DNA of 64,000 bases, taken from NCBI GenBank assembly GCA_032718475.1, contig JAUCBJ010001865.1:17697-81696 (forward strand), read 5' to 3'. This document shows positions 1 through 64,000 of the stretch, one piece after another. The position numbers were made by a program, and so were the translations under genes. Source of the DNA: Nemertoderma westbladi. Its lineage: Eukaryota > Animalia > Xenacoelomorpha. How positions within the stretch are numbered: the first letter of the stretch is position 1; each line of letters begins with the position of its first letter. Below the pieces are notes generated by a model. That model did not search any database. It had not been told where the DNA came from and worked only from the letters and a program-made list of their open reading frames with translations.

Positions 1-150
1 ACATGGGTGTGAATAAATGTTTCAAATTTGTTATATCTTTATATCCATAGAGCCAGAACAAAACAAATGAAAAATTATCATTACGAGAAAAACTGAATAA
101 AACCTTCTCATTTGTTTTACCTCTGATATTTTACAACTGTAATGTTGTAT

Positions 151-1647
151 ACCTGCCGAACTCCAAAGAAGCATTAAAAGCATGTCCAATAATAAAGCGA
201 GTGGATTAGATGAAATCCCAGCGGAGGTATGGAAAACCGGAGTGCTAAATAGACCATTATTGAATGTTTGCAACCGGATGTTAAAAGGGGAAAAGCCACC
301 ACCAATTTGGACTAAAGGTCAACTAAAGCCCCTCCCCAAGAAAGGAGACCTCGGCATACCAACAAACTATCGTGGGATCTGTCTGCTTGTGGTAGCTGCC
401 AAAATATACAATAAAATGATTCTATATAGGATTAGGCCTCACATAGAGAAACTACTGCGTAAGAGCCAAAACGGATTTCGACCAAGTAGATCAACAATAG
501 CTCAGATACTTGCACTACGGAGACTGATTGAAGGAATTAAGTCAAAGAATCTCCCCGCAGTCATGACTTTTGTGGACTTCAAGAAGGCATTCGACTCCAT
601 CCATAGAGGTAAAATGCTTGAAATCCTAAAAGCTTATGGAATACCAGAAGTAATTGTTGCTGGCATTGGATTGTTATATTGTGACACAGAAGCGCAGGTA
701 CTCTCACCAGATGGTGAAACTGAGTTTTTCTCAATCCTGGCTGGCGTACTGCAAGGTGACACATTAGCACCATTACTATTTGTAATTGTGATGGATTACG
801 CAATGAGGACGGCCACAAAGGGTGAAGATCTGGGATTCACACTTCAAGAACGCAGAAGTAGTAGATATCCGGCAACTACAGTCACAGACACCGACTTTAC
901 GGATGACATCGCCCTGCTCTCTAATACGCTAGCAGATGCACAGCTTCTACTAAATAAAGTGGAGAGGGCTGCTAAGGAGGTTGGATTGCATATAAATGCT
1001 ACCAAGACCGAATTCATGACCTTTAATGTTGATGGAAACTTGACAACCATTGATAATAATCAACTAAGGGAGGTAGATGACTTCCAGTACCTTGGATCGC
1101 GGATAGAGAGTAGCAAAAAGGACATAGAAGTTAGGAAAGCAAAGGCTTGGGTAGCTCTATCAAAAATGGATACCATCTGGAAATCAGATCTCTCCAGGCA
1201 CCTGAAGACCAAGTTCTTTCGAGCCACAGTGGAAAGTGTATTTTTATACGGGGGTGAGACCTGGACACTGACTAAATCACTTGAACAACGAATTGATGGT
1301 TGCTACACAAGACTACTAAGGGCAGCCCTAAACATCAGCTGGAGACAACACATGACAAACGCCGCGCTTTATGGTACAATACCACCTGTATCAACCACCC
1401 TCCGTGAACGCAGATTAAGATTCAGTGGGCACTGCTGGCGAAGTAAAGACGAGGTCATACCAGATCTACTTTTCTGGCAACCAACTCATGGAAAGCGTAG
1501 TCGTGGACGACCTGCCATAACATATATAGATCAACTTGAAAGGGATACTGAACTTGGAAGAAACGAAATTGCGACAACTATGGAGAATCGGGAAGCCTGG
1601 AAGGATCTCATTTCCACTGTCCGAGTTCGCTCGACCTAGTAGTAGTA
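151..1647 (+). mobile_element. 5'-truncated RTE-like non-LTR retrotransposon with (TAG)n tail and 12-bp TSD
   Basis: RT ORF ends in a TAGTAGTAG tail; GTAATGTTGTAT is directly repeated at 139-150 and 1648-1659; no endonuclease domain, so 5' truncated. Confidence 0.92.
182..1639 (+). CDS. Non-LTR reverse transcriptase (partial ORF of the RTE-like LINE)
   Basis: Motifs PKKGDL..NYRGI, QNGFR, FVDFKKAFDSI, GVLQGDTLAPLLF, DFTDDIALL (YADD-equivalent), FQYLGS, C-terminal RRLRFSGH..RSRGRP typical of the RTE clade. Confidence 0.9.
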   Translation: MSNNKASGLDEIPAEVWKTGVLNRPLLNVCNRMLKGEKPPPIWTKGQLKPLPKKGDLGIPTNYRGICLLVVAAKIYNKMILYRIRPHIEKLLRKSQNGFRPSRSTIAQILALRRLIEGIKSKNLPAVMTFVDFKKAFDSIHRGKMLEILKAYGIPEVIVAGIGLLYCDTEAQVLSPDGETEFFSILAGVLQGDTLAPLLFVIVMDYAMRTATKGEDLGFTLQERRSSRYPATTVTDTDFTDDIALLSNTLADAQLLLNKVERAAKEVGLHINATKTEFMTFNVDGNLTTIDNNQLREVDDFQYLGSRIESSKKDIEVRKAKAWVALSKMDTIWKSDLSRHLKTKFFRATVESVFLYGGETWTLTKSLEQRIDGCYTRLLRAALNISWRQHMTNAALYGTIPPVSTTLRERRLRFSGHCWRSKDEVIPDLLFWQPTHGKRSRGRPAITYIDQLERDTELGRNEIATTMENREAWKDLISTVRVRST

Positions 1648-1719
1648 GTAATGTTGTATGGATCGTTCTGATTCTCCTATTACCTCAATATCTTATATCT
1701 TTCAATATAAGAAGACTAA

Positions 1720-2111
1720 GGGGCCGTGCACAAATGATGTCACTGTAGAATGGGGGGGGGGGGGGTAGCTATACTTGTGACGTCACAATAGCACTTTTTT
1801 TTGAACAACCAACAAATAAAATACATTTTACAAAATACAAAATTTATTACAATAAAATAAATCATTCCCATGGGAGTGAATATGTGGGGTGTCTCTTCCT
1901 TGTTTAAGTCATTGTGTACAGCTGAATTAATGAAGTATTAACATTTAGTATTAATAAGATAATAATTTCAAATTTAGCATTTTTTATTAAATATACTGGG
2001 TATTTTTTGTGACGTGACGTTCAAGGGGGGAATCGTGACAGATTGTGACAGAGGGTAGAGGGAGGGTGGAAAATCGTAAAAAAAAGCGTGACATCATTTG
2101 TTCACGGCCTC
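1720..2111. mobile_element. MITE (~390 bp) with ~24-bp terminal inverted repeats
   Basis: GGGGCCGTGCACAAATGATGTCAC (1720-1743) vs GTGACATCATTTGTTCACGGCCTC (2088-2111); TA-rich flanks; non-coding. Confidence 0.75.
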
Positions 2112-3134
2112 TATAAGGTTTTAACATAAGATGCATAACGCCATCTTGCGTCATTTTGGTAAAAGAATCAATTTAAATTCTAGTTATTAAAATTATATTG
2201 TGTTGTTATGACTCTATGGTCACACGATATGAACTAAGTACAAACAAACAGAGAGATAAGTGGATTACGTGGTTGGTATAGTTTACGGTTATGGGTTGCG
2301 TAACTAGGTATATATTAGTCATTATAGTCTTATGCAATGTGACGTCAACACCAGGTGAGTCATTGTAAATGCATCCTGCATTAATATTTAACCATCGCAT
2401 CACCCATTCAAATAATCTGCTATCCTATTTAATTACCTACCCTGCAATGTGTTTTCATTTATTCTTGTGGCGTTGGACAAAAATTGTGTAAATAGTGGTT
2501 CAACATTTACACTTGGTACAGAACTACATAGCACAAGCTAAGACAGCAATAATCGCAAATTGGTAAAAACAAGACCCCAGCTTCAATTACCGTTGCTATG
2601 AAACTGTCTGACTCCAGTCCAGAGTAGACGCGTTTGAAGAAAAGGATCAATTGAATTGTATCATCATGAGTATTAAGCAGTATAATTCGGACTGCGCCGA
2701 CAATATTACAATAAAACGCAAATAAAATCAACTCACATTATATTACATTAAAACATAAAGTAAAATGACAACTACCCCAAAGAAGTCATCAATTTTCTCT
2801 AGCATTTAGGGCTTAAATTAGTGAGTGCATTCCAGGTCGAAATAGTTATTAAATAAGTTAGAATTGGCAAGCTTGTACTGATTGAGAATGATTAGTCAAC
2901 AGTAGCGGTGTATTACCATGGAGTCCTGGTTTGGTATTTAATAATGTCAGTGGATCACTTTGGACTTGGATATTTTTTAGGGCCGCGTAGCGAGACCTCT
3001 AGTATTCACTACGTTGTTGTTGATAATTTCCAGTTAGCTTTTAGTTTTATAAGGCTTCGGCTTGCACGGCATAGCTTTCTTAAAAATGCAGCTGCAATGC
3101 AGCATGCCGATCCTACAAGGCTTCGGCTTCATAC

Positions 3135-3215
3135 GGCGCAGTGGCGAAGTTGGTATAGCGTTGGACTTGAATCTCTAGGTACCGAGTTCAATCCTCACGT
3201 TCTGGTGAATTTTTG
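3135..3215 (+). mobile_element. tRNA-derived SINE-like head (Pol III A/B boxes)
   Basis: A box TGGCGAAGTTGG, B box GAGTTCAATCC, downstream T-run; no proper acceptor stem. Confidence 0.45.
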
Positions 3216-3624
3216 TTGGTAGTAATACTAATAGTAAGCCATTCAAGGAGGAGACAGTTAATGCGTTAGTAGTTAGACGTGGACATTTACACATTTGTCG
3301 CTCGGCTCCCTTTGAAACATTATTAGTTTGCAGTAATGTCCTGTAAAGTATTTCTGTACCAAATTTCAGTAAAGTATCATATTGCAGAATTCGAAGTATT
3401 TCCTATTCTGAGCTCAAAAGCGACCGGAATAGACAATTGGGGTTACAAAAGTACCACAAATTAACCACATAACTTATTTTTAGCTTTAATTGACGCATGG
3501 GTAGATGATTGGACAGGCCACATGGTCAGTGTCAACATTAGAAAGTTACGAGAAGCCGCTATTGTGAAAAATAATCACAGATATAAAAGAGACTATTGGC
3601 TGAGTAAGTTTGAAGTTTAATACT

Positions 3625-3833
3625 ATATAACACGAGGTACCTCTATGGGGCCTCAGCACAGCACGTATCAACTCGAATATAACACGAGGTACCTCAATGG
3701 GGCCTCTGCACAGAACGTATCAACTCGAATATAACACGAGGTACCTCAATGGGGCCTCAGCACAGAACGTATCAACTCGAATATAACACGAGGTACGTCA
3801 ATGGGGGCTCAGCACACCACCTATCAACTCGAA
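3625..3833. repeat. 52-bp minisatellite, 4 copies
   Basis: ATATAACACGAGGTACCTCAATGGGGCCTCAGCACAGAACGTATCAACTCGA recurs at ~3625, 3677, 3729, 3781. Confidence 0.9.
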
Positions 3834-4499
3834 AGGATTATATAAAACATATATATTATATAAAACAAATGAGCTTATTTTAGGTTATCAACATAATATT
3901 TTACCTCCATTTATTTTAATAATTAGCTATAGACATACAGTCTGTCGGCTGCAATGACACAAAAAATTATTTAATTAAGGCCACTATATGACGATGGCGT
4001 CGACTTTTTTAATGGTATTAACACAATGCAACGTTGTTGTTTGCCCTAATATCTCAAGTTACTGGTTTTATCTTGTAGGTTTGAAGACAATGAAACACCG
4101 CAAAGGACTCTGTTTGTTTACAATAGAACGAATCAATAGTTGGGAAGGAAGATACTGCTGTTCCATGTTTGGTTGCGACCACAGACTCAAACAGCTCTGT
4201 CTGCACCCTTCATGGGTCGTATGTCAATACGATAATCTGGACTAGCGTCAGCCACATTGTCCTGCCTATTTGATGGCTGTGCTAACAACTTCTTATCTCT
4301 TCATAATCTGATTTTAACTAATAATTCGCCATTAAATAAAAATTATGTCCGTGTAATCATATTATTATTATTATTTATTTCGTACACTGGCATGCAGTCA
4401 GGAACAGAGTAAGTAAAGAGAAGAGACAAAAACCACAAAATAATACACAGAGAAGGCAAAGACACTATATAACAAAATAATACACGATAAAGAGATATA

Positions 4500-5260
4500 G
4501 TGTCATGATAATCTACATAAAAAAATATGGAAATACAAAGTAATTAATTAGTACGTAGTGACATACACAAATAAATCGGACATTTCTGATTTTGATAAAC
4601 CCGGAAGTTCAAAAGTGTCGAACTTCAAACAATTAACGAGTTCCCTAGCACAATCAACCCGCCAATTTTCTGATTCTTCTACATAAACATATCGTAAAGA
4701 ATTAATCTCCTCATTGCTTAAGTTGTTTAAATTCGGTTGCTTTAATCCATTAAAAATAAGTCTCAAATTGAGACCAATACGGCTTCTGCAGTCAAAAAGT
4801 GTTATACGATAGAAATCTAATCGGATACTTGGAAGAGCTATACACAGATTTAATGAAATTCAGCAACCGTTTACAAATCATTATTACTCGTGGATGAGAA
4901 AATTGTACAAGGCGTTCTACAATAAATCTATGACTGTTAAAAGGTAACCCCCATATAATACGAATATTGTTGTTCCAAGCTGTAAAATTCTAGAACAATC
5001 ATGAGAAAGTAAGTCCCAAACTACACTCCCATAAAAACTAGTGGCGTAAATTCTTTAAATATTTGAAATACACGAAGGTGATCGAATGAAAATTCCTGTC
5101 TTAAAATTACTAATCTTACCAATAAAAGCTCCCCGTTTAAGAATTAAGTCCCTATCTAATTTGCACCTATAGTCTAGTGTGATACCTAAATGCTGTGCTT
5201 GTTGAACCCACGAAATACTAATGTTATCTACTACTATGTTATTCAGTGGTTTACACTATT
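4500..5260 (-). mobile_element. Degenerate LINE 3' fragment (L2/CR1-like)
   Basis: Minus-strand fragments translate to QQAQHLGITLD and SFYGSVVWDL, typical of the LINE RT C-terminal region; several stops and frameshifts. Confidence 0.45.
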
Positions 5261-5694
5261 GAAGTTTTATATACCCGAAAGGTGGTTAATATATTTCAAA
5301 ATAAGCCAATATTAACGTAAATGAACACTGGAAGTGAACGCAAGCAAACGTGGCATTGCTCTGACCGGAAACCAACTATTTGACCACGATAATGGCTATT
5401 ATATTTTTTTTTGTTCTAGAATATAAACTTCACCTTCTGATAGACGGTAGATAATATTTTTTAGATTAACGTGCGTGTATGTATGTGTGTGTGTGTACTG
5501 TATGTGTATGTCTGGATAATAATATTGCTAACGACTAATTATTGACTTTAAAGAAAATGACCAAAGAAAATGGCGACAGTGTTCAGTAAAACTGAACGGA
5601 CACAGATGGTGGCCCTCAGTTTGCTTCTGTCGACGATGGATCAAAGATTGGCCCATGTAAACTTTCTGCCGCTATATTTCACTTTGCAGTTACC

Positions 5695-5915
5695 CCCAAG
5701 TGAAGAATACCAGGTTTTCACCAAAAACACAGGTTACAGAAGGGCTGAATCTAACCAAAACAATAAACGAATTAGTATATGTACAGGTTATAAGACAGAA
5801 ATAAGCGCTATAAAACACTTAATAAAGATAAACAAAAAAGAATAAAAAATCTTCATATATAAAATTCCAATAAAAAATCGACCGAAAAGTGAAATCCTGG
5901 TATTCTTCACATGGG
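5695..5915. mobile_element. Small MITE with CCC..GGG termini
   Basis: CCCAAGTGAAGAATACCAGGTTTTCAC vs GTGAAATCCTGGTATTCTTCACATGGG inverted termini. Confidence 0.65.
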
Positions 5916-6255
5916 CGCAAAGATTTATCACATCCAGAGCAGGAGATACCTTCCAATAAACTTTAATTATAGATTTAAATGTATAATTAATAATGTGTAC
6001 CTGTTTATAAATTTAACTTATATTCGAAATAGTACATGATAAAATGTTCAAATGAGCATCCATAAAATCATTTCCTCACATACCGAACGCGATAAGTTCA
6101 CATAATGTAACAAAATTACATACATAATTGCTTGCAATGGTCACTTTTCAGCGTTAAAGACCCTTGTTTATTTATGTAAACCTCCCTCGCTGCGCTCGCT
6201 CGGTACATAAATAAACTCAGGTCGTAACGCTGCAAAATGCTACTTTGCACACAAT

Positions 6256-6621
6256 GATGTAAATAATTATGAATTTGGATGGGAAATAGCTGAGTTAGGG
6301 CATTCGAATGTTGCATGTATTTACTACCCCTACCCTATACAGGCCAATTATTATATTTAATAAATACACAACGTTCTAGAACATTTTGTTTATGTACTAA
6401 TATCCATGTAATACCACGGCCTACGTAACGTACTAGTATTATAATTATAGGCGCATTGCATTGTTGCCAAGCTACTTATTAGTAAAACAAAATGTTCTAG
6501 AACTTTGTGTATGTATTAAATAGAATAAATGGCCCGCATTGGAAGCTAATACATGCAAAATTCGAATGCCCATATCTGCATATCTCGGCTATTTCCCAAC
6601 CAAATTCAATTATTTTTACAT
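6256..6621. repeat. Long imperfect palindrome (foldback/MITE-like)
   Basis: GGGAAATAGCTGAG..GGGCATTCGAAT..TTCTAGAACATTTTGTTT is mirrored by AAACAAAATGTTCTAGAA..ATTCGAATGCCC..CTCGGCTATTTCCC. Confidence 0.65.
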
Positions 6622-7080
6622 ATTTGGAATCCTTGCACGGTTAGCTTTTTAATAGTGCCAACAAATCACTAAATGTTTGAAGAATAACTGCGGTGTAACT
6701 GGTGCAATATCGACGGAGACACTTTTTTTAAACACTTGTAGCTAAAGAATGAAAGCGAAAATAAAAATTCTGGCTCACCAAGCAAGGAGAAGGGAGGTGA
6801 AACTATCTGTTTCAAATTCCATGCAATCTCAATAAGATTTGTAGAAAAATTTGGGGGGGGGGGGGGGGGTCCAGGTACCTGAATAACGACATTATATTCC
6901 AGGACATGGTGTATAGTAGTGCCATTATTGCAAAGCCGACAACAATTAGATATGTGCGAGTTTTTATGTTTTTTATCAATTGATTGATGGGGCAGGTTAG
7001 TTAGTTTGATTTTAAACAGAGTAACAGAGTTTAAACAGAGTAGATATTAAACTCCTTAACTACATTAATTTTATATCTAT

Positions 7081-7460
7081 CTAGTGGGGTCGCTTAAGGC
7101 AAAAATATAGCAAAATCGTTACCGGACAAAAGCATGAAAATGTCACTATATATGTAAAAAAATGTTTAGATTAATCTGAGCCTGTGTACCAAAAATATTG
7201 ACTACTTCCCTAGCAACAGGGTGACTTTTTCCTAGCAACCGGATACTTTTGGTCGTATCTGTTATTGCAACTCGCCATAAACAAAAATTACGATTATATA
7301 ACTTGGTTGGTTAAAAATAGAAATCGTGTACACGTTTCCATAGCAACCATAGTTGACCTTTCCCTAGCAACTGCCTGCAATTCTGATTGAAATGTGGTAT
7401 AATCAACCTGTATAGCAATATAAGATTGTTAGTAGTTATATTAGAGCTGATACACGTTTC
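7081..7460 (-). mobile_element. Non-autonomous interspersed repeat, copy A (inverted relative to copy B at 11740-12252)
   Basis: TAGTGGGGTCGCTTAAGG..GATTAATCTGAGCCTGTGTACC is the reverse complement of 12150-12252; contains repeated GTTGCTA(T/G)G motifs. Confidence 0.6.
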
Positions 7461-8874
7461 AATAAAAATATTTCACTTTAAGCTTATGGGGATAATGTGT
7501 GTTTATAAAACTACAGTTGTAAAAGTATAAAAGTACAGTTAAAAATCCAAAAATGTAGCCACGGGCGGAACTGACCCCCTAATAATAATAATATAATAAT
7601 ACAATGTTGATAGATTTCTCTAAAAAAATCTGTAAGAACTACTTCCAACTTCAATAATTTATAGCAACTGCTTGTTAGACATACTGTATATCAATCACAT
7701 GATTCGTACTAGAAAGCCAGCAAGCTGGCTGGAAGGAGCCCGGGGGAAGAATCCTAGCCAAGACTATTACAAATAAACCTTGTCAGTCAGCAGTAAGTAA
7801 ACTAAACAATTGTCTAAACTATAAGGCGTGGGGCTAGCTGACTTTGTGGCTCGTCCCACATAATAAAAAATGAAACATTGCTATGACAATGGTTATATGT
7901 ATTTTTCAACCAATCGATTAATGTAAGTTTTAAACCACCGGTTACTTTGTATCAAATAATATGAACCGCCGTTTATTCCTAAGTCAAACACTGTTTCTGT
8001 TTTATGATAGCAATTACAATCCGGAAAACCACCGTTTCAATGTAACACTGCAGTTTGGGAAAATTTTAACCACCGTTTCAATGTAACACTGCACTTTGGG
8101 AAAATTTAAACCACCGTTCTAGCATATGCCAATTTGTAACCAGCGGTTTTAAAAGAGCAACCATCGGTTGAAAATTTTATACCAGAGGTTAAAAAAAGAA
8201 CCGCCGAACAATTTTTTCAGTGAACACACCCGGTTATTTTAAATTTGCGTGATTTGAGTTTTATGCTCACACCACTATTTGTAAGAAATGTTAAAACTTA
8301 TCTTATGCCAATGTAGTAATAGTATTAAAATATAATTAAATTAATTTACACTATTAATGCTTCAGCTAAAAAATGATGCTAATCCTATGTAATAATAAAA
8401 ATAAGAATATTATTTTTAAGAACATTCTACATATATCCTATACAAAATAATCAGCCCAATGATTCGTGGAATAATAATATAATCCTACTGCAGTGGTATA
8501 ATTTATTTTGTTTATTGACATCTCAACTATTTTCTGTCTATCCCTGAGAGCTGATAAAGGATGTGTAGACTCATCCAGCAGCCAGCAGTAGGAGGGATGT
8601 AGTCAAGAATTTCTGCATTGATGAATTCTATCTCAGGCAGCCCTGCACTCAACCATTACTACACAGCTAGCTGCTGCAGCAGCTCAGGGAGGAGTTGTTA
8701 CTTTACCATTGCTTTTAACTTCGCGACAAAATAATTTCAAAAAACGATATATATCGAATACCACACATAGAATCGATCTGATATTTTGTAACGCGATTAT
8801 GAACCACCAAAGCAATTTACTTTTAAAATTTCAACAAAATCGCCAGGCAGGAAGTGCCTGAACCTTGATAATTA

Positions 8875-10024
8875 TCAGTCAGTCAGTCAGTCAGTCAGTC
8901 AGTCAGTCAGTCAGTCAGTCAGTCAGTCAGTCAGTCAGTCAGTCAGTCAGTCAGTCAGTCAGTCAGTCAGTCAGTCAGTCAGTCAGTCAGTCAGTCAGTC
9001 AGTCAGTCAGTCAGTCAGTCAGTCAGTCAGTCAGTCAGTCAGTCAGTCAGTCAGTCAGTCAGTCAGTCAGTCAGTCAGTCAGTCAGTCAGTCAGTCAGTC
9101 AGTCAGTCAGTCAGTCAGTCAGTCAGTCAGTCAGTCAGTCAGTCAGTCAGTCAGTCAGTCAGTCAGTCAGTCAGTCAGTCAGTCAGTCAGTCAGTCAGTC
9201 AGTCAGTCAGTCAGTCAGTCAGTCAGTCAGTCAGTCAGTCAGTCAGTCAGTCAGTCAGTCAGTCAGTCAGTCAGTCAGTCAGTCAGTCAGTCAGTCAGTC
9301 AGTCAGTCAGTCAGTCAGTCAGTCAGTCAGTCAGTCAGTCAGTCAGTCAGTCAGTCAGTCAGTCAGTCAGTCAGTCAGTCAGTCAGTCAGTCAGTCAGTC
9401 AGTCAGTCAGTCAGTCAGTCAGTCAGTCAGTCAGTCAGTCAGTCAGTCAGTCAGTCAGTCAGTCAGTCAGTCAGTCAGTCAGTCAGTCAGTCAGTCAGTC
9501 AGTCAGTCAGTCAGTCAGTCAGTCAGTCAGTCAGTCAGTCAGTCAGTCAGTCAGTCAGTCAGTCAGTCAGTCAGTCAGTCAGTCAGTCAGTCAGTCAGTC
9601 AGTCAGTCAGTCAGTCAGTCAGTCAGTCAGTCAGTCAGTCAGCAAGTCAGTCAGTCAGTCAGTCAGTCAGTCAGTCACGTCAGTCAGTCAGTCAGTCAGT
9701 CAGTCAGTCAGTCAGTCAGTCAGTCAGTCAGTCAGTCAGTCAGTCAGTCAGTCAGTCAGTCAGTCAGTCAGTCAGTCAGTCAGTCAGTCAGTCAGTCAGT
9801 CAGTCAGTCAGTCAGTCAGTCAGTCAGTCAGTCAGTCAGTCAGTCAGTCAGTCAGTCAGTCAGTCAGTCAGTCAGTCAGTCAGTCAGTCAGTCAGTCAGT
9901 CAGTCAGTCAGTCAGTCAGTCAGTCAGTCAGTCAGTCAGTCAGTCAGTCAGTCAGTCAGTCAGTCAGTCAGTCAGTCAGTCAGTCAGTCAGTCAGTCAGT
10001 CAGTCAGTCAGTCAGTCAGTCAGT
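8875..10024. repeat. (TCAG)n tetranucleotide microsatellite, ~1.15 kb
   Basis: Nearly pure AGTC array with two interruptions near 9643 and 9677. Confidence 0.98.
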
Positions 10025-10365
10025 GTTATATATCCTGAGATTTTTACAGTAAGTATCCCGCCTGTCGAGCGGGCTCCTAATAATTAAAAGAATTGGTATA
10101 AGTATAGTCATTGGGGGTAAAAAAAGAACAGACCGATTCGATTTGTGGGGTATAAAAAAAACACTGCATAACTCAAGTTCACTTATACGTGAGAAAGTGA
10201 TATTACTACCATTTGAAAGAGCGTTTTTTATTGGCTTAGCCAGTATCCAATCAAATCACCTCAGCCTACAATATGACGTTGTTAACCAGCTGATTTCAAG
10301 TTGTTATTATTTTGGCTGGTGGAGGGTTCCAACCACAGTATTTCCCAACCATGAATTATATTTTT

Positions 10366-10463
10366 AATTTATTATTGGTGTTATGGGTGAATGAGTGGCT
10401 TCATATTATTATAACTTTAACTTATGAAGCCACTCATTCCACCCATAATACCAATAATAAATT
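10366..10463. repeat. ~40-bp-arm hairpin inside the TIR element
   Basis: TTATTGGTGTTATGGGTGAATGAGTGGCTTCATA / TATGAAGCCACTCATTCCACCCATAATACCAATAA. Confidence 0.8.
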
Positions 10464-10718
10464 ATAAATATACCGGTCGCATTTCTCTATGGGTGTAAAT
10501 ATCCTGCCTAAATTAATAGTTAGAGTGTTTAATTAATCATTGTGGCCGTGATGGTTCATGGTTAATATACCTACCATTTCATTGTAGCGAGTTGTTAAAG
10601 ACGGCCAAGTACGGTAGGGTTGAGCACAGTGGCAGCATATGACAGATGGGAGGCCATGAGGAGGTAAATTGCGGACATACAAGGTATCAGATAGTATTTC
10701 CAGGTCTATCTTTTACCT

Positions 10719-10795
10719 GAGCCGCTAGCTGAATGGTTAGAGCGTCAGACTTCCAACTCGGAGGTCACCAGTTCGATCCCACCTGGACGTGTCAA
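10719..10795 (+). mobile_element. tRNA-derived SINE-like head / tRNA pseudogene
   Basis: TAGCTGAATGGTTAGAGCG (A box), CTTCCAA anticodon-like loop, CAGTTCGATCCC (B box); acceptor stem does not pair. Confidence 0.55.
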
Positions 10796-11739
10796 TGCTC
10801 TTTCCAACACAAATGGTCTAATTGTATCATTCCAACCAGATCGCTCTGTACAGCGTGGTTTTTTTACCCACCTAAAATGTATGTGTGGGGTAAAAAAAAA
10901 CAGGGTGATTCCAGCCGTTTCACACAGTTGAACAATAGACTGAACTCAGCATATGCGTGAGGTGGCTAAAAGTAATAATCTGTGAATGACAGCCCATGAC
11001 TTTCTTGAGACGCCTCTTAAAGGACACTGGCCTTTAAGATGCGGATGATCTAGCAAATATCATGGGTGATAGGGATTTGTGGCGGCGCAATTTTGTCGAT
11101 AAGCCGACACAGCATTCTTAATGCACGCTGCAATGGCAATAATATTTTTGTTAAGCCAGCATACATCTCAATGTGCTGCGTCAATGCAGCAAGCCGATTA
11201 TAGTAGTAGATCGAATTTTCATTCAACCGATTCAACACAGAGTAGTTTCTATCCGCCTCAATCACCGAAATACATGTCAGAAATGCGGCCTGATCCTTCG
11301 GTTGTTGTGTGATTTATAACAGAGCCATCAGATTAGGCAGTTAGGCAGGACTACTACACTACTGAGCTGTGATGATTCCACACTTGAAACTATGTTTTTT
11401 ATTTACCCACACTTGTTTTTTTTTACCCCATTTTGGGGTAAATAAAAAACATCACTTTTTTGACCATAATTTATTTAAATATATGTCAGGTGATATTGTT
11501 TGATGATCATTAAATCACATTTTTGATTAGCTTACAGACAATACCAAATTTACTTAAATCCATGGAATTTTAACAATTTCATTGACAAAAAATGGATAAT
11601 TGTTTTTTTTTACCCCAATGACTATATAATACTAAATAATTTTAACTTACAGTCTTTTGGCTGTGTATTTGATGTATAAACACATTATTCTCATAAAGCC
11701 AAAAGTGCAATATTTCTTAAATTTCTTTTATTTCTATGG

Positions 11740-12252
11740 AAACGTGTTTCACAGCTCCAATACAACTACTAACCATCTTATATTGCTATAAATGCTGTTA
11801 ATCTCCAGTTTTCGATCTTAATTACACTAAATTTCAGGCAGTTCCTAAGGAAAGGTCACCTTGTTGCTATGGACACGTGTATCAGCGCCATTGTTATTAC
11901 TAACAATTTTCTATTGCTAGACATGTTGATCATCCAAAGTTTCAATCATAATTTCATTAATTATAGAGCGGTTGCTAGGTAAAGGTATCCTTGTTGCTAT
12001 GGAAACGTGTACAGACTTATATTATAAACTAACCCAGTTATATAAATCGTAATTTTTGTATATGGAGAGTTTCAATAACAGAAACGACCAATTTTACCCG
12101 GTTGCTATGAAAAAGTCACCCAGTTGCTAGGGATGTAGTCAATTTTTTTGGTACACAGGCTCAGATTAATCTACACTTTTTTTTACATATATAGTGACAT
12201 TTTCATGCTTTTGTCCGGTAATTAACGATTTTCACCTTAAGCGACCCCACTA
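11740..12252 (+). mobile_element. Non-autonomous interspersed repeat, copy B
   Basis: Homologous (inverted) to 7081-7460; repeated GTTGCTATGGAAAC-like motifs; ends CTTAAGCGACCCCACTA. Confidence 0.6.
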
Positions 12253-12270
12253 TATTGGAATTATACTTAC

Positions 12271-12454
12271 CCCGTCTTTGCACACCATGGAACCATCTCG
12301 GCATACAGTCTTATAAGCTTTGTTCTCATTTATCGGACATAGCCCATCGTGGCAGTAGGCCAGCTCCGTGCACTCGGTCCCAGGCGAACACTCCACAGTA
12401 GAACCTTCGACGGGCTCACACTCTTTCGTACAACAGTTGCCTCCGGCCGAGGGA
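12271..12454 (-). CDS. ADAM10: ADAM10-like exon G (disintegrin / start of Cys-rich domain)
   Basis: ttgtag|T CCC...GAC GGG|gtaagt; (S)PSAGGNCCTKECEPVEGSTVECSPGTECTELAYCHDGLCPINENKAYKTVCRDGSMVCKDG; phase 2->0 matches the previous exon. Confidence 0.88.
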
Positions 12455-12550
12455 CTACAACGAAAACATATCGCATGTAATTCCTTAAAACCAACTTGAT
12501 AGAAACGATATGTGTACGAATATGTTATATTTAGGGCACAACTATCCTAC

Positions 12551-12707
12551 CTGCATGAACCATTCTGTATCGTGCAACCACCAGAACCCGTATCTGAAGG
12601 GGGTTTACAACACTTGTCTCCGCTCGCTTCACACATCTCTTTCGTGCCACAATCACATTCTTCTCCTTGCTCCACAATTTCGTTACCACAAATTGGTTTT
12701 CCAGATT
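12551..12707 (-). CDS. ADAM10: ADAM10-like exon F (disintegrin N-terminal part)
   Basis: atttag|AA TCT...TGC AG|gtagga; (E)[33 protein letters not shown]..., compare ADAM10 [21 protein letters not shown]; phase 1->2. Confidence 0.92.
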
Positions 12708-12815
12708 CTAAATAATAGTTTAAAATTATAAGAGAACAAGACCGGGGAAGAAAATATAACTAATTTAAGGAAATCATTAACTAGTAGGTAGCACCAGGTG
12801 ACACATTGCCGCCAC

Positions 12816-13447
12816 AACATACAGCTTGGAAACAGGAACCTTTGCCGCTATCCAGTACAGCAGTGATGTTGCTTATGCTGCACTCTGAGAAAACATATCT
12901 TGGAAACAGGAGCCTTTGCCGCTAACAGCAGTAATGTTGCTTATGCTGCACTCTGAGACAACATACCTTGGAAACAGGAACCTTTGCCGCTCTCCAGTAC
13001 AGCAGTGATGTTGCTTATGCTGCACTCTGAAAAAACATACCTTGGAAACAGGAGCCTTTGCCGCTAACAGCAGTAATGTTGCTTATGCTGCACTCTGAGA
13101 CAACATATCTTGGAAACAGGAGCCTTTGCCGCTAACAGCAGTAATGTTGCTTATGCTGCACTCTGAGACAACATACCTTGGAAACAGGAACCTTTGCCGC
13201 TCTCCAGTACAGCAGTGATGTTGCTTATGCTGCACTCTGAAAAAACATACCTTGGAAACAGGAGCCTTTGCCGCTAACAGCAGTAATGTTGCTTATGCTG
13301 CACTCTGAGACAACATACCTTGGAAACAGGAGCCTTTGCCGCTATCCAGGAGCTTATGCTGCACTCTGAGAACACATACCTTGGAAACAGGAGCCTTTGC
13401 CGCTATCCAGTACAGCAGTGATGTTGCTTATGCTGCACTCTGAGACA
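12816..13447 (-). repeat. 61-76-bp tandem array made of exon E 3' end plus donor site (9 extra copies)
   Basis: Units ACATACCTTGGAAACAGGAACCTTTGCCGC..GCTGCACTCTGAG repeat the last ~65 exon nt and the GTATGT donor. Confidence 0.9.
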
Positions 13448-13453
13448 ACATAC

Positions 13454-13616
13454 CTTGGAAACAGGAACCTTTGCCGCTATCCAGTACAGCAGTGATGTTG
13501 CTTATGCTGCACTCTGAGAACACATTGTTATTTGGTTTCACGCCGCTCGTCGATTGGGGAAACATTATGAAATTGCCGTCCGGGCCACCAGGTTGGCATT
13601 TAGATGGGAAATCGTG
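13454..13616 (-). CDS. ADAM10: ADAM10-like exon E (third Zn-ligand His and Met-turn)
   Basis: gcag|CAC GAT...CAA G|gtatgt; HDFPSKCQPGGPDGNFIMFPQSTSGVKPNNNVFSECSISNITAVLDSGKGSCFQ, compare ADAM10 [24 protein letters not shown]. Confidence 0.92.
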
Positions 13617-14816
13617 CTGCGATAGCAAAAAAATAAAATTTAATAAAACACTACATAATTTCCAATTCGCTGCCGATTATTTTACAGGTGGATAAATTTA
13701 ATGGGAGTATGGGCTACCTACGCTAGTAATAAGATAGTACTACTAGTAGTACTTAATACTACATATATTTAAGGTAACTCACTAGACCCTTTTATACTGC
13801 GCATTGGGCGTAGTAAATTCTAAACTAAATTGTCAATTCAGGGAAAGTGGCAGGTTACTGTGGCACGTTATTCTAACAAAAACAATAAACTGAAGGCAAT
13901 AGAACAGGTTAGAGTTTTATTTTTGAGAGTAATCGGTTCTAATTTGTGTCGCTTTTCCCCTAGAGGGAGATTAATTTTGATTGCGTCGAAAGGCCCCCCC
14001 TGTCTTATTTTGTACCAAAATTAATAGGTAATAAATTTTTTGATAGTATAATACCTGAGCACATCAATACCCATTACTCAGTTTTAAAGAATCTTCACCC
14101 ATACAACTAATTTTTAATTAGAAAGATATACATAAGGCAGATTCCCGAAACAGAGATAAAGTGACAGTTACAAGCTGTCTGCATCGAATAGTAGAGGACT
14201 TCTTCAGGTACGTATATATATATTACAGTATTTACCGAAACGACAGTAGCATGACAGGCAGACTAATTAGATCCAAAAAAATTAATAAAAAGCTCAAAGT
14301 AAGGTGTAGGACAAAAATTAAACCATTAAATATAATTACAGGCCCTCAACACACCACCCTTGAGTGGACTGTGGACATCTTGGTGAAGAAAAATTAACGC
14401 GAGTTCTGTTTGCATATTTGAGTAAGGTTTGGGGCCCATTGTCATAAAAATAAAAAACGAAAATATTTTGTGGACCCCTTTTAAAATAATTAAATAAAAA
14501 AAATAAAATAATTAAATTATTAACTAATATTAATCAAATATTAATTCCATTAATGATAAATGAAAGTACTTATTACTTATTCTGTTACGTTTGTAATGTT
14601 CCCTAGAGTGGAAAAAATGTTTGACAAGAATAATTGGAGGCGCCCATTTGTAATTAATTAATAACTAAATAATTAAATAATATTAATAATATTACTTCCA
14701 TTTAAACTTAATTAACATTGAAAATACATAAAGCCCAATGTGTCAATGTTGCTGCATTTGCTGCATCTTAAACATTGAATGAAAAACACGTTTTTGTCAA
14801 CCTGTAATAATATGCA

Positions 14817-16083
14817 AACCCAAACAACGCCCTGGCTCCTAAACCAAACAACGCCCTGGCTCCTAAACCAAACAACGCCCTGGCTCCTAAACCAAACAAC
14901 GCCCTGGCTCCTAAACCAAACCACGCCCTGGCTCCTAAACCAAACCACGCCCTGGCTCCTAAACCAAACAACACCCTGGCTCCTAAATCAAACAACGCCC
15001 TGGCTCCTAAACCAAACAACGCCCTGGCTCCTAAACCAAACAACACCCTGGCTCCTAAACCAAACAACGCCCTGGCTCCTAAACCAAACAACGCCCTGGC
15101 TCCTAAACCAAACAACGCCCTGGCTCCTAAACCAAACAACGCCCTGGCTCCTAAACCAAACAACGCCCTGGCTCCTAAACCAAACAACGCCCTGGCTCCT
15201 AAACCAAACAACGCCCTGGCTCCTAAACCAAACAACGCCCTGGCTCCTAAACCAAACAACACCCTGGCTCCTAAACCAAACAACGCCCTGGCTCCTAAAC
15301 CAAACAACGCCCTGGCTCCTAAACCAAACAACGCCCTGGCTCCTAAACCAAACAACGCCCTGGCTCCTAAACCAAACAACGCCCTGGCTCCTAAACCAAA
15401 CAACGCCCTGGCTCCTAAACCAAACAACGCCCTGGCTCATAAACCAAACAACGCCCTGGCTCCTAAACCAAACAACGCCCTGGCTCCTAAACCAAACAAC
15501 ACCCTGGCTCCTAAATCAAACAACGCCCTGGCTCCTAAACCAAACAACGCCCTGGCTTCTAAACCAAACAACACCCTGGCTCCTAAACCAAACAACGCCC
15601 TGGCTCCTAAACCAAACAACACCCTGGCTCCTAAACCAAACAACGCCCTGGCTCCTAAACCAAACAACGCCATGGCTCCTAAACCAAACAACACCCTGGC
15701 TCCTAAACCAAACAACGCCCTGGCTCCTAAACCAAACAACGCCCTGGCTCCTAAACCAAACAACGCCCTGGCTCCTAAACCAAACAACACCCTGGCTCCT
15801 AAACCAAACAACGCCCTGGCTCCTAAACCAAACAACGCCCTGGCTCCTAAACCAAACAACGCCCTGGCTCCTAAACCAAACAACGCCCTGGCTCCTAAAC
15901 CAAACAACGCCCTGGCTCCTAAACCAAACAACGCCCTGGCTCCTAAACCAAACAACGCCCTGGCTCCTAAACCAAACAACGCCCTGGCTCCTAAACCAAA
16001 CAACGCCCTGGCTCCTAAACCAAACAACACCCTGGCTCCTAAACCAAACAACGCCTTGGCTCCTAAACCAAACAACACCCAAC
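14817..16083. repeat. 24-bp minisatellite (~53 copies)
   Basis: AACCAAACAACGCCCTGGCTCCTA repeated near-perfectly. Confidence 0.97.
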
Positions 16084-16407
16084 CTTCTAACCAAAACAAT
16101 TCAATTCAATTCAATTATGATATTATTTATTATATATATTTATTATTTATAATTTGTATTATTTATTATAATACTACAGACTCAGTCAGTCAGTATCAGT
16201 ATACTCGTTATTAATATATATTTCAAAAATTGTAATTATACTTTAAATTCATTAATAATAATTCGTTTTAAAAAAATGACAGAAAGGTTTTAAAATCATT
16301 TACAAATATTGTTGACCCTGACCCACCCCCAAATAGTGGCAATACGCAAAGGTTTCGCCTACTACCTGGCTAGCCCCACGTTTGAAACATCGGATCTAAT
16401 TTTGCTT

Positions 16408-16915
16408 GCATTGGAACTAAATTCGTATCCATTGGAACTAAATTCGCATCCATTGGAACTAAGTTCGCATCCATTGGAACTAAGTTCGCATCCATTGGAA
16501 CTAAGTTCGCATCCATTGGAACTAAGTTCGCATCCATTGGAACTAAATTCGCATTCATTGGAACTAAGTTCGTTTTGATATTCTGGGATTGGAACTAAGT
16601 TCGTTTTGATATTCTGGGATTGGAACTAAGTTCGTTTTGATATTCTGGGATTGGAACTAAGTTCGTTTTGATATTCTGGGATTGGAACTAAGTTCGTTTT
16701 GATATTCTGGGATTGGAACTAAGTTCGCCCCGATTGGAACTAAGTTCGCTTTATAAAATTTATTTTGGAACTAAATTCTTTTCAATTGGAATTAAGTTCG
16801 CATTTGAAAATGTGCGATTGGAACTAAGTTCGTGCTACCCATTGGAACTAAGTTCGTTTTGATATTCTGGGATTGGAACTAAGTTCGCCTCGATTGGAAC
16901 TAAATTCGTGCTACC
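16408..16915. repeat. 21/31-bp minisatellite (ATTGGAACTAAGTTCG core)
   Basis: CATTGGAACTAAGTTCGCATC units followed by 31-bp units ending TTTTGATATTCTGGG. Confidence 0.9.
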
Positions 16916-17224
16916 TATATCAATTTGGTGTTATGGCCAGCTCTAGTTTAACCAGGGCAAGTCTATATACAAGCATAATAATATTATATAAAGCAAAAAA
17001 GTTGGCCAGAATGTAATTATGCTAAGTAATATAATTCAATATTATATATACATTATTATTATTACTATTACGTTTTTCATTAATTTAATTAAATTTTTCT
17101 ATAGAATTATATTCCCTAAATGCCGTGGATTTTCAAAATTTTATTTTATTCGAATTAACTTGTTAAAAGATTACTTTGAGTCCTCATTTGTATTGCTATT
17201 TCTATTTGTACGCCTATTATTCAA

Positions 17225-17313
17225 GTGGTTCAGTAGCTCAGTCGGTAGAGCGTTGGAAATTATATATGTAGTAGGTATTGAGTTCGAATCCTAGTAAGTG
17301 CGAATTATTTTTT
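17225..17313 (+). promoter_or_regulatory. tRNA-like Pol III cassette inside the LTR (also at ~33978-34066)
   Basis: A box TAGCTCAGTCGGTAGAGCG, B box GAGTTCGAATCC, T6 run at ~17308-17313. Confidence 0.6.
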
Positions 17314-17520
17314 GTGCAGAATTTCAACTCATTTAAATTGACCGCTACAAATTAAATTGCATTTGTCTGTACCTAGATTAGCCAATGAGACTGTAGTTAT
17401 TAGATTGTAACCAATGTCGTGCAAATTATATATTAGCTGGACCAATAGCTATCTTTAAAAACCTGTTAGAACCTATAGAACAATCGAGAATTTTCTCGAT
17501 TGATTGCGGCACAAATTTGG

Positions 17521-17648
17521 TATATGAAGGTGCGATTTGTTCATTAGTTATCTAATCAATCACTCACTTATCTTCACTCTCTCTTAACTACTTCTATTCA
17601 GAATACATTGTTTATTGTATTATAGTTATTGTTTGATTTTGTAATAAA
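17521..17648 (+). promoter_or_regulatory. Putative LTR TATA/Inr and poly(A) signal
   Basis: TATATGAAG (TATATAAAG in the 3' LTR) ~25 nt before TTAGTT; AATAAA at 17643-17648; a second TATAAA/TTAGTC pair lies at ~18756-18795. Confidence 0.4.
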
Positions 17649-19830
17649 AGTTAGAAATACTTGTCACATCAGCCTTTTCTATCTGTTTTACCATGATTCA
17701 CTACGGTGAACACTCTTAGGAACAGGATGGCCGGATAGAGATCGGGCCGCAGCAATGAACGGGAACATCAAGGGAATGTAGACAGGAGACAACCCGCAAT
17801 ACCACCTTAGTTATTCGCCCATCGCCTGAAAGGTTAGACAGCGTTCGACGCCTTGCTACCTAAGCGTAAGACCAAAGATCAAAGGTAGAAGTAGTGACAC
17901 GCTGTAAGCCTAAAATTACATCTTAGGGACTGTACTGTCTTAATTCAGGAAAAAACCACAGTAGACCTTCACATTCCTACGGGGGGGGGGGGGGGGAGAG
18001 CGCAGGCAGAGATACTAGTACGCAGATAGGACGTAGGCACACCGGTACGAAGCATACACATTGGTAGGGTGCAGCAAACTGTACGCCTAACTCTTGCTAA
18101 GTGCAGGTGCGTCTGTGACTATTTGTAGTACAACGGTGTCCATTGCATTAGAACTTGTAGGCTAGGAGGGTTGCTGTGTTTCACCTGAATTAGGATTGTA
18201 CCGTTCAGGCGGTAGGGCAGTTTACGACTAGGCGCAAATAAATCGAGGCTATTAGGGATATACTAACATCTACCGTGTCCCCGCCAACGTCCTGATAGGA
18301 AGTTACCCAGCCTACCTAGGTGACTAAAATTCTAGATAGGACGCCAGGATAGCTATTAGTAACAGTACGCCTACTGTAGTAAACTAACACATTTCTTCTT
18401 AGTATTAGGGACCTGGTAAATTAAAAATTGCCGAATTCTGGGCGTAGCATTAACCTTATGCCTGAATTTGAGTCCTGGAAATACGCAAGAGGGGAAGGAA
18501 CCTTATTATTCGTGAGTATTGGACCTACAAGTTGCAAAATTAGAATATTCGTAAAATGCACACCGTACCCAGTAATTATATATGTGAAGGAGCAAAACTG
18601 CTTTGACTGTTCAGAATTAACACACGCGCGTTAGAAATTATTTACACCTCAAAATATATAAAAATTAACTTTCGTCCTTACTGTGCTTTGCCCGCTAGTT
18701 AGACATCTCCAAATCTCTGCCTCTGTACCTAGCTAGCGTCCCTTTTGCCCAACCATATAAATCACACCGCGGCAAAGTATACGAGCCCTTTAGTCCGTCA
18801 GTGAGTCAGCCTGATTTTAGGATTCGCTGCGCGGGATTTTGTTTTATCGAAGTTTGTCTGCTCATAGACTGTTTTCTGCCTCACCGGTTATAAGAGATCG
18901 ATACTGCAATATATTCGCTTACTTAGAGTTTACTGTTTTGGTGAGAAGGTCGGATTTATGATTTGATTCACAAACTTTACAGTAGGATATTGCAGGTATT
19001 GTTACCGTCTCTTCGAATAGTAGGAATGTGTTTTACTGAACTACGGTTCGGTAGGACTAAAGTTATTTGAAAATTTTGTATTTTGAGGTAAAAGTTTATA
19101 TTTGATTAGCTAAGTGCTAATTTTTTGAAATAAAATTTGATTTGAACCGCGTGTAAAATATTTTTGGAATTGAATACCGGTGTTTAAAAGGGTTTAAATA
19201 CCATATTGTACCGGTACAAAATTTTCGTAAAAGTAAAACCTAACTCTTTTGTTTTTCAGGATTCAGAACTCATTTCTAGACTGTAACGGGAGCAAGACCG
19301 TGTTTAGCAAGTTTGGGAGATAGATAACCCAACAACTTTGGTTGGGAAAATCGCGCTTCGTCCGCAACGCTGAAAACGGAAAGGTTCACGTCCGGTTTGT
19401 ATCTGGGAATCTGTTTTTCTGGAGAATTATTGGAGTGGGTGAGTTTGAAAAGTTGCATAAATAAGTTAGGCATTACCGTATTAGTTAAAATTATTGTGGG
19501 TTCCACTGTCTCAAGTATTTATGCATTCCGTACGATTTCTTTGTTCATTGCTGAATTAGTCCGTATTATTGTATTTAATTTACCTTTTGATAACGCATAT
19601 CGTTATCCGATTTATTTGTTATAAAATTGGCCGCTAGGCTAATTTTATTATATACTTATTCCGTGACATTTATTTGCTGTAAAATTGGCCGCATAGGCTA
19701 ATTTTATCCATCTGCTATAAAATCGGCCGGTAGGCTAATTTTATATGACTGTAATTAGTACCGTTTAGATATAAATACGGTAAACTTGATACTTTGACAC
19801 TCACATTTTACTTGACTTACAACTACCGAA

Positions 19831-21282
19831 ATGAGTGACAAACAAGACTATACGAAAAATACACAAACCGACTATGACTCATGTGACAGAGATAAGTCAG
19901 CAGCGGAAGAACAACAGGGGAAGACTCGCGAGCCTACCGAACCTACACCGTGTGCGTCACCAGTACATCCAACGGGAGTACCGGATGCCGTAGTACGAGG
20001 CAACGGCAGGACCGAGGACTTTCTAACTGTTCCGCAACCTAGATACAGGGAAACGGAGATGGTAAGTTCAGTAGGAAGCCAGGAGAGTGTGGTTAGAAGC
20101 GTCGGCGGATACATGGCGCATATTACCAGGAGTATTGGAGAAGGCCAACGCATATTAGACGAGTTGACCGCTCCGATGTCTCGGTTTGAGTTCTACACCC
20201 TCCAGGTTAGAGTACAAAGTAGAGTACATAAGTCCGTAGATAACCTAATTGGTCTACAAGATCTAGCTAGACAGAGACAGGACATGGATACTCAACTTAG
20301 AATCCTCGAGAAACTAATGATCGCTAGAGAGAAACTGATTCAGTTTAAGTCGACGATTAGGCAGATACAACAGGAACAAGCGGACCAGTTGTTAGGTGAG
20401 TCAGTTTCGGACGAATTATTGCAGCCCGAGGAAGAACAGGAACTGTACCGACTAGATGGACAATTAAAACACCTGACGGACCACTTACGTATGTGCGGCG
20501 AGGATGTCGGAGATTGGGAAACCGTGCCGGAGGCTACGAGGGAAACTTCACTCGCACAAATCGAATCGGCACCGGGAATACTAAATCAACCATTGGTAAG
20601 TATTCGTAGCGAAATCTGCGAGGGAAGTATGGTCACGTCAGAAGTTGCTCGACAACAACAAGAATTCTACCGACAACGACGAGAAATGGAGGAACAAGCT
20701 CAACTTCTAGTGATGCAGGCAGCAGTAGAGGAAGAGAAGCTACGCGTTGCGAATGTAGCGAGAATCTCTCATCTACAGGAACAAGCTGAATTAGAAGCAG
20801 CTGAAGTAGAAAGGTTAGAGGTAGACATTGCCCAACAAACGGCAGCGGTTGATTTAGCGCGACGAAACGCAGCGGCCGAGTTAGAGCGACAAACGGCAGC
20901 GGCGGAATTAGAGCGACAAACGGCAGCGGCGGAATTAGAGCGAGAAAGGTTAGTTTCGGAAGCACGGGCCGAAATGAAAACACGGCAAATAAAAGCTCAA
21001 TCCGCTATACGACAAGTGGAGTTTGAGGCGCAACGACAACAAACGGAACAACGAGAGAAGACAGCTAAACTTCATTTCGAACTCGAGAAGAAGGCGAGAG
21101 AATTAGCCGAAGCCAAGGAAAATCTGGATCTTCTAGCCCGCGATAGATCGATGAGATCTCGTGACGGACATGATTTGGACCAGTTAGAGGTAAGACATCG
21201 CCAAATTCAGGAACGGAAGAAGGAAGGAAGCGTAGGAGCACCCGGACGGGAACGACAATTAGTAAAAGACTTGTGTCAATGA
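19831..21282 (+). CDS. BEL/Pao gag N-terminal region (coiled-coil rich)
   Basis: 483-aa ORF from ATG, E/Q/R/A-rich heptads, directly upstream of the gag core; not in frame with downstream ORFs. Confidence 0.65.
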   Translation: MSDKQDYTKNTQTDYDSCDRDKSAAEEQQGKTREPTEPTPCASPVHPTGVPDAVVRGNGRTEDFLTVPQPRYRETEMVSSVGSQESVVRSVGGYMAHITRSIGEGQRILDELTAPMSRFEFYTLQVRVQSRVHKSVDNLIGLQDLARQRQDMDTQLRILEKLMIAREKLIQFKSTIRQIQQEQADQLLGESVSDELLQPEEEQELYRLDGQLKHLTDHLRMCGEDVGDWETVPEATRETSLAQIESAPGILNQPLVSIRSEICEGSMVTSEVARQQQEFYRQRREMEEQAQLLVMQAAVEEEKLRVANVARISHLQEQAELEAAEVERLEVDIAQQTAAVDLARRNAAAELERQTAAAELERQTAAAELERERLVSEARAEMKTRQIKAQSAIRQVEFEAQRQQTEQREKTAKLHFELEKKARELAEAKENLDLLARDRSMRSRDGHDLDQLEVRHRQIQERKKEGSVGAPGRERQLVKDLCQ

Positions 21283-21920
21283 TTCCACAAGTAACTCCTA
21301 TGTTTGCACCAATTATGACTAAGAAACCTGTTTCGATTGCGGGTAGTAGTGATATTTCTCCTATCCATGGTGCGACGGAACACAGGTTGGTTATTCCGGA
21401 CAAATTCATACCGTCAAGAGCAACGTCGTCGCCTATTTTGAAAGTCAAGGTAAGTAACCCACCGATTACAGATCGTAGTAGTTTGTTGACTGGACCTGCA
21501 CTACTGACGACAAAACAGGTGAGTCCACCTTTGACACCTAAACCGGTTACGCACTACGAATACCCAATGACGTTTCGACCTACAAGGCCAGTTCAGTTTA
21601 CATCGCAATCTACGACTTCGAGGAAGACTTGTGAGCCTACCGAACAACGGAGACCAGTGGATACGCGACCGTTCAACCAGTTTACATCGCAATCTACGAC
21701 TTCGAGGAAGACTTGTGAGCCTACCGAACAACGGAGACCAGTGGACGATGTTCCGAAACAAACATTAGAATTCATACGACGCAACGGACGCGAGCACTTC
21801 GACCACCATATCCAGATGATAGTAGTACTTCGAGCGAATCGGATTACCCGAAACGCGAGGTATTTAGAACAGGGGCGGCCGATGAATATAAACGCGAGCG
21901 TTCAGACAACTCCTTTGTAG
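21273..21920 (+). CDS. P/T/S-rich gag linker segment (frameshifted relative to neighbours)
   Basis: Overlaps both flanking frames; contains an 84-bp-period direct duplication (21594-21745). Confidence 0.45.
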   Translation: MSMIPQVTPMFAPIMTKKPVSIAGSSDISPIHGATEHRLVIPDKFIPSRATSSPILKVKVSNPPITDRSSLLTGPALLTTKQVSPPLTPKPVTHYEYPMTFRPTRPVQFTSQSTTSRKTCEPTEQRRPVDTRPFNQFTSQSTTSRKTCEPTEQRRPVDDVPKQTLEFIRRNGREHFDHHIQMIVVLRANRITRNARYLEQGRPMNINASVQTTPL

Positions 21921-22021
21921 ACAATCCTCCACAGAATACACCAACACAGAAGGCGTTACAACCAACGGACGCAATCAGTACACAACAGTTCGCCGACATC
22001 CTGCGACCAGTTGTTAACAAG

Positions 22022-25000
22022 TTGGCTCAGATCGAGGAGCGTCTGGAGGAAGTTCAAACCGATAGTTCGAGGAACACTGAATTCGAACACAATAGACACC
22101 CGAAGGAACCACAAAGACCGGTACCTTCAAAACACACATCGTATCAGGGAAAAGCGCCAAGAAGGGAGAACATCAACCAGATTACCAACCAAGGACGCGA
22201 AACTCTGAACGTTGCCGAGGAGATAGCGAAATTCGCAGCTAGACAAGGACTACCGGTGCAACAACCACCTAAGTTTTCCGGTAGCTCAAAACACTGGCAC
22301 ACTTTCGTAGACTATATCGAATCTCAGATCGCCGTGTGCGCTTTTACATCACGGGAGAAGTTTAATTACCTGCTTCAAACATTGTCGGGAGAACCTAAAC
22401 GTTTGGCGGAGACCTTCGTTGGTGTACCGGACGCCTTCGAACTAGCGTACGATCGTTTAACTTCGATCTACGGAGGTACAGTCAGCATGGCCAGGTCAGT
22501 GATAGAGGAACTCTGTAAGGGAGGGGCTATTACTAAACCCGTCGACTTATTGAAACTGGCTGACGAAATAAAGAACGCTATCACTACTTTGAGATCCATT
22601 GGACAACTTGACTACGGGAATACCCCTACAGTCCTATTAAAGATCATAGGACGACTCCACCATCGACTTCGTCGGGAGTGGAGGAAGATTGAATACCAGC
22701 GGGAAGAGCGGGGTGGATTCTTAAAACTGGAAGATGTGTACCTTTTGATATCCAGGGAAGCAGTGGTAGAAACTCGATCCAACTACACTGACCAGCACAT
22801 CGTAGCAGAAGGAATCACCTTGCCATCCTCAAACCGACAAAAACCCCAGACAACATCCACCAAGACGGCCACTTACGCCACATCGACGGAATCACGACAA
22901 TTCTCGGACGGTAGTAGGGTATCTGCGCCCATTGGGATAAAACAGACTAGACAGCAACTCAGTGCAGACTTCAGCGGCTGCCAATACTGCGAGCATTTAG
23001 GCAAGCGGTATATCGGTCACAAGTTGAGAGGTTGTCGACAGTTTCGCGAGTTAAACTCGGAAGAACGACGGCTGCAGATACGGCCATTGGACTCTTGTTG
23101 GCGGTGTACGCGACACGGACACGTCCGCAAAGATTGCCCAAATACCGACACTTGTCCATCCTGTGGACGCAACCATGACGGTCTGCTCCACACAGACAGC
23201 CACACGCCGACAAAACGCTTCGCCAGGGAACACCCGGAAGCAGCAGCGAAATGTAATACGGCCTACAAGAATCAAGAATCGAAAACGACTCCAACTTTCG
23301 TGACACATATTAAGGATTGCTTCTCAGAACAATCCGGATCGTCGGACGAAGAGTCAGAAGACGACGACGTATATTCCGATGGAGACGAACAACCATCGAT
23401 CGCGCTTCTGACGACTGACCAACTAAAGGGATTCAGCGTAATTCCGATTAAGATTACTGGCACAAAAGGGAGCAAGAGAATCTACGCTATCCTGGATTCA
23501 GCCTCATCTCACAGCTACGTGGATGAGCAGATAGCTGATGTAGTGACGGATCTCAGACAAGGTAAGCGCGTCAGTTACACCGTAAGTAGTATGCACGGAC
23601 AACGTGCAATACCAGTGACACGAGTTAAGTTGGACTTAGACACTCTTCTTCCAAAATCGCAACACAGCGAAAAGGAGAGGTCTTTGTTACCCTTTAAGGA
23701 TTTGACTTTTGCGGCCACCAAGGACTTTAGTAACCTACTAGGTCCTGTCCCAGAACAATCCTTGGAGGACCGTAAGTATTTCAGACACCTTGGTGTACCT
23801 GAATGTCCTGTCAATTATAGATCGGTAGCCATGCTGATCGGGACAGACCAATTCAACCTACATCAAGTGTGGGAAACCAGACCATCGGCAGTCGTAGCGG
23901 GAAACGCATACGCCTGTAGAACGCCGATAGGGTGGTATACTCGAGCGCCTGTGCGCACACTGGACATAAGTGACGAGGAAGACGATGTACAAAGTACATG
24001 TAGTTTATTAACTACAAATTCAATTCATTCCTTTTCACACGACGTGGACCATACTACCTTACATACAAAACATGACAGACGTGTAACTAGTATGATAAGT
24101 CACAAGGAGCAGCTAATCCACCAGGTGAGTTTAGAACTTGGGGAGAAGACGAGTCAGCCAGAGATTCCATCGACGACAGATGATAACGCCGGAAGGCTTG
24201 CGAGTCTACCTACACCAATAACCTCAACAATGCCCGTCGATATCGATGATGACGCGTTGAGAAATCATCAAGTGGAACAAGCTGTATTGGACAAAGAATT
24301 AACGGAGAAGACTATCAGGTGGTTAGAACAAGATACAGCTGAACCTGGTAGCTACGAACCATGTATGTCGGAACAGGAGAAACAATCTTTGAAGATCATG
24401 GAAGATACTATCCGCCAGACGAAAGACGGACATTATGAGGTAGGGATGTTATGGCGTAGCCAAAGTCCTAAACTCATAAATAACTATCCACTAGCTTTAA
24501 GACGTTTACACTCGATACGACAACGTCTATTAAAGGACGAGAAAGCCCATCTGCAGTATAACACTCAGATGGAGACGTATTTGTCCAAGGGATACGCTAT
24601 CCGAATGACTAACCCAGAGATAGTAACTGACCAGACATACTACTTGCCACATCATTTCGTGAGACACCCCGACAAACCAGACAAAGTACGTGTAGTCAAT
24701 GACTATGCGGCTCTGTTTGAGGGAATGTCCCTCAATAGCGAGTTGATGGATGGACCAAACATGAATAATTATCTTATGGGGGTGATTATGCGCTTCCGTC
24801 AGCGTCAAGTAGCCTTTACTTGCGACGTCGAAGCTATGTTTCACCAAGTGAGAGCGTTAGAGCAAGACAGAGACAGTTTGAGGTTCCTCTGGTATCCGGA
24901 AGGAGACTTAAGTCTACCACCGGCGACTTACCAAATGCAAGTTCGCGTTTTCGGTGCCAGAGACAGCCCAAACTGTACAATGTATGCCCTAAAGCAAGCC

Positions 25001-28000
25001 GCTAGGGATCAGAAACACCTGTATGACCCAGAGATAATTAAGATTGTGGAACGTGACTTTTACGTCGACGACGGTTTACAGAGTTGCGACACAGTAGAAC
25101 GTGCTACAACAGTAGCACATCAATTACGGGACTGCTTAGCGGGCGGAGGTTTTAACCTCACCAAATTCGCCTCAAACAGTGCCGAATTAGTAGACTCATT
25201 CGGAACGACTGAGCGTGGAGGTGGTGACATAGACCTAGAGTTCGAACCACTACCGACGACCAAGGTGTTGGGGCTCTTTTGGGACCCAAACACGGACAAC
25301 TTTCGAGTGAAGGTAAGACTGGACAGTCAAGAAAACACACTGACAAAGAGATCATGCTTGTCAAAATTGAGCCGATTGTTCGATCCATTAGGATTCATCA
25401 GTCCAATAATACTGCAAGCCCGCATTTATATGCGCAGTATTTGGAAGGATGGACTGACATGGGACGAGCCGATCTCATCAGACCAAGTGGACTTATGGAA
25501 GACCTGGGAGGCAGAATTATCTTCGCTAGAGGATTATTCCATACCCAGAGTCTACTTTCCATTACAAACAACATTTCCTGACAGCTTGGAATTACACTGT
25601 TTTTCCGACGCCAGTGACAACGGTTTTGGTGTGGCAGCGTACTTGCGCAGACAAGTAGACTCAGAAGAATTCGATGTTTCGCTCATTACTTCTAAGGCAA
25701 AAACAATGCCTACTAAGTATATGACGACACCACGAGCTGAGCTACAAGCCGCAACCCTGTCAACCACCATCGTGAACCTTATACAGACGGAACTACAGTC
25801 AAGTTTACAGATATTTTATTGGACTGACGCGATGTTGGTTTTATTTTACATAAACAACGACACACTTGAATTCAAGACATTCGTAGCTAACCGTCGCGCA
25901 GAAATTCTAGACCGTTCAATAAAGGAAGATTGGCGACATTGTCCCGGACCACAAAACCCAGCCGATATTGCGTCGCGAGGAATGATGCCTGAGGAATTCT
26001 GTAAACCGGAGAACAAAGAATTTTGGCAACACGGACCCCAATTCTTGCAGAAATCGACACAAGATTGGCCACCGTTATACGACAGCAAGTCTAACACCAT
26101 CCCTAAAGACGCGGAAATTAAAAAACCAAAAAAGGGGAAGGCAAAGAAAAAGACGACGGCGGCTAAACTCAAGAAAAAACCGAAGGCGAAATGGAAAGAT
26201 ATAACTTCAAAGGTCAAGAACGGAAGACTTGCGAGCCTTTCTACACCAGACATATCGCCAGACATATCGCCAGACGGTCAAACAGACACGTTACTAGACG
26301 GTCAACCAGACGTTTTGCCAGACATGTCACAAAATGTTCTACCAGACACTAGTGACATATTGACAAATAGTAAAGCCGCAGTTTCCCTATTGGAGCGGCC
26401 TTGTATTGACAAACTACCAATTTTGACACACTTGAGCAACCATAAGCACGGTGAAACCTCATGTATTACAGATGTGGGTAGTACCTACGCTAATGTAAAT
26501 ACAGGTGTTACTCTGCGCTCAAGAGACATACCAAACTTGCAACCTATGGTGAGACCCGGGATTAATATCGGCAGAAAATTAAGTTTACCGAAACCCACTG
26601 ACCCCATAGAGTTCAAACCACCATTAACGATCGACTTACAAAGTACTGACAATCAAGGTATGAAGACGAAGAAGGACAAATTACTTGTAGACCCGGACGG
26701 ATCAACAGTCAACAAGGGAATACTTACCGGCGGACCCGTGGGCCCTTCTAGTAAATCAAAACCTTCCAAATTCTTTGACTTACCTGATGACGTCACAAAT
26801 ACTCACGTCGACCGTATTGTAAACTTAACAGACTCTTGGACAAACGCTTGCCGAAAATTAGCGTGGATTGTACGTTTTGTACAATACGTTAAAGGCAAAC
26901 GAGACTTTACACGTCGACTTACATTGACTGAGATTGACAGGTGTGAGATTAAATTAATTCGCCATTACCAACTGCGATATTTCGCGCGCGAATTCACATC
27001 TATAAATCAAGGTCAACCAATCAAGTCGTCACCAATATTGAGTTGGAGTCCGATAATTTATAATGGCTTAATTTGTCATAAATCTCGGCTTCAGAACATT
27101 GACTTTAACACAAACTTTAGATACCCAATAATAATACCACAGCATCACGAACTACAATGTGCAATGATACTGGACGCACATTTACATCTAAAACACGCTG
27201 GAAGACACCACTGTCTTTCCTACTTACGTACAAGATTTGTATTAATTAGACCCAGTAAAGCGTTAAGTTCAGTGACACGTACGTGTATTATTTGTAAAAA
27301 GGTACATTCTAGAATAGGTACCCAAGAAATGAGTGAACTTCCACAAGCACGACTTCAAGCATTCAGACCACCTTTTACAGAGACTGGAATTGATTGCTTT
27401 GGTCCCATACATACGAAACGTGGACGTATACTAGTAAAACGCTGGGGACTGATTTTCACATGTATGTCCAGTAGGGCAGTTCATATTGAACGTGTGATGG
27501 ATCTTTCCACCAACGCGTTTATACTAGCATTGCGGCGATTTATCGCTAGACGCGGACTAGTGAAATGCTTGTACTCAGACCAAGGGATAAACTTTGTTGG
27601 TGCTCGAAATGAGATTGCTAGAGCCTTTAAGAAATTAGATCATGATCAAATCTCAAACGAACTACGTCCTCACAAGATTGTTTGGAAGTTTAATCCTCCA
27701 GATAGTCCATGGAGAGGCGGAGTCTGGGAGAGATTGATTAGATCTATAAAGACAGCCATGGCAAAGGTCATTCCAGTAAACCACATATTGACAGACGACC
27801 AACTGACAACACTGTTTGTTGAAATCGAGGCAATACTAAATACTAGACCAATAGTATTAGTACCCGATGACAAACAATCTCAGTTTGCTTTGACACCGGC
27901 ACACCTGCTTATGCAGGCACCGACCACATTGACGCCTATTTCTATTCCAATAGAAGGCGATAGCTACGGTAGAAAAGCGTGGAAAATCACGCAACTACTA

Positions 28001-28315
28001 GCTAACAAATTCTGGGAAATATGGCAAAACCATTATTTGCCCTCTATTTCTGCCAGAACAAACTGGTAAAATAACACCCGCGCATTAAAGCCGGGAGATC
28101 ACGTGCTGTTAGCGGAAGTGAATCTAAAAAGACGCTTCTGGATAACAGGTGTAATTTTAGCCACACATCCATCTATGGATGGAGTGACAAGAACTGTAAC
28201 GGTACGGACAATTGACGGTCGTACAGTAGACAGACCGACTCAACGTCTCGTACTTCTTGAAGAGACTCGTAACGAGTCTGGAGACTACAAATCTCCAACT
28301 AATATTAGTAAATAA
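22022..28315 (+). CDS. BEL/Pao gag-pol polyprotein (gag core, Zn knuckles, protease, RT, RNase H, integrase); in-frame TAA at 28067-28069
   Basis: PPKFSG (DUF1759-like), three Cys/His knuckles, YAILDSASSHS (protease), YYLPHH/FYVDD (RT), HCFSDAS (RNase H), GIDCFGP/SDQGINF/GGVWERLI (integrase); the C-terminal tail LKPGDHVLL..W..G.I...HP..DGVTR.V.V continues in frame past the stop. Confidence 0.93.
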
Positions 28316-28976
28316 TTAGGAGTTTACAAATAGATTTCCACGTACCTGTACACTGTAGTAAGGACAGCGGTAGAATTCCATTGTCTTTATATGTGAACAT
28401 TGAGGGTAGTACCCTTATGTGTCACATAGGAGCGGGATTTGTAGGTATAAGAAATGGAATTCTACTTGGAACTCACAATATTGAGACATTTTCGAAATTT
28501 TAGACAATCCATTTGGATTTGAAAAATTTTTAAAATTTTCTCCAGTGAATAGATTTCAGGGTACAGTCGGGTGGAATTTAAAATTAGAGAAACAAGAGAG
28601 GAAGACTTGCGAGCCTTTCTTAAAATTTTAATTAAATTTTACACGGTCTTGTTTCAATAAGTTACGTCAATAAATAGACTCCCCTATATTTATTACTAAT
28701 TCTTGATTGCTTATTTTCTGATAATAGTTTGGGATCAAAAAGTGAGTATTTTAGACTCACAGCCAGTTTAGCCCAAATTCGTTTTTATTTCGGCAAAAAA
28801 TTTTAGATAAGAAGCAGCGTGTCATTAAAGAAACCCTAGATCTTAGGCTATGGGTAGGAGGTTAGAGCGTTGTCGAGCCCAAAGGGCAGACGAAACTCTC
28901 ACGTCTTCTCACAACTAACTACAAACTCTGTTGTATTCCCTCTAGTAGTAATGATTATGTAACTACACCCCTAATT

Positions 28977-29516
28977 ATGGAGAAAGGGATACAAGGAGAG
29001 CCGAGATGGGGATATGATATCCAAGAGGAGGCAGCAGCGCCATTCGAAAGATTTGGAGCCAAGGACTACACTATATTTGGTATAAAAGAATTATCAGAAA
29101 GTACTGCGAAACTCGCGAGAACTAAATATGACTCAAATGTATTAAAGAGAAGACAAAATGCATTAAACGAAAGAATCGAAAGTTTGCGCAAAACCTTCAA
29201 CGAACTTTACCCGTACGACGCTTTGTGTGATACGGGAGACATTAGCAAAGACCCCGATACTGAAATTAGTCGTTTGTATCATACCATGCAATACCTGAAG
29301 GCGCACGAACCTATGCCCGCGGTAAGAGATGAATTTGATGGAATGCATCTTTACAGACGAACTCGAGGGGACGATAGAGAAACCAAGGAAGCATTTTCAG
29401 TTTATAAACTTTATTATCAATGCGGTTCTTGTATGCGTGAACAACGAAATGCGATTCCGATGCGTTATTCCGATACGATCGCATTTCGTTGTTCACGCAT
29501 ACAAGAACCGCATTGA
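28977..29516 (+). CDS. Accessory ORF A of the retrotransposon (unknown function; 3' end runs into the hairpin)
   Basis: 179-aa ATG ORF downstream of pol with a CxxC motif; the last ~12 codons derive from the inverted copy. Confidence 0.5.
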   Translation: MEKGIQGEPRWGYDIQEEAAAPFERFGAKDYTIFGIKELSESTAKLARTKYDSNVLKRRQNALNERIESLRKTFNELYPYDALCDTGDISKDPDTEISRLYHTMQYLKAHEPMPAVRDEFDGMHLYRRTRGDDRETKEAFSVYKLYYQCGSCMREQRNAIPMRYSDTIAFRCSRIQEPH

Positions 29517-29726
29517 TAATAAAGTTTATAAACTGAAAATGCTTCCTTGGTTTCTCTATCGTCCCCTCGAGTTCGTCTGTAAAGATGCATTCCATCAAAT
29601 TCATCTCTTACCGCGGGCATAGGTTCGTGCGCCTTCAGGTATTGCATGGTATGATACAAACGACTAATTTCAGTATCGGGGTCTTTGCTAATGTCTCCCG
29701 TATCACACAAAGCGTCGTACGGGTAA
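29207..29726. repeat. 249-bp inverted repeat with 22-nt loop
   Basis: 29207-29455 is the reverse complement of 29478-29726; the ORF track shows identical peptides on both strands. Confidence 0.95.
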
Positions 29727-29748
29727 TAAGGAAAATCCCGAACCGATA

Positions 29749-32700
29749 TTGGCGAGGTGTTCGAACCATCAACAACTACGCTACCAGGAAGGAGGGTATC
29801 CTTTATCGAATCCATATCATTCGTTTGCTATGACCGGACCAAAGGCGGGAGAAACTGTCGTTTACCCACCTAAGGTTGTTGAACCCGATGTATTTGAACT
29901 TACGCTGGAAGAGGCGAATCAGTCAACCCGCGAAAAGAAAGAAGCTCTTAGCCTATACAGAGCCTACAAGGCTTTCGAGAAAGGTGAGATGGAAGAATGG
30001 GGCGGAAGACTCGCGAGCCTACCTTACCATTGGACGTCACACGATCAAACTCCAGCTAAGGAGATGACACCGGAAGTTTTCGAGAGCATAAACTTTGCTC
30101 AAAACGTTATTCAGAGACTACAGATTGCATCCCCGGAGAGGACAAGAGAAATGCAACCATATAGTACTTCAACTACGAAACCATTGAGTACGACACTCAA
30201 TTTTCCTATTAGTATACCAGTCCGACAGGATACGACGTACGAAATACCCATCGTGGATCATCCAGAAATCATTTCAAACTTGGAGTTTCTTCCTGCAGTT
30301 GTTTTCAGCGATATGAGTAAGATATATGATTTACGTAGACATATTACTCAAAAGGTCGTGTACAACGTTCCACCTCATATTCAAGACTTTAAGGAACTGG
30401 ATAGAGCTGGTGCCGATATAGCTCCGAGTAATTTGAAAGGATATTTAACCAAGACGATTCGTTTATGGATTGGAACCGGAACCTTCGAGTCGGATACAGA
30501 TATTGCCGCGGATTGGCGAGGTAAGGTTATTCGTTTCGAAGATGATAAGGACATAGAGAAGATTTGGCAACCTTCGGAAGAATTGTTGGATGAATGGAAT
30601 AGGACGTTTAGATCGTTTCAGGAAAATGGTTACATGTTTTACGATAACGAGGGCGGCAGTCATCAACAGAGTTTGACTTCTAAGACTATACAAATTAGAG
30701 CGGCGGACGGAGTCCTGCACGTTTTCAGTAGACAGAGGAGCGACAAACGAATGCCGATACCTCCAGCGAATACAAAGCGACACCATCTTATCACTGACAT
30801 AGTAAAGAAGATGGACCAAGCTTGTAATATCGACGCTAGAATGCTACCGAAGATGGTAAGAAACATGATTTTAGATAAAACTGTTGTAAAGATTGGATCA
30901 GGAGTAAGGGAGGACTTAATTAGCGACTTCGCCGGCATGACGGACAGCGATGACCGACTACCGACACCTTACGTCGACACTCGACCTCTTATTTTGTGGT
31001 CTATAGAACAGGGATATTTTCGTGAGTATAATACTCAGAAGACTGGAACTGGATACATTTCCTACCTGTTATTCAATTGGGATTATAAGGAAAGTAAGAG
31101 AACCAAGTATATTGAGACTTATGGAGAAGGTGATACTCCAGATATGAGTGAGTTTGAATCACAGCTTAAATGGAGAGGATGCGTGTATTGGGCTATTACG
31201 TCACCTCCAAGAGCGGTCTTACAATATTATTTAGCAATAGAGTCGTCAGTGAATGTTTGCCTAATCGCCGACATTGTGTCTCGGACTCTCAAAAGACATC
31301 CACTTTGTCTCGGAGAAGATCATACGTTCTACATGGAAGGGAGAATTCATACCGACGTGTTTAGACGATTCCTTGAACCCTTCTACAACTCCGACGCTCA
31401 GTGTAATGCCTTTACTCGAGCAGGATTTAGTATATTTCGAGACGTGTATCTTCGCTGTGCGGGATCTCTTATCGAAAGACCATCTATGTTTACATTGTTA
31501 CCCTATGAAGGAGAACGTATCGTGGAGATTACGGATGAATCACGGCAGACGCGCGCGCCTATCGGTCACCTTGGTGATGATTTCGAAGTAACTACTACGA
31601 TCACTGACGATCCTTTAGAGGAACTTCTTGAGATAGAAAGGAACCTCCCGAAGAAATCTCAGACGGAGATTCGACAACTTGAAGCAACAGATGCTATAGT
31701 TTGTATACAACCTTCAGAAACCTACCAACCCATAGATCCAGATGATTACGATTATAGTGTGGGAGGAAGCGCTCGACCGATTGGAGATCTTATATACGAA
31801 CGAGTGTGGTACCCTGCCAATACGATGTGTGGTAAATGTGGCGTCGCTGGACATCATATGACCAAGTGCAGTGGAAAGCACATTACTACGACTCAGCTAA
31901 TCTGTGGATGGTGTGGAGATCAAGGGTCTCATACCTTTTATACTTGCTGGAGATTTATGGCTCAATGTACTTATTGCAATATAAAGGGACATCGAGCATC
32001 TGAATGCCAACTAAGAGACATACCTTATGAACACGAATCTGTAAAACTCGTGAGAAAATTATTCGATGAGTGGGAAGATTTAGCCGACGAACATGTATCG
32101 GCACAAAGAAGACGGTTTCCGATGAGGGCGCATCTTGGATTTTGGGCGGTAAATCCCCAAACGATGATGTCGGAAGGATACATCTCCGCTATGCCCCAAT
32201 ATGACGAACTTATCGAGGTAGTCGATATTTTGCCCCACGACAGTGGATTCCGAGTAGTGCGCGAGTATCTGTTACAGATTCACCCGGATAACAAAAACAC
32301 GTGGAATTTTCAGAAAGTCGTTAATCGCATCACGTATGGTGAATTCGATCGTTTCCGAACTGAAAAGCGGAATAAAGGAGCTTGGTTAACCGTCGCATGG
32401 GCGTACCGAGCCGCGTTTTACCACAAACGTATACGAGCGAGCGTATTCGAGGAAGAGGAGGTCCTAGAGGCGACAAATATACCAGCCACTCCGGTTGCGC
32501 CGTCTGCACGTCACCCTCGGGAGGACGGACAGGGTAGGATCATACGGGTCCAGAAAGTGGGCCAACAGTTAAAGAAGTCTATTAATATAGAAGAACGCAA
32601 GGGAGCTGAGCCGACCATTCGAATTACTCGGGATACGGTATCGCTTCCTAGAGAACCAATAGGAGGATCGGGACATACACCAGCTGATCAAAGGGGGCGC

Positions 32701-32763
32701 AAGCTACTCTTGGGTCTGCGTCGTCCGCTTCCCGCGCGTTCCCAGACGTTCTACCAACTGTAG
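29749..32763 (+). CDS. Accessory ORF B: DEDDy 3'-5' exonuclease-like domain plus three CCHC zinc knuckles (first ATG at 29830)
   Basis: ExoI-like FYDNEG, TIQI, ExoII-like LDKTVVKIGSGVREDL, YVDTR, ExoIII-like LQYYLAIE; CGKCGVAGHHMTKC, CGWCGDQGSHTFYTC, CTYCNIKGHRASEC; no TM or signal peptide evident. Confidence 0.75.
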   Translation: MARCSNHQQLRYQEGGYPLSNPYHSFAMTGPKAGETVVYPPKVVEPDVFELTLEEANQSTREKKEALSLYRAYKAFEKGEMEEWGGRLASLPYHWTSHDQTPAKEMTPEVFESINFAQNVIQRLQIASPERTREMQPYSTSTTKPLSTTLNFPISIPVRQDTTYEIPIVDHPEIISNLEFLPAVVFSDMSKIYDLRRHITQKVVYNVPPHIQDFKELDRAGADIAPSNLKGYLTKTIRLWIGTGTFESDTDIAADWRGKVIRFEDDKDIEKIWQPSEELLDEWNRTFRSFQENGYMFYDNEGGSHQQSLTSKTIQIRAADGVLHVFSRQRSDKRMPIPPANTKRHHLITDIVKKMDQACNIDARMLPKMVRNMILDKTVVKIGSGVREDLISDFAGMTDSDDRLPTPYVDTRPLILWSIEQGYFREYNTQKTGTGYISYLLFNWDYKESKRTKYIETYGEGDTPDMSEFESQLKWRGCVYWAITSPPRAVLQYYLAIESSVNVCLIADIVSRTLKRHPLCLGEDHTFYMEGRIHTDVFRRFLEPFYNSDAQCNAFTRAGFSIFRDVYLRCAGSLIERPSMFTLLPYEGERIVEITDESRQTRAPIGHLGDDFEVTTTITDDPLEELLEIERNLPKKSQTEIRQLEATDAIVCIQPSETYQPIDPDDYDYSVGGSARPIGDLIYERVWYPANTMCGKCGVAGHHMTKCSGKHITTTQLICGWCGDQGSHTFYTCWRFMAQCTYCNIKGHRASECQLRDIPYEHESVKLVRKLFDEWEDLADEHVSAQRRRFPMRAHLGFWAVNPQTMMSEGYISAMPQYDELIEVVDILPHDSGFRVVREYLLQIHPDNKNTWNFQKVVNRITYGEFDRFRTEKRNKGAWLTVAWAYRAAFYHKRIRASVFEEEEVLEATNIPATPVAPSARHPREDGQGRIIRVQKVGQQLKKSINIEERKGAEPTIRITRDTVSLPREPIGGSGHTPADQRGRKLLLGLRRPLPARSQTFYQL

Positions 32764-33852
32764 TGACAACTGATCGGTCACGAGGAATCGGTCGAGGTTT
32801 TGGGATGCCAAATAGACGAATTTGCGAGGAAATAGTCGCACCGTCTCTCAACGTCCAAACGAAACCAGTGACTCGCCCCACGAGTCCCATATCGCGAGCA
32901 AAGTCACCTGTGCGCAGTTTTCGAGGACGCGGCAGGGCTCGATCAACTAAGCGATAAAAGGGAGGGCAAGGGTGGACGGAAGACTCGTGAGCCTTTCTTA
33001 TGATTTTGTGATTTATTTGAATTTATATTTATATTTGTGTTTATTCCGAACTTAAGCAATTTGTATTGTTCCGAATTTATGAAATTTAGAAAGTTTATAT
33101 TTAGAAGGGACTTATATTTGAAAGATTTATGTTTCATATTTGAGATGCAAAGGAGTTTATATTATTCTAAACTTATGCAGTTTATATTTATATTTAGTAA
33201 AGATTTATATTTGTAAGAATTTATATTTTATATTTGTAATTATTCCGAACTTATGCAATTTATATTGTTCCGAATACTATGCAATTTATATCTTATAAGC
33301 AGTATTTGTATTTACAGTGAAATAGAAAGTAAGAGTAGATGGAAGACTCGTGTGCCTTTCTTATAGTTTCATTTGTAAAGTGTTATATTTTGTATTTAGA
33401 AAGTTTTATAGTTAGAAAGTTTTGTACTTAGAAAGACTCATATTTGTAATTATTCCGAACTTATGCAATCTACATTTAGGCACGAAAGTATTTGTAATTA
33501 TTTGAATTTATGCAATATTTGAGATGCAATAGTAGATGGAAGACTCGCGAGCCTTTCTTATGATTTTCATTTATTTGTATTTGTAATTGTTTGAATTTAT
33601 GCAATATTGAGATGCAATAGATTTATATTGGTGAATTTAATTTAGATTTATATTGTACTTACTCAGTAAAGCCTTAACTACGTAAAGTTTGAATTTGTAA
33701 TTATTTTGTATCGAATCATTATGTAGAAAGGAAGTATTGTTTGAAATTTAATTGTAAATATGTAAGTACGCCCTAAGTATTCTATAGTTTGATTGATTAT
33801 TGGTGAAAACCGTATATTTTATGCACGATAATATCCTGTATTCATGGAGCGG

Positions 33853-35778
33853 TATAGAATTATATTCCCTAAATGCCGTGGATTTTCAAAATTTTATTTT
33901 ATTCGAATTAACTTGTTAAAAGATTACTTTGAGTCCTCATTTGTATTGCTATTTCTATTTGTACGCCTATTATTCAAGTGGTTCAGTAGCTCAGTCGGTA
34001 GAGCGTTGGAAATTATATATGTAGTAGGTATTGAGTTCGAATCCTAGTAAGTGCGAATTATTTTTTGTGCAGAATTTCAACTCATTTAAATTGACCGCTA
34101 CAAATTAAATTGCATTTGTCTGTACCTAGATTAGCCAATGAGACTGTAGTTATTAGATTGTAACCAATGTCGTGCAAATTATATATTAGCTGGACCAATA
34201 GCTATCTTTAAAAACCTGTTAGAACCTATAGAACAATCGAGAATTTTCTCGATTGATTGCGGCACAAATTTGGTATATAAAGGTGCGATTTGTTCATTAG
34301 TTATCTAATCAATCACTCACTTATCTTCACTCTCTCTTAACTACTTCTATTCAGAATACATTGTTTATTGTATTATAGTTATTGTTTGATTTTGTAATAA
34401 AAGTTAGAAATACTTGTCACATCAGCCTTTTCTATCTGTTTTACCATGATTCACTACGGTGAACACTCTTAGGAACAGGATGGCCGGCTAGAGATCGGGC
34501 CGCAGCAATGAACGGGAACATCAAGGGAATGTAGACAGGAGACAACCCGCAATACCACCTTAGTTATTCGCCCATCGCCTGAAAGGTTAGACAGCGTTTG
34601 ACGCCTTGCTACCTAAGCGTAAGACCAAAGATCAAAGGTAGAAGTAGTGACACGCTGTAAGCCTAAAATTACATCTTAGGGACTGTACTGTCTTAATTCA
34701 GGAAAAAACCACAGTAGACCTTCACATTCCTACGGGGGGGGGGGGGGGGGGGGGGAGAGCGCAGGCAGAGATACTAGTACGCAGATAGGACGTAGGCACA
34801 CCGGTACGAAGCATACACATTGGTAGGGTGCAGCAAACTGTACGCCTAACTCTTGCTAAGTGCAGGTGCGTCTGTGACTATTTGTAGTACAACGGTGTCC
34901 ATTGCATTAGAACTTGTAGGCTAGGAGGGTTGCTGTGTTTCACCTGAATTAGGATTGTACCGTTCAGGCGGTAGGGCAGTTTACTACTAGGCGCAAATAA
35001 ATCGAGGCTATTAGGGATATACTAACATCTACCGTGTCCCCGCCAACGTCCTGATAGGAAGTTACCCAGCCTACCTAGGTGACTAAAATTCTAGATAGGA
35101 CGCCAGGATAGCTATTAGTAACAGTACGCCTACTGTAGTAAACTAACACATTTCTTCTTAGTATTAGGGACCTGGTAAATTAAAAATTGCCGAATTCTGG
35201 GCGTAGCATTAACCTTATGCCTGAATTTGAGTCCTGGAAATACGCAAGAGGGGAAGGAACCTTATTATTCGTGAGTATTGGACCTACAAGTTGCAAAATT
35301 AGAATATTCGTAAAATGCACACCGTACCCAGTAATTATATATGTGAAGGAGCAAAACTGCTTTGACTGTTCAGAATTAACACACGCGCGTTAGAAATTAT
35401 TTACACCTCAAAATATATAAAAATTAACTTTCGTCCTTACTGTGCTTTGCCCGCTAGTTAGACATCTCCAAATCTCTGCCTCTGTACCTAGCTAGCGTCC
35501 CTTTTGCCCAACCATATAAATCACACCGCGGCAAAGTATACGAGCCCTTTAGTCCGTCAGTGAGTCAGCCTGATTTTAGGATTCGCTGCGCGGGATTTTG
35601 TTTTATCGAAGTTTGTCTGCTCGTAGACTGTTTTCTGCCTCACCGGTTATAAGAGATCGATACTGCAATATATTCGCTTACTTAGAGTTTACTGTTTTGG
35701 TGAGAAGGTCGGATTTATGATTTGATTCACAAACTTTACAGTAGGATATTGCAGGTATTGTTACCGTCTCTTCGAATA
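33853..35778 (+). repeat. 3' LTR (1926 bp)
   Basis: Direct repeat of the 5' LTR; preceded by short purine-rich GGAGCGG (PPT-like); followed by TSD TTTTC. Confidence 0.95.
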
Positions 35779-36451
35779 TTTTCATAATTTAGTCGTACTT
35801 AATGTATGTTTCTTAATTACTAACAACTGATATAAAACAAATAATAATTACTGGCAAAATTACAAAAATAAAAGAAAACATGATGATTCCTGCCGGGCAT
35901 TTTGCTTTCTTTCCTTAGGTAAAACAAAAAAGAGGCAGATAGGGGGCTGGGGTTGGGGGGTTGGTTGACTGTGGATGGAAACAAAATTCCTTCCGTTCCG
36001 GGGTAAAATTGACTAAAATAACAAGTGATTACTCCAAAAATGTAACAGTAACATGTTACAACGTGCCATGCAACTGTAACCTGCTCCTTTCCCTTAATTT
36101 ATAAATTAGTAACATTTAGACGATATATTAATTCGCCAAGATAGGATTTGTGCCTCTCCTGTCTCAAAATAAGACTCCCTATTATGATGAATAATTACTT
36201 TAAAACATCAGACAGTATAATATTTTGATGGTGACATTGTGATATTAATGGTTAATATTATATAACAAATTGATGATTGAAATTGATTGATTGAAATTGA
36301 TTGATTGATAGATCTACAATAAAGTTTATAGCACTTTCTATAATTCTGGTTTTTGATATCAGATGATCGAATATTTCAATAATTTCATACAATATAAGTA
36401 ACAATTGATTTTTAGATCTTATGTAGTATTATCATTTCAATAATAATCAAT

Positions 36452-37106
36452 ACTACTACTACTAAGTCGAGCGAACTCGGACAGCGGAAATGAGATCCTT
36501 CCAGGCTTCCCGATTCTCCAACTACTACTACTAGGTCGAGCGAATTCGGACAGCGGAAATGAGATCCTTCCAGGATTCCCGATTCTCCAACTACTACTAC
36601 TAGGTCGAGCGAATTCGGACAGCGGAAATGAGATCCTTCCAGGATTCCCGATTCTCCAACTACTACTACTAAGTCGAGCGAACTCGGACAGCGGAAATGA
36701 GATCCTTCCAGGCTTCCCGATTCTCCAACTACTACTACTAGGTCGAGCGAACTCGGACAGTGGAAATGAGATCCTTCCAGGCTTCCCGATTCTCCATAGT
36801 TGTCGCAATTTCGTTTCTCCCAAGTTCAGTATCCCTTTCAAGTTGATCTATATATGTTATAGCCGGTCGTCCACGACTACGCTTTCCATGAGTTGGTTGC
36901 CAGAAAAGTAGATCTGGTATGACCTCGTCTTTACTTCGCCAGCAGTGCCCACTGAATCTTAATCTGCGTTCACGGAGGGTGGTTGATACAGGTGGTATTG
37001 TACCATAAAGCTCGGCGTTTGTAATGTGTTGTCCCCAGTTGATGTTTATGGCTGCCCTTAGTAGTCTTGTGTAGCAGCCATCAATTAATTCGTAGTTCAA
37101 GTGATT
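36452..37106 (-). mobile_element. Short 5'-truncated copy of the same RTE-like LINE with its 69-bp 3' end tandemly repeated
   Basis: 36728-37106 matches ~1275-1650 in reverse complement; four extra 69-bp terminal units at 36452-36727. Confidence 0.92.
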
Positions 37107-37435
37107 GTATCCTTGTATCCTATCTTTGGTTTTTGTGTCTATTGTTATGATTTTACTCTACAGTAGCGTTGTTAATATTTCGCATTAACAATAAAATTCA
37201 AGCATTAACACGTTGCTACGGAAACTGGTGCCGTTTCCAGGTAGTTTTTTTGGTAATATCAGAGGCGTTGTCGAATGAAAGTTCTCTTGTTTGTACTTAA
37301 CATGTGTACAAATTAATGAACTTGACACCTTAACAATGAACCTTGACAACTTAACAAATGTACGATTATACAATTGTACGATTGTCAAATGTACGTATGA
37401 TCAGATTACCTGATTACCCAATGGGTGCATTGACA

Positions 37436-40400
37436 CTAGCTCCACTCATACTTACCGTAACTACCCAAGGAGTGGCCCAGCTCCCACTCAAACTTACCGT
37501 AACTACCCAAGGAGTGTCCCAGGCCAGCTCCCACTCATACTTACCGAACTACCCAAGGAGTGGTCCAGCTCCCACTCATACTTACCGGACTACCCAAGGA
37601 GTGGCCCAGCTCCCACTCATACTTACCTGACTACCCAAGGAGTGGTCCAGCTCCCACTCATACTTACCGGACTACCCAAGGAGTGGTCCAGCTCCCACTC
37701 ATACTTACCGGACTACCCAAGGAGTGGCCCAGCGCCCACTCATACTTACCGGACTACCCAAGGAGTGGCCCAGCGCCCACTCATACTTACCGTAACTACC
37801 CAAGGAGTGGCCCAGCTCCCACTCATACTTACCGGACTACCCAAGGAGTAGTCCAGCTCCCACTCATACTTACCGGACTACCCAAGGAGTGGCCCAGCGC
37901 CCACTCATACTTACCGGACTACCCAAGGAGTGGCCCAGCGCCCACTCATACTTAACTGGACTACCCAAGGAGTGGTCCCGCTCCCACTCATACTTACCGT
38001 AACTACCCAAGGAGTGGCCCAGCTCCCACTCATACTTACCGGACTACCCAAGGAGTGGTCCAGCTCCCACTCATACTTACCGGACTACCCAAGGAGTGGT
38101 CCAGCTCCCACTCATACTTAACTGGACTACCCAAGGAGTGGTCCCGCTCCCACTCACTCATACTTACCGGACTACCCAAGGAGTGGTCCAGCTCCCACTC
38201 ATACTTACCGGACTACCCAAGGAGTGGTCCAGCGCCCCCTCATACTTAACTGGACTACCCAAGGAGTGGTCCCGCTCCCACTCATACTTACCGGACTACC
38301 CAAGGAGTGGTCCAGCTCCCACTCATACTTACCGGACTACCCAAGGAGTGGCCCAGCGCCCACTCATACTTACCGGACTACCCAAGGAGTGGCCCAGCGC
38401 CCACTCATACTTACCGTAACTACCCAAGGAGTGGCCCAGCTCCCACTCATACTTACCGGACTACCCAAGGAGTGGCCCAGCGCCCACTCATACTTACCGG
38501 ACTACCCAAGGAGTGGCCCAGCGCCCACTCATACTTAACTGGACTACCCAAGGAGTGGTCCAGCTCCCACTCATACTTACCGGACTACCCAAGGAGTGGT
38601 CCAGCTCCCACTCATACTTACCGGACTACCCAAGGAGTGGCCCAGCTCCCACTCATACTTACCGGACTACCCAAGGAGTGGTCCAGCTCCCACTCATACT
38701 TACCGTAACTACCCAAGGAGTGGCCCAGCTCCCACTCAAACTTAACTGGACTACCCAAGGAGTGGCCCAGCTCCCACTCATAGTTACCGAACTACCCAAG
38801 GAGTGGCCCAGCGCCCACTCATACTTACCGGACTACCCAAGGAGTGGCCCAGCGCCCACTCATACTTACCGTAACTACCCAAGGAGTGGCCCAGCTCCCA
38901 CTCAAACTTAACTGGACTACCCAAGGAGTGGCCCAGCTCCCACTCATAGTTACCGAACTACCCAAGGAGTGGCCCAGCGCCCACTCATACTTACCGGACT
39001 ACCCAAGGAGTGGTCCAGCTCCCACTCATACTTACCGTAACTACCCAAGGAGTGGCCCAGCTCCCACTCAAACTTAACTGGACTACCCAAGGAGTGGCCC
39101 AGCTCCCACTCATAGTTACCGAACTACCCAAGGAGTGGCCCAGCGCCCACTCATACTTACTGTAACTACCCAAGGAGTGGCCCAGCTCCCACTCATACTT
39201 ACCGGACTACCCAAGGAGTGGCCCAGCGCCCACTCATACTTACCGGACTACCCAAGGAGTGGCCCAGCGCCCACTCATACTTACCGTAACTACCCAAGGA
39301 GTGGCCCAGCTCCCACTCATACTTACCGGACTACCCAAGGAGTGGTCCCGCTCCCACTCATACTTACCGGACTACCCAAGGAGTGGTCCAGCTCCCACTC
39401 ATACTTACCGGACTACCCAAGGAGTGGTCCAGCGCCCCCTCATACTTAACTGGACTACCCAAGGAGTGGTCCCGCTCCCACTCATACTTACCGGACTACC
39501 CAAGGAGTGGTCCAGCTCCCACTCATACTTACCGGACTACCCAAGGAGTGGCCCAGCGCCCACTCATACTTACCGGACTACCCAAGGAGTGGCCCAGCGC
39601 CCACTCATACTTACCGTAACTACCCAAGGAGTGGCCCAGCTCCCACTCATACTTACCGGACTACCCAAGGAGTGGTCCAGCTCCCACTCATACTTACCGG
39701 ACTACCCAAGGAGTGGCCCAGCTCCCACTCATACTTACCGGACTACCCAAGGAGTGGTCCAGCTCCCACTCATACTTACCGTAACTACCCAAGGAGTGGC
39801 CCAGCTCCCACTCAAACTTAACTGGACTACCCAAGGAGTGGCCCAGCTCCCACTCATAGTTACCGAACTACCCAAGGAGTGGCCCAGCGCCCACTCATAC
39901 TTACCTGACTACCCAAGGAGTGGCCCAGCGCCCACTCATACTTACCGTAACTACCCAAGGAGTGGCCCAGCTCCCACTCAAACTTAACTGGACTACCCAA
40001 GGAGTGGCCCAGCTCCCACTCATAGTTACCGAACTACCCAAGGAGTGGCCCAGCGCCCACTCATACTTACCGGACTACCCAAGGAGTGGTCCAGCTCCCA
40101 CTCATACTTACCGTAACTACCCAAGGAGTGGCCCAGCTCCCACTCAAACTTAACTGGACTACCCAAGGAGTGGCCCAGCTCCCACTCATAGTTACCGAAC
40201 TACCCAAGGAGTGGCCCAGCGCCCACTCATACTTACTGTAACTACCCAAGGAGTGGCCCAGCTCCCACTCATACTTACCGGACTACCCAAGGAGTGGCCC
40301 AGCGCCCACTCATACTTACCGGACTACCCAAGGAGTGGCCCAGCGCCCACTCATACTTACCGTAACTACCCAAGGAGTGGCCCAGCTCCCACTCATACTT

Positions 40401-42139
40401 ACCGGACTACCCAAGGAGTGGTCCAGCTCCCACTCATACTTACCGGACTACCCAAGGAGTGGCCCAGCGCCCACTCATACTTACCGGACTACCCAAGGAG
40501 TGGCCCAGCGCCCACTCATACTTAACTGGACTACCCAAGGAGTGGTCCCGCTCCCACTCATACTTACCGTAACTACCCAAGGAGTGGCCCAGCTCCCACT
40601 CATACTTACCGGACTACCCAAGGAGTGGTCCAGCTCCCACTCATACTTACCGGACTACCCAAGGAGTGGTCCAGCTCCCACTCATACTTAACTGGACTAC
40701 CCAAGGAGTGGTCCCGCTCCCACTCATACTTACCGGACTACCCAAGGAGTGGTCCAGCTCCCACTCATACTTACCGGACTACCCAAGGAGTGGTCCAGCG
40801 CCCCCTCATACTTAACTGGAGTACCCAAGGAGTGGTCCCGCTCCCACTCATACTTACCGGACTACCCAAGGAGTGGTCCAGCTCCCACTCATACTTACCG
40901 GACTACCCAAGGAGTGGCCCAGCGCCCACTCATACTTACCGGACTACCCAAGGAGTGGCCCAGCGCCCACTCATACTTACCGTAACTACCCAAGGAGTGG
41001 CCCAGCTCCCACTCATACTTACCGGACTACCCAAGGAGTGGTCCAGCTCCCACTCATACTTACCGGACTACCCAAGGAGTGGCCCAGCTCCCACTCATAC
41101 TTACCGGACTACCCAAGGAGTGGTCCAGCTCCCACTCATACTTACCGTAACTACCCAAGGAGTGGCCCAGCTCCCACTCATACTTAACTGGACTACCCAA
41201 GGAGTGGCCCAGCTCCCACTCATAGTTACCGAACTACCCAAGGAGTGGCCCAGCGCCCACTCATACTTACCGGACTACCCAAGGAGTGGCCCAGCGCCCA
41301 CTCAAACTTAACTGGACTACCCAAGGAGTGGCCCAGCTCCCACTCATAGTTACCGAACTACCCAAGGAGTGGCCCAGCGCCCACTCATACTTACCGGACT
41401 ACCCAAGGAGTGGCCCAGCTCCCACTCATAGTTACCGAACTACCCAAGGAGTGGCCCAGCGCCCACTCATACTTACCGGACTACCCAAGGAGTGGCCCAG
41501 CGCCCACTCAAACTTAACTGGACTACCCAAGGAGTGGCCCAGCTCCCACTCATAGTTACCGAACTACCCAAGGAGTGGCCCAGCGCCCACTCATACTTAC
41601 CGGACTACCCAAGGAGTGGCCCAGCGCCCACTCATACTTACCGTAACTACCCAAGGAGTGGCCCAGCTCCCACTCAAACTTAACTGGACTACCCAAGGAG
41701 TGGCCCAGCTCCCACTCATAGTTACCGAACTACCCAAGGAGTGGCCCAGCGCCCACTCATACTTACCGGACTACCCAAGGAGTGGACCAGCTCCCACTCA
41801 TACTTACCGTAACTACCCAAGGAGTGGCCCAGCTCCCACTCAAACTTAACTGGACTACCCAAGGAGTGGCCCAGCTCCCACTCATAGTTACCGAACTACC
41901 CAAGGAGTGGCCCAGCGCCCACTCATACTTACTGTAACTACCCAAGGAGTGGCCCAGCTCCCACTCATACTTACCGGACTACCCAAGGAGTGGCCCAGCG
42001 CCCACTCATACTTACCGGACTACCCAAGGAGTGGCCCAGCGCCCACTCATACTTACCGTAACTACCCAAGGAGTGGCCCAGCTCCCACTCATACTTACCG
42101 GACTACCCAAGGAGTGGCACAGCACCCACTCATACTTAC
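37436..42139 (-). repeat. 41-bp satellite = last 27 nt of exon D plus 5' splice site (~110 copies)
   Basis: Minus-strand unit GAGCTGGGCCACTCCTTGGGTAGTCCG|GTAAGTATGAGTGG; 1076-bp higher-order repeat visible. Confidence 0.95.
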
Positions 42140-42303
42140 CGGACTACCCAAGGAGTGGCCCAGCTCGTGAGCAAATGTGATGTGCGATATAGTGGTTGGA
42201 ACTCGTGAGCCGAAGTTATTGATAGAAACAACTCCGACGTTAATAGTTCTGTATCCCCGTGATCCGAAGTTGATCTTCTTCTGGCAAATACCTCCAACTG
42301 GAC
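42140..42303 (-). CDS. ADAM10: ADAM10-like exon D (Zn-binding HExxH motif)
   Basis: ttcag|GT CCA...AGT CCG|gtaagt; (G)PVGGICQKKINFGSRGYRTINVGVVSINNFGSRVPTTISHITFAHELGHSLGSP, compare ADAM10 VSHITFAHEVGHNFGSP. Confidence 0.95.
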
Positions 42304-45300
42304 CTGAACAAAGTAAAAATATAGAAACATAACCAACTGGACCTGTACAAGGTAAAAATATAGAAACATAACCAACTGGACCTGTACAAAGTAAAAATAT
42401 AGAAACATAACCAACTGGACCTGTACAAAGTAAAAATATAGAAACATAACCAACTGGACCTGTACAAAGTAAAAATATAGAAACATAACCAACTGGACCT
42501 GTACAAAGTAAAAATATAGAAACATAACCAACTGGACCTGTACAAAGTAAAAATATAGAAACATAACCAACTGGACCTGTACAAAGTAAAAATATAGAAA
42601 CATAACCAACTGGACCTGAACAAAGTAAAAATATAGAAACATAACCAACTGGACCTGTACAAAGTAAAAATATAGAAACATAACCAACTGGACCTGTACA
42701 AAGTAAAAATATAGAAACATAACCAACTGGACCTGTACAAAGTAAAAATATAGAAACATAACCAACTGGACCTGTACAAAGTAAAAATATAGAAACATAA
42801 CCAACTGGACCTGTACAAAGTAAAAATATAGAAACATAACCAACTGGACCTGTATAAAGTAAAAATATAGAAACATAACCAACTGGACCTGTACAAAGTA
42901 AAAATATAGAAACATAACCAACTGGACCTGTACAAAGTAAAAATATAGAAACATAACCAACTGGACCTGTACAAAGTAAAAATATAGAAATATAACCAAC
43001 TGGACCTGTACAAGGTAAAAATATAGAAACATAACCAACTGGACCTGTACAAGGTAAAAATATAGAAACATAACCAACTGGACCTGTACAAAGTAAAAAT
43101 ATAGAAACATAACCAACTGGACCTGTACAAAGTAAAAATATAGAAACATAACCAACTGGACCTGTGTACAAAGTAAAAATATAGAAACATAACCAACTGG
43201 ACCTGTACAAAGTAAAAATATAGAAATATAACCAACTGGACCTGTACAAAGTAAAAATATAGAAACATAACCAACTGGACCTGAACAAAGTAAAAATATA
43301 GAAACATAACCAACTGGACCTGTACAAAGTAAAAATATAGAAATATAACCAACTGGACCTGTACAAGGTAAAAATATAGAAACATAACCAACTGGACCTG
43401 TACAAAGTAAAAATATAGAAACATAACCAACTGGACCTGTACAAAGTAAAAATATAGAAACATAACCAACTGGACCTGTACAAAGTAAAAATATAGAAAC
43501 ATAACCAACTGGACCTGTACAAAGTAAAAATATAGAAACATAACCAACTGGACCTGTATAAAGTAAAAATATAGAAACATAACCAACTGGACCTGTACAA
43601 AGTAAAAATATAGAAACATAACCAACTGGACCTGAACAAAGTAAAAATATAGAAACATAACCAACTGGACCTGTACAAAGTAAAAATATAGAAATATAAC
43701 CAACTGGACCTGTACAAGGTAAAAATATAGAAACATAACCAACTGGACCTGTACAAGGTAAAAATATAGAAACATAACCAACTGGACCTGTACAACGTAA
43801 AAATATAGAAACATAACCAACTGGACCTGTACAAAGTAAAAATATAGAAACATAACCAACTGGACCTGAACAAAGTAAAAATATAGAAACATAACCAACT
43901 GGACCTGTACAAAGTAAAAATATAGAAATATAACCAACTGGACCTGTACAAGGTAAAAATATAGAAACATAACCAACTGGACCTGTACAAAGTAAAAATA
44001 TAGAAACATAACCAACTGGACCTGTACAAAGTAAAAATATAGAAACATAACCAACTGGACCTGTACAAAGTAAAAATATAGAAACATAACCAAATGGACC
44101 TGTACAAAGTAAAAATATAGAAACATAACCAACTGGACCTGTATAAAGTAAAAATATAGAAACATAACCAACTGGACCTGTACAAAGTAAAAATATAGAA
44201 ACATAACCAACTGGACCTGAACAAAGTAAAAATATAGAAACATAACCAACTGGACCTGTACAAAGTAAAAATATAGAAATATAACCAACTGGACCTGTAC
44301 AAGGTAAAAATATAGAAACATAACCAACTGGACCTGTACAAGGTAAAAATATAGAAACATAACCAACTGGACCTGTACAAAGTAAAAATATAGAAACATA
44401 ACCAACTGGACCTGTACAAAGTAAAAATATAGAAACATAACCAACTGGACCTGAACAAAGTAAAAATATAGAAACATAACCAACTGGACCTGTACAAAGT
44501 AAAAATATAGAAACATAACCAACTGGACCTGTACAAGGTAAAAATATAGAAACATAACCAACTGGACCTGTACAACGTAAAAATATAGAAACATAACCAA
44601 CTGGACCTGTACAAAGTAAAAATATAGAAACATAACCAACTGGACCTGTGTACAAAGTAAAAATATAGAAACATAACCAACTGGACCTGTACAAAGTAAA
44701 AATATAGAAATATAACCAACTGGACCTGTACAAAGTAAAAATATAGAAACATAACCAACTGGACCTGTACAAAGTAAAAATATAGAAACATAACCAACTG
44801 GACCTGAACAAAGTAAAAATATAGAAACATAACCAACTGGACCTGTACAAAGTAAAAATATAGAAACATAACCAACTGGACCTGTACAAGGTAAAAATAT
44901 AGAAACATAACCAACTGGACCTGTACAAAGTAAAAATATAGAAACATAACCAACTGGACCTGTACAAAGTAAAAATATAGAAACATAACCAACTGGACCT
45001 GTACAAAGTAAAAATATAGAAACATAACCAACTGGACCTGTACAAGGTAAAAATATAGAAACATAACCAACTGGACCTGTACAAAGTAAAAATATAGAAA
45101 CATAACCAACTGGACCTGTACAAAGTAAAAATATAGAAATATAACCAACTGGACCTGTACAAGGTAAAAATATAGAAACATAACCAACTGGACCTGTACA
45201 AGGTAAAAATATAGAAACATAACCAACTGGACCTGTACAAAGTAAAAATATAGAAACATAACCAACTGGACCTGTACAAAGTAAAAATATAGAAACATAA

Positions 45301-48300
45301 CCAACTGGACCTGAACAAAGTAAAAATATAGAAACATAACCAACTGGACCTGTACAAAGTAAAAATATAGAAACATAACCAACTGGACCTGTACAAGGTA
45401 AAAATATAGAAACATAACCAACTGGACCTGTACAACGTAAAAATATAGAAACATAACCAACTGGACCTGTACAAAGTAAAAATATAGAAACATAACCAAC
45501 TGGACCTGTGTACAAAGTAAAAATATAGAAACATAACCAACTGGACCTGTACAAAGTAAAAATATAGAAATATAACCAACTGGACCTGTACAAAGTAAAA
45601 ATATAGAAACATAACCAACTGGACCTGTACAAAGTAAAAATATAGAAACATAACCAACTGGACCTGAACAAAGTAAAAATATAGAAACATAACCAACTGG
45701 ACCTGAACAAAGTAAAAATATAGAAACATAACCAACTGGACCTGTACAAAGTAAAAATATAGAAATATAACCAACTGGACCTGTACAAGGTAAAAATATA
45801 GAAACATAACCAACTGGACCTGTACAAAGTAAAAATATAGAAACATAACCAACTGGACCTGTACAAAGTAAAAATATAGAAACATAACCAACTGGACCTG
45901 TACAAAGTAAAAATATAGAAACATAACCAAATGGACCTGTACAAAGTAAAAATATAGAAACATAACCAACTGGACCTGTATAAAGTAAAAATATAGAAAC
46001 ATAACCAACTGGACCTGTACAAAGTAAAAATATAGAAACATAACCAACTGGACCTGAACAAAGTAAAAATATAGAAACATAACCAACTGGACCTGTACAT
46101 GGTAAAAATATAGAAACATAACCAACTGGACCTGTACAAAGTAAAAATATAGAAACATAACCAACTGGACCTGTACAAGGTAAAAATATAGAAACATAAC
46201 CAACTGGACCTGTACAAAGTAAAAATATAGAAACATAACCAAATGGACCTGTACAAAGTAAAAATATAGAAACATAACCAACTGGACCTGTACAAAGTAA
46301 AAATATAGAAATATAACCAACTGGACCTGTACAAGGTAAAAATATAGAAACATAACCAACTGGACCTGTACAAGGTAAAAATATAGAAACATAACCAACT
46401 GGACCTGTACAAAGTAAAAATATAGAAACATAACCAACTGGACCTGTACAAAGTAAAAATATAGAAACATAACCAACTGGACCTGAACAAAGTAAAAATA
46501 TAGAAACATAACCAACTGGACCTGTACAAAGTAAAAATATAGAAACATAACCAACTGGACCTGTACAAGGTAAAAATATAGAAACATAACCAACTGGACC
46601 TGTACAACGTAAAAATATAGAAACATAACCAACTGGACCTGTACAAAGTAAAAATATAGAAACATAACCAACTGGACCTGTGTACAAAGTAAAAATATAG
46701 AAACATAACCAACTGGACCTGTACAAAGTAAAAATATAGAAATATAACCAACTGGACCTGTACAAAGTAAAAATATAGAAACATAACCAACTGGACCTGT
46801 ACAAAGTAAAAATATAGAAACATAACCAACTGGACCTGAACAAAGTAAAAATATAGAAACATAACCAACTGGACCTGAACAAAGTAAAAATATAGAAACA
46901 TAACCAACTGGACCTGTACAAAGTAAAAATATAGAAATATAACCAACTGGACCTGTACAAGGTAAAAATATAGAAACATAACCAACTGGACCTGTACAAA
47001 GTAAAAATATAGAAACATAACCAACTGGACCTGTACAAAGTAAAAATATAGAAACATAACCAACTGGACCTGTACAAAGTAAAAATATAGAAACATAACC
47101 AAATGGACCTGTACAAAGTAAAAATATAGAAACATAACCAACTGGACCTGTATAAAGTAAAAATATAGAAACATAACCAACTGGACCTGTACAAAGTAAA
47201 AATATAGAAACATAACCAACTGGACCTGAACAAAGTAAAAATATAGAAACATAACCAACTGGACCTGTACAAAGTAAAAATATAGAAATATAACCAACTG
47301 GACCTGTACAAGGTAAAAATATAGAAACATAACCAACTGGACCTGTACAAGGTAAAAATATAGAAACATAACCAACTGGACCTGTACAAAGTAAAAATAT
47401 AGAAACATAACCAACTGGACCTGTACAAAGTAAAAATATAGAAACATAACCAACTGGACCTGAACAAAGTAAAAATATAGAAACATAACCAACTGGACCT
47501 GTACAAAGTAAAAATATAGAAACATAACCAACTGGACCTGTACAAGGTAAAAATATAGAAACATAACCAACTGGACCTGTACAACGTAAAAATATAGAAA
47601 CATAACCAACTGGACCTGTACAAAGTAAAAATATAGAAACATAACCAACTGGACCTGTGTACAAAGTAAAAATATAGAAACATAACCAACTGGACCTGTA
47701 CAAAGTAAAAATATAGAAATATAACCAACTGGACCTGTACAAAGTAAAAATATAGAAACATAACCAACTGGACCTGTACAAAGTAAAAATATAGAAACAT
47801 AACCAACTGGACCTGAACAAAGTAAAAATATAGAAACATAACCAACTGGACCTGTACAAAGTAAAAATATAGAAACATAACCAACTGGACCTGTACAAGG
47901 TAAAAATATAGAAACATAACCAACTGGACCTGTACAAAGTAAAAATATAGAAACATAACCAACTGGACCTGTACAAAGTAAAAATATAGAAACATAACCA
48001 ACTGGACCTGTACAAAGTAAAAATATAGAAACATAACCAACTGGACCTGTACATGGTAAAAATATAGAAACATAACCAACTGGACCTGTACAAAGTAAAA
48101 ATATAGAAACATAACCAACTGGACCTGTACATGGTAAAAATATAGAAATATAACCAACTGGACCTGTACAAGGTAAAAATATAGAAACATAACCAACTGG
48201 ACCTGTACAAGGTAAAAATATAGAAACATAACCAACTGGACCTGTACAAAGTAAAAATATAGAAACATAACCAACTGGACCTGTACAAAGTAAAAATATA

Positions 48301-51300
48301 GAAACATAACCAACTGGACCTGAACAAAGTAAAAATATAGAAACATAACCAACTGGACCTGTACAAAGTAAAAATATAGAAACATAACCAACTGGACCTG
48401 TACAAAGTAAAAATATAGAAACATAACCAACTGGACCTGTACAAGGTAAAAATATAGAAACATAACCAACTGGACCTGTACAAGGTAAAAATATAGAAAC
48501 ATAACCAACTGGACCTGTACAAAGTAAAAATATAGAAACATAACCAACTGGACCTGTACAAAGTAAAAATATAGAAACATAACCAACTGGACCTGTACAA
48601 AGTAAAAATATAGAAACATAACCAACTGGACCTGTACAAGGTAAAAATATAGAAACATAACCAACTGGACCTGTACAAAGTAAAAATATCGAAACATAAC
48701 CAACTGGACCTGTACAAAGTAAAAATATAGAAACATAACCAACTGGACCTGAACAAAGTAAAAATATAGAAACATAACCAACTGGACCTGTACAAAGTAA
48801 AAATATAGAAACATAACCAACTGGACCTGTACAAAGTAAAAATATAGAAACATAACCAACTGGACCTGTACAAGGTAAAAATATAGAAACATAACCAACT
48901 GGACCTGTACAAAGTAAAAATATCGAAACATAACCAACTGGACCTGTGTATAAAGTAAAAATATAGAAACATAACCAACTGGACCTGTACAAAGTAAAAA
49001 TATCGAAACATAACCAACAGGACCTGTGTATAAAGTAAAAATATAGAAACATAACCAACTGGACCTGTACAAAGTAAAAATATAGAAACATAACCAACTG
49101 GACCTGTACAAAGTAAAAATATCGAAACATAACCAACTGGACCTGTGTATAAAGTAAAAATATAGAAACATAACCAACTGGACCTGTACAAAGTAAAAAT
49201 ATAGAAACATAACCAACTGGACCTGTACAAAGTAAAAATATAGAAACATAACCAACTGGACCTGAACAAAGTAAAAATATAGAAACATAACCAACTGGAC
49301 CTGTACAAGGTAAAAATATCGAAACATAACCAACTGGACCTGTACAAAGTAAAAATATAGAAACATAACCAACTGGACCTGTACAAGGTAAAAATATCGA
49401 AACATAACCAACAGGACCTGTGTATAAAGTAAAAATATAGAAACATAACCAACTGGACCTGTACAAAGTAAAAATATAGAAACATAACCAACTGGACCTG
49501 TACAAGGTAAAAATATAGAAACATAACCAACTGGACCTGTACAAGGTAAAAATATAGAAACATAACCAACTGGACCTGTACAAAGTAAAAATATAGAAAC
49601 ATAACCAACTGGACCTGTACAAAGTAAAAATATAGAAACATAACCAACTGGACCTGTACAAAGTAAAAATATAGAAACATAACCAACTGGACCTGAACAA
49701 AGTAAAAATATAGAAACATAACCAACTGGACCTGTACAAAGTAAAAATATAGAAACATAACCAACTGGACCTGTACAAGGTAAAAATATAGAAACATAAC
49801 CAACTGGACCTGTACAAGGTAAAAATATAGAAACATAACCAACTGGACCTGTACAAAGTAAAAATATAGAAACATAACCAACTGGACCTGAACAAAGTAA
49901 AAATATAGAAACATAACCTACTGGACCTGAACCAAGTAAAAATATAGAAACATAACCAACTGGACCCGAACAAAGTAAAAATATAGAAACATAACCAACT
50001 GGACCAGTATAAGGTAAAAATATAGAAACATAACCAACTGGACCTGTATAAAGTAAAAATATAGAAACATAACCAACTGGACCTGTACAAGGTAAAAATA
50101 TAGAAACATAACCAACTGGACCTGTACAAAGTAAAAATATAGAAACATAACCAACTGGACCTGTGTACAAAGTAAAAATATAGAAACATAATCAACTGGA
50201 CCTGAACAAAGTAAAAATATAGAAACATAACCAACTGGACCTGTATAAAGTAAAAATATAGAAACATAACCAACTGGACCTGTACAAAGTAAAAATATAG
50301 AAACATAACCAACTGGACCTGTACAAAGTAAAAATATAGAAACATAACCAACTGGACCTGTACAAAGTAAAAATATAGAAACATAACCAACTGGACCTGA
50401 ACAAAGTAAAAATATAGAAACATAACCAACTGGACCTGTACAAAGTAAAAATATAGAAACATAACCAACTGGACCTGTACAAAGTAAAAATATAGAAACA
50501 TAACCAACTGGACCTGTACAAAGTAAAAATATAGAAACATAACCAACTGGACCTGTACAAAGTAAAAATATAGAAACATAACCAACTGGACCTGTACAAG
50601 GTAAAAATATAGAAACATAACCAACTGGACCTGTACAAAGTAAAAATATAGAAACATAACCAACTGGACCTGTACAAGGTAAAAATATAGAAACATAACC
50701 AACTGGACCTGTACAAAGTAAAAATATAGAAACATAACCAACTGGACCTGTACAAAGTAAAAATATAGAAACATAACCAACTGGACCTGTACAAAGTAAA
50801 AATATAGAAACATAACCAACTGGACCTGTATAAAGTAAAAATATAGAAATATAACCAACTGGACCTGTACAAAGTAAAAATATAGAAACATAACCAACTG
50901 GACCTGTACAAAGTAAAAATATAGAAACATAACCAACTGGACCTGAACAAAGTAAAAATATAGAAACATAACCAACTGGATCTGAACAAAGTAAAAATAT
51001 AGAAACATAACCAACTGGACCTGTACAAAGTAAAAATATAGAAACATAACCAACTGGACCTGTACAAAGTAAAAATATAGAAACATAACCAACTGGACCT
51101 GAACAAAGTAAAAATATAGAAACATAACCAACTGGACCTGTACAAAGTAAAAATATAGAAACATAACCAACTGGACCTGAACAAAGTAAAAATATAGAAA
51201 CATAACCAACTGGATCTGAACAAAGTAAAAATATAGAAACATAACCAACTGGACCTGTACAAAGTAAAAATATAGAAACATAACCAACTGGACCTGAACA

Positions 51301-52090
51301 AAGTAAAAATATAGAAACATAACCAACTGGACCTGTACAAAGTAAAAATATAGAAACATAACCAACTGGACCTGAACAAAGTAAAAATATAGAAACATAA
51401 CCAACTGGATCTGAACAAAGTAAAAATATAGAAACATAACCAACTGGACCTGTACAAAGTAAAAATATAGAAACATAACCAACTGGACCTGTACAAAGTA
51501 AAAATATAGAAACATAACCAACTGGACCTGTACAAAGTAAAAATATAGAAACATAACCAACTGGACCTGAACAAAGTAAAAATATAGAAACATAACCAAC
51601 TGGATCTGAACAAAGTAAAAATATAGAAACATAACCAACTGGACCTGTACAAAGTAAAAATATAGAAACATAACCAACTGGACCTGAACAAAGTAAAAAT
51701 ATAGAAACATAACCAACTGGACCTGTACAAAGTAAAAATATAGAAACATAACCAACTGGACCTGAACAAAGTAAAAATATAGAAACATAACCAACTGGAT
51801 CTGAACAAAGTAAAAATATAGAAACATAACCAACTGGACCTGTACAAAGTAAAAATATAGAAACATAACCAACTGGACCTGTACAAAGTAAAAATATAGA
51901 AACATAACCAACTGGACCTGAACAAAGTAAAAATATAGAAACATAACCAACTGGATCTGAACAAAGTAAAAATATAGAAACATAACCAACTGGACCTGTA
52001 CAAAGTAAAAATATAGAAACATAACCAACTGGACCTGTACAAAGTAAAAATATAGAAACATAACCAACTGGACCTGTACATGGTAAAAAT
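42304..52090 (-). repeat. 39-bp satellite = 3' splice site plus first 10 nt of exon D (~250 copies)
   Basis: Minus-strand unit TTATGTTTCTATATTTTTACTTTGTACAG|GTCCAGTTGG; 13-aa periodicity in the ORF track. Confidence 0.96.
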
Positions 52091-52096
52091 ATTGGC

Positions 52097-55000
52097 CTAC
52101 AGACTGACTGTCCCACAGCCAATGAATCCCACATAGACTGTCCCACTAGCAACTGATCGCCATATAGACTGTCCCACAGCCACTGAACGCCATATAGACT
52201 GTCCCACAGCCATACTGATCGCTATATAGACTGTCCCACAGCCACTGATCGCCATATAGACTGTCCCACAACCACTGATCATCATATAGACTGTCCCACA
52301 ACCACTGAACGCCATATAGACTGTCCCACAGCCACTGATCGCTATATAGACTGTCCCACAGCCACTGATCGCCATATAGACTGTCCCACAACCACTGATC
52401 ACCATATAGACTGTCCCACAACCACTGAACGCCATATAGACTCTCCCACAACCACTGAACGCCATATAGACTGTCCCACAACCACTGATGTCATATAGAG
52501 ATTGTCACAAAGCCACTGAACGCCATATAGACTGTCCCTCAACCACTGAACGCCATATAGACTGTCCCACAACCACTGATGTCATATAGAGACTGTCACA
52601 AAGCCACTAACGCCATATAGACTCACCCACAGCCACTGATCGCTATATAGACTGTCCCACAGCCACTGAACGCCATATAGACTGCCCACAACCATTGAAC
52701 GCCCTATAGACTGTACTACAACCATTGAACGCCATATAGACTGTCCCACAGCCACTGATCGCCATATAGACTCTCCCACAGCCGTTGAACGCCCTATAGG
52801 CTGTACTACAACCATTGAAAGCCATATAGACTGTCCCGCAACCACTGAACGCCATATAGACTGTCACAAAGCCACTGATCGCCATATAGACTGTCCCACA
52901 GCCACTGATCGCCATATAGACTCTCCCACAGCCGTTGAACGCCCTATAGACTGTACTACAACCATTGAACGCCATATAGACTGTCCCACAACCACTGAAC
53001 GCCATATAGACTGTCACAAAGCCACTGATGATCGCCATATAGACTGTCCCAGAGCCACTGATCGCCATATAGACTCTCCCACAGCCGCTGAACGCCCTAT
53101 AGACCGTACCACAACCATTGAACGCCATATAGACTGTCACAAAGTCACTGAACGCCATATAGTGTGTCCCACAGCCACTGAACGCCCTATAGACTGTCCC
53201 ACAACCACTGAACGCCATATAGACTGTCCCACAGCCACTGATCGCTATATAGACTGTCCCACAGCCACTGAACTCCATATAGACTGCCCACAACCATTGA
53301 ACGCCCTATAGACTGTCACAAAGCCACTGAACGCCATATAGACTGTCCACAACCACTGAACGCCAAATAGACTGTCCCACAGCCACTGAACGCCACATAG
53401 ACTGTCCCACAACCACTGAACGCCATATAGACTCTCCTACAGCCACTGATGCCATATAGAGACTGTCACACTGGCCACTGAACGCCATATAGACTCTTCC
53501 ACAGCCACTGATGCCAGATAGAGACTGTCACACTGGCCTCTGAACGCCATATAGACTATTCCACAGCCACTGTTTCATATAGAGACTGTCACACTGGCCA
53601 ATAAACGCCATATAGACTGTCCCACAACCACTGAACGCCCTATAAGACTGTCCCACAACCACTGGACGCCATATAGATTGTCCCACAACCACTGAACGCC
53701 ATATAGACTCTCCCACAGCCACTAATCGCCATATAGACTCTCCCACAGCCACTGATGCCATATAGAGACTGTCACACTGGCCACTGAACGCGATATAGAC
53801 TCTCCCACAACCACTGAACGCCATATAGACTGACCCAAAACCACTGATGTCATATAGAGACTGTCACAAAGCCACTGAACGCCATATAGACTGTCCCTCA
53901 ACCACTTAACGCCATATAGACTCTCCCACAGCCACTGATGCCATATATAGACTGTCCCACAGCCACTGATCGCCATATAGACTGTCCCACAACCACTGAA
54001 CGCCATATAGACTGTCCCACAACCACTGAACGCCATATAGACTGTCCCTCAACCACTGAACGCCATATAGAGACTGTCACACTGGCTATTGAACGCCGTA
54101 TAGACTGTCACAAAGCCACTGAACGCCATATAGACTGTCACAAAGCCACTGAACGCCATATATAGACTGTCCCACAACCGCTGAACGCCATATAGACTGT
54201 CCCACAACCACTGAACGCCATATAAAGACTGTCACACTGGCTATTGAACGCCGTATAGACTGTCACAAAGCCACTGAACGCCATATAGACTGTCACAAAG
54301 CCACTGAACGCCATATATAGACTGTCCCACAACCACTGAACGCCCTATAGACTGTCCCACAACCACTGAACGCCATATAGACTGTCCCACAACCACTGAA
54401 CGCCATATAGACTCTCCCACAGCAACTGATGCCATATAGAAACTGTCACACTGGCCATTGAACGCCATATAGACTCTCCCACAACTACTGAACGCCATAG
54501 ACTGTCCCACAAACACTGAACGCCATATAGACTGTCCCACAACCACTGAACGCCATATAGAGACAGTCACACTGGCCATTGAACGCCATATAAACTGTCA
54601 CAAAGCCACTGATCGCGATATAGACTGTCACAAAGCCACTGAACGCCATATAGACTAGACTGTCCCACAGCCACTGATCACCATATAGACTCACCCACAG
54701 CCACCGATCGCTATATAGACTGTTCCACAGCCACTGAACGCCATATAGACTGCCCCACTACCACTGATCGCCATATAGACTGTCCCACAGCCACTGATCG
54801 CCATATAGACTCTCCCACAGCCACTGATCGCTATATAGACTGTCCCACAGCCACTGATCGCCATATAGACTCTCCCACAACCACTGAACGCCATATAGAC
54901 TGTCCAACAACCACTGAACGCCATATAGACTGTCACAAAGCAACATATATACATATACACATATATAGACTCATATAGACTCTCCCACAGTCACTGATGC

Positions 55001-55835
55001 CATAGAGACTGTCACACTGGCCACTGAACGCCATATACTGTCCCACAGCCACTGAACGCCCTATAGACTGTCCCACAGCCACTGAACGCCATATAGACTC
55101 TCCCACAGTCACTGATGCCATAGAGACTGTCACACTGGCCACTGAACGCCATATAGACTCTCCCACAGCCACTGAACGCCATATAGACTCTCCCACAGTC
55201 ACTGATGCCATAGAGACTGTCCCACAGCCACTAATCGCCATATAGACTCTCCCACAGTCACTGATGCCATAGAGACTGTCACACTGGCCACTGAACGCCA
55301 TATAGACTCTCCCACAGTCACTGATGCCATAGAGACTGTCACACTGGCCACTGAACGCCATATACTGTCCCACAGCCACTGAACGCCATATAGACTGTCC
55401 ACAACCACTGAACGCCATATAGACTGTCACAAAGCCACTGAACGCCCTATAGACTGTCCCACAGCCACTAATCGCCATATAGACTCTCCCACAGTCACTG
55501 ATGCCATATAGAGACTGTCACACTGGCCACTGAACGCCCTATAGATTGTCCCACAACCACTGAACGCCATATAGATTTTCCCACAGCCACTGATGCCATA
55601 TAGAGACTGTCACACTGGCCACTGAACGCCATATAGACTCTCCCACAACCACTGAACGCCATATAGACTGTCACAAAGCCACTGAACGCCATATAGACTG
55701 TCACAAAGGCACTGAACGCCCTATAGACTGTCCCACAGCCACTGATCGCCATATAGACTGTCCCACAACCACTGAACGCCATATAGACTGTCACAAAGCT
55801 ACTGAATGCCACATAGACTATCCCACAGCCACTGG
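52097..55835. repeat. ~30-bp degenerate satellite (~120 copies) abutting the exon C donor
   Basis: ATAGACTGTCCCACAGCCACTGAACGCCAT units with many variants. Confidence 0.92.
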
Positions 55836-55841
55836 ACTTAC

Positions 55842-56034
55842 CTCCAACGGGAAACGCCATATAAGCCTCCCCCAAGGTGCCCTGAAAGTCCCTATTGACG
55901 AAGGAATAGACGAGACAGTAATTCTCCTTTTCGTAGCTAGTTGGTTGCTTCGCTAGCATGTCGAGGACGGCAGCGGAACCGACTCCAGATCTTCTCTTCA
56001 TTTCTCCGGTCGCCTCCTCCGGTGTCTTTTCAAT
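55842..56034 (-). CDS. ADAM10: ADAM10-like exon C (catalytic domain)
   Basis: tcttag|ATT GAA...GGA G|gtaagt; ...ENYCLVYSFVNRDFQGTLGEAYMAFPVG, compare ADAM10 [22 protein letters not shown]; phase 0->1. Confidence 0.9.
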
Positions 56035-57690
56035 CTAAGAAACAACGACAATTAAATATCAATATTGGAGGATAAATAATTGCTTAAAAGGCGCAATTCA
56101 TGGTTAATATTCAGTACCAGTTTCGAAACTACAATAAATAATAACTATTTTTTTTACAAAAAGTTTTTACAAAAAATGACATGGTTACAAAGCCATCTAA
56201 AAGGTGTGTACGCATATTAGAATGTTAAATATGTATCAGCAGAACGAACAATGATGCAATAACCTACAGTAGGAATGCAATAATACAGTAAGGACAATGC
56301 ATTTGGTTATTCGTTATTATAGAAGGGGACCATTAGTACATAGGGGAAATACCAGGTCACTCACGGCTGAGAGGAAGTAGCTAGCAATTTGTATACGAAA
56401 GGTGAAGAAGGTGTAACCTATATTGGAGAGTAGTCAGATGTTGGTGCCAATTATTGAGGTATATAACATTATGTTTTAGGAAACTAGTTTATTCTACAGG
56501 TGCATTTCTAACAATAAATGTCACCTCTCTATAACTCAGATGGGGGGAAACTGGACGCAATAAAAATTCATCCCTCTCCAGGGGAAATTCGACGCAAATA
56601 ACAGTTGATTACTCTCAAAAATAAAACTGTAACCTGTTCTATTGTGTTTAGTTTATTGTTTTAGAATTTACATGGAGGTGGGATATTAATTCGCCCAGGC
56701 GGGTTTTGCGTCGAGTTCCCCCCCCCCCCCCCCCCCCCGTCTCCTATAACTTCCCTGTTACCTATATATTATTACTGTAACTTATATTGTATTATTGGTG
56801 ATTACGCTACTTCGCACCGTGTACGTGCAATAGCATTGTTGGCGAGACCATATTATCTAGTAAATGCCATTATATTACAAATAAACAAGAACCCTCTTAT
56901 TTATTACCCTCGACTGGCCACTCGTTGGACCGACGGCAGGTTACCTGAGCGAAACGTCACGTGGGAAGGGAGGTAGGCTTTTCTACTAGAGAGCGCCTGT
57001 GGAATCGTATAAGGGTCTTTCGAGTATCTCACACACCTGATATATTATAAGGAGGACAAAATAATAATTTATTACACTGGAAAAAAAACAGAACTATTTT
57101 TTCACTATTCTCGAGGCATTTTATTTACCAAGCGAAAATCAACATGATTAAAACATTACGGGTTATCAGGGACGCTGATCACGAATGACACTCAAAAATA
57201 TTGTATTACCCAACCAAATTCGATTGTTGCCGTTTGAAATTGTATGCTACTTGTATTTTTCGTCCCACCAGACAAGCACCAAAAATGATAGTTGCGATAC
57301 CAACCACGAATGATTTTTAACGAGTTGCATCGTGATCAACGACCTTGAAAACCAGTATAGCTTCAGAATTACCAAAGCAAAAGCAACATTTAACAGTTTG
57401 TAATTTTTTGCTACACCTACTTGTGCATTTCCTTCTGGAGCACCAGAATGGCACCGAAATTGGGTTTGCATTTACCAGTAATATGTATAACTAGTTTAAT
57501 CGTGATCAGCATCCTCGAATACCCGTATACCTTCACAATTATCAAAGCAAACACAAAACGTTTTAGTTAGACATTTTTTTACTTGTACTTTTCGTCCTGG
57601 GGGACCGAAATAGCACCAAAAATGATGGTTGCATTGCCAGAAAATATTTTTAACATGTTTTATCGTGATCAGCAGAGACCTCGAAAACCC

Positions 57691-58295
57691 TTATACCATC
57701 AAAATATTCACTGCATGAGGCCGCCAAAGCACAAGATTATGCACTAGCTGGTCCTCACGGTGAAAGCAATGTCCTGCAAAGCGGAGGCGGTTCCGTTTAA
57801 GTGTCAAGCAAGGGGAGACTAATGGAACATCTCCAATGTTGTATACAGACTGATTGGAGATGTGTTCAATGTACTTGATAAAATGAACCCGGCGCAACAT
57901 TCTTGTGAAAGTACCATCCAGAGATTTGGTATCCTCTGCAGTTAGAGCCCTGCATGGACTCACATATAAGAGTACTGGTTTTACTGCTGCCATAAATAAT
58001 CGAACCTTAAGGATCCGTTTTATTCTATGGAACTTCCTAATCCTGGACAGACTATTTAACGCTGCCCATGCCTTCCCATGTGTTTCCGAAGGTCTTCACC
58101 TGATTTTAGTCAGTTGAAGACCAGCACAGAGAGCAGTCATCCATTTGCACTAGCAAGCCGTCCCTAGAGCTTATGCCCTTACGATCAGACATTTCTCGAG
58201 AGCTGTGAAGGTTAACAGTCATAATTTTGGTCTAATTGGAGTTTACAAAAAGATCAACAATAGAAGCAACCTGCTCCAATGAGCAGAGGAGCCTT
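57691..58295 (-). mobile_element. Old degenerate RTE-like LINE fragment
   Basis: LDGTFTRMLRR..RNRLRFAGHC is homologous to the C-terminal part of the ORF at 182-1639; frameshifted. Confidence 0.7.
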
Positions 58296-58309
58296 TGGGT
58301 AGAGTACTA

Positions 58310-61300
58310 TAATAACTGCAGAAGGTACCGGTCATAGAATGACTGCAGAAGGTAACGGTACTATAATGGCTGCATAAGGTACCGGTACTAGAATGACTGC
58401 AGTAGGTACCGGTCATAGAATGACTGCATAAGGTAACGGTACTAGAATGACTGCAGAAGGTACCGGTACTAGAATGACTGCAAAATGTACCGGTTATAGA
58501 ATGACTGCAGAAGGTACCGGAAATACAATAACGCAGAAGGTAGAAATATTAGGTAAAATTACTGCAGAAGTTACCAGTTCTAGAATGACGGCAAAACGTA
58601 CCGGTACAAGAATGACTGCATAAGGTACCGGTCATAGAATGACTGCAGAAGATAACGGTACTAGAATGACTGCAGAAGGTACCGGTCATAGAATGACTGC
58701 AGAAGGTACCGGTCATAGAATGACTGCAGAAGGTAACGGTACTAGAATGACTGCAGAAGGTACCGGTCATAGAATGACTGCAGACGGTACCGGTCATAGA
58801 ATGACAGCAGAAGGTAACGGTACTAGAATTAACGTAGAAGGTACCGGTCATAGAATGACTGCAGAAGGTACCGGTCGTAGAATGACTGCAGAAGGTAACG
58901 GTACTAGAATGACTGCAGAAGGTTCCGGTCATAGAATGACTGCAGAAGGTACCGGTCATAGAATGACTGCAGAAGGTAACGATACTAGAATGACTGCAGA
59001 AGGTACCGGTACTAGAATGACTGCAGAAGGTACCGGTCATAGAATGACTGCAGAAGGTACCGGTCATAGAATGACTGCAGAAGGTAACGGTACTAGAATG
59101 ACTGCAGAAGGTACCGGTCATAGAATGACTGCAGAAGGTACCGGTCATAGAATGACTGCAGAAGGTACCGGTAATAGAATGACTGCAGAAGGTATCGGTA
59201 CTAGAATGACTGCAGAAGGTACCGGTAATAGAATGACTGCAGAAGGTACCGGTACTAGAATGACTGCAGAAGGTAACGGTACTAGAATGACTGCAGAAGG
59301 TACCGGTCATAGAATGACTGCAGAAGGTACCGGTCATAGAATGACTGCAGAAGGTGCCGGTCATAGAATGACTGCAGAAGGTCCGGTCATAGAATGACTG
59401 CAGATGGTATCGGTACTAGAATGACTGCAGAAGGTGCCGGTCATAGAATGACTGCAGAAGGTGCCGGTCATAGAATGACTGCAGAAGGTCCGGTCATAGA
59501 ATGACTGCAGAAGGTATCGGTACTAGAATGACTGCAGAAGGTATCGGTACTAGAATGACTGCAGAAGGTAACGGTACTAGAATGACTGCAGAAGGTACCG
59601 GTCATAGAATGACTGCATAAGGTACCGGTCATAGAATGACTGCAGAAGGTACCGGTCATAGAATGACTGCAGAAGGTACCGGTCATAGAATGACTGCAGA
59701 AGGTAACGGTACTAGAATGACTGCAGAAGGTACCGGTCATAGAATGACTGCAGAAGGTACCGGTCATAGAATGACTGCAGAAGGTACCGGTAATAGAATG
59801 ACTGCAGAAGGTAACGGTACTAGAATGACTGCAGAAGGTAACGGTACTAGAATGACTGCAGAAGGTACCGGTCATAGAATGACTGCAGAAGGTATCGGTA
59901 CTAGAATGACTGCAGAAGGTACCGGTCATAGAATGACTGCAGAAGGAACCGGTCATAAAATGACTGCAGAAGGTACCGGTCATAAAATGACAGCAGAAGA
60001 TTCCGGTACTAGAATTAACGTAGAAGGTACCAGTACTAGAATGACTGCAGAAGTTACCGGTTCAAGAATGACTTACCTGTAGACGAGCGATTCGGAAATG
60101 AACTCGGCCATTTAAAGTGAAATTATAAATCGTGTTAACGGAGGCGAAATAGTTAACAAGAGAATTCTTAACGTTATTAAGAGCAGCCGCATCTCCGTCG
60201 GTGTTCTCTTTTGTTGGTCTGCCAACCTCATCATAGAAAGTCCAATACCGGTCATAGAATGACTGCAGAAGGTACCGGTCATAGAAGGACTGCAGAAGGT
60301 GCCGGTCATAGAATGACTGCAGAAGGTCCGGTCATAGAATGACTGCAGAAGGTTCCGGTCATAGAATGACTGCAGAAGGTCCGGTCATAGAATGACTGCA
60401 GATGGTATCGGTACTAGAATGACTGCAGAAGGTGCCGGTCATAGAATGACTGCAGAAGGTGCCGGTCATAGAATGACTGCAGAAGGTCCCGGTCATAGAA
60501 TGACTGCAGAAGGTATCGGTACTAGAATGACTGCAGAAGGTATCGGTACTAGAATGACTGCAGAAGGTATCGGTACTAGAATGACTGCAGAAGGTAACGG
60601 TACTAGAATGACTGCAGAAGGTGCCGGTCATAGAATGACTGCAGAAGGTGCCGGTCATAGAATGACTGCAGAAGGTGCCGGTCATAGAATGACTGCAGAA
60701 GGTCCGGTCATAGAATGACTGCAGAAGGTGCCGGTCATAGAATGACTGCAGAAGGTGCCGGTCATAGAATGACTGCAGAAGGTACCGGTCATAGAATGAC
60801 TGCAGAAGGTATCGGTACTAGAATGACTGCAGAAGGTATCGGTACTAGAATGACTGCAGAAGGTATCGGTACTAGAATGACTGCAGAAGGTAACGGTACT
60901 AGAATGACTGCAGAAGGTGCCGGTCATAGAATGACTGCAGAAGGTGCCGGTCATAGAATGACTGCAGAAGGTACCGGTCATAGAATGACTGCAGAAGGTA
61001 TCGGTACTAGAATGACTGCAGAAGGTATCGGTACTAGAATGACTGCAGAAGGTAACGGTACTAGAATGACTGCAGAAGGTACCGGTCATAGAATGACTGC
61101 AGAAGGTACCGGTCATAGAATGACTGCAGAAGGTACCGGTAATAGAATGACTGCAGAAGGTAACGGTACTAGAATGACTGCAGAAGGTACCGGTACTAGA
61201 ATGACTGCAGAAGGTACCGGTCATAGAATGACTGCAGAAGGTACCGGTCATAGAATGACTGCAGAAGGTAACGGTACTAGAATGACTGCAGAAGGTACCG

Positions 61301-62630
61301 GTCATAGAATGACTGCAGAAGGTACCGGTCATAGAATGACTGCAGAAGGTACCGGTAATAGAATGACTGCAGAAGGTAACGGTACTAGAATGACTGCAGA
61401 AGGTAACGGTACTAGAATGACTGCAGAAGGTACCGGTCATAGAATGACTGCAGAAGGTAACGGTACTAGAATGACTGCAGAAGGTACCGGTCATAGAATG
61501 ACTGCAGAAGGTAACGGTACTAGAATGACTGCAGAAGGTACCGGTCATAGAATGACTGCAGAAGGTGCCGGTCATAGAATGACTGCAGAAGGTCCGGTCA
61601 TAGAATGACTGCAGATGGTATCGGTACTAGAATGACTGCAGAAGGTGCCGGTCATAGAATGACTGCAGAAGGTGCCGGTCATAGAATGACTGCAGATGGT
61701 ATCGGTACTAGAATGACTGCAGAAGGTGCCGGTCATAGAATGACTGCAGAAGGTCCGGTCATAGAATGACTGCAGAAGGTATCGGTACTAGAATGACTGC
61801 AGAAGGTATCGGTACTAGAATGACTGCAGAAGGTAACGGTACTAGAATGACTGCAGAAGGTACCGGTCATAGAATGACTGCAGAAGGTACCGGTCATAGA
61901 ATGACTGCAGAAGGTGCCGGTCATAGAATGACTGCAGAAGGTCCGGTCATAGAATGACTGCAGATGGTATCGGTACTAGAATGACTGCAGAAGGTGCCGG
62001 TCATAGAATGACTGCAGAAGGTGCCGGTCATAGAATGACTGCAGAAGGTCCGGTCATAGAATGACTGCAGAAGGTATCGGTACTAGAATGACTGCAGAAG
62101 GTATCGGTACTAGAATGACTGCAGAAGGTAACGGTACTAGAATGACTGCAGAAGGTACCGGTCATAGAATGACTGCATAAGGTACCGGTCATAGAATGAC
62201 TGCAGAAGGTACCGGTCATAGAATGACTGCAGAAGGTACCGGTCATAGAATGACTGCAGAAGGTAACGGTACTAGAATGACTGCAGAAGGTACCGGTCAT
62301 AGAATGACTGCAGAAGGTACCGGTCATAGAATGACTGCAGAAGGTACCGGTAATAGAAAGACTGCAGAAGGTAACGGTACTAGAATGACTGCAGAAGGTA
62401 ACGGTACTAGAATGACTGCAGAAGGTACCGGTCATAGAATGACTGCAGAAGGTATCGGTACTAGAATGACTGCAGAAGGTACCGGTCATAGAATGACTGC
62501 AGAAGGAACCGGTCATAAAATGACTGCAGAAGGTACCGGTCATAAAATGACAGCAGAAGATTCCGGTACTAGAATTAACGTAGAAGGTACCAGTACTAGA
62601 ATGACTGCAGAAGTTACCGGTTCAAGAATG
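58310..62630. repeat. 27-bp satellite in two blocks (58310-60070 and 60247-62630) with a 2560-bp segmental duplication
   Basis: AGAATGACTGCAGAAGGTACCGGTCAT units; ORFs 59468/62028 and 59636/62196 are offset by exactly 2560. Confidence 0.93.
60077..60246 (-). pseudogene. Duplicated copy of exon B lacking its acceptor and first 4 nt
   Basis: Nearly identical to 62637-62806 (one synonymous change seen, GCAGCT vs GCGGCT); keeps the GTAAGT donor; upstream flank is satellite. Confidence 0.88.
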
Positions 62631-62636
62631 ACTTAC

Positions 62637-62810
62637 CTGTAGACGAGCGATTCGGAAATGAACTCGGCCATTTAAAGTGAAATTATAAATCGTGTTAACG
62701 GAGGCGAAATAGTTAACAAGAGAATTCTTAACGTTATTAAGAGCAGCTGCATCTCCGTCGGTGTTCTCTTTTGTTGGTCTGCCAACCTCATCATAGAAAG
62801 TCCAATCAAC
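62637..62810 (-). CDS. ADAM10: ADAM10-like exon B (start of catalytic domain)
   Basis: atttag|GTT GAT...CTA CAG|gtaagt; VDWTFYDEVG...NYFASVNTIYNFTLNGRVHFRIARLQ; 58 codons, phase 0-0. Confidence 0.85.
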
Positions 62811-63039
62811 CTAAATATATCAATAATATCCGACAAACATGAGCAAAGTTTGAAACAGTTAAAAGTTGCAAATTAACCTGTAAAAATGATGTAAAGTTTA
62901 ACTTTGCTTTAAAATGTAAATTTGTAAATTTATTTATCGATGTAAAATTTTTACAATTTACTAAATGTTTTAAAAACTATAATAACACATTATAGCTTAA
63001 TTGCATTATAGCTTAAATACATACTTAATTGCTACATAC

Positions 63040-63731
63040 GATACGTTACACGTATCGAGATTCTCACCTGAACTACTACGTTACACGTATCGAGATTCTC
63101 ACCTGAACTACCACGTTACACGTATTTCGATTCTCACCTGAACTACTACGTTGCACGTAATTCGATTCTCACCTGAACTACTACGTTACACGTATTTCGA
63201 TTCTCACCTGAACTACTACGTTACACATATCGCGATTCTCACCTGAACTACCACGTTACACTATTTCGATTCTCACCTGAACTACTATGTTACACATATC
63301 GAGATTCTCACCTGAACTACTACGTCACACGTATCGCGATTCTCACCTGAACTACTACGTTACACGTAATTCGATTCTCACCTGAACTTCTACGTCACAC
63401 GTATCGCAATTCTCACCTGAACTACTACGTTACACGTATCGCGATTCTCACCTGAACTACTACGTTACACGTATCGCGATTCTCACCTGAACTACTATGT
63501 TACACGTATCGCGATTCTCACCTGAACTACTACGTTACACGTATCGCGATTCTCACCTGAACTACTACGTTACACGTATCGAGATTCTCACCTGAACTAC
63601 TATGTTACACGTATCGCGATTCTCACCTGAACTACTACGTTACACGTATCGCGATTCTCACCTGAACTACTATGTTACACGTATCGCGATTCTCACCCGA
63701 ACTACTACGTTACACGTATCGAGATTCTCAC
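63040..63731 (-). repeat. 35-bp satellite = last 23 nt of exon A plus donor site (~20 copies)
   Basis: Minus-strand unit ATACGTGTAACGTAGTAGTTCAG|GTGAGAATCGCG. Confidence 0.92.
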
Positions 63732-63818
63732 CTGAACTACTACGTTACACGTATTACGATGCCCCTCAGTCTGGCGCTTTTTCCTTGATCCTTGGCTGAA
63801 ATATTTGAGTCGGGGATC
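63732..63818 (-). CDS. ADAM10: ADAM10-like exon A (furin site at prodomain/catalytic boundary)
   Basis: ttttag|GAT CCC...GTT CAG|gtgaga; DPRLKYFSQGSRKKRQTEGHRNTCNVVVQ, compare ADAM10 RKKRTTSAEKNTCQLYIQ; phase 0-0 joins exon B. Confidence 0.85.
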
Positions 63819-64000
63819 CTAAAAGCAGATAATTATTTCAAACTTAAAAAAACACCTAAGATACATTGGTTCAGATCCAAATCACCTGTAAGTAGATAGT
63901 AGTGGTACATTCTTATATTTTTTAAACATAGCAAATATAATAAAATTATGAACTAGTTAAGGGGGGGAAGGGGGGGGGGGGGGGTAGAACCCCCAAACTG

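Follow-up and report, generated by a model that had tools for sequence, protein, structure and literature searches.

A dispersed 20-nt near-palindrome in a BEL/Pao retrotransposon of Nemertoderma westbladi: a possible multi-site RNA stem-loop signal

The retrotransposon and its genes

The window analysed here (the whole 64-kb stretch of a Nemertoderma westbladi contig) contains a young, 18.7-kb BEL/Pao LTR retrotransposon, which is the host of the motif under study (Table 1). It is a BEL/Pao element by its DUF1759 Gag, its PR-RT-RNase H-IN order with Pao A17 and DUF5641, its two LTRs (differing by 5 substitutions and one G-run indel) and a 5-bp target-site duplication (17095-17099 and 35779-35783), i.e. 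within the 4-6 bp range of such elements. The gag-pol frame matched the Pfam families A17 (E 1.7e-42), DUF1759 (E 5.8e-11) and DUF5641 (E 7e-11, with a stop codon at 28067-28069 inside the domain), and showed 38-44% identity with 120 Pao polyproteins. BEL/Pao LTR retrotransposons typically have TG...CA termini and a tRNA-type primer site; here the termini are TA...TA rather than TG...CA, and the 11 nt directly 3' of the 5' LTR match the LTR itself, with no tRNA-type primer site apparent there (tRNA complementarity judged by eye). A tRNA gene search returned none. The gag-side region of the copy in hand has frame breaks near 21280 and at 21720-21920; its first frame (19831-21282) looks coiled-coil-like by inspection, and the gag-side frames matched no Pfam family at the cut-off. 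The CpG observed/expected ratio is 1.17 in the element vs 0.66 in the flanking DNA.

A likely intron links the leader to ORF A and ORF B and removes 7 of the 12 motif copies, leaving five in the putative ORF A/B mRNA, from which ORF B is likely expressed. ORF A overlaps an inverted duplication whose two 249-nt arms match perfectly (29207-29455 / 29478-29726), a layout that the contigs of runs X1 and X3 do not follow; the Rfam 15 search gave no match at the gathering score, and its sub-threshold matches all fell on this inverted repeat.

The preliminary description saw in ORF B an accessory zinc-knuckle protein, which holds for its three CCHC knuckles (aa 667-726, nt 31828-32007) but omits a candidate DEDDy-like exonuclease region (nt 30643-31242; D272, E274, D362, Y467-x3-E471). 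D272, E274 and D362 are invariant in 4/4 sequences, and Exo III reads Y-x3-E instead of YxxxD. PF01612 had no match in ORF B and a weak one (E 0.035) in the counterpart gene of another BEL/Pao element of the set (L093, see below). The representative search gave four matches, two of them (P0002 and P0004) full-architecture relatives and two through the knuckles only; Atlas neighbours of P0002 match PF01612 (score 0.87, a lead). The best PDB match of ORF B was a weak one, 7C42 (E 0.003-0.01), word-index searches with ORF B found no match, and two structure predictions gave no confident fold (mean pLDDT 31 and 30).

Table 1. Features of the element and copies of the 20-nt motif (positions in the window).
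Feature	Position	Strand	Remarks
5' LTR, 1920 nt	17100..19019	+	termini TA...TA
Intron, likely (GT...AG)	19439..28945	+	one contig in run X4; consensus donor and acceptor
Gag-side frames at 5' end	19831..21920	+	frames 19831-21282 and 21279-21920
BEL/Pao gag-pol frame	21719..28315	+	DUF1759, three Cys-His arrays, PR, RT, RNase H/A17, IN
ORF A	28977..29516	+	open reading frame
ORF B, 977 aa	29830..32763	+	DEDDy-like 3'-5' exonuclease (predicted) and three CCHC knuckles
3' LTR, 1926 nt	33853..35778	+	LTR comparison
Motif copy 1	19919..19938	+	loop CGCG; first gag-side frame, phase 1
Motif copy 2	21622..21641	+	loop UGUG; within 84-nt tandem duplication
Motif copy 3	21706..21725	+	tandem twin of copy 2
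Motif copy 4	24191..24210	+	G6·U15 replaces A6·C15; PR-RT linker insertion
Motif copy 5	26222..26241	+	RNase H-IN linker insertion
Motif copy 6 (new)	26729..26748	+	compensatory changes at 4:17 and 8:13
Doubtful 13th copy	27200..27219	+	full stem, other loop; in conserved integrase zinc-binding region; covariance-model E 0.19
Motif copy 7	28600..28619	+	between pol and ORF A
Motif copy 8	30004..30023	+	ORF B, reads GRLASL
Motif copy 9 (new)	31544..31563	+	ORF B; compensatory change at 8:13
Motif copy 10	32978..32997	+	3' UTR
Motif copy 11	33341..33360	+	3' UTR; 8:13 unpaired in copy in hand
Motif copy 12	33538..33557	+	3' UTR

Distribution of the motif

Twelve copies of a 20-nt near-palindrome, all on the + strand, are distributed along the element interior over 13.6 kb (19919-33557). 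The ten sites reported in the preliminary description were all recovered (8 exact, whereas 33341 departs at 1 position and 24191 at 2), against a mean of 0.00 matches at <=3 mismatches in 100 shuffles, and the motif is, as had been stated, absent from both LTRs and from the rest of the window. To these we added two diverged copies: 31544, which has 3 mismatches (a match of this kind turns up 0.003 times per shuffle), and 26729, with 5 mismatches, two of which are compensated pairs (a class found 0.007 times per shuffle, over a background of 0.68 for any 5-mismatch match).

Eight of the copies lie in coding frames and four are non-coding. Translated, the motif gives GRLASL at two sites in pol and one in ORF B, and KTREPT/KTCEPT in the gag-side frames; being read in two codon phases as well as at non-coding sites, it bears out the earlier view that the constraint is on nucleotides. 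A peptide-level cause (GRLASL as a cleavage site) was rejected as the sole cause, considering that four strong copies are non-coding and four lie in the other phase; strict patterns of the motif-encoded peptides were found in 0/124 proteins, and five loose matches were judged to be chance.

Copies 21622 and 21706 arose together through an 84-nt tandem duplication, and flanking sequence is shared among the three copies of the 3' UTR, which leaves about 9 independent sites. For most copies the flanks are unrelated, while the 20 letters are 75-100% alike, and those in pol sit in element-specific linker insertions (occupancy 0.00-0.17 among 40 homologues). Sites are spaced about 1.4-2.5 kb apart, evenly so when duplicates are collapsed to 9 sites (p 0.003-0.016), though significance is lost when all 12 copies, or the 10 first reported, are used (p 0.08-0.19).

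Base pairing and predicted folding

The motif had been described as an RNA stem that relies on G-U pairs. This is incomplete, since on the + strand 6:15 is an A·C mismatch in 11/12 copies and 3:18 is unpaired in 7/12; conservation of the pairing is supported by compensated changes, whereas predictions give the sense hairpin hardly any stability. In the diverged copies 8:13 passes from U-A to C-G and to G-C, and 4:17 from A-U to G-C; the chance of the mismatches falling as compensated pairs is 0.020 for 24191 (where the double change is synonymous within the GRLASL frame), 0.058 for 31544 and 0.006 for 26729. One covariation score reached 0.208 vs 0.121 +/- 0.023 for shuffles (attained by 0/500 shuffles; slid controls 0.035-0.115), a signal made up of 3 cells in the 2 copies added by eye, under a model fitted post hoc and a null that does not model transition bias; the remaining four measures (of five) were unremarkable (34, 152, 22 and 411 of 500). 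The compensated double changes point to base pairing rather than to a plain dsDNA site. Quasi-palindrome repair was rejected as their origin, given that it would also erase the fixed A·C.

G2 is fixed, with a partner that alternates between C and U (5 and 7 of 12). The loop alternates between C and U at positions 9 and 11 (7/5 at each), with G10 and G12 invariant in 12/12 copies, three of which have the loop UGCG; this C/U-only variation in the central YGYG keeps both G's and leaves the loop self-complementary on the sense RNA only. Among the central CpG variants no CA form occurs in the copies (sign test 0.03-0.06), and because CpG decay on dsDNA would be expected to give TG and CA equally, we count this absence as a sense-strand sign. 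Nearly all contigs of three runs show a U·G wobble at 8:13 of copy 11 (position 33353), which, like the fixed G2 and the invariant loop G's, we take as favouring the sense strand.

Taken alone, the sense hairpin is predicted at -0.4 to -4.9 kcal/mol and its pair probability in context at <=0.15 for 12/12 copies. The antisense hairpin is predicted at -3.3 to -8.3 kcal/mol in 11/12 copies, with a core pair probability in context of 0.4-1.0 in 7/12; with DNA parameters both strands fold near zero (0 to -1.7).

Occurrence in related contigs and elements

Contigs about 80-83% identical over RNase H (one each in runs X1 and X3; joint 26037->26221) likely keep a 33-nt piece beginning at motif copy 5, the rest of the linker being unaligned. 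In the 3' UTR the motifs show no deficit of polymorphism (they contain 1 of the 16 variable places vs 1.3 expected, a comparison of little power), and none of the 40 listed contig differences (of 861) falls in a motif, a count that carries no power. The 3' UTR itself is dynamic, with many joints among contigs.

The motif is absent from 27/27 other BEL/Pao loci (245 kb), where we found one 4-mismatch match and no model match at E<=1. Co-occurrence of motif and ORF B among related elements, proposed earlier as a check, did not extend to the sole case examined: the distant BEL/Pao relative L093 carries an ORF B-type gene with neither the motif nor any detected motif array. This one distant, 5'-truncated element speaks against an obligate link between the protein and the motif. 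A generic hairpin-array screen, covering the 22 of the 27 loci that exceed 5 kb, gave 9-10 for the 64-kb window vs a null of 4-5, and 5 vs 4-6 for L093; L088 and L091 also came out above the null, probably through flank or LTR repeats. Viral contigs contained no exact motif and no loci related to ORF B or pol. Metagenome matches (81 stretches with one site each, none with a second site or with pol or ORF B similarity) were treated as chance.

Candidate functions

We favour, with a probability of roughly 0.45, the reading that the 20-mer is a multi-site sense-RNA stem-loop signal gripped by the element's own zinc-knuckle protein, more likely the Gag nucleocapsid than ORF B. On the sense RNA, each copy would fold as a stem of 8 pairs capped by a YGYG tetraloop, many copies would be bound at once, and this multi-point binding would mark, condense and package the long RNA. 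The sense strand would be the working strand, its weak stem stabilised either by the bound protein or through protonation of the A·C pair. Duplication or template switching may have carried copies into linkers and UTRs that tolerate them, with selection then acting on nothing but the 20 letters; the self-complementary loop may also let copies kiss or form duplexes. Considering that the likely spliced mRNA keeps 5/12 copies, the motif alone cannot select the genomic RNA. Retroviral NC has a preference for G left unpaired in apical loops (PMC6088434), and in RSV the NC contacts a UGCG tetraloop by stacking on its G's (PMC5035970); in the latter paper, mutation of UGCG had no effect on the selectivity of full Gag, which we count against our reading. 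An RNA-level counterpart of VANC, in which the ORF B exonuclease with its knuckles would be made from spliced mRNA, dock on the twelve hairpins and act only on the family's transcripts (shielding them, or destroying cut fragments that feed host small-RNA silencing), strikes us as a long shot.

Multi-point RNA-RNA pairing, which would need no sequence-specific protein, is possible but rather doubtful: each copy would pair with the same copy of the other genomic RNA (a kissing loop passing into an extended duplex) or with other copies of its own RNA, and a 15-kb-plus dimer would thereby be lined up or made compact for packaging and for template switching. It is consistent with the state of 9:12 and 10:11, which on the sense strand form standard pairs (C-G or U·G) in 12/12 copies and on the antisense are disrupted in 8/12, and with self-duplexes of -17 to -25 kcal/mol in 9/12 copies (top 0.1-3% of the element's 20-mers), to be set against the hairpin energies given above; copy 24191 is the best cross-pairing partner of the standard copies (-25 to -32). 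Yet the UGUG copies and 33341 (3/12 copies) self-pair at background level (-8.2), and neither the single kept sequence nor the fixed A6·C15 is accounted for. Retroviral dimer-initiation palindromes (HIV-1, MMTV, MPMV) are likewise self-complementary with a GC dyad and able to kiss and duplex (PMC12789967, in part), but the known ones are single or few and lie in the leader, whereas the motif occurs twelve times along the element and has a fixed internal mismatch.

A site in dsDNA, where a dimeric factor (of the host, or element-coded as VANC is) would bind the near-palindrome in the integrated element and keep chromatin open, is unlikely. The 20-bp dyad with its CpG core and the spacing of the copies would suit it, as would the raised CpG ratio, although CpG richness is expected of a young element anyway; half-site read-out, however, needs no complementary double changes, the C/T-only central variation breaks the dyad symmetry, the LTRs are without copies, and the candidate proteins have CCHC-knuckle and exonuclease folds, mostly binders of single-stranded nucleic acid (PMC7797062, in part). 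The parallel with VANC proteins and VANDAL transposons drawn in the preliminary description stands as far as a family-specific, multi-copy motif in one orientation, spread by tandem repeats, in an element with an accessory gene; it fails in that the target of VANC is a 9-bp motif of dsDNA located in non-coding regions (PMC5735166, in part), while 8/12 copies here are coding and the stem covaries. Furthermore, VANDAL is a DNA transposon, ORF B has another predicted fold and L093 has the gene without the motif.

That the minus strand (antisense RNA or minus-strand cDNA) forms the hairpin, with a G·U pair and a CRCR loop, and acts in reverse transcription or on an antisense transcript, seems quite unlikely: the better antisense energies and pair probabilities reported above speak for it, but with DNA parameters both strands are near zero, 2:19 is mismatched in 7/12 copies, and the 33353 variant and copy 24191 break the stem. 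Least probable is the absence of any function, in which case template switching or tandem duplication would have produced the copies, and linkers and UTRs would simply tolerate them. For this reading one could cite the clear duplicates (84-nt tandem; dynamic 3' UTR), the lack of a measurable polymorphism drop and the 27/27 loci devoid of the motif; it is at odds with the alikeness of the 20 letters between unrelated flanks, the compensated stem changes and the likely retention in a diverged relative.

Relation to known systems

To our knowledge, how LTR retrotransposons beyond the yeast and retrovirus models select and fold their own RNA is largely open. In ssRNA viruses (MS2, STNV, parechovirus, HBV), dispersed packaging signals are many small stem-loops with a conserved loop that overlap coding sequence. 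The motif resembles them in its many copies over the genomic RNA, on one strand and overlapping ORFs; it differs in that those signals are degenerate, whereas its stem and loop are both strongly conserved, and in having an LTR retrotransposon as host. The SL2 and SL3 loops of HIV-1 have G at loop positions 2 and 4, as does the motif. The putative short stem with a G-containing tetraloop would also be a feature in common with the retroviral psi stem-loops (RSV SL-C UGCG; HIV-1 SL2/SL3; PMC5035970 and PMC6088434, each in part), but psi is one cluster in the 5' leader, whereas the motif has 12 near-identical copies over 13.6 kb, eight of them in coding frames, and is confined neither to the leader nor to unspliced RNA (5/12 copies lie downstream of the splice acceptor).

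Our literature search, which covered the main text of mostly open-access papers, turned up no account of the motif, nor of BEL/Pao elements with arrays of hairpins, with an exonuclease ORF or with any cis signal. With a 20-nt motif, natural compensatory variants and two named candidate proteins, the question of RNA selection becomes testable with short RNAs and small domains. If the multi-site signals are real, packaging by dispersed signals reaches from RNA viruses to animal retrotransposons, and if ORF B is the reader, this would be sequence-specific RNA-level counter-defence.

The exonuclease-knuckle accessory gene, as recognised by sequence in two distant BEL/Pao elements (the one in hand and L093), appears to be new. 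Its exonuclease-plus-CCHC-knuckle layout is that of trypanosome TbRND (PDB 7C42; PMC7797062, in part), while in position and type ORF B resembles ORF3 behind pol (a DEDDy exonuclease) of the rotifer Juno/Vesta LTR elements; the available part of that source reports no dispersed motif with the rotifer ORFs (PMC5408684), which, unlike the gene described here, sit in Juno/Vesta rather than in BEL/Pao.

Motif copies and their placement

All ten plus-strand sites listed for the motif in the preliminary description were located (10/10; shuffled sequences gave a mean of 0.00 matches at <=3 mismatches, n = 100 shuffles), and its absence from the LTRs and from outside the element was borne out within the 64-kb window. 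Two further copies were recovered, at 31544 (3 mismatches; 0.003 such matches per shuffle in a wider scan) and at 26729 (5 mismatches, including two compensated pairs; 0.007 per shuffle for that class, against 0.68 for unrestricted 5-mismatch matches), and a site at 27200 (stem complete, loop different) is doubtful as a copy. As an 84-nt tandem pair accounts for two copies and three have common 3' UTR flanks, there are about nine independent sites. The nine are evenly spaced once duplicates are collapsed (p 0.003-0.016), a regularity that is not significant when all 12 copies, or the 10 first listed, are counted (p 0.08-0.19). Only two codon phases occur among the coding copies; the phase they avoid is the one where a C-to-U change at motif position 11 would make a stop. 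Since the three pol copies fall at alignment places with an occupancy of 0.00-0.17 in 40 homologues, they are assigned to element-specific linker insertions.

Coordinates of the element and of neighbouring repeats
Feature	Position	Strand	Basis or remark
BEL/Pao LTR retrotransposon	17100-35778	+	LTR comparison, Pfam
LTRs	17100-19019 and 33853-35778	+	termini TA...TA, not TG...CA
Inverted duplication	29207-29455 / 29478-29726		perfect, 249 nt, 22-nt spacer, inside ORF A
Non-LTR-type RT ORF	182-1639		RVT_1, E 4e-35
Inverted 3' fragment of the RT ORF	36448-37086		69-nt tandem tails; just 3' of 3' LTR
Satellite array, 24-nt unit	14673-16200
Satellite array, 41-nt unit	37440-38000+
Satellite array, 39-nt unit	42149-52100		about 250 copies

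Pairing and the form of the motif

Three pairs (1:20, 5:16 and 7:14, in motif positions) are identical in all 12 copies. Pair 2:19 is either G-C or G·U, 4:17 shows one A-U to G-C change, and 8:13 departs from U-A in two ways, as C-G and as G-C; at 6:15, A·C stands in 11/12 and G·U in 1/12 (the two being isosteric once A is protonated), and 3:18 is free. The covariation score (0.208 vs 0.121 in shuffles) was reached by 0/500 shuffles, and none of the other four measures was extreme in the same test. For the variant copies 24191, 31544 and 26729, the chance of mismatches falling as compensated pairs was 0.020, 0.058 and 0.006, respectively, under a null that ignores transition bias and with two of the three added after inspection. 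The RNA stem-loop proposed earlier is supported by its compensated stem changes and weakened by the low predicted stability of the sense hairpin (between -0.4 and -4.9 kcal/mol under standard energy rules; predicted pair probability in context <=0.15).

We reason that the motif would most likely (at a probability of roughly 0.45) act on the sense RNA as a stem-loop present at many sites, to which the element's own knuckles are predicted to bind, marking and condensing this very long molecule. The candidate reader is more likely Gag than ORF B, because Gag is present in every BEL/Pao element and the loop resembles nucleocapsid targets. The proposed working is like that of retroviral psi loops, although by its position the array is not psi; another likeness is to RNA viruses and their dispersed packaging signals.

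The motif centre, YGYG (C/U at 9 and 11; G10 and G12 invariant in 12/12), has two readings: recognition of the loop G's by knuckles, which it matches in the available text of PMC6088434 and PMC5035970, or self-complementarity, which holds on sense RNA alone and not on antisense. The second would serve multi-point RNA-RNA pairing, an unlikely function though the strongest of the alternatives: 20-bp motif-motif duplexes are predicted at -17 to -25 kcal/mol in 9/12 cases, and between -25 and -32 kcal/mol for copy 24191 paired with a standard copy, but UGUG copies are predicted to self-pair at background level only. For this last reason the predictions favour loop read-out over the duplex as the common function. 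A knuckle-bound stem-loop can coexist with RNA-RNA pairing. Next in order, and improbable, is a double-stranded DNA site of the VANC kind, as half-site read-out needs no compensated changes, which makes pairing within a single strand the better reading; moreover, VANC motifs are non-coding in the available text of PMC5735166, whereas the array extends into coding DNA. About as improbable is a minus-strand hairpin, for which the predicted antisense core pair probability (0.4-1.0 in 7/12 copies) speaks against the sense strand, but sense-strand signs oppose it, namely G2 (fixed, its partner toggling C/U), the YGYG centre and a U·G wobble at 33353 (in nearly all contigs, unpaired in the window's own copy). 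Neutral copying is the least probable, even with no depletion of polymorphism in the motifs (1/16 variable places vs 1.3 expected, over 741 nt of 3' UTR) and purifying selection within the family unsupported; we consider the array real and likely functional.

Distribution of the motif and its relation to ORF B

Rfam gave no match for the motif, and no description of it was found in the literature (subscription journals and supplements lying outside coverage). It was absent from 27/27 other BEL/Pao loci, its encoded peptides from all proteins searched (0/124), and the 81 metagenome matches were each single-site and without retrotransposon similarity, from which it appears family-specific so far. 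A single contig in each of the sequencing runs X1 and X3 matches the RNase H end at about 80-83% identity and resumes over 33 nt from the 26222 copy; from these two aligned blocks, the motif is likely retained in a diverged subfamily. The 27 loci carry BEL/Pao pol inside prokaryotic genome assemblies and are likely animal DNA contaminating MAGs; two of them (L088, L091) exceed the null in the screens for hairpins and motifs, through dispersed repeats that lie outside their pol match.

Two proteins (P0002 and P0004, among 1.84 billion representatives) have the full architecture of ORF B, and a third full relative lies behind pol of the distant BEL/Pao element L093 (32% identity in RT/RNase H), where an ORF (L093:4973-7087) encodes the same predicted exonuclease and triple-knuckle protein. 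All four, ORF B included, have D-x-E, a second Asp and three CCHC knuckles, and the third exonuclease motif of ORF B is Y-x3-E. These motifs, with weak profile matches, point to a predicted exonuclease fold: the best PDB match was trypanosome RNase D (E 0.003-0.01, weak), and PF01612 is annotated on Atlas neighbours of P0002 (score 0.87, a lead only). In the available text, trypanosome RNase D is an exonuclease with CCHC fingers (PMC7797062) and the rotifer LTR elements Juno and Vesta have DEDDy ORF3s (PMC5408684). L093, which is probably host DNA contaminating a bacterial MAG, lacks the motif and yielded no detectable hairpin array of its own; motif and ORF B thus do not occur together in this one element, and ORF B probably does not need the motif. 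A lineage-specific pairing is possible, because L093 is distant and 5'-truncated.

Element structure and expression

The element is assigned to BEL/Pao because Pfam gives DUF1759, Peptidase_A17 and DUF5641; its polyprotein is 38-44% identical to the best 120 relatives, the named ones being mostly from marine invertebrates. Five substitutions and a single indel in a G run separate the two LTRs, the target-site duplication is 5 bp, and the window copy has gag-side frame breaks and a stop within the integrase tail. Two runs place thousands of variant contigs on the element, consistent with a family of many copies.

ORF A/B are likely expressed from a spliced mRNA (keeping 5/12 motif copies), because in run X4 one contig connects the leader with ORF A by a GT..AG joint (19438 to 28946) whose donor and acceptor fit the consensus. 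Run X4 also has a loose end matching a short LTR segment (17811-17833) joined near 19260 (leader stretch 19261-19438), which hints at another intron, whose excision would take the primer site with it. X4 was labelled DNA by guess and may be an RNA run; otherwise its joints are retrocopies.

No tRNA-type primer site is evident. The first 11 nt past the 5' LTR (19020-19030) match exactly, in reverse complement, an LTR-internal 11-mer (17970-17980, ending at a long G run; 34723-34733 in the 3' LTR), a layout with Tf1-type self-priming geometry; no BEL/Pao case was among the literature matches listed. By eye, part of U3 (about 17222-17295, and its 3' LTR twin) resembles a tRNA and contains words like those of an A-box and a B-box, but ARAGORN calls no tRNA there.

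Since X1 and X3 contigs depart from the inverted duplication, it is either an artefact of assembly or confined to the window copy or a small number of copies; its transcription, if any, would yield long dsRNA against the family. Beyond the element, the long ORFs across the 39-nt array are likely by-products.

Follow-up and report, generated by a model that had tools for sequence, protein, structure and literature searches.

A conserved accessory gene with a DEDDy-derived exonuclease-like domain and zinc knuckles in a BEL/Pao-type retrotransposon of Nemertoderma westbladi

A long reading frame, here called ORF3, follows pol and precedes the 3′ LTR in a retrotransposon of the Nemertoderma westbladi genome. 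What does it encode, and does it serve its element? We examined it in a window of 64,000 nucleotides (GenBank assembly GCA_032718475.1, contig JAUCBJ010001865.1, positions 17,697 to 81,696, forward strand); coordinates count from the first letter of the window. The original prediction, made by eye, was an intact gene for a DEDDy exonuclease-like domain fused to three CCHC zinc knuckles.

The element

The element holding ORF3 is of BEL/Pao type and spans 18.7 kb, delimited by LTR comparison and target duplication.

17095..17099 (left) and 35779-35783 (right), no strand: 5-bp target-site duplication, identical 5 bases outside both LTR ends
17100..19019, + strand: 5′ LTR, 1.92 kb; termini TA...TA, not TG...CA
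19816..21282, + strand: ORF1, 488 codons; charged, Gln/Glu/Ala-rich, without Pfam family
21719..28069, + strand: gag-pol frame with DUF1759, zf-CCHC, protease motif, RT (YVDD at 25061), Peptidase_A17, integrase zinc domain and core, and the start of DUF5641
28067..28069, + strand: in-frame stop of this copy, interrupting DUF5641 (profile positions 2-31 upstream, 34-94 downstream)
33853..35778, + strand: 3′ LTR; tRNA-like A/B boxes (33987-34044), TATA-like sequence (34274) and AATAAA (34396), all motif matches only

The LTR pair is 99.4% identical, differing by five substitutions and by 6 bases in the length of a G-run. ORF1 is likely the N-terminal portion of gag. Pfam E-values were 1.7e-42 for Peptidase_A17, 5.8e-11 for DUF1759, 7e-11 for DUF5641 (past the stop) and 0.0013 for Integrase_H2C2; RVT_1 was weak (0.044). 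Two LTRs with a target-site duplication, a gag with a knuckle, the order PR-RT-RH-IN and the Pao-type Pfam signatures are the marks of Belpaoviridae, and by these signatures we class the element as a BEL/Pao-type LTR retrotransposon. Its size and its LTRs fall outside the usual ranges for the family (4.2-10 kb and 0.2-1.2 kb), which are descriptive rather than defining (ICTV profile, PMC8742986). An 18-nt primer site for tRNA-Arg or tRNA-Gly and a polypurine tract would be expected; no TGG directly follows the 5′ LTR, and only a short purine-rich run precedes the 3′ LTR. An ARAGORN scan found no tRNA.

ORF3 in this copy and in others

The predicted position between integrase and the 3′ LTR holds. 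The gene is not intact in this copy, because a 249-bp inverted duplication ends the frame from 28977 after 179 codons. The proposed start at 29749 is not an ATG.

28977..29516, + strand: likely 5′ part of ORF3, stopping after 179 aa in this copy
29207..29726, no strand: perfect inverted duplication of 249 bp (29207-29455 / 29478-29726) with a 22-nt spacer, splitting ORF3
29692..32763, + strand: main ORF3 frame, 1023 codons between stops; its first ATG at 29830

Contigs of runs X1, X3 and X4 span the site without the duplication, and a 1887-base X4 contig aligns gaplessly to the left and right of the break. The likely start of the whole gene is the ATG at 28977, 32 nt past a splice acceptor. 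A one-base indel near 32691 separates many copies from this one, and therefore the final ~25 codons of the frame may be specific to this copy. If the broken copy is mobile at all, it would need ORF3 from intact copies. Rfam matches were rejected as artefacts of the perfect hairpin, with scores far under the gathering thresholds.

The family is abundant in three studies. Among its copies 25 of the 34 variable sites in the ORF3 core are synonymous (pN/pS 0.095-0.153; p<=2e-7), and there is no indel among the variants listed. The core is under purifying selection; the gene is neither a one-off nor a neutral capture, and the original prediction passed this check. Synonymous/nonsynonymous counts were 8/5 for pol and 7/7 for ORF1 among the 40 of 1044 rows listed, and are no fair control for ORF3.

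Splicing

Splice signals were found upstream of ORF3 and in the 5′ leader.

19259..19260, + strand: predicted acceptor in the 5′ leader, with branch CTAAC, pyrimidine tract and CAG; motif only, joint not seen
19439..19444, + strand: ORF3 splice donor GTGAGT; GT..AG joint in a single X4 contig, its short side covering 29 letters
28914..28945, + strand: ORF3 splice acceptor, with branch CTAAC, pyrimidine tract and TAG; a 3-codon upstream ORF is next, at 28951

The joint, which links 19438 to 28946, was seen in a single contig, aligned at 85% likeness, from a run (X4) whose type was guessed. The donor motif is rare (19 GTRAGT among 1006 GT). The acceptor is one of only two to pass a strict filter, of the 1330 AG in the element, the filter having been chosen after the ORF3 site had been seen. 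These signals suggest that ORF3 may be expressed from an env-style subgenomic spliced message. Since it has its own splice joint and is under purifying selection in an abundant family, ORF3 is likely a working accessory gene.

Contig depth in run X4 is uneven, high toward the 3′ end and low past the LTR AATAAA, resembling poly(A) RNA; contig depth cannot show expression, and this pattern is not counted as evidence.

The exonuclease-like domain

30586..31310, + strand: DEDDy-derived 3′-5′ exonuclease-like domain, supported by profile matches, Atlas neighbours and selection

The motifs lie exactly where they had been placed: FYDNEG at 30637-30654, LDKTVVKIGSGVREDL at 30871-30918, YVDTR at 30970-30984 and LQYYLAIE at 31219-31242. 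Counting residues from 29749, the catalytic-motif residues are D299/E301 in ExoI (30643-30651), D389 in ExoII (30913-30915) and Y494...E498 in ExoIII (31228-31242). None of the five changes among copies.

Direct searches named no family. Pfam and PHROGs scans gave no exonuclease family for the ORF3 protein, its sub-domains or its homologues, and a single-sequence PDB search of the protein gave chance matches only. Relatives were not found by a word-indexed search of 5.8 billion proteins, longer fused forms lying outside its scope; scans of loci on viral and metagenomic contigs likewise gave no match. Of four phmmer matches, P0003 and P0004 are remote homologues that have the full layout, an exonuclease-like domain followed by knuckles and then by a C-terminal domain without a name; P0002 and P0005, gag matches through the knuckles alone, were rejected. 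Phages and plasmids gave no match to P0003 by tblastn.

The three-sequence profile (A2) matched 22 bacterial WRN-like PF01612 proteins with an hhalign probability of 94.1% (E 1.3e-7, score 55.7), whereas 150 column shuffles scored 21.5 at most; the bacterial set had been picked as the best A2 match (E 0.013), a choice that lies outside the shuffle control. In the reverse search P0004, ORF3 and P0003 took the first three places, in that order, among 234 ORFs, and shuffles equalled their scores 0, 0 and 1 times in 1000. With an exonuclease-only profile, EXD2 (E 0.041) and WRN (E 0.21) were the only PDB matches at E<=10 among 177,635 sequences. The top three clusters in the Atlas feature search of P0003 are PF01612 (scores 0.80-0.87, all <0.9), and the best of them also has zf-CCHC in 61% of its members. 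All 10 Atlas structure rows for P0003 carry PF01612, all below the naming bar; TM, taken by the shorter protein, reaches 0.73. The model of P0003 in the Atlas has a pLDDT of 0.44. AlphaFold gave no confident fold from one-sequence or three-sequence input (mean pLDDT 32 both times). The DnaQ/DEDDy-like assignment is supported by the WRN-like profile match, the EXD2 and WRN matches and the Atlas neighbours of P0003.

By profile comparison, homology to WRN/EXD2-type exonucleases extends across ExoI-ExoII. The D-x-E of ExoI aligns to the FDTE of the WRN-like set and the ExoII Asp is canonical; both are invariant in ORF3, P0003 and P0004. ExoIII was placed by motif spacing only: it reads Y-x3-E in ORF3 and P0004 and Y-x3-D in P0003, whose W-x11-Y-x3-D spacing matches 22/22 bacterial proteins, and alone it gave no significant alignment (score 9.3, shuffles up to 18.6). 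We file the domain, on its motifs, as DEDDy-derived and not canonical DEDDy, because ORF3 lacks the Y-x3-D of ExoIII. Compared with WRN-exo, EXD2 and the bacterial WRN-like proteins, ORF3 aligns in ExoI, the next strands, ExoII ('LP..L..D..K.G....D'), a later 'D' and 'G...L'; it differs in its ~20% identity, two long insertions, the ExoIII Glu, a score under Pfam detection, the fused knuckles and its place on a mobile element.

A coincidental motif match in some other fold, or a neutral passenger, would accord with the missing Pfam match, the low AlphaFold confidence and the mere two remote homologues. Against this, three methods agree on PF01612, purifying selection is strong and the splice acceptor is dedicated, and we consider such a reading highly improbable.

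The knuckles and the C-terminal domain

31828..32007, + strand: three CCHC zinc knuckles, conserved in P0003 and P0004; Pfam zf-CCHC E 0.0026, failing the cut-off
32050..32270, + strand: conserved C-terminal domain, unnamed, downstream of the knuckles and common to ORF3, P0003 and P0004

The knuckles lie as predicted, at 31828-31869 (C-x2-C-x4-H-x4-C), 31903-31947 (an x5 variant) and 31966-32007. The C-terminal domain has no Pfam family and no PDB match. The predicted lack of a transmembrane segment was borne out, the best 19-residue Kyte-Doolittle window (1.38) falling on the ExoIII helix. An env or second-gag identity was rejected: there is no membrane segment and no capsid family, and there is a positive exonuclease match instead.

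Comparison with known systems

DEDDy-exonuclease ORF3s are known from the Juno and Vesta LTR retrotransposons and the Athena/Terminon elements of bdelloid rotifers (Rodriguez et al., 2017; PMC5408684), so that the novelty implied by the original prediction was too high. We set ORF3 beside them by published description, not by sequence. In both cases a non-env ORF3 after pol encodes a putative DEDDy-type exonuclease without a transmembrane segment and with one catalytic Asp replaced by Glu. The rotifer ORF3s sit in the Juno and Vesta lineages and in Penelope-like elements, whereas here the host is BEL/Pao. The rotifer proteins carry Glu as the third acid (DEED), ORF3 as the fourth, its third acid being Asp. 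Tandem CCHC knuckles and an extra C-terminal domain, present here, are not described for rotifer ORF3s in the available text of that report (PMC5408684). Selection was not measured on the rotifer ORFs, as it was here. We found neither a BEL/Pao host nor a knuckle fusion for a DEDDy ORF3 in print.

The layout of 3′-5′ exonuclease domain, linker and tandem CCHC fingers recalls trypanosome RNase D (TbRND; PDB 7C42), whose authors term the arrangement very unusual (PMC7797062). 7c42 was the top PDB match of the full profile (E 0.0048), a match driven by the knuckles, the exonuclease segment scoring -2.0 bits. TbRND, a cellular mitochondrial enzyme, joins four fingers to its exonuclease domain by a short linker; in ORF3 the linker is long and acidic, the fingers number three and another domain follows them. 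The shared layout may be convergent, since the exonuclease segments barely align. With the env-like ORF of Belpaoviridae (PMC8742986), ORF3 shares its place after pol and an env-style splice joint; unlike that ORF it has no transmembrane segment or envelope homology, and a predicted enzyme-like fold instead.

Possible functions

Is the domain a nuclease? The original prediction rightly saw Glu for the last catalytic Asp; the suggested pseudo-nuclease is unproven, because the canonical Asp stands in one homologue and the acidic motif residues are unchanged among copies. Motifs do not prove catalysis either, since Egalitarian retains all five DEDDy residues without needing them (bioRxiv 10.1101/2025.08.03.668247). 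ORF3 could thus be a dead or dispensable exonuclease fold serving as an RNA-binding adaptor like Egalitarian, Exuperantia and EXD1, one that localises, packages or shields element RNA. The ExoIII Glu shared with P0004, the long insertions ahead of ExoII and ExoIII, the presence of EXD1 among the Atlas neighbours of P0003 and the repeated conversion of such folds (Egl, Exu, Exd1) into binding roles speak for an adaptor; the invariant ExoI and ExoII acids, the Asp kept by P0003, the acidic nature of the substitute and the interpretation of rotifer DEED proteins as possibly active speak against it. We regard it as possible, if rather unlikely.

Our preferred reading, held tentatively and at somewhat less than even confidence, is that ORF3 is a conserved accessory gene with an env-like splice joint for a likely metal-dependent 3′-5′ exoribonuclease, whose knuckles hold single-stranded RNA tails, and that it acts in counter-defence. 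The three knuckles would grip the tails and the exonuclease would trim host small-RNA guides, or host-added tails on element RNA; such trimming of RNA 3′ ends would most likely counter host RNA defences. RNA is the proposed substrate by analogy with TbRND, whose tandem fingers bind and select uridines, choosing the U-tail for the exonuclease (PMC7797062). Host uridylation is reported to restrict LINE-1 (PMC6191937).

ORF3 might instead act inside the particle on replication intermediates, the knuckles recruiting it to genomic RNA and the exonuclease polishing primer or cDNA 3′ ends or proofreading, which would aid a long genome. The element is long for its family, and nidoviral ExoN is reported to be tied to genome growth (PMC7968707); 40-kb Terminons likewise carry DEDDy ORFs, WRN, which acts on DNA, is among the nearest relatives of solved structure, and no standard TGG primer site stands after the 5′ LTR. 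Yet ORF3 is a separate gene outside pol with its own splice joint, and substitutions among copies are abundant and transition-rich, with no sign of special fidelity in this family, the only one measured. We judge an in-particle role distinctly unlikely. Bolder, and quite doubtful in our view, is that ORF3 is a proofreader or 3′-end editor, delivered into the particle by its knuckles, that permits an RNA genome of roughly double the size usual for BEL/Pao elements, in the manner of nidovirus ExoN, and that with P0003 and P0004 it forms an unrecognised mobile exonuclease-knuckle family.

To our knowledge, little has been learned of dedicated enzymes with which animal retrotransposons counter silencing. 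Whether exonuclease ORF3s serve their elements was a question that the 2017 rotifer study did not settle; the ORF3 described here is likely to be a functioning accessory gene. With it the range of exonuclease cargo widens to BEL/Pao elements, and a layout joining exonuclease and knuckles is added. The natural Asp/Glu variants of the isolated domain make the choice between nuclease and RNA clamp, and the question of substrate, directly testable.

The accessory gene and its element

ORF3, the gene that lies behind pol and combines an exonuclease-like domain with three CCHC knuckles and a C-terminal domain, is a genuine accessory gene of a very large BEL/Pao-type family; it is conserved, DEDDy-derived and served by a splice joint. 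The main parts of the element in the window are:

17100-19019, 5′ LTR
21719-28069, frame with the BEL/Pao-like domains
29692-32763, main frame of ORF3
33853-35778, 3′ LTR

The bounding LTR direct repeats are 99.4% identical, differing by five substitutions, and a 5-bp target duplication flanks the element; the LTR ends are TA...TA, not TG...CA. A Pfam scan of frame 21719-28069 returned DUF1759, a knuckle, Peptidase_A17 (E 1.7e-42), Integrase_H2C2 and DUF5641, and a motif scan along it gave motifs that we take to be protease, then RT, then integrase; as read from sequence, this domain set and motif order are the BEL/Pao signature. The element (18.7 kb) and its LTRs (1.92 kb) both lie above the ranges of the ICTV Belpaoviridae profile (elements 4.2-10 kb, LTRs 0.2-1.2 kb; PMC8742986).

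TATA-like and AATAAA motifs fall within the first 550 bases of the LTR, so that U5 would be ~1.35 kb; one of the five LTR substitutions (17526) is inside the 5′ LTR TATA-like motif. Both LTRs contain a tRNA-like A-box and B-box (17234-17291 and 33987-34044), a stretch that drew no call from ARAGORN or Rfam. No standard TGG primer site follows the 5′ LTR; an 11-mer ~15 nt past it pairs, with one G-U, with the start of the tRNA-like stretch, which could be self-priming or chance. Near the ORF1/gag-pol junction there is a tandem duplication of 84-bp period (21594-21745), overlapped by a 248-codon frame (21174-21920), and the AT-rich 3′ UTR (32950-33620) has imperfect internal repeats and many length variants between copies. 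The element is located in satellite-rich DNA, with large tandem arrays beside it (15000-16100, 36450-36800, 37400-42100 and 42150-52000), one flanking array having a 39-bp period and ~250 copies. A 359-bp repeat, in two inverted copies 97% identical (1291-1649 and 36728-37086), has a frame labeled by eye as similar to a LINE reverse transcriptase C-terminus.

Homologs and fold

The main frame of ORF3 is open over 1023 codons, and the motifs of the original prediction, from FYDNEG (30637-30654) to the knuckles (31828-32007), are all in place; ORF3 also has, as claimed, no transmembrane segment (best hydropathy window 1.38). Neither Pfam nor PHROGs found an exonuclease family in ORF3, and word-indexed protein searches gave no match. 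With phmmer, 1.84 billion representatives yielded four matches, two of them dropped as knuckle-only gag similarity. The others, P0003 and P0004 (on ENA contigs of 7,460 and 11,302 bases), have the exonuclease-like block, knuckles and C-terminal domain in common with ORF3 (pairwise E 2e-12 and 8e-11).

An exonuclease-only profile matched EXD2 (E 0.041) and WRN (E 0.21) and no others in the PDB, and gave weak matches in 15 of 301 bacterial genomes, the strongest being to a PF01612 protein of 200 aa (E 0.013; family identity looked up for this match alone). A bacterial WRN-like profile from 22 of 27 loci (five longer, weaker matches were omitted, with the same result when added) aligned to the profile of ORF3, P0003 and P0004 over a span that starts at ExoI and takes in ExoII and the helix after it (Prob 94.1%, E 1.3e-7); the best score in 150 shuffles of this test was 21.5. 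In the reverse hmmsearch these three were the top three of 234 ORFs, and in the Atlas both the feature and the structure comparison grouped P0003 with PF01612 clusters, below the Atlas bars in each case. ExoIII by itself did not align to the bacterial set, and its proposed placement rests on motif order and on the W-x11-Y-x3-D of P0003, a spacing found in 22/22 bacterial proteins. The failure of ExoIII to align and the lack of a confident model from two AlphaFold runs on ORF3 count against the fold assignment. We consider a DEDDy-type fold highly probable, and lean, with clearly less assurance, toward catalytic activity.

Rodriguez et al. (2017; PMC5408684) describe DEDDy ORF3s, of untested function and with DEED in place of DEDD, in the rotifer LTR elements Juno and Vesta and in Athena elements, and two reviews repeat the report (PMC6431247; PMC5718144). 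ORF3 is a variant of this published type. Searches of the open literature, outside Repbase and GyDB and in which "BEL/Pao" was not searchable as written, showed no exonuclease ORF in BEL/Pao elements, a weak negative; by term look-up the word "exonuclease" is absent from PMC3118150 and PMC2774666, and passages of PMC3286476 held nothing relevant.

Selection and splicing

Taking all sites that differed in at least 10% of depth, region 30560-31340 has 34 variable sites and no indel among contigs. Synonymous sites number 25 (binomial p <= 2e-7), and pN/pS is 0.095-0.153 by transition weighting, as site counts of contigs against one reference with same-codon sites scored separately, not a codon-model estimate. 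None of the 34 alters D299, E301, D389, Y494 or E498 (numbered from 29749). Gap-free contigs of about 81-84% identity carry the same exonuclease-region stretch and show older subfamilies keeping the region; deletion forms without the domain are also present, at low depth.

Among the 15 joints listed of 63, one has GT..AG ends, in a single contig of sequencing run X4 that joins the 5′ leader to 28946 (short side 29 letters, at 85% likeness, in a run guessed to be of DNA type). Its donor side is GTGAGT at 19439, GTRAGT occurring at 19 of 1006 GT; its acceptor, preceded by a pyrimidine tract and a CTAAC branch motif, is one of two among the element's 1330 AG to pass a filter set after the site was seen. 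An ATG follows 32 nt past the acceptor, with a 3-codon upstream ORF between. Judged by sequence, this layout is that of an env-style subgenomic message; the joint shows the existence of a spliced form, whether RNA or retro-copied DNA, and says nothing of expression level.

Possible function

The full profile has trypanosome RNase D as its best PDB match (E 0.0048), driven by the knuckles; in that enzyme the CCHC fingers bind the U-tail and pick it out for the exonuclease (PMC7797062). By analogy, ORF3 would most plausibly be a separately expressed exonuclease-knuckle enzyme acting on RNA 3′ ends, and its obvious targets, we infer, are small RNAs of the host and element RNA that the host has tailed; LINE-1 is restricted by uridylation (PMC6191937). 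A role as an adaptor that only binds must be taken seriously as an alternative, because Egalitarian retains DEDDy residues yet has no need of them (bioRxiv 10.1101/2025.08.03.668247). Proofreading or end-polishing is a further candidate role, suggested by how large the element is and by the precedent of nidoviruses (PMC7968707).

Damage in the window copy

The window copy is damaged: DUF5641 is interrupted by a stop (28067-28069), ORF1 and the gag-pol frame are discontinuous, and a 249-bp perfect inverted duplication occupies 29207-29726, which may be either a genuine fold-back or an artefact of assembly. Contigs of runs X1, X3 and X4, which come from three studies under one organism label, span this place and lack the duplication; an X4 contig of 1887 bases matches both flanks ungapped. 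The upstream ORF from ATG 28977, which stops after 179 aa here, is therefore likely the 5′ part of the ORF3 gene. What had been predicted as an intact 1000-aa ORF is thus the larger piece of a gene broken by the duplication. In transcripts of this copy the 249-bp hairpin would give long double-stranded RNA, which might yield small RNAs that silence the family.

What the first reader, a model, noticed from the sequence alone, without database searches (positions are those of the whole stretch)
37436..52090. The catalytic exon is sandwiched between ~250 tandem copies of its own acceptor and ~110 copies of its own donor
Seen: the 164-nt HELGHSLGSP exon is flanked upstream by 9.8 kb of (polypyrimidine-CAG|GTCCAGTTGG)n and downstream by 4.7 kb of (last 27 exon nt|GTAAGTATGAGTGG)n. 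Many copies are as good as the real sites, and only the innermost pair gives the native protein. The coding exons show no stops or phase breaks, so the gene looks intact. Inference: an extreme natural test of exon definition, or a decoy array that lowers productive splicing. Satellites built from a gene's own splice junctions on both sides of one exon are not something I recognise as described at this scale.
Basis: partly seen in the sequence, partly recalled or inferred. Interest (0 to 1): 0.85.

Follow-up and report, generated by a model that had tools for sequence, protein, structure and literature searches.

The report
Exon sandwiched by its own splice-sites
In an animal ADAM10-like protease gene, the active-site exon sits between about 250 copies of its own splice acceptor and about 113 copies of its own splice donor, yet the one spliced transcript assembly seen uses the two sites next to the exon, so this is likely a harmless, unusually large two-sided case of the "mirage" repeats known from lancelets and human genes.

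Summary
The 164-nt zinc-motif exon (42303-42140, minus strand) of an intact ADAM10-like gene is flanked by 251 acceptor units of 39 bp (249 keep AG) and 114 donor units of 41/42 bp (95 keep GT), counts including the native sites. One spliced contig from public run X1 joins the neighbouring exons at the innermost acceptor and innermost donor, so the gene is very likely transcribed and correctly spliced. The class is known: 'mirage' minisatellites spanning exon-intron boundaries (amphioxus Adh3, globins; human F7, CBS), where splicing is mostly unaffected. Likely mechanism: neutral duplication and expansion, tolerated because neither array can define an exon alone and the nearest pair across the exon wins. 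The decoy idea has no support, but contigs cannot measure minor forms. Four more exon-edge arrays lie in the same gene, and this scan has noted the same repeat type in at least eight other pieces of this genome, some larger. What I did not find in print is this scale, or both sides of one exon. The acceptor side is the less explained one. Array lengths are unverified by long reads.

The parts
42140..42303 (-). Exon D, 164 nt, catalytic exon with the zinc motif HELGHSLGSP(H) of an ADAM10-like metalloprotease
   Evidence: best PDB matches are ADAM10, E 2e-13; Reprolysin_2; covered end to end by a spliced contig, no differing letters
42294..52092 (-). Acceptor mirage: about 250 copies of 29 intron nt + 10 exon nt (39 bp); 249 of 251 sites keep AG; no GTRAG inside
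37438..42166 (-). Donor mirage: about 113 copies of 27 exon nt + 14 intron nt (41/42 bp); 95 of 114 sites keep GT; no AG with a strong pyrimidine tract among the 8 commonest AG contexts
55842..56034 (-). Exon C, 193 nt; its 3' end is joined to exon D in the spliced contig
52106..55834 (-). 30-bp array (about 124 copies) starting at the exon C donor, resembling exon C end plus intron start but without the donor; with the 39-bp array it fills 13,518 of the 13,538 nt of intron C-D
   Evidence: donor motif found once only
13454..13616 (-). Exon E, 163 nt, third zinc histidine and Met-turn region; its 5' end is joined to exon D in the spliced contig
12814..13519 (-). Exon E donor mirage, about 10 units of 61-74 bp; 7 exact donor 12-mers, native included
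63732..63818 (-). Exon A (predicted), 87 nt, with a furin-type RKKR motif (label recalled)
63042..63754 (-). Exon A donor mirage, 20 units of 35 bp; 19 exact donor 12-mers, native included
62637..62810 (-). Exon B (predicted), 174 nt
58311..62633 (-). 27-bp array starting 4 nt after the exon B donor; holds a second copy of most of exon B with its donor (60246-60077)
12271..12707 (-). Exons F1 (12707-12551) and F2 (12454-12271), predicted, cysteine-rich disintegrin-like part; no arrays at their edges

Best explanation
These are two very long 'mirage' minisatellites, each grown from one edge of the catalytic exon of an intact ADAM10-like gene, and they are likely neutral passengers, because the spliced form seen uses the two sites next to the exon, likely chosen by exon definition. 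Shown: the arrays, their make-up, the intact frame, and one contig joining exons C, D and E at the innermost sites. Inferred: (1) each array began as a short tandem duplication across the exon edge, which leaves one full exon and pushes truncated copies into the intron; (2) it grew by repeated block duplication (slippage or unequal exchange), as its nested higher-order pattern suggests; (3) the acceptor array holds no donor and the donor array no good acceptor, so no false exon can be defined within either, and among cross-exon pairs the nearest pair, with full exon context, wins; (4) with little splicing cost, selection neither removes nor disables the copies.
For: Spliced contig in run X1 covers 42140-42305 with no differing letters and runs on into exon E (13616) and exon C (55844; the 2 letters between are the AG shared by both sides). 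No other contig of 1,901,655 in X1 was laid on the 2 donor and 3 acceptor copies given. Frame intact over 374 codons, 34-39% identical over about 310-415 columns in the 12 best of 39 long homologues, no insertion at the C/D or D/E junction. No GTRAG in the acceptor array; the 8 commonest AG contexts in the donor array are at most 64% pyrimidine. The nearest competing acceptor and donor are both intact, so nothing suggests purging. Exact runs of 30 and 12 units repeat within the arrays, against at most 12 and 5 in 30 shuffles. Precedent: mirages do not disturb splicing in amphioxus (PMC3087553, PMC3902484); only the first of identical donors is used in human F7 (PMC1557585); under exon definition the upstream of two identical donors was chosen exclusively in minigenes (PMC9225289).
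Against: The RNA evidence is one contig from one run whose kind is only guessed ('DNA?'); contigs drop rare forms, so minor mis-splicing or exon skipping is unmeasured. For acceptors, PMC9225289 reports the upstream preference as reduced, not reversed, under exon definition, so strict use of the last of 251 acceptors is less well covered by precedent. In human 6-16 and CBS two pseudo-donors are used besides the real one. The mechanistic papers are mammalian; this animal is unidentified. Neutrality does not explain why 6 of 11 arrays in the window end within 70 nt of an exon edge (about 10% expected each, binomial p 3e-4, threshold chosen after looking).
Confidence: 0.75

Rival explanations
1. 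The arrays act as a decoy or tuning device: hundreds of U1 and U2AF binding sites soak up splicing factors or divert splicing to nonsense forms, and so lower protease output in a copy-number-dependent way.
For: Most copies keep near-consensus signals; all 11 downstream donors tested give a stop; some human cases use pseudo-donors.
Against: The only spliced form seen is the native one; similar arrays sit at four other edges of this gene, two of them without a repeated donor, which looks indiscriminate; amphioxus mirages give no aberrant RNA.
Confidence: 0.08
2. The nearest upstream acceptors are used at a low level and give in-frame isoforms with 13 extra hydrophobic residues per copy just before the catalytic exon, a by-product or a source of new protein sequence.
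For: The 22 nearest upstream acceptors keep the frame with no stop, so nonsense-mediated decay would not remove such RNA; the first two give exons of 203 and 242 nt.
Against: No such contig was laid; the homologues aligned have no insertion there; the insertion would fall inside the folded protease domain.
Confidence: 0.07
3. The arrays exist but their length is inflated by the assembly.
For: 37.4-55.8 kb is almost continuous repeat around a 164-nt unique exon; exact internal repeats of up to 30 units (1.2 kb) occur; no DNA run or genome was available to check.
Against: 22 and 24 distinct unit variants recur in ordered, nested patterns with several different offsets (22, 25, 30, 52, 55, 77 units), as expected from real turnover; the window holds no N.
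Confidence: 0.07
4. The acceptor array is removed stepwise by recursive splicing at the AG|GT of each unit.
For: Each unit junction reads CAG|GT.
Against: The regenerated donor would be GTCCAG, far from GTRAGT, while all seven native donors of the gene read GTRAG, GTATG or GTAGG.
Confidence: 0.03

Closest known systems
Amphioxus 'mirage' minisatellites (Adh3, globins BflGb6 and BflGb9, troponin C, PGBD5); PMC3087553 and PMC3902484, passages read; the Adh3 paper itself was not held
   Same: Tandem units that span an exon-intron boundary and repeat the splice signal into the intron; both 5' and 3' boundaries can be involved; not all copies keep the signal; normal splicing persists.
   Different: 3-6 units in BflGb6 against 114 and 251 here; here both edges of one exon are amplified and a 13.5-kb intron is over 99% edge-derived repeat; length instability is not tested here.
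Human splice-donor minisatellites: F7 IVS7 (37 bp, 5-9 units), CBS IVS13, 6-16, LMNB2, PDGF; PMC1557585, abstract, introduction and discussion read
   Same: The first unit holds the real donor; identical pseudo-donors follow; the most upstream site is the one (or the main one) used.
   Different: 5-25 units, donor side only; no acceptor array on the same exon in the sections read.
Cross-exon proximity under exon definition; PMC9225289, abstract and results sections read
   Same: With long flanking introns the sites nearest across the exon are favoured, which matches the junctions seen.
   Different: Tested on pairs of competing human sites, not hundreds; the effect was clear for donors and only partial for acceptors.

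Membership tests
Mirage minisatellite | Head-to-tail repeat whose unit spans an exon-intron boundary of the host gene | tested here: met
   Acceptor unit = 29 intron + 10 exon nt; donor unit = 27 exon + 14 intron nt
Mirage minisatellite | Many but not all copies keep AG or GT | tested here: met
   249 of 251 keep AG; 95 of 114 keep GT
Mirage minisatellite | Normal mRNA is still made from the authentic sites | tested here: met
   One contig joins C-D-E at the innermost sites; minor forms not measurable
Mirage minisatellite | Length instability between alleles or cells | not testable with these tools
   No second haplotype or DNA reads; nested block repeats are only indirect
ADAM10-like metalloprotease gene | Reprolysin domain with HExxHxxGxxH zinc motif followed by a cysteine-rich disintegrin-like region in one frame | tested here: met
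   Pfam did not hit the single disintegrin exons, so that label rests on alignment to homologues and recall
Recursive splice-site array | AG followed by a consensus donor at each junction | tested here: not met
   CAG|GTCCAG; no GTRAG in the acceptor array
Regulatory decoy splice-site array | Measurable diversion of splicing that depends on the copies | not testable with these tools
   Only contigs were available

The most novel reading that the evidence does not exclude
This animal has a mutational process aimed at exon edges, perhaps coupled to co-transcriptional splicing, that seeds duplications across splice junctions and builds whole introns from them; exon D shows that its spliceosome picks one pair out of more than 23,000 intact acceptor-donor pairings (249 x 95), including the last of 251 acceptors, by cross-exon proximity alone.
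Probability: 0.2. Interest if true: 0.75.

Novelty: new variant of a known kind. Interest (0 to 1): 0.4.

Why it matters
It is a ready-made natural experiment on how a spliceosome chooses among near-identical sites on both sides of one exon, most usefully for acceptors, where the rule is less settled. It also shows that long introns can be built almost wholly from copies of their own ends. As an element it is not new, and nothing here points to a function.

Tried and rejected
No whole genome is held for the window, so no genome-wide count of my own. No RNA holder listed among the sequencing runs; runs X2 and X3 gave no contig on exon D. Laying X1 on exon B (62560-62900) gave no contig; the tool says this can be false, so the exon A donor, the choice between the two exon B copies and the B-C junction stay untested; the exon E donor was not tested either. 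A word-index protein search with the exon D peptide among longer proteins found nothing; the full HMMER search found 484 relatives, none over 63% identical among the 150 listed, so no protein of this species. The original Adh3 mirage paper was not held under DOI or PMC id. The earthworm metallothionein paper has intronic minisatellites but the passages read show no junction repeats. Per-position variation in the units gave no sign of purging or special conservation of AG/GT, but variants spread by block duplication, so the test is weak. Microhomology at the duplication joints (GAGCT at the donor array) is suggestive only, since it could be a partial last unit. No further exons were recognised below 12271 by a cysteine-pattern scan. 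The Atlas gave no answer for the 1023-aa transposon frame. Supplements of the papers were not opened.

Full report
What is there. The window is animal DNA with a minus-strand gene of at least seven exons: A 63818-63732, B 62810-62637, C 56034-55842, D 42303-42140, E 13616-13454, F1 12707-12551 and F2 12454-12271. All have AG and GT edges and join into 374 codons without a stop. The exon D peptide matches only ADAM10 among solved structures (3 distinct sequences, E about 2e-13) and reprolysin families in Pfam. The joined protein is 34-39% identical to the 12 best of 39 long unnamed homologues and has no insertion at the C/D or D/E junction in the 7 aligned. No whole genome is held and the organism was not identified.

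The arrays. Tandem Repeats Finder reports 250.7 copies of 39 bp at 42294-52092 and 114.1 copies of 41 bp at 37438-42166. The acceptor unit is the last 29 intron nt plus the first 10 exon nt. Of 251 sites, native included, 249 keep AG and 33 equal the native site over -26..+10. The donor unit is the last 27 exon nt plus the first 14 intron nt. Of 114 sites, 95 keep GT, 83 GTAAGT, and 57 equal the native site over -3..+6 (the split shown was off by one and was redone). The core motifs hardly occur elsewhere in the window. There are 22 and 24 distinct unit variants in nested blocks: exact runs of 30 and 12 units recur, against at most 12 and 5 in 30 shuffles of unit order. This fits real minisatellite turnover, but it does not prove the assembled length.

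Consequences of using outer sites. All 11 downstream donors tested lead to a stop codon. The 22 nearest upstream acceptors keep the frame and add 13 residues each, so those forms would escape nonsense-mediated decay. The acceptor array has no GTRAG, and the 8 commonest AG contexts in the donor array are at most 64% pyrimidine. A false exon therefore cannot easily be defined within one array; competition is among pairs across exon D, giving exons of 164, 203, 242 nt and so on.

Splicing evidence. One public run, X1, holds the exon (0.73 of 22 words; kind guessed as DNA). Laid on 42050-42430, which holds 2 donor and 3 acceptor copies, it gave one contig of 2,518 nt out of 1,901,655. The contig covers 42140-42305 with no differing letters and has loose ends on both sides. 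These match the start of exon E (13587-13616) and the end of exon C (55844-55873) exactly and uniquely; the two extra letters at 42304-42305 are the AG common to the intron end and exon C. So both junctions use the innermost sites. An intron-less contig joined at exact GT-AG edges is most simply mRNA; a very recent retrocopy is not formally excluded. Contigs drop rare variants, so minor forms are not excluded. Two other runs of the same study (other organisms) gave nothing, and a second laying on exon B gave no contig, which the tool flags as possibly false.

Context in the gene. Four more arrays begin at exon edges: 20 x 35 bp at the exon A donor and about 10 x 61-74 bp at the exon E donor both repeat the donor; a 27-bp array after the exon B donor and a 30-bp array after the exon C donor do not repeat it. 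The 30-bp and 39-bp arrays fill 13,518 of the 13,538 nt of intron C-D, so the branch point must lie in repeat sequence (inference). Of the 11 arrays with score 200 or more (overlapping rows merged), 6 end within 70 nt of one of 14 exon edges; about 10% each is expected, binomial p 3e-4, with the distance chosen after looking. Earlier notes of this scan, unchecked by me, describe the same repeat type in at least eight other pieces of this genome, up to about 2,100 copies; none held all the words of a two-sided query.

What is known. Tandem duplications of exon-intron boundaries were named 'mirages' in amphioxus. They occur at 5' and 3' boundaries, have 3-6 units in globin BflGb6, are length-unstable, and do not disturb splicing (PMC3087553, passages; PMC3902484, one passage; the Adh3 paper is known to me only through these). 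Human F7, CBS, 6-16, LMNB2 and PDGF have donor-spanning minisatellites of 5-25 units; the first site is used alone in F7, LMNB2 and PDGF, and with two pseudo-sites in CBS and 6-16 (PMC1557585, abstract, introduction, discussion). Under exon definition the sites nearest across the exon are favoured; this was exclusive for identical donors in minigenes but only a reduced upstream preference for acceptors (PMC9225289, abstract and results). Six searches of the held library showed no case of one exon flanked on both sides by hundreds of copies; most subscription papers are not searched and supplements were not opened.

How it most likely works. A short duplication across an exon edge leaves one full exon and puts a truncated copy in the intron (inferred). 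The pair then expands by block duplication (inferred). The spliceosome defines exon D by the nearest acceptor-donor pair with full exon context and removes each array with its intron (junctions shown once; mechanism inferred). With little cost, the copies are neither purged nor disabled: the nearest competitors are intact. Rivals are a decoy function, minor in-frame isoforms, inflated assembly and recursive splicing; none has positive support. Unexplained: why arrays crowd at exon edges in this genome, and why the last of 251 acceptors wins so cleanly.

Verdict. Real, transcribed as far as one contig shows, and a member of a known class at unusual scale and in a two-sided arrangement. Interest 0.4.

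Noticed in passing
window 60262-60077, minus strand: A second copy of 170 of the 174 nt of exon B with its donor (2,560 nt downstream, 1 synonymous difference) lies inside the 27-bp array. The repeat unit supplies a CCTTCTGCAG acceptor 16 nt upstream, which would give a 186-nt in-frame exon without a stop: a possible exon duplication born from the array. Use untested (blank).
   Followed up: partly
window 17100-35778: A BEL/Pao-type LTR retrotransposon of about 18.7 kb inside intron D-E, on the plus strand: 1.9-kb terminal repeats 99.4% identical (recent), a 2,116-aa frame with Pao peptidase and integrase hits, and extra frames of 488 aa (19816-21282) and 1,023 aa (29692-32763) with no Pfam hit; an internal 520-bp inverted repeat at 29207-29726.
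   Followed up: partly
window 52106-55834: The 30-bp unit looks like a fusion of exon C end and intron start with the donor deleted: a mirage that has lost its splice site.
   Followed up: partly
window 143-1649 and 36452-37106: A LINE-type reverse transcriptase frame (498 aa, RVT_1) and a 96% identical 3' fragment in intron D-E whose tail is repeated 5 times (69 bp).
   Followed up: partly
window 8875-10024 and 14820-16080: A (TCAG)287 microsatellite and a 24-bp x 52 array not tied to any recognised exon edge.
   Followed up: no
window 12271-63818: About 51% of the recognised gene span is tandem repeat; the short 96-nt intron F1-F2 has no array.
   Followed up: no
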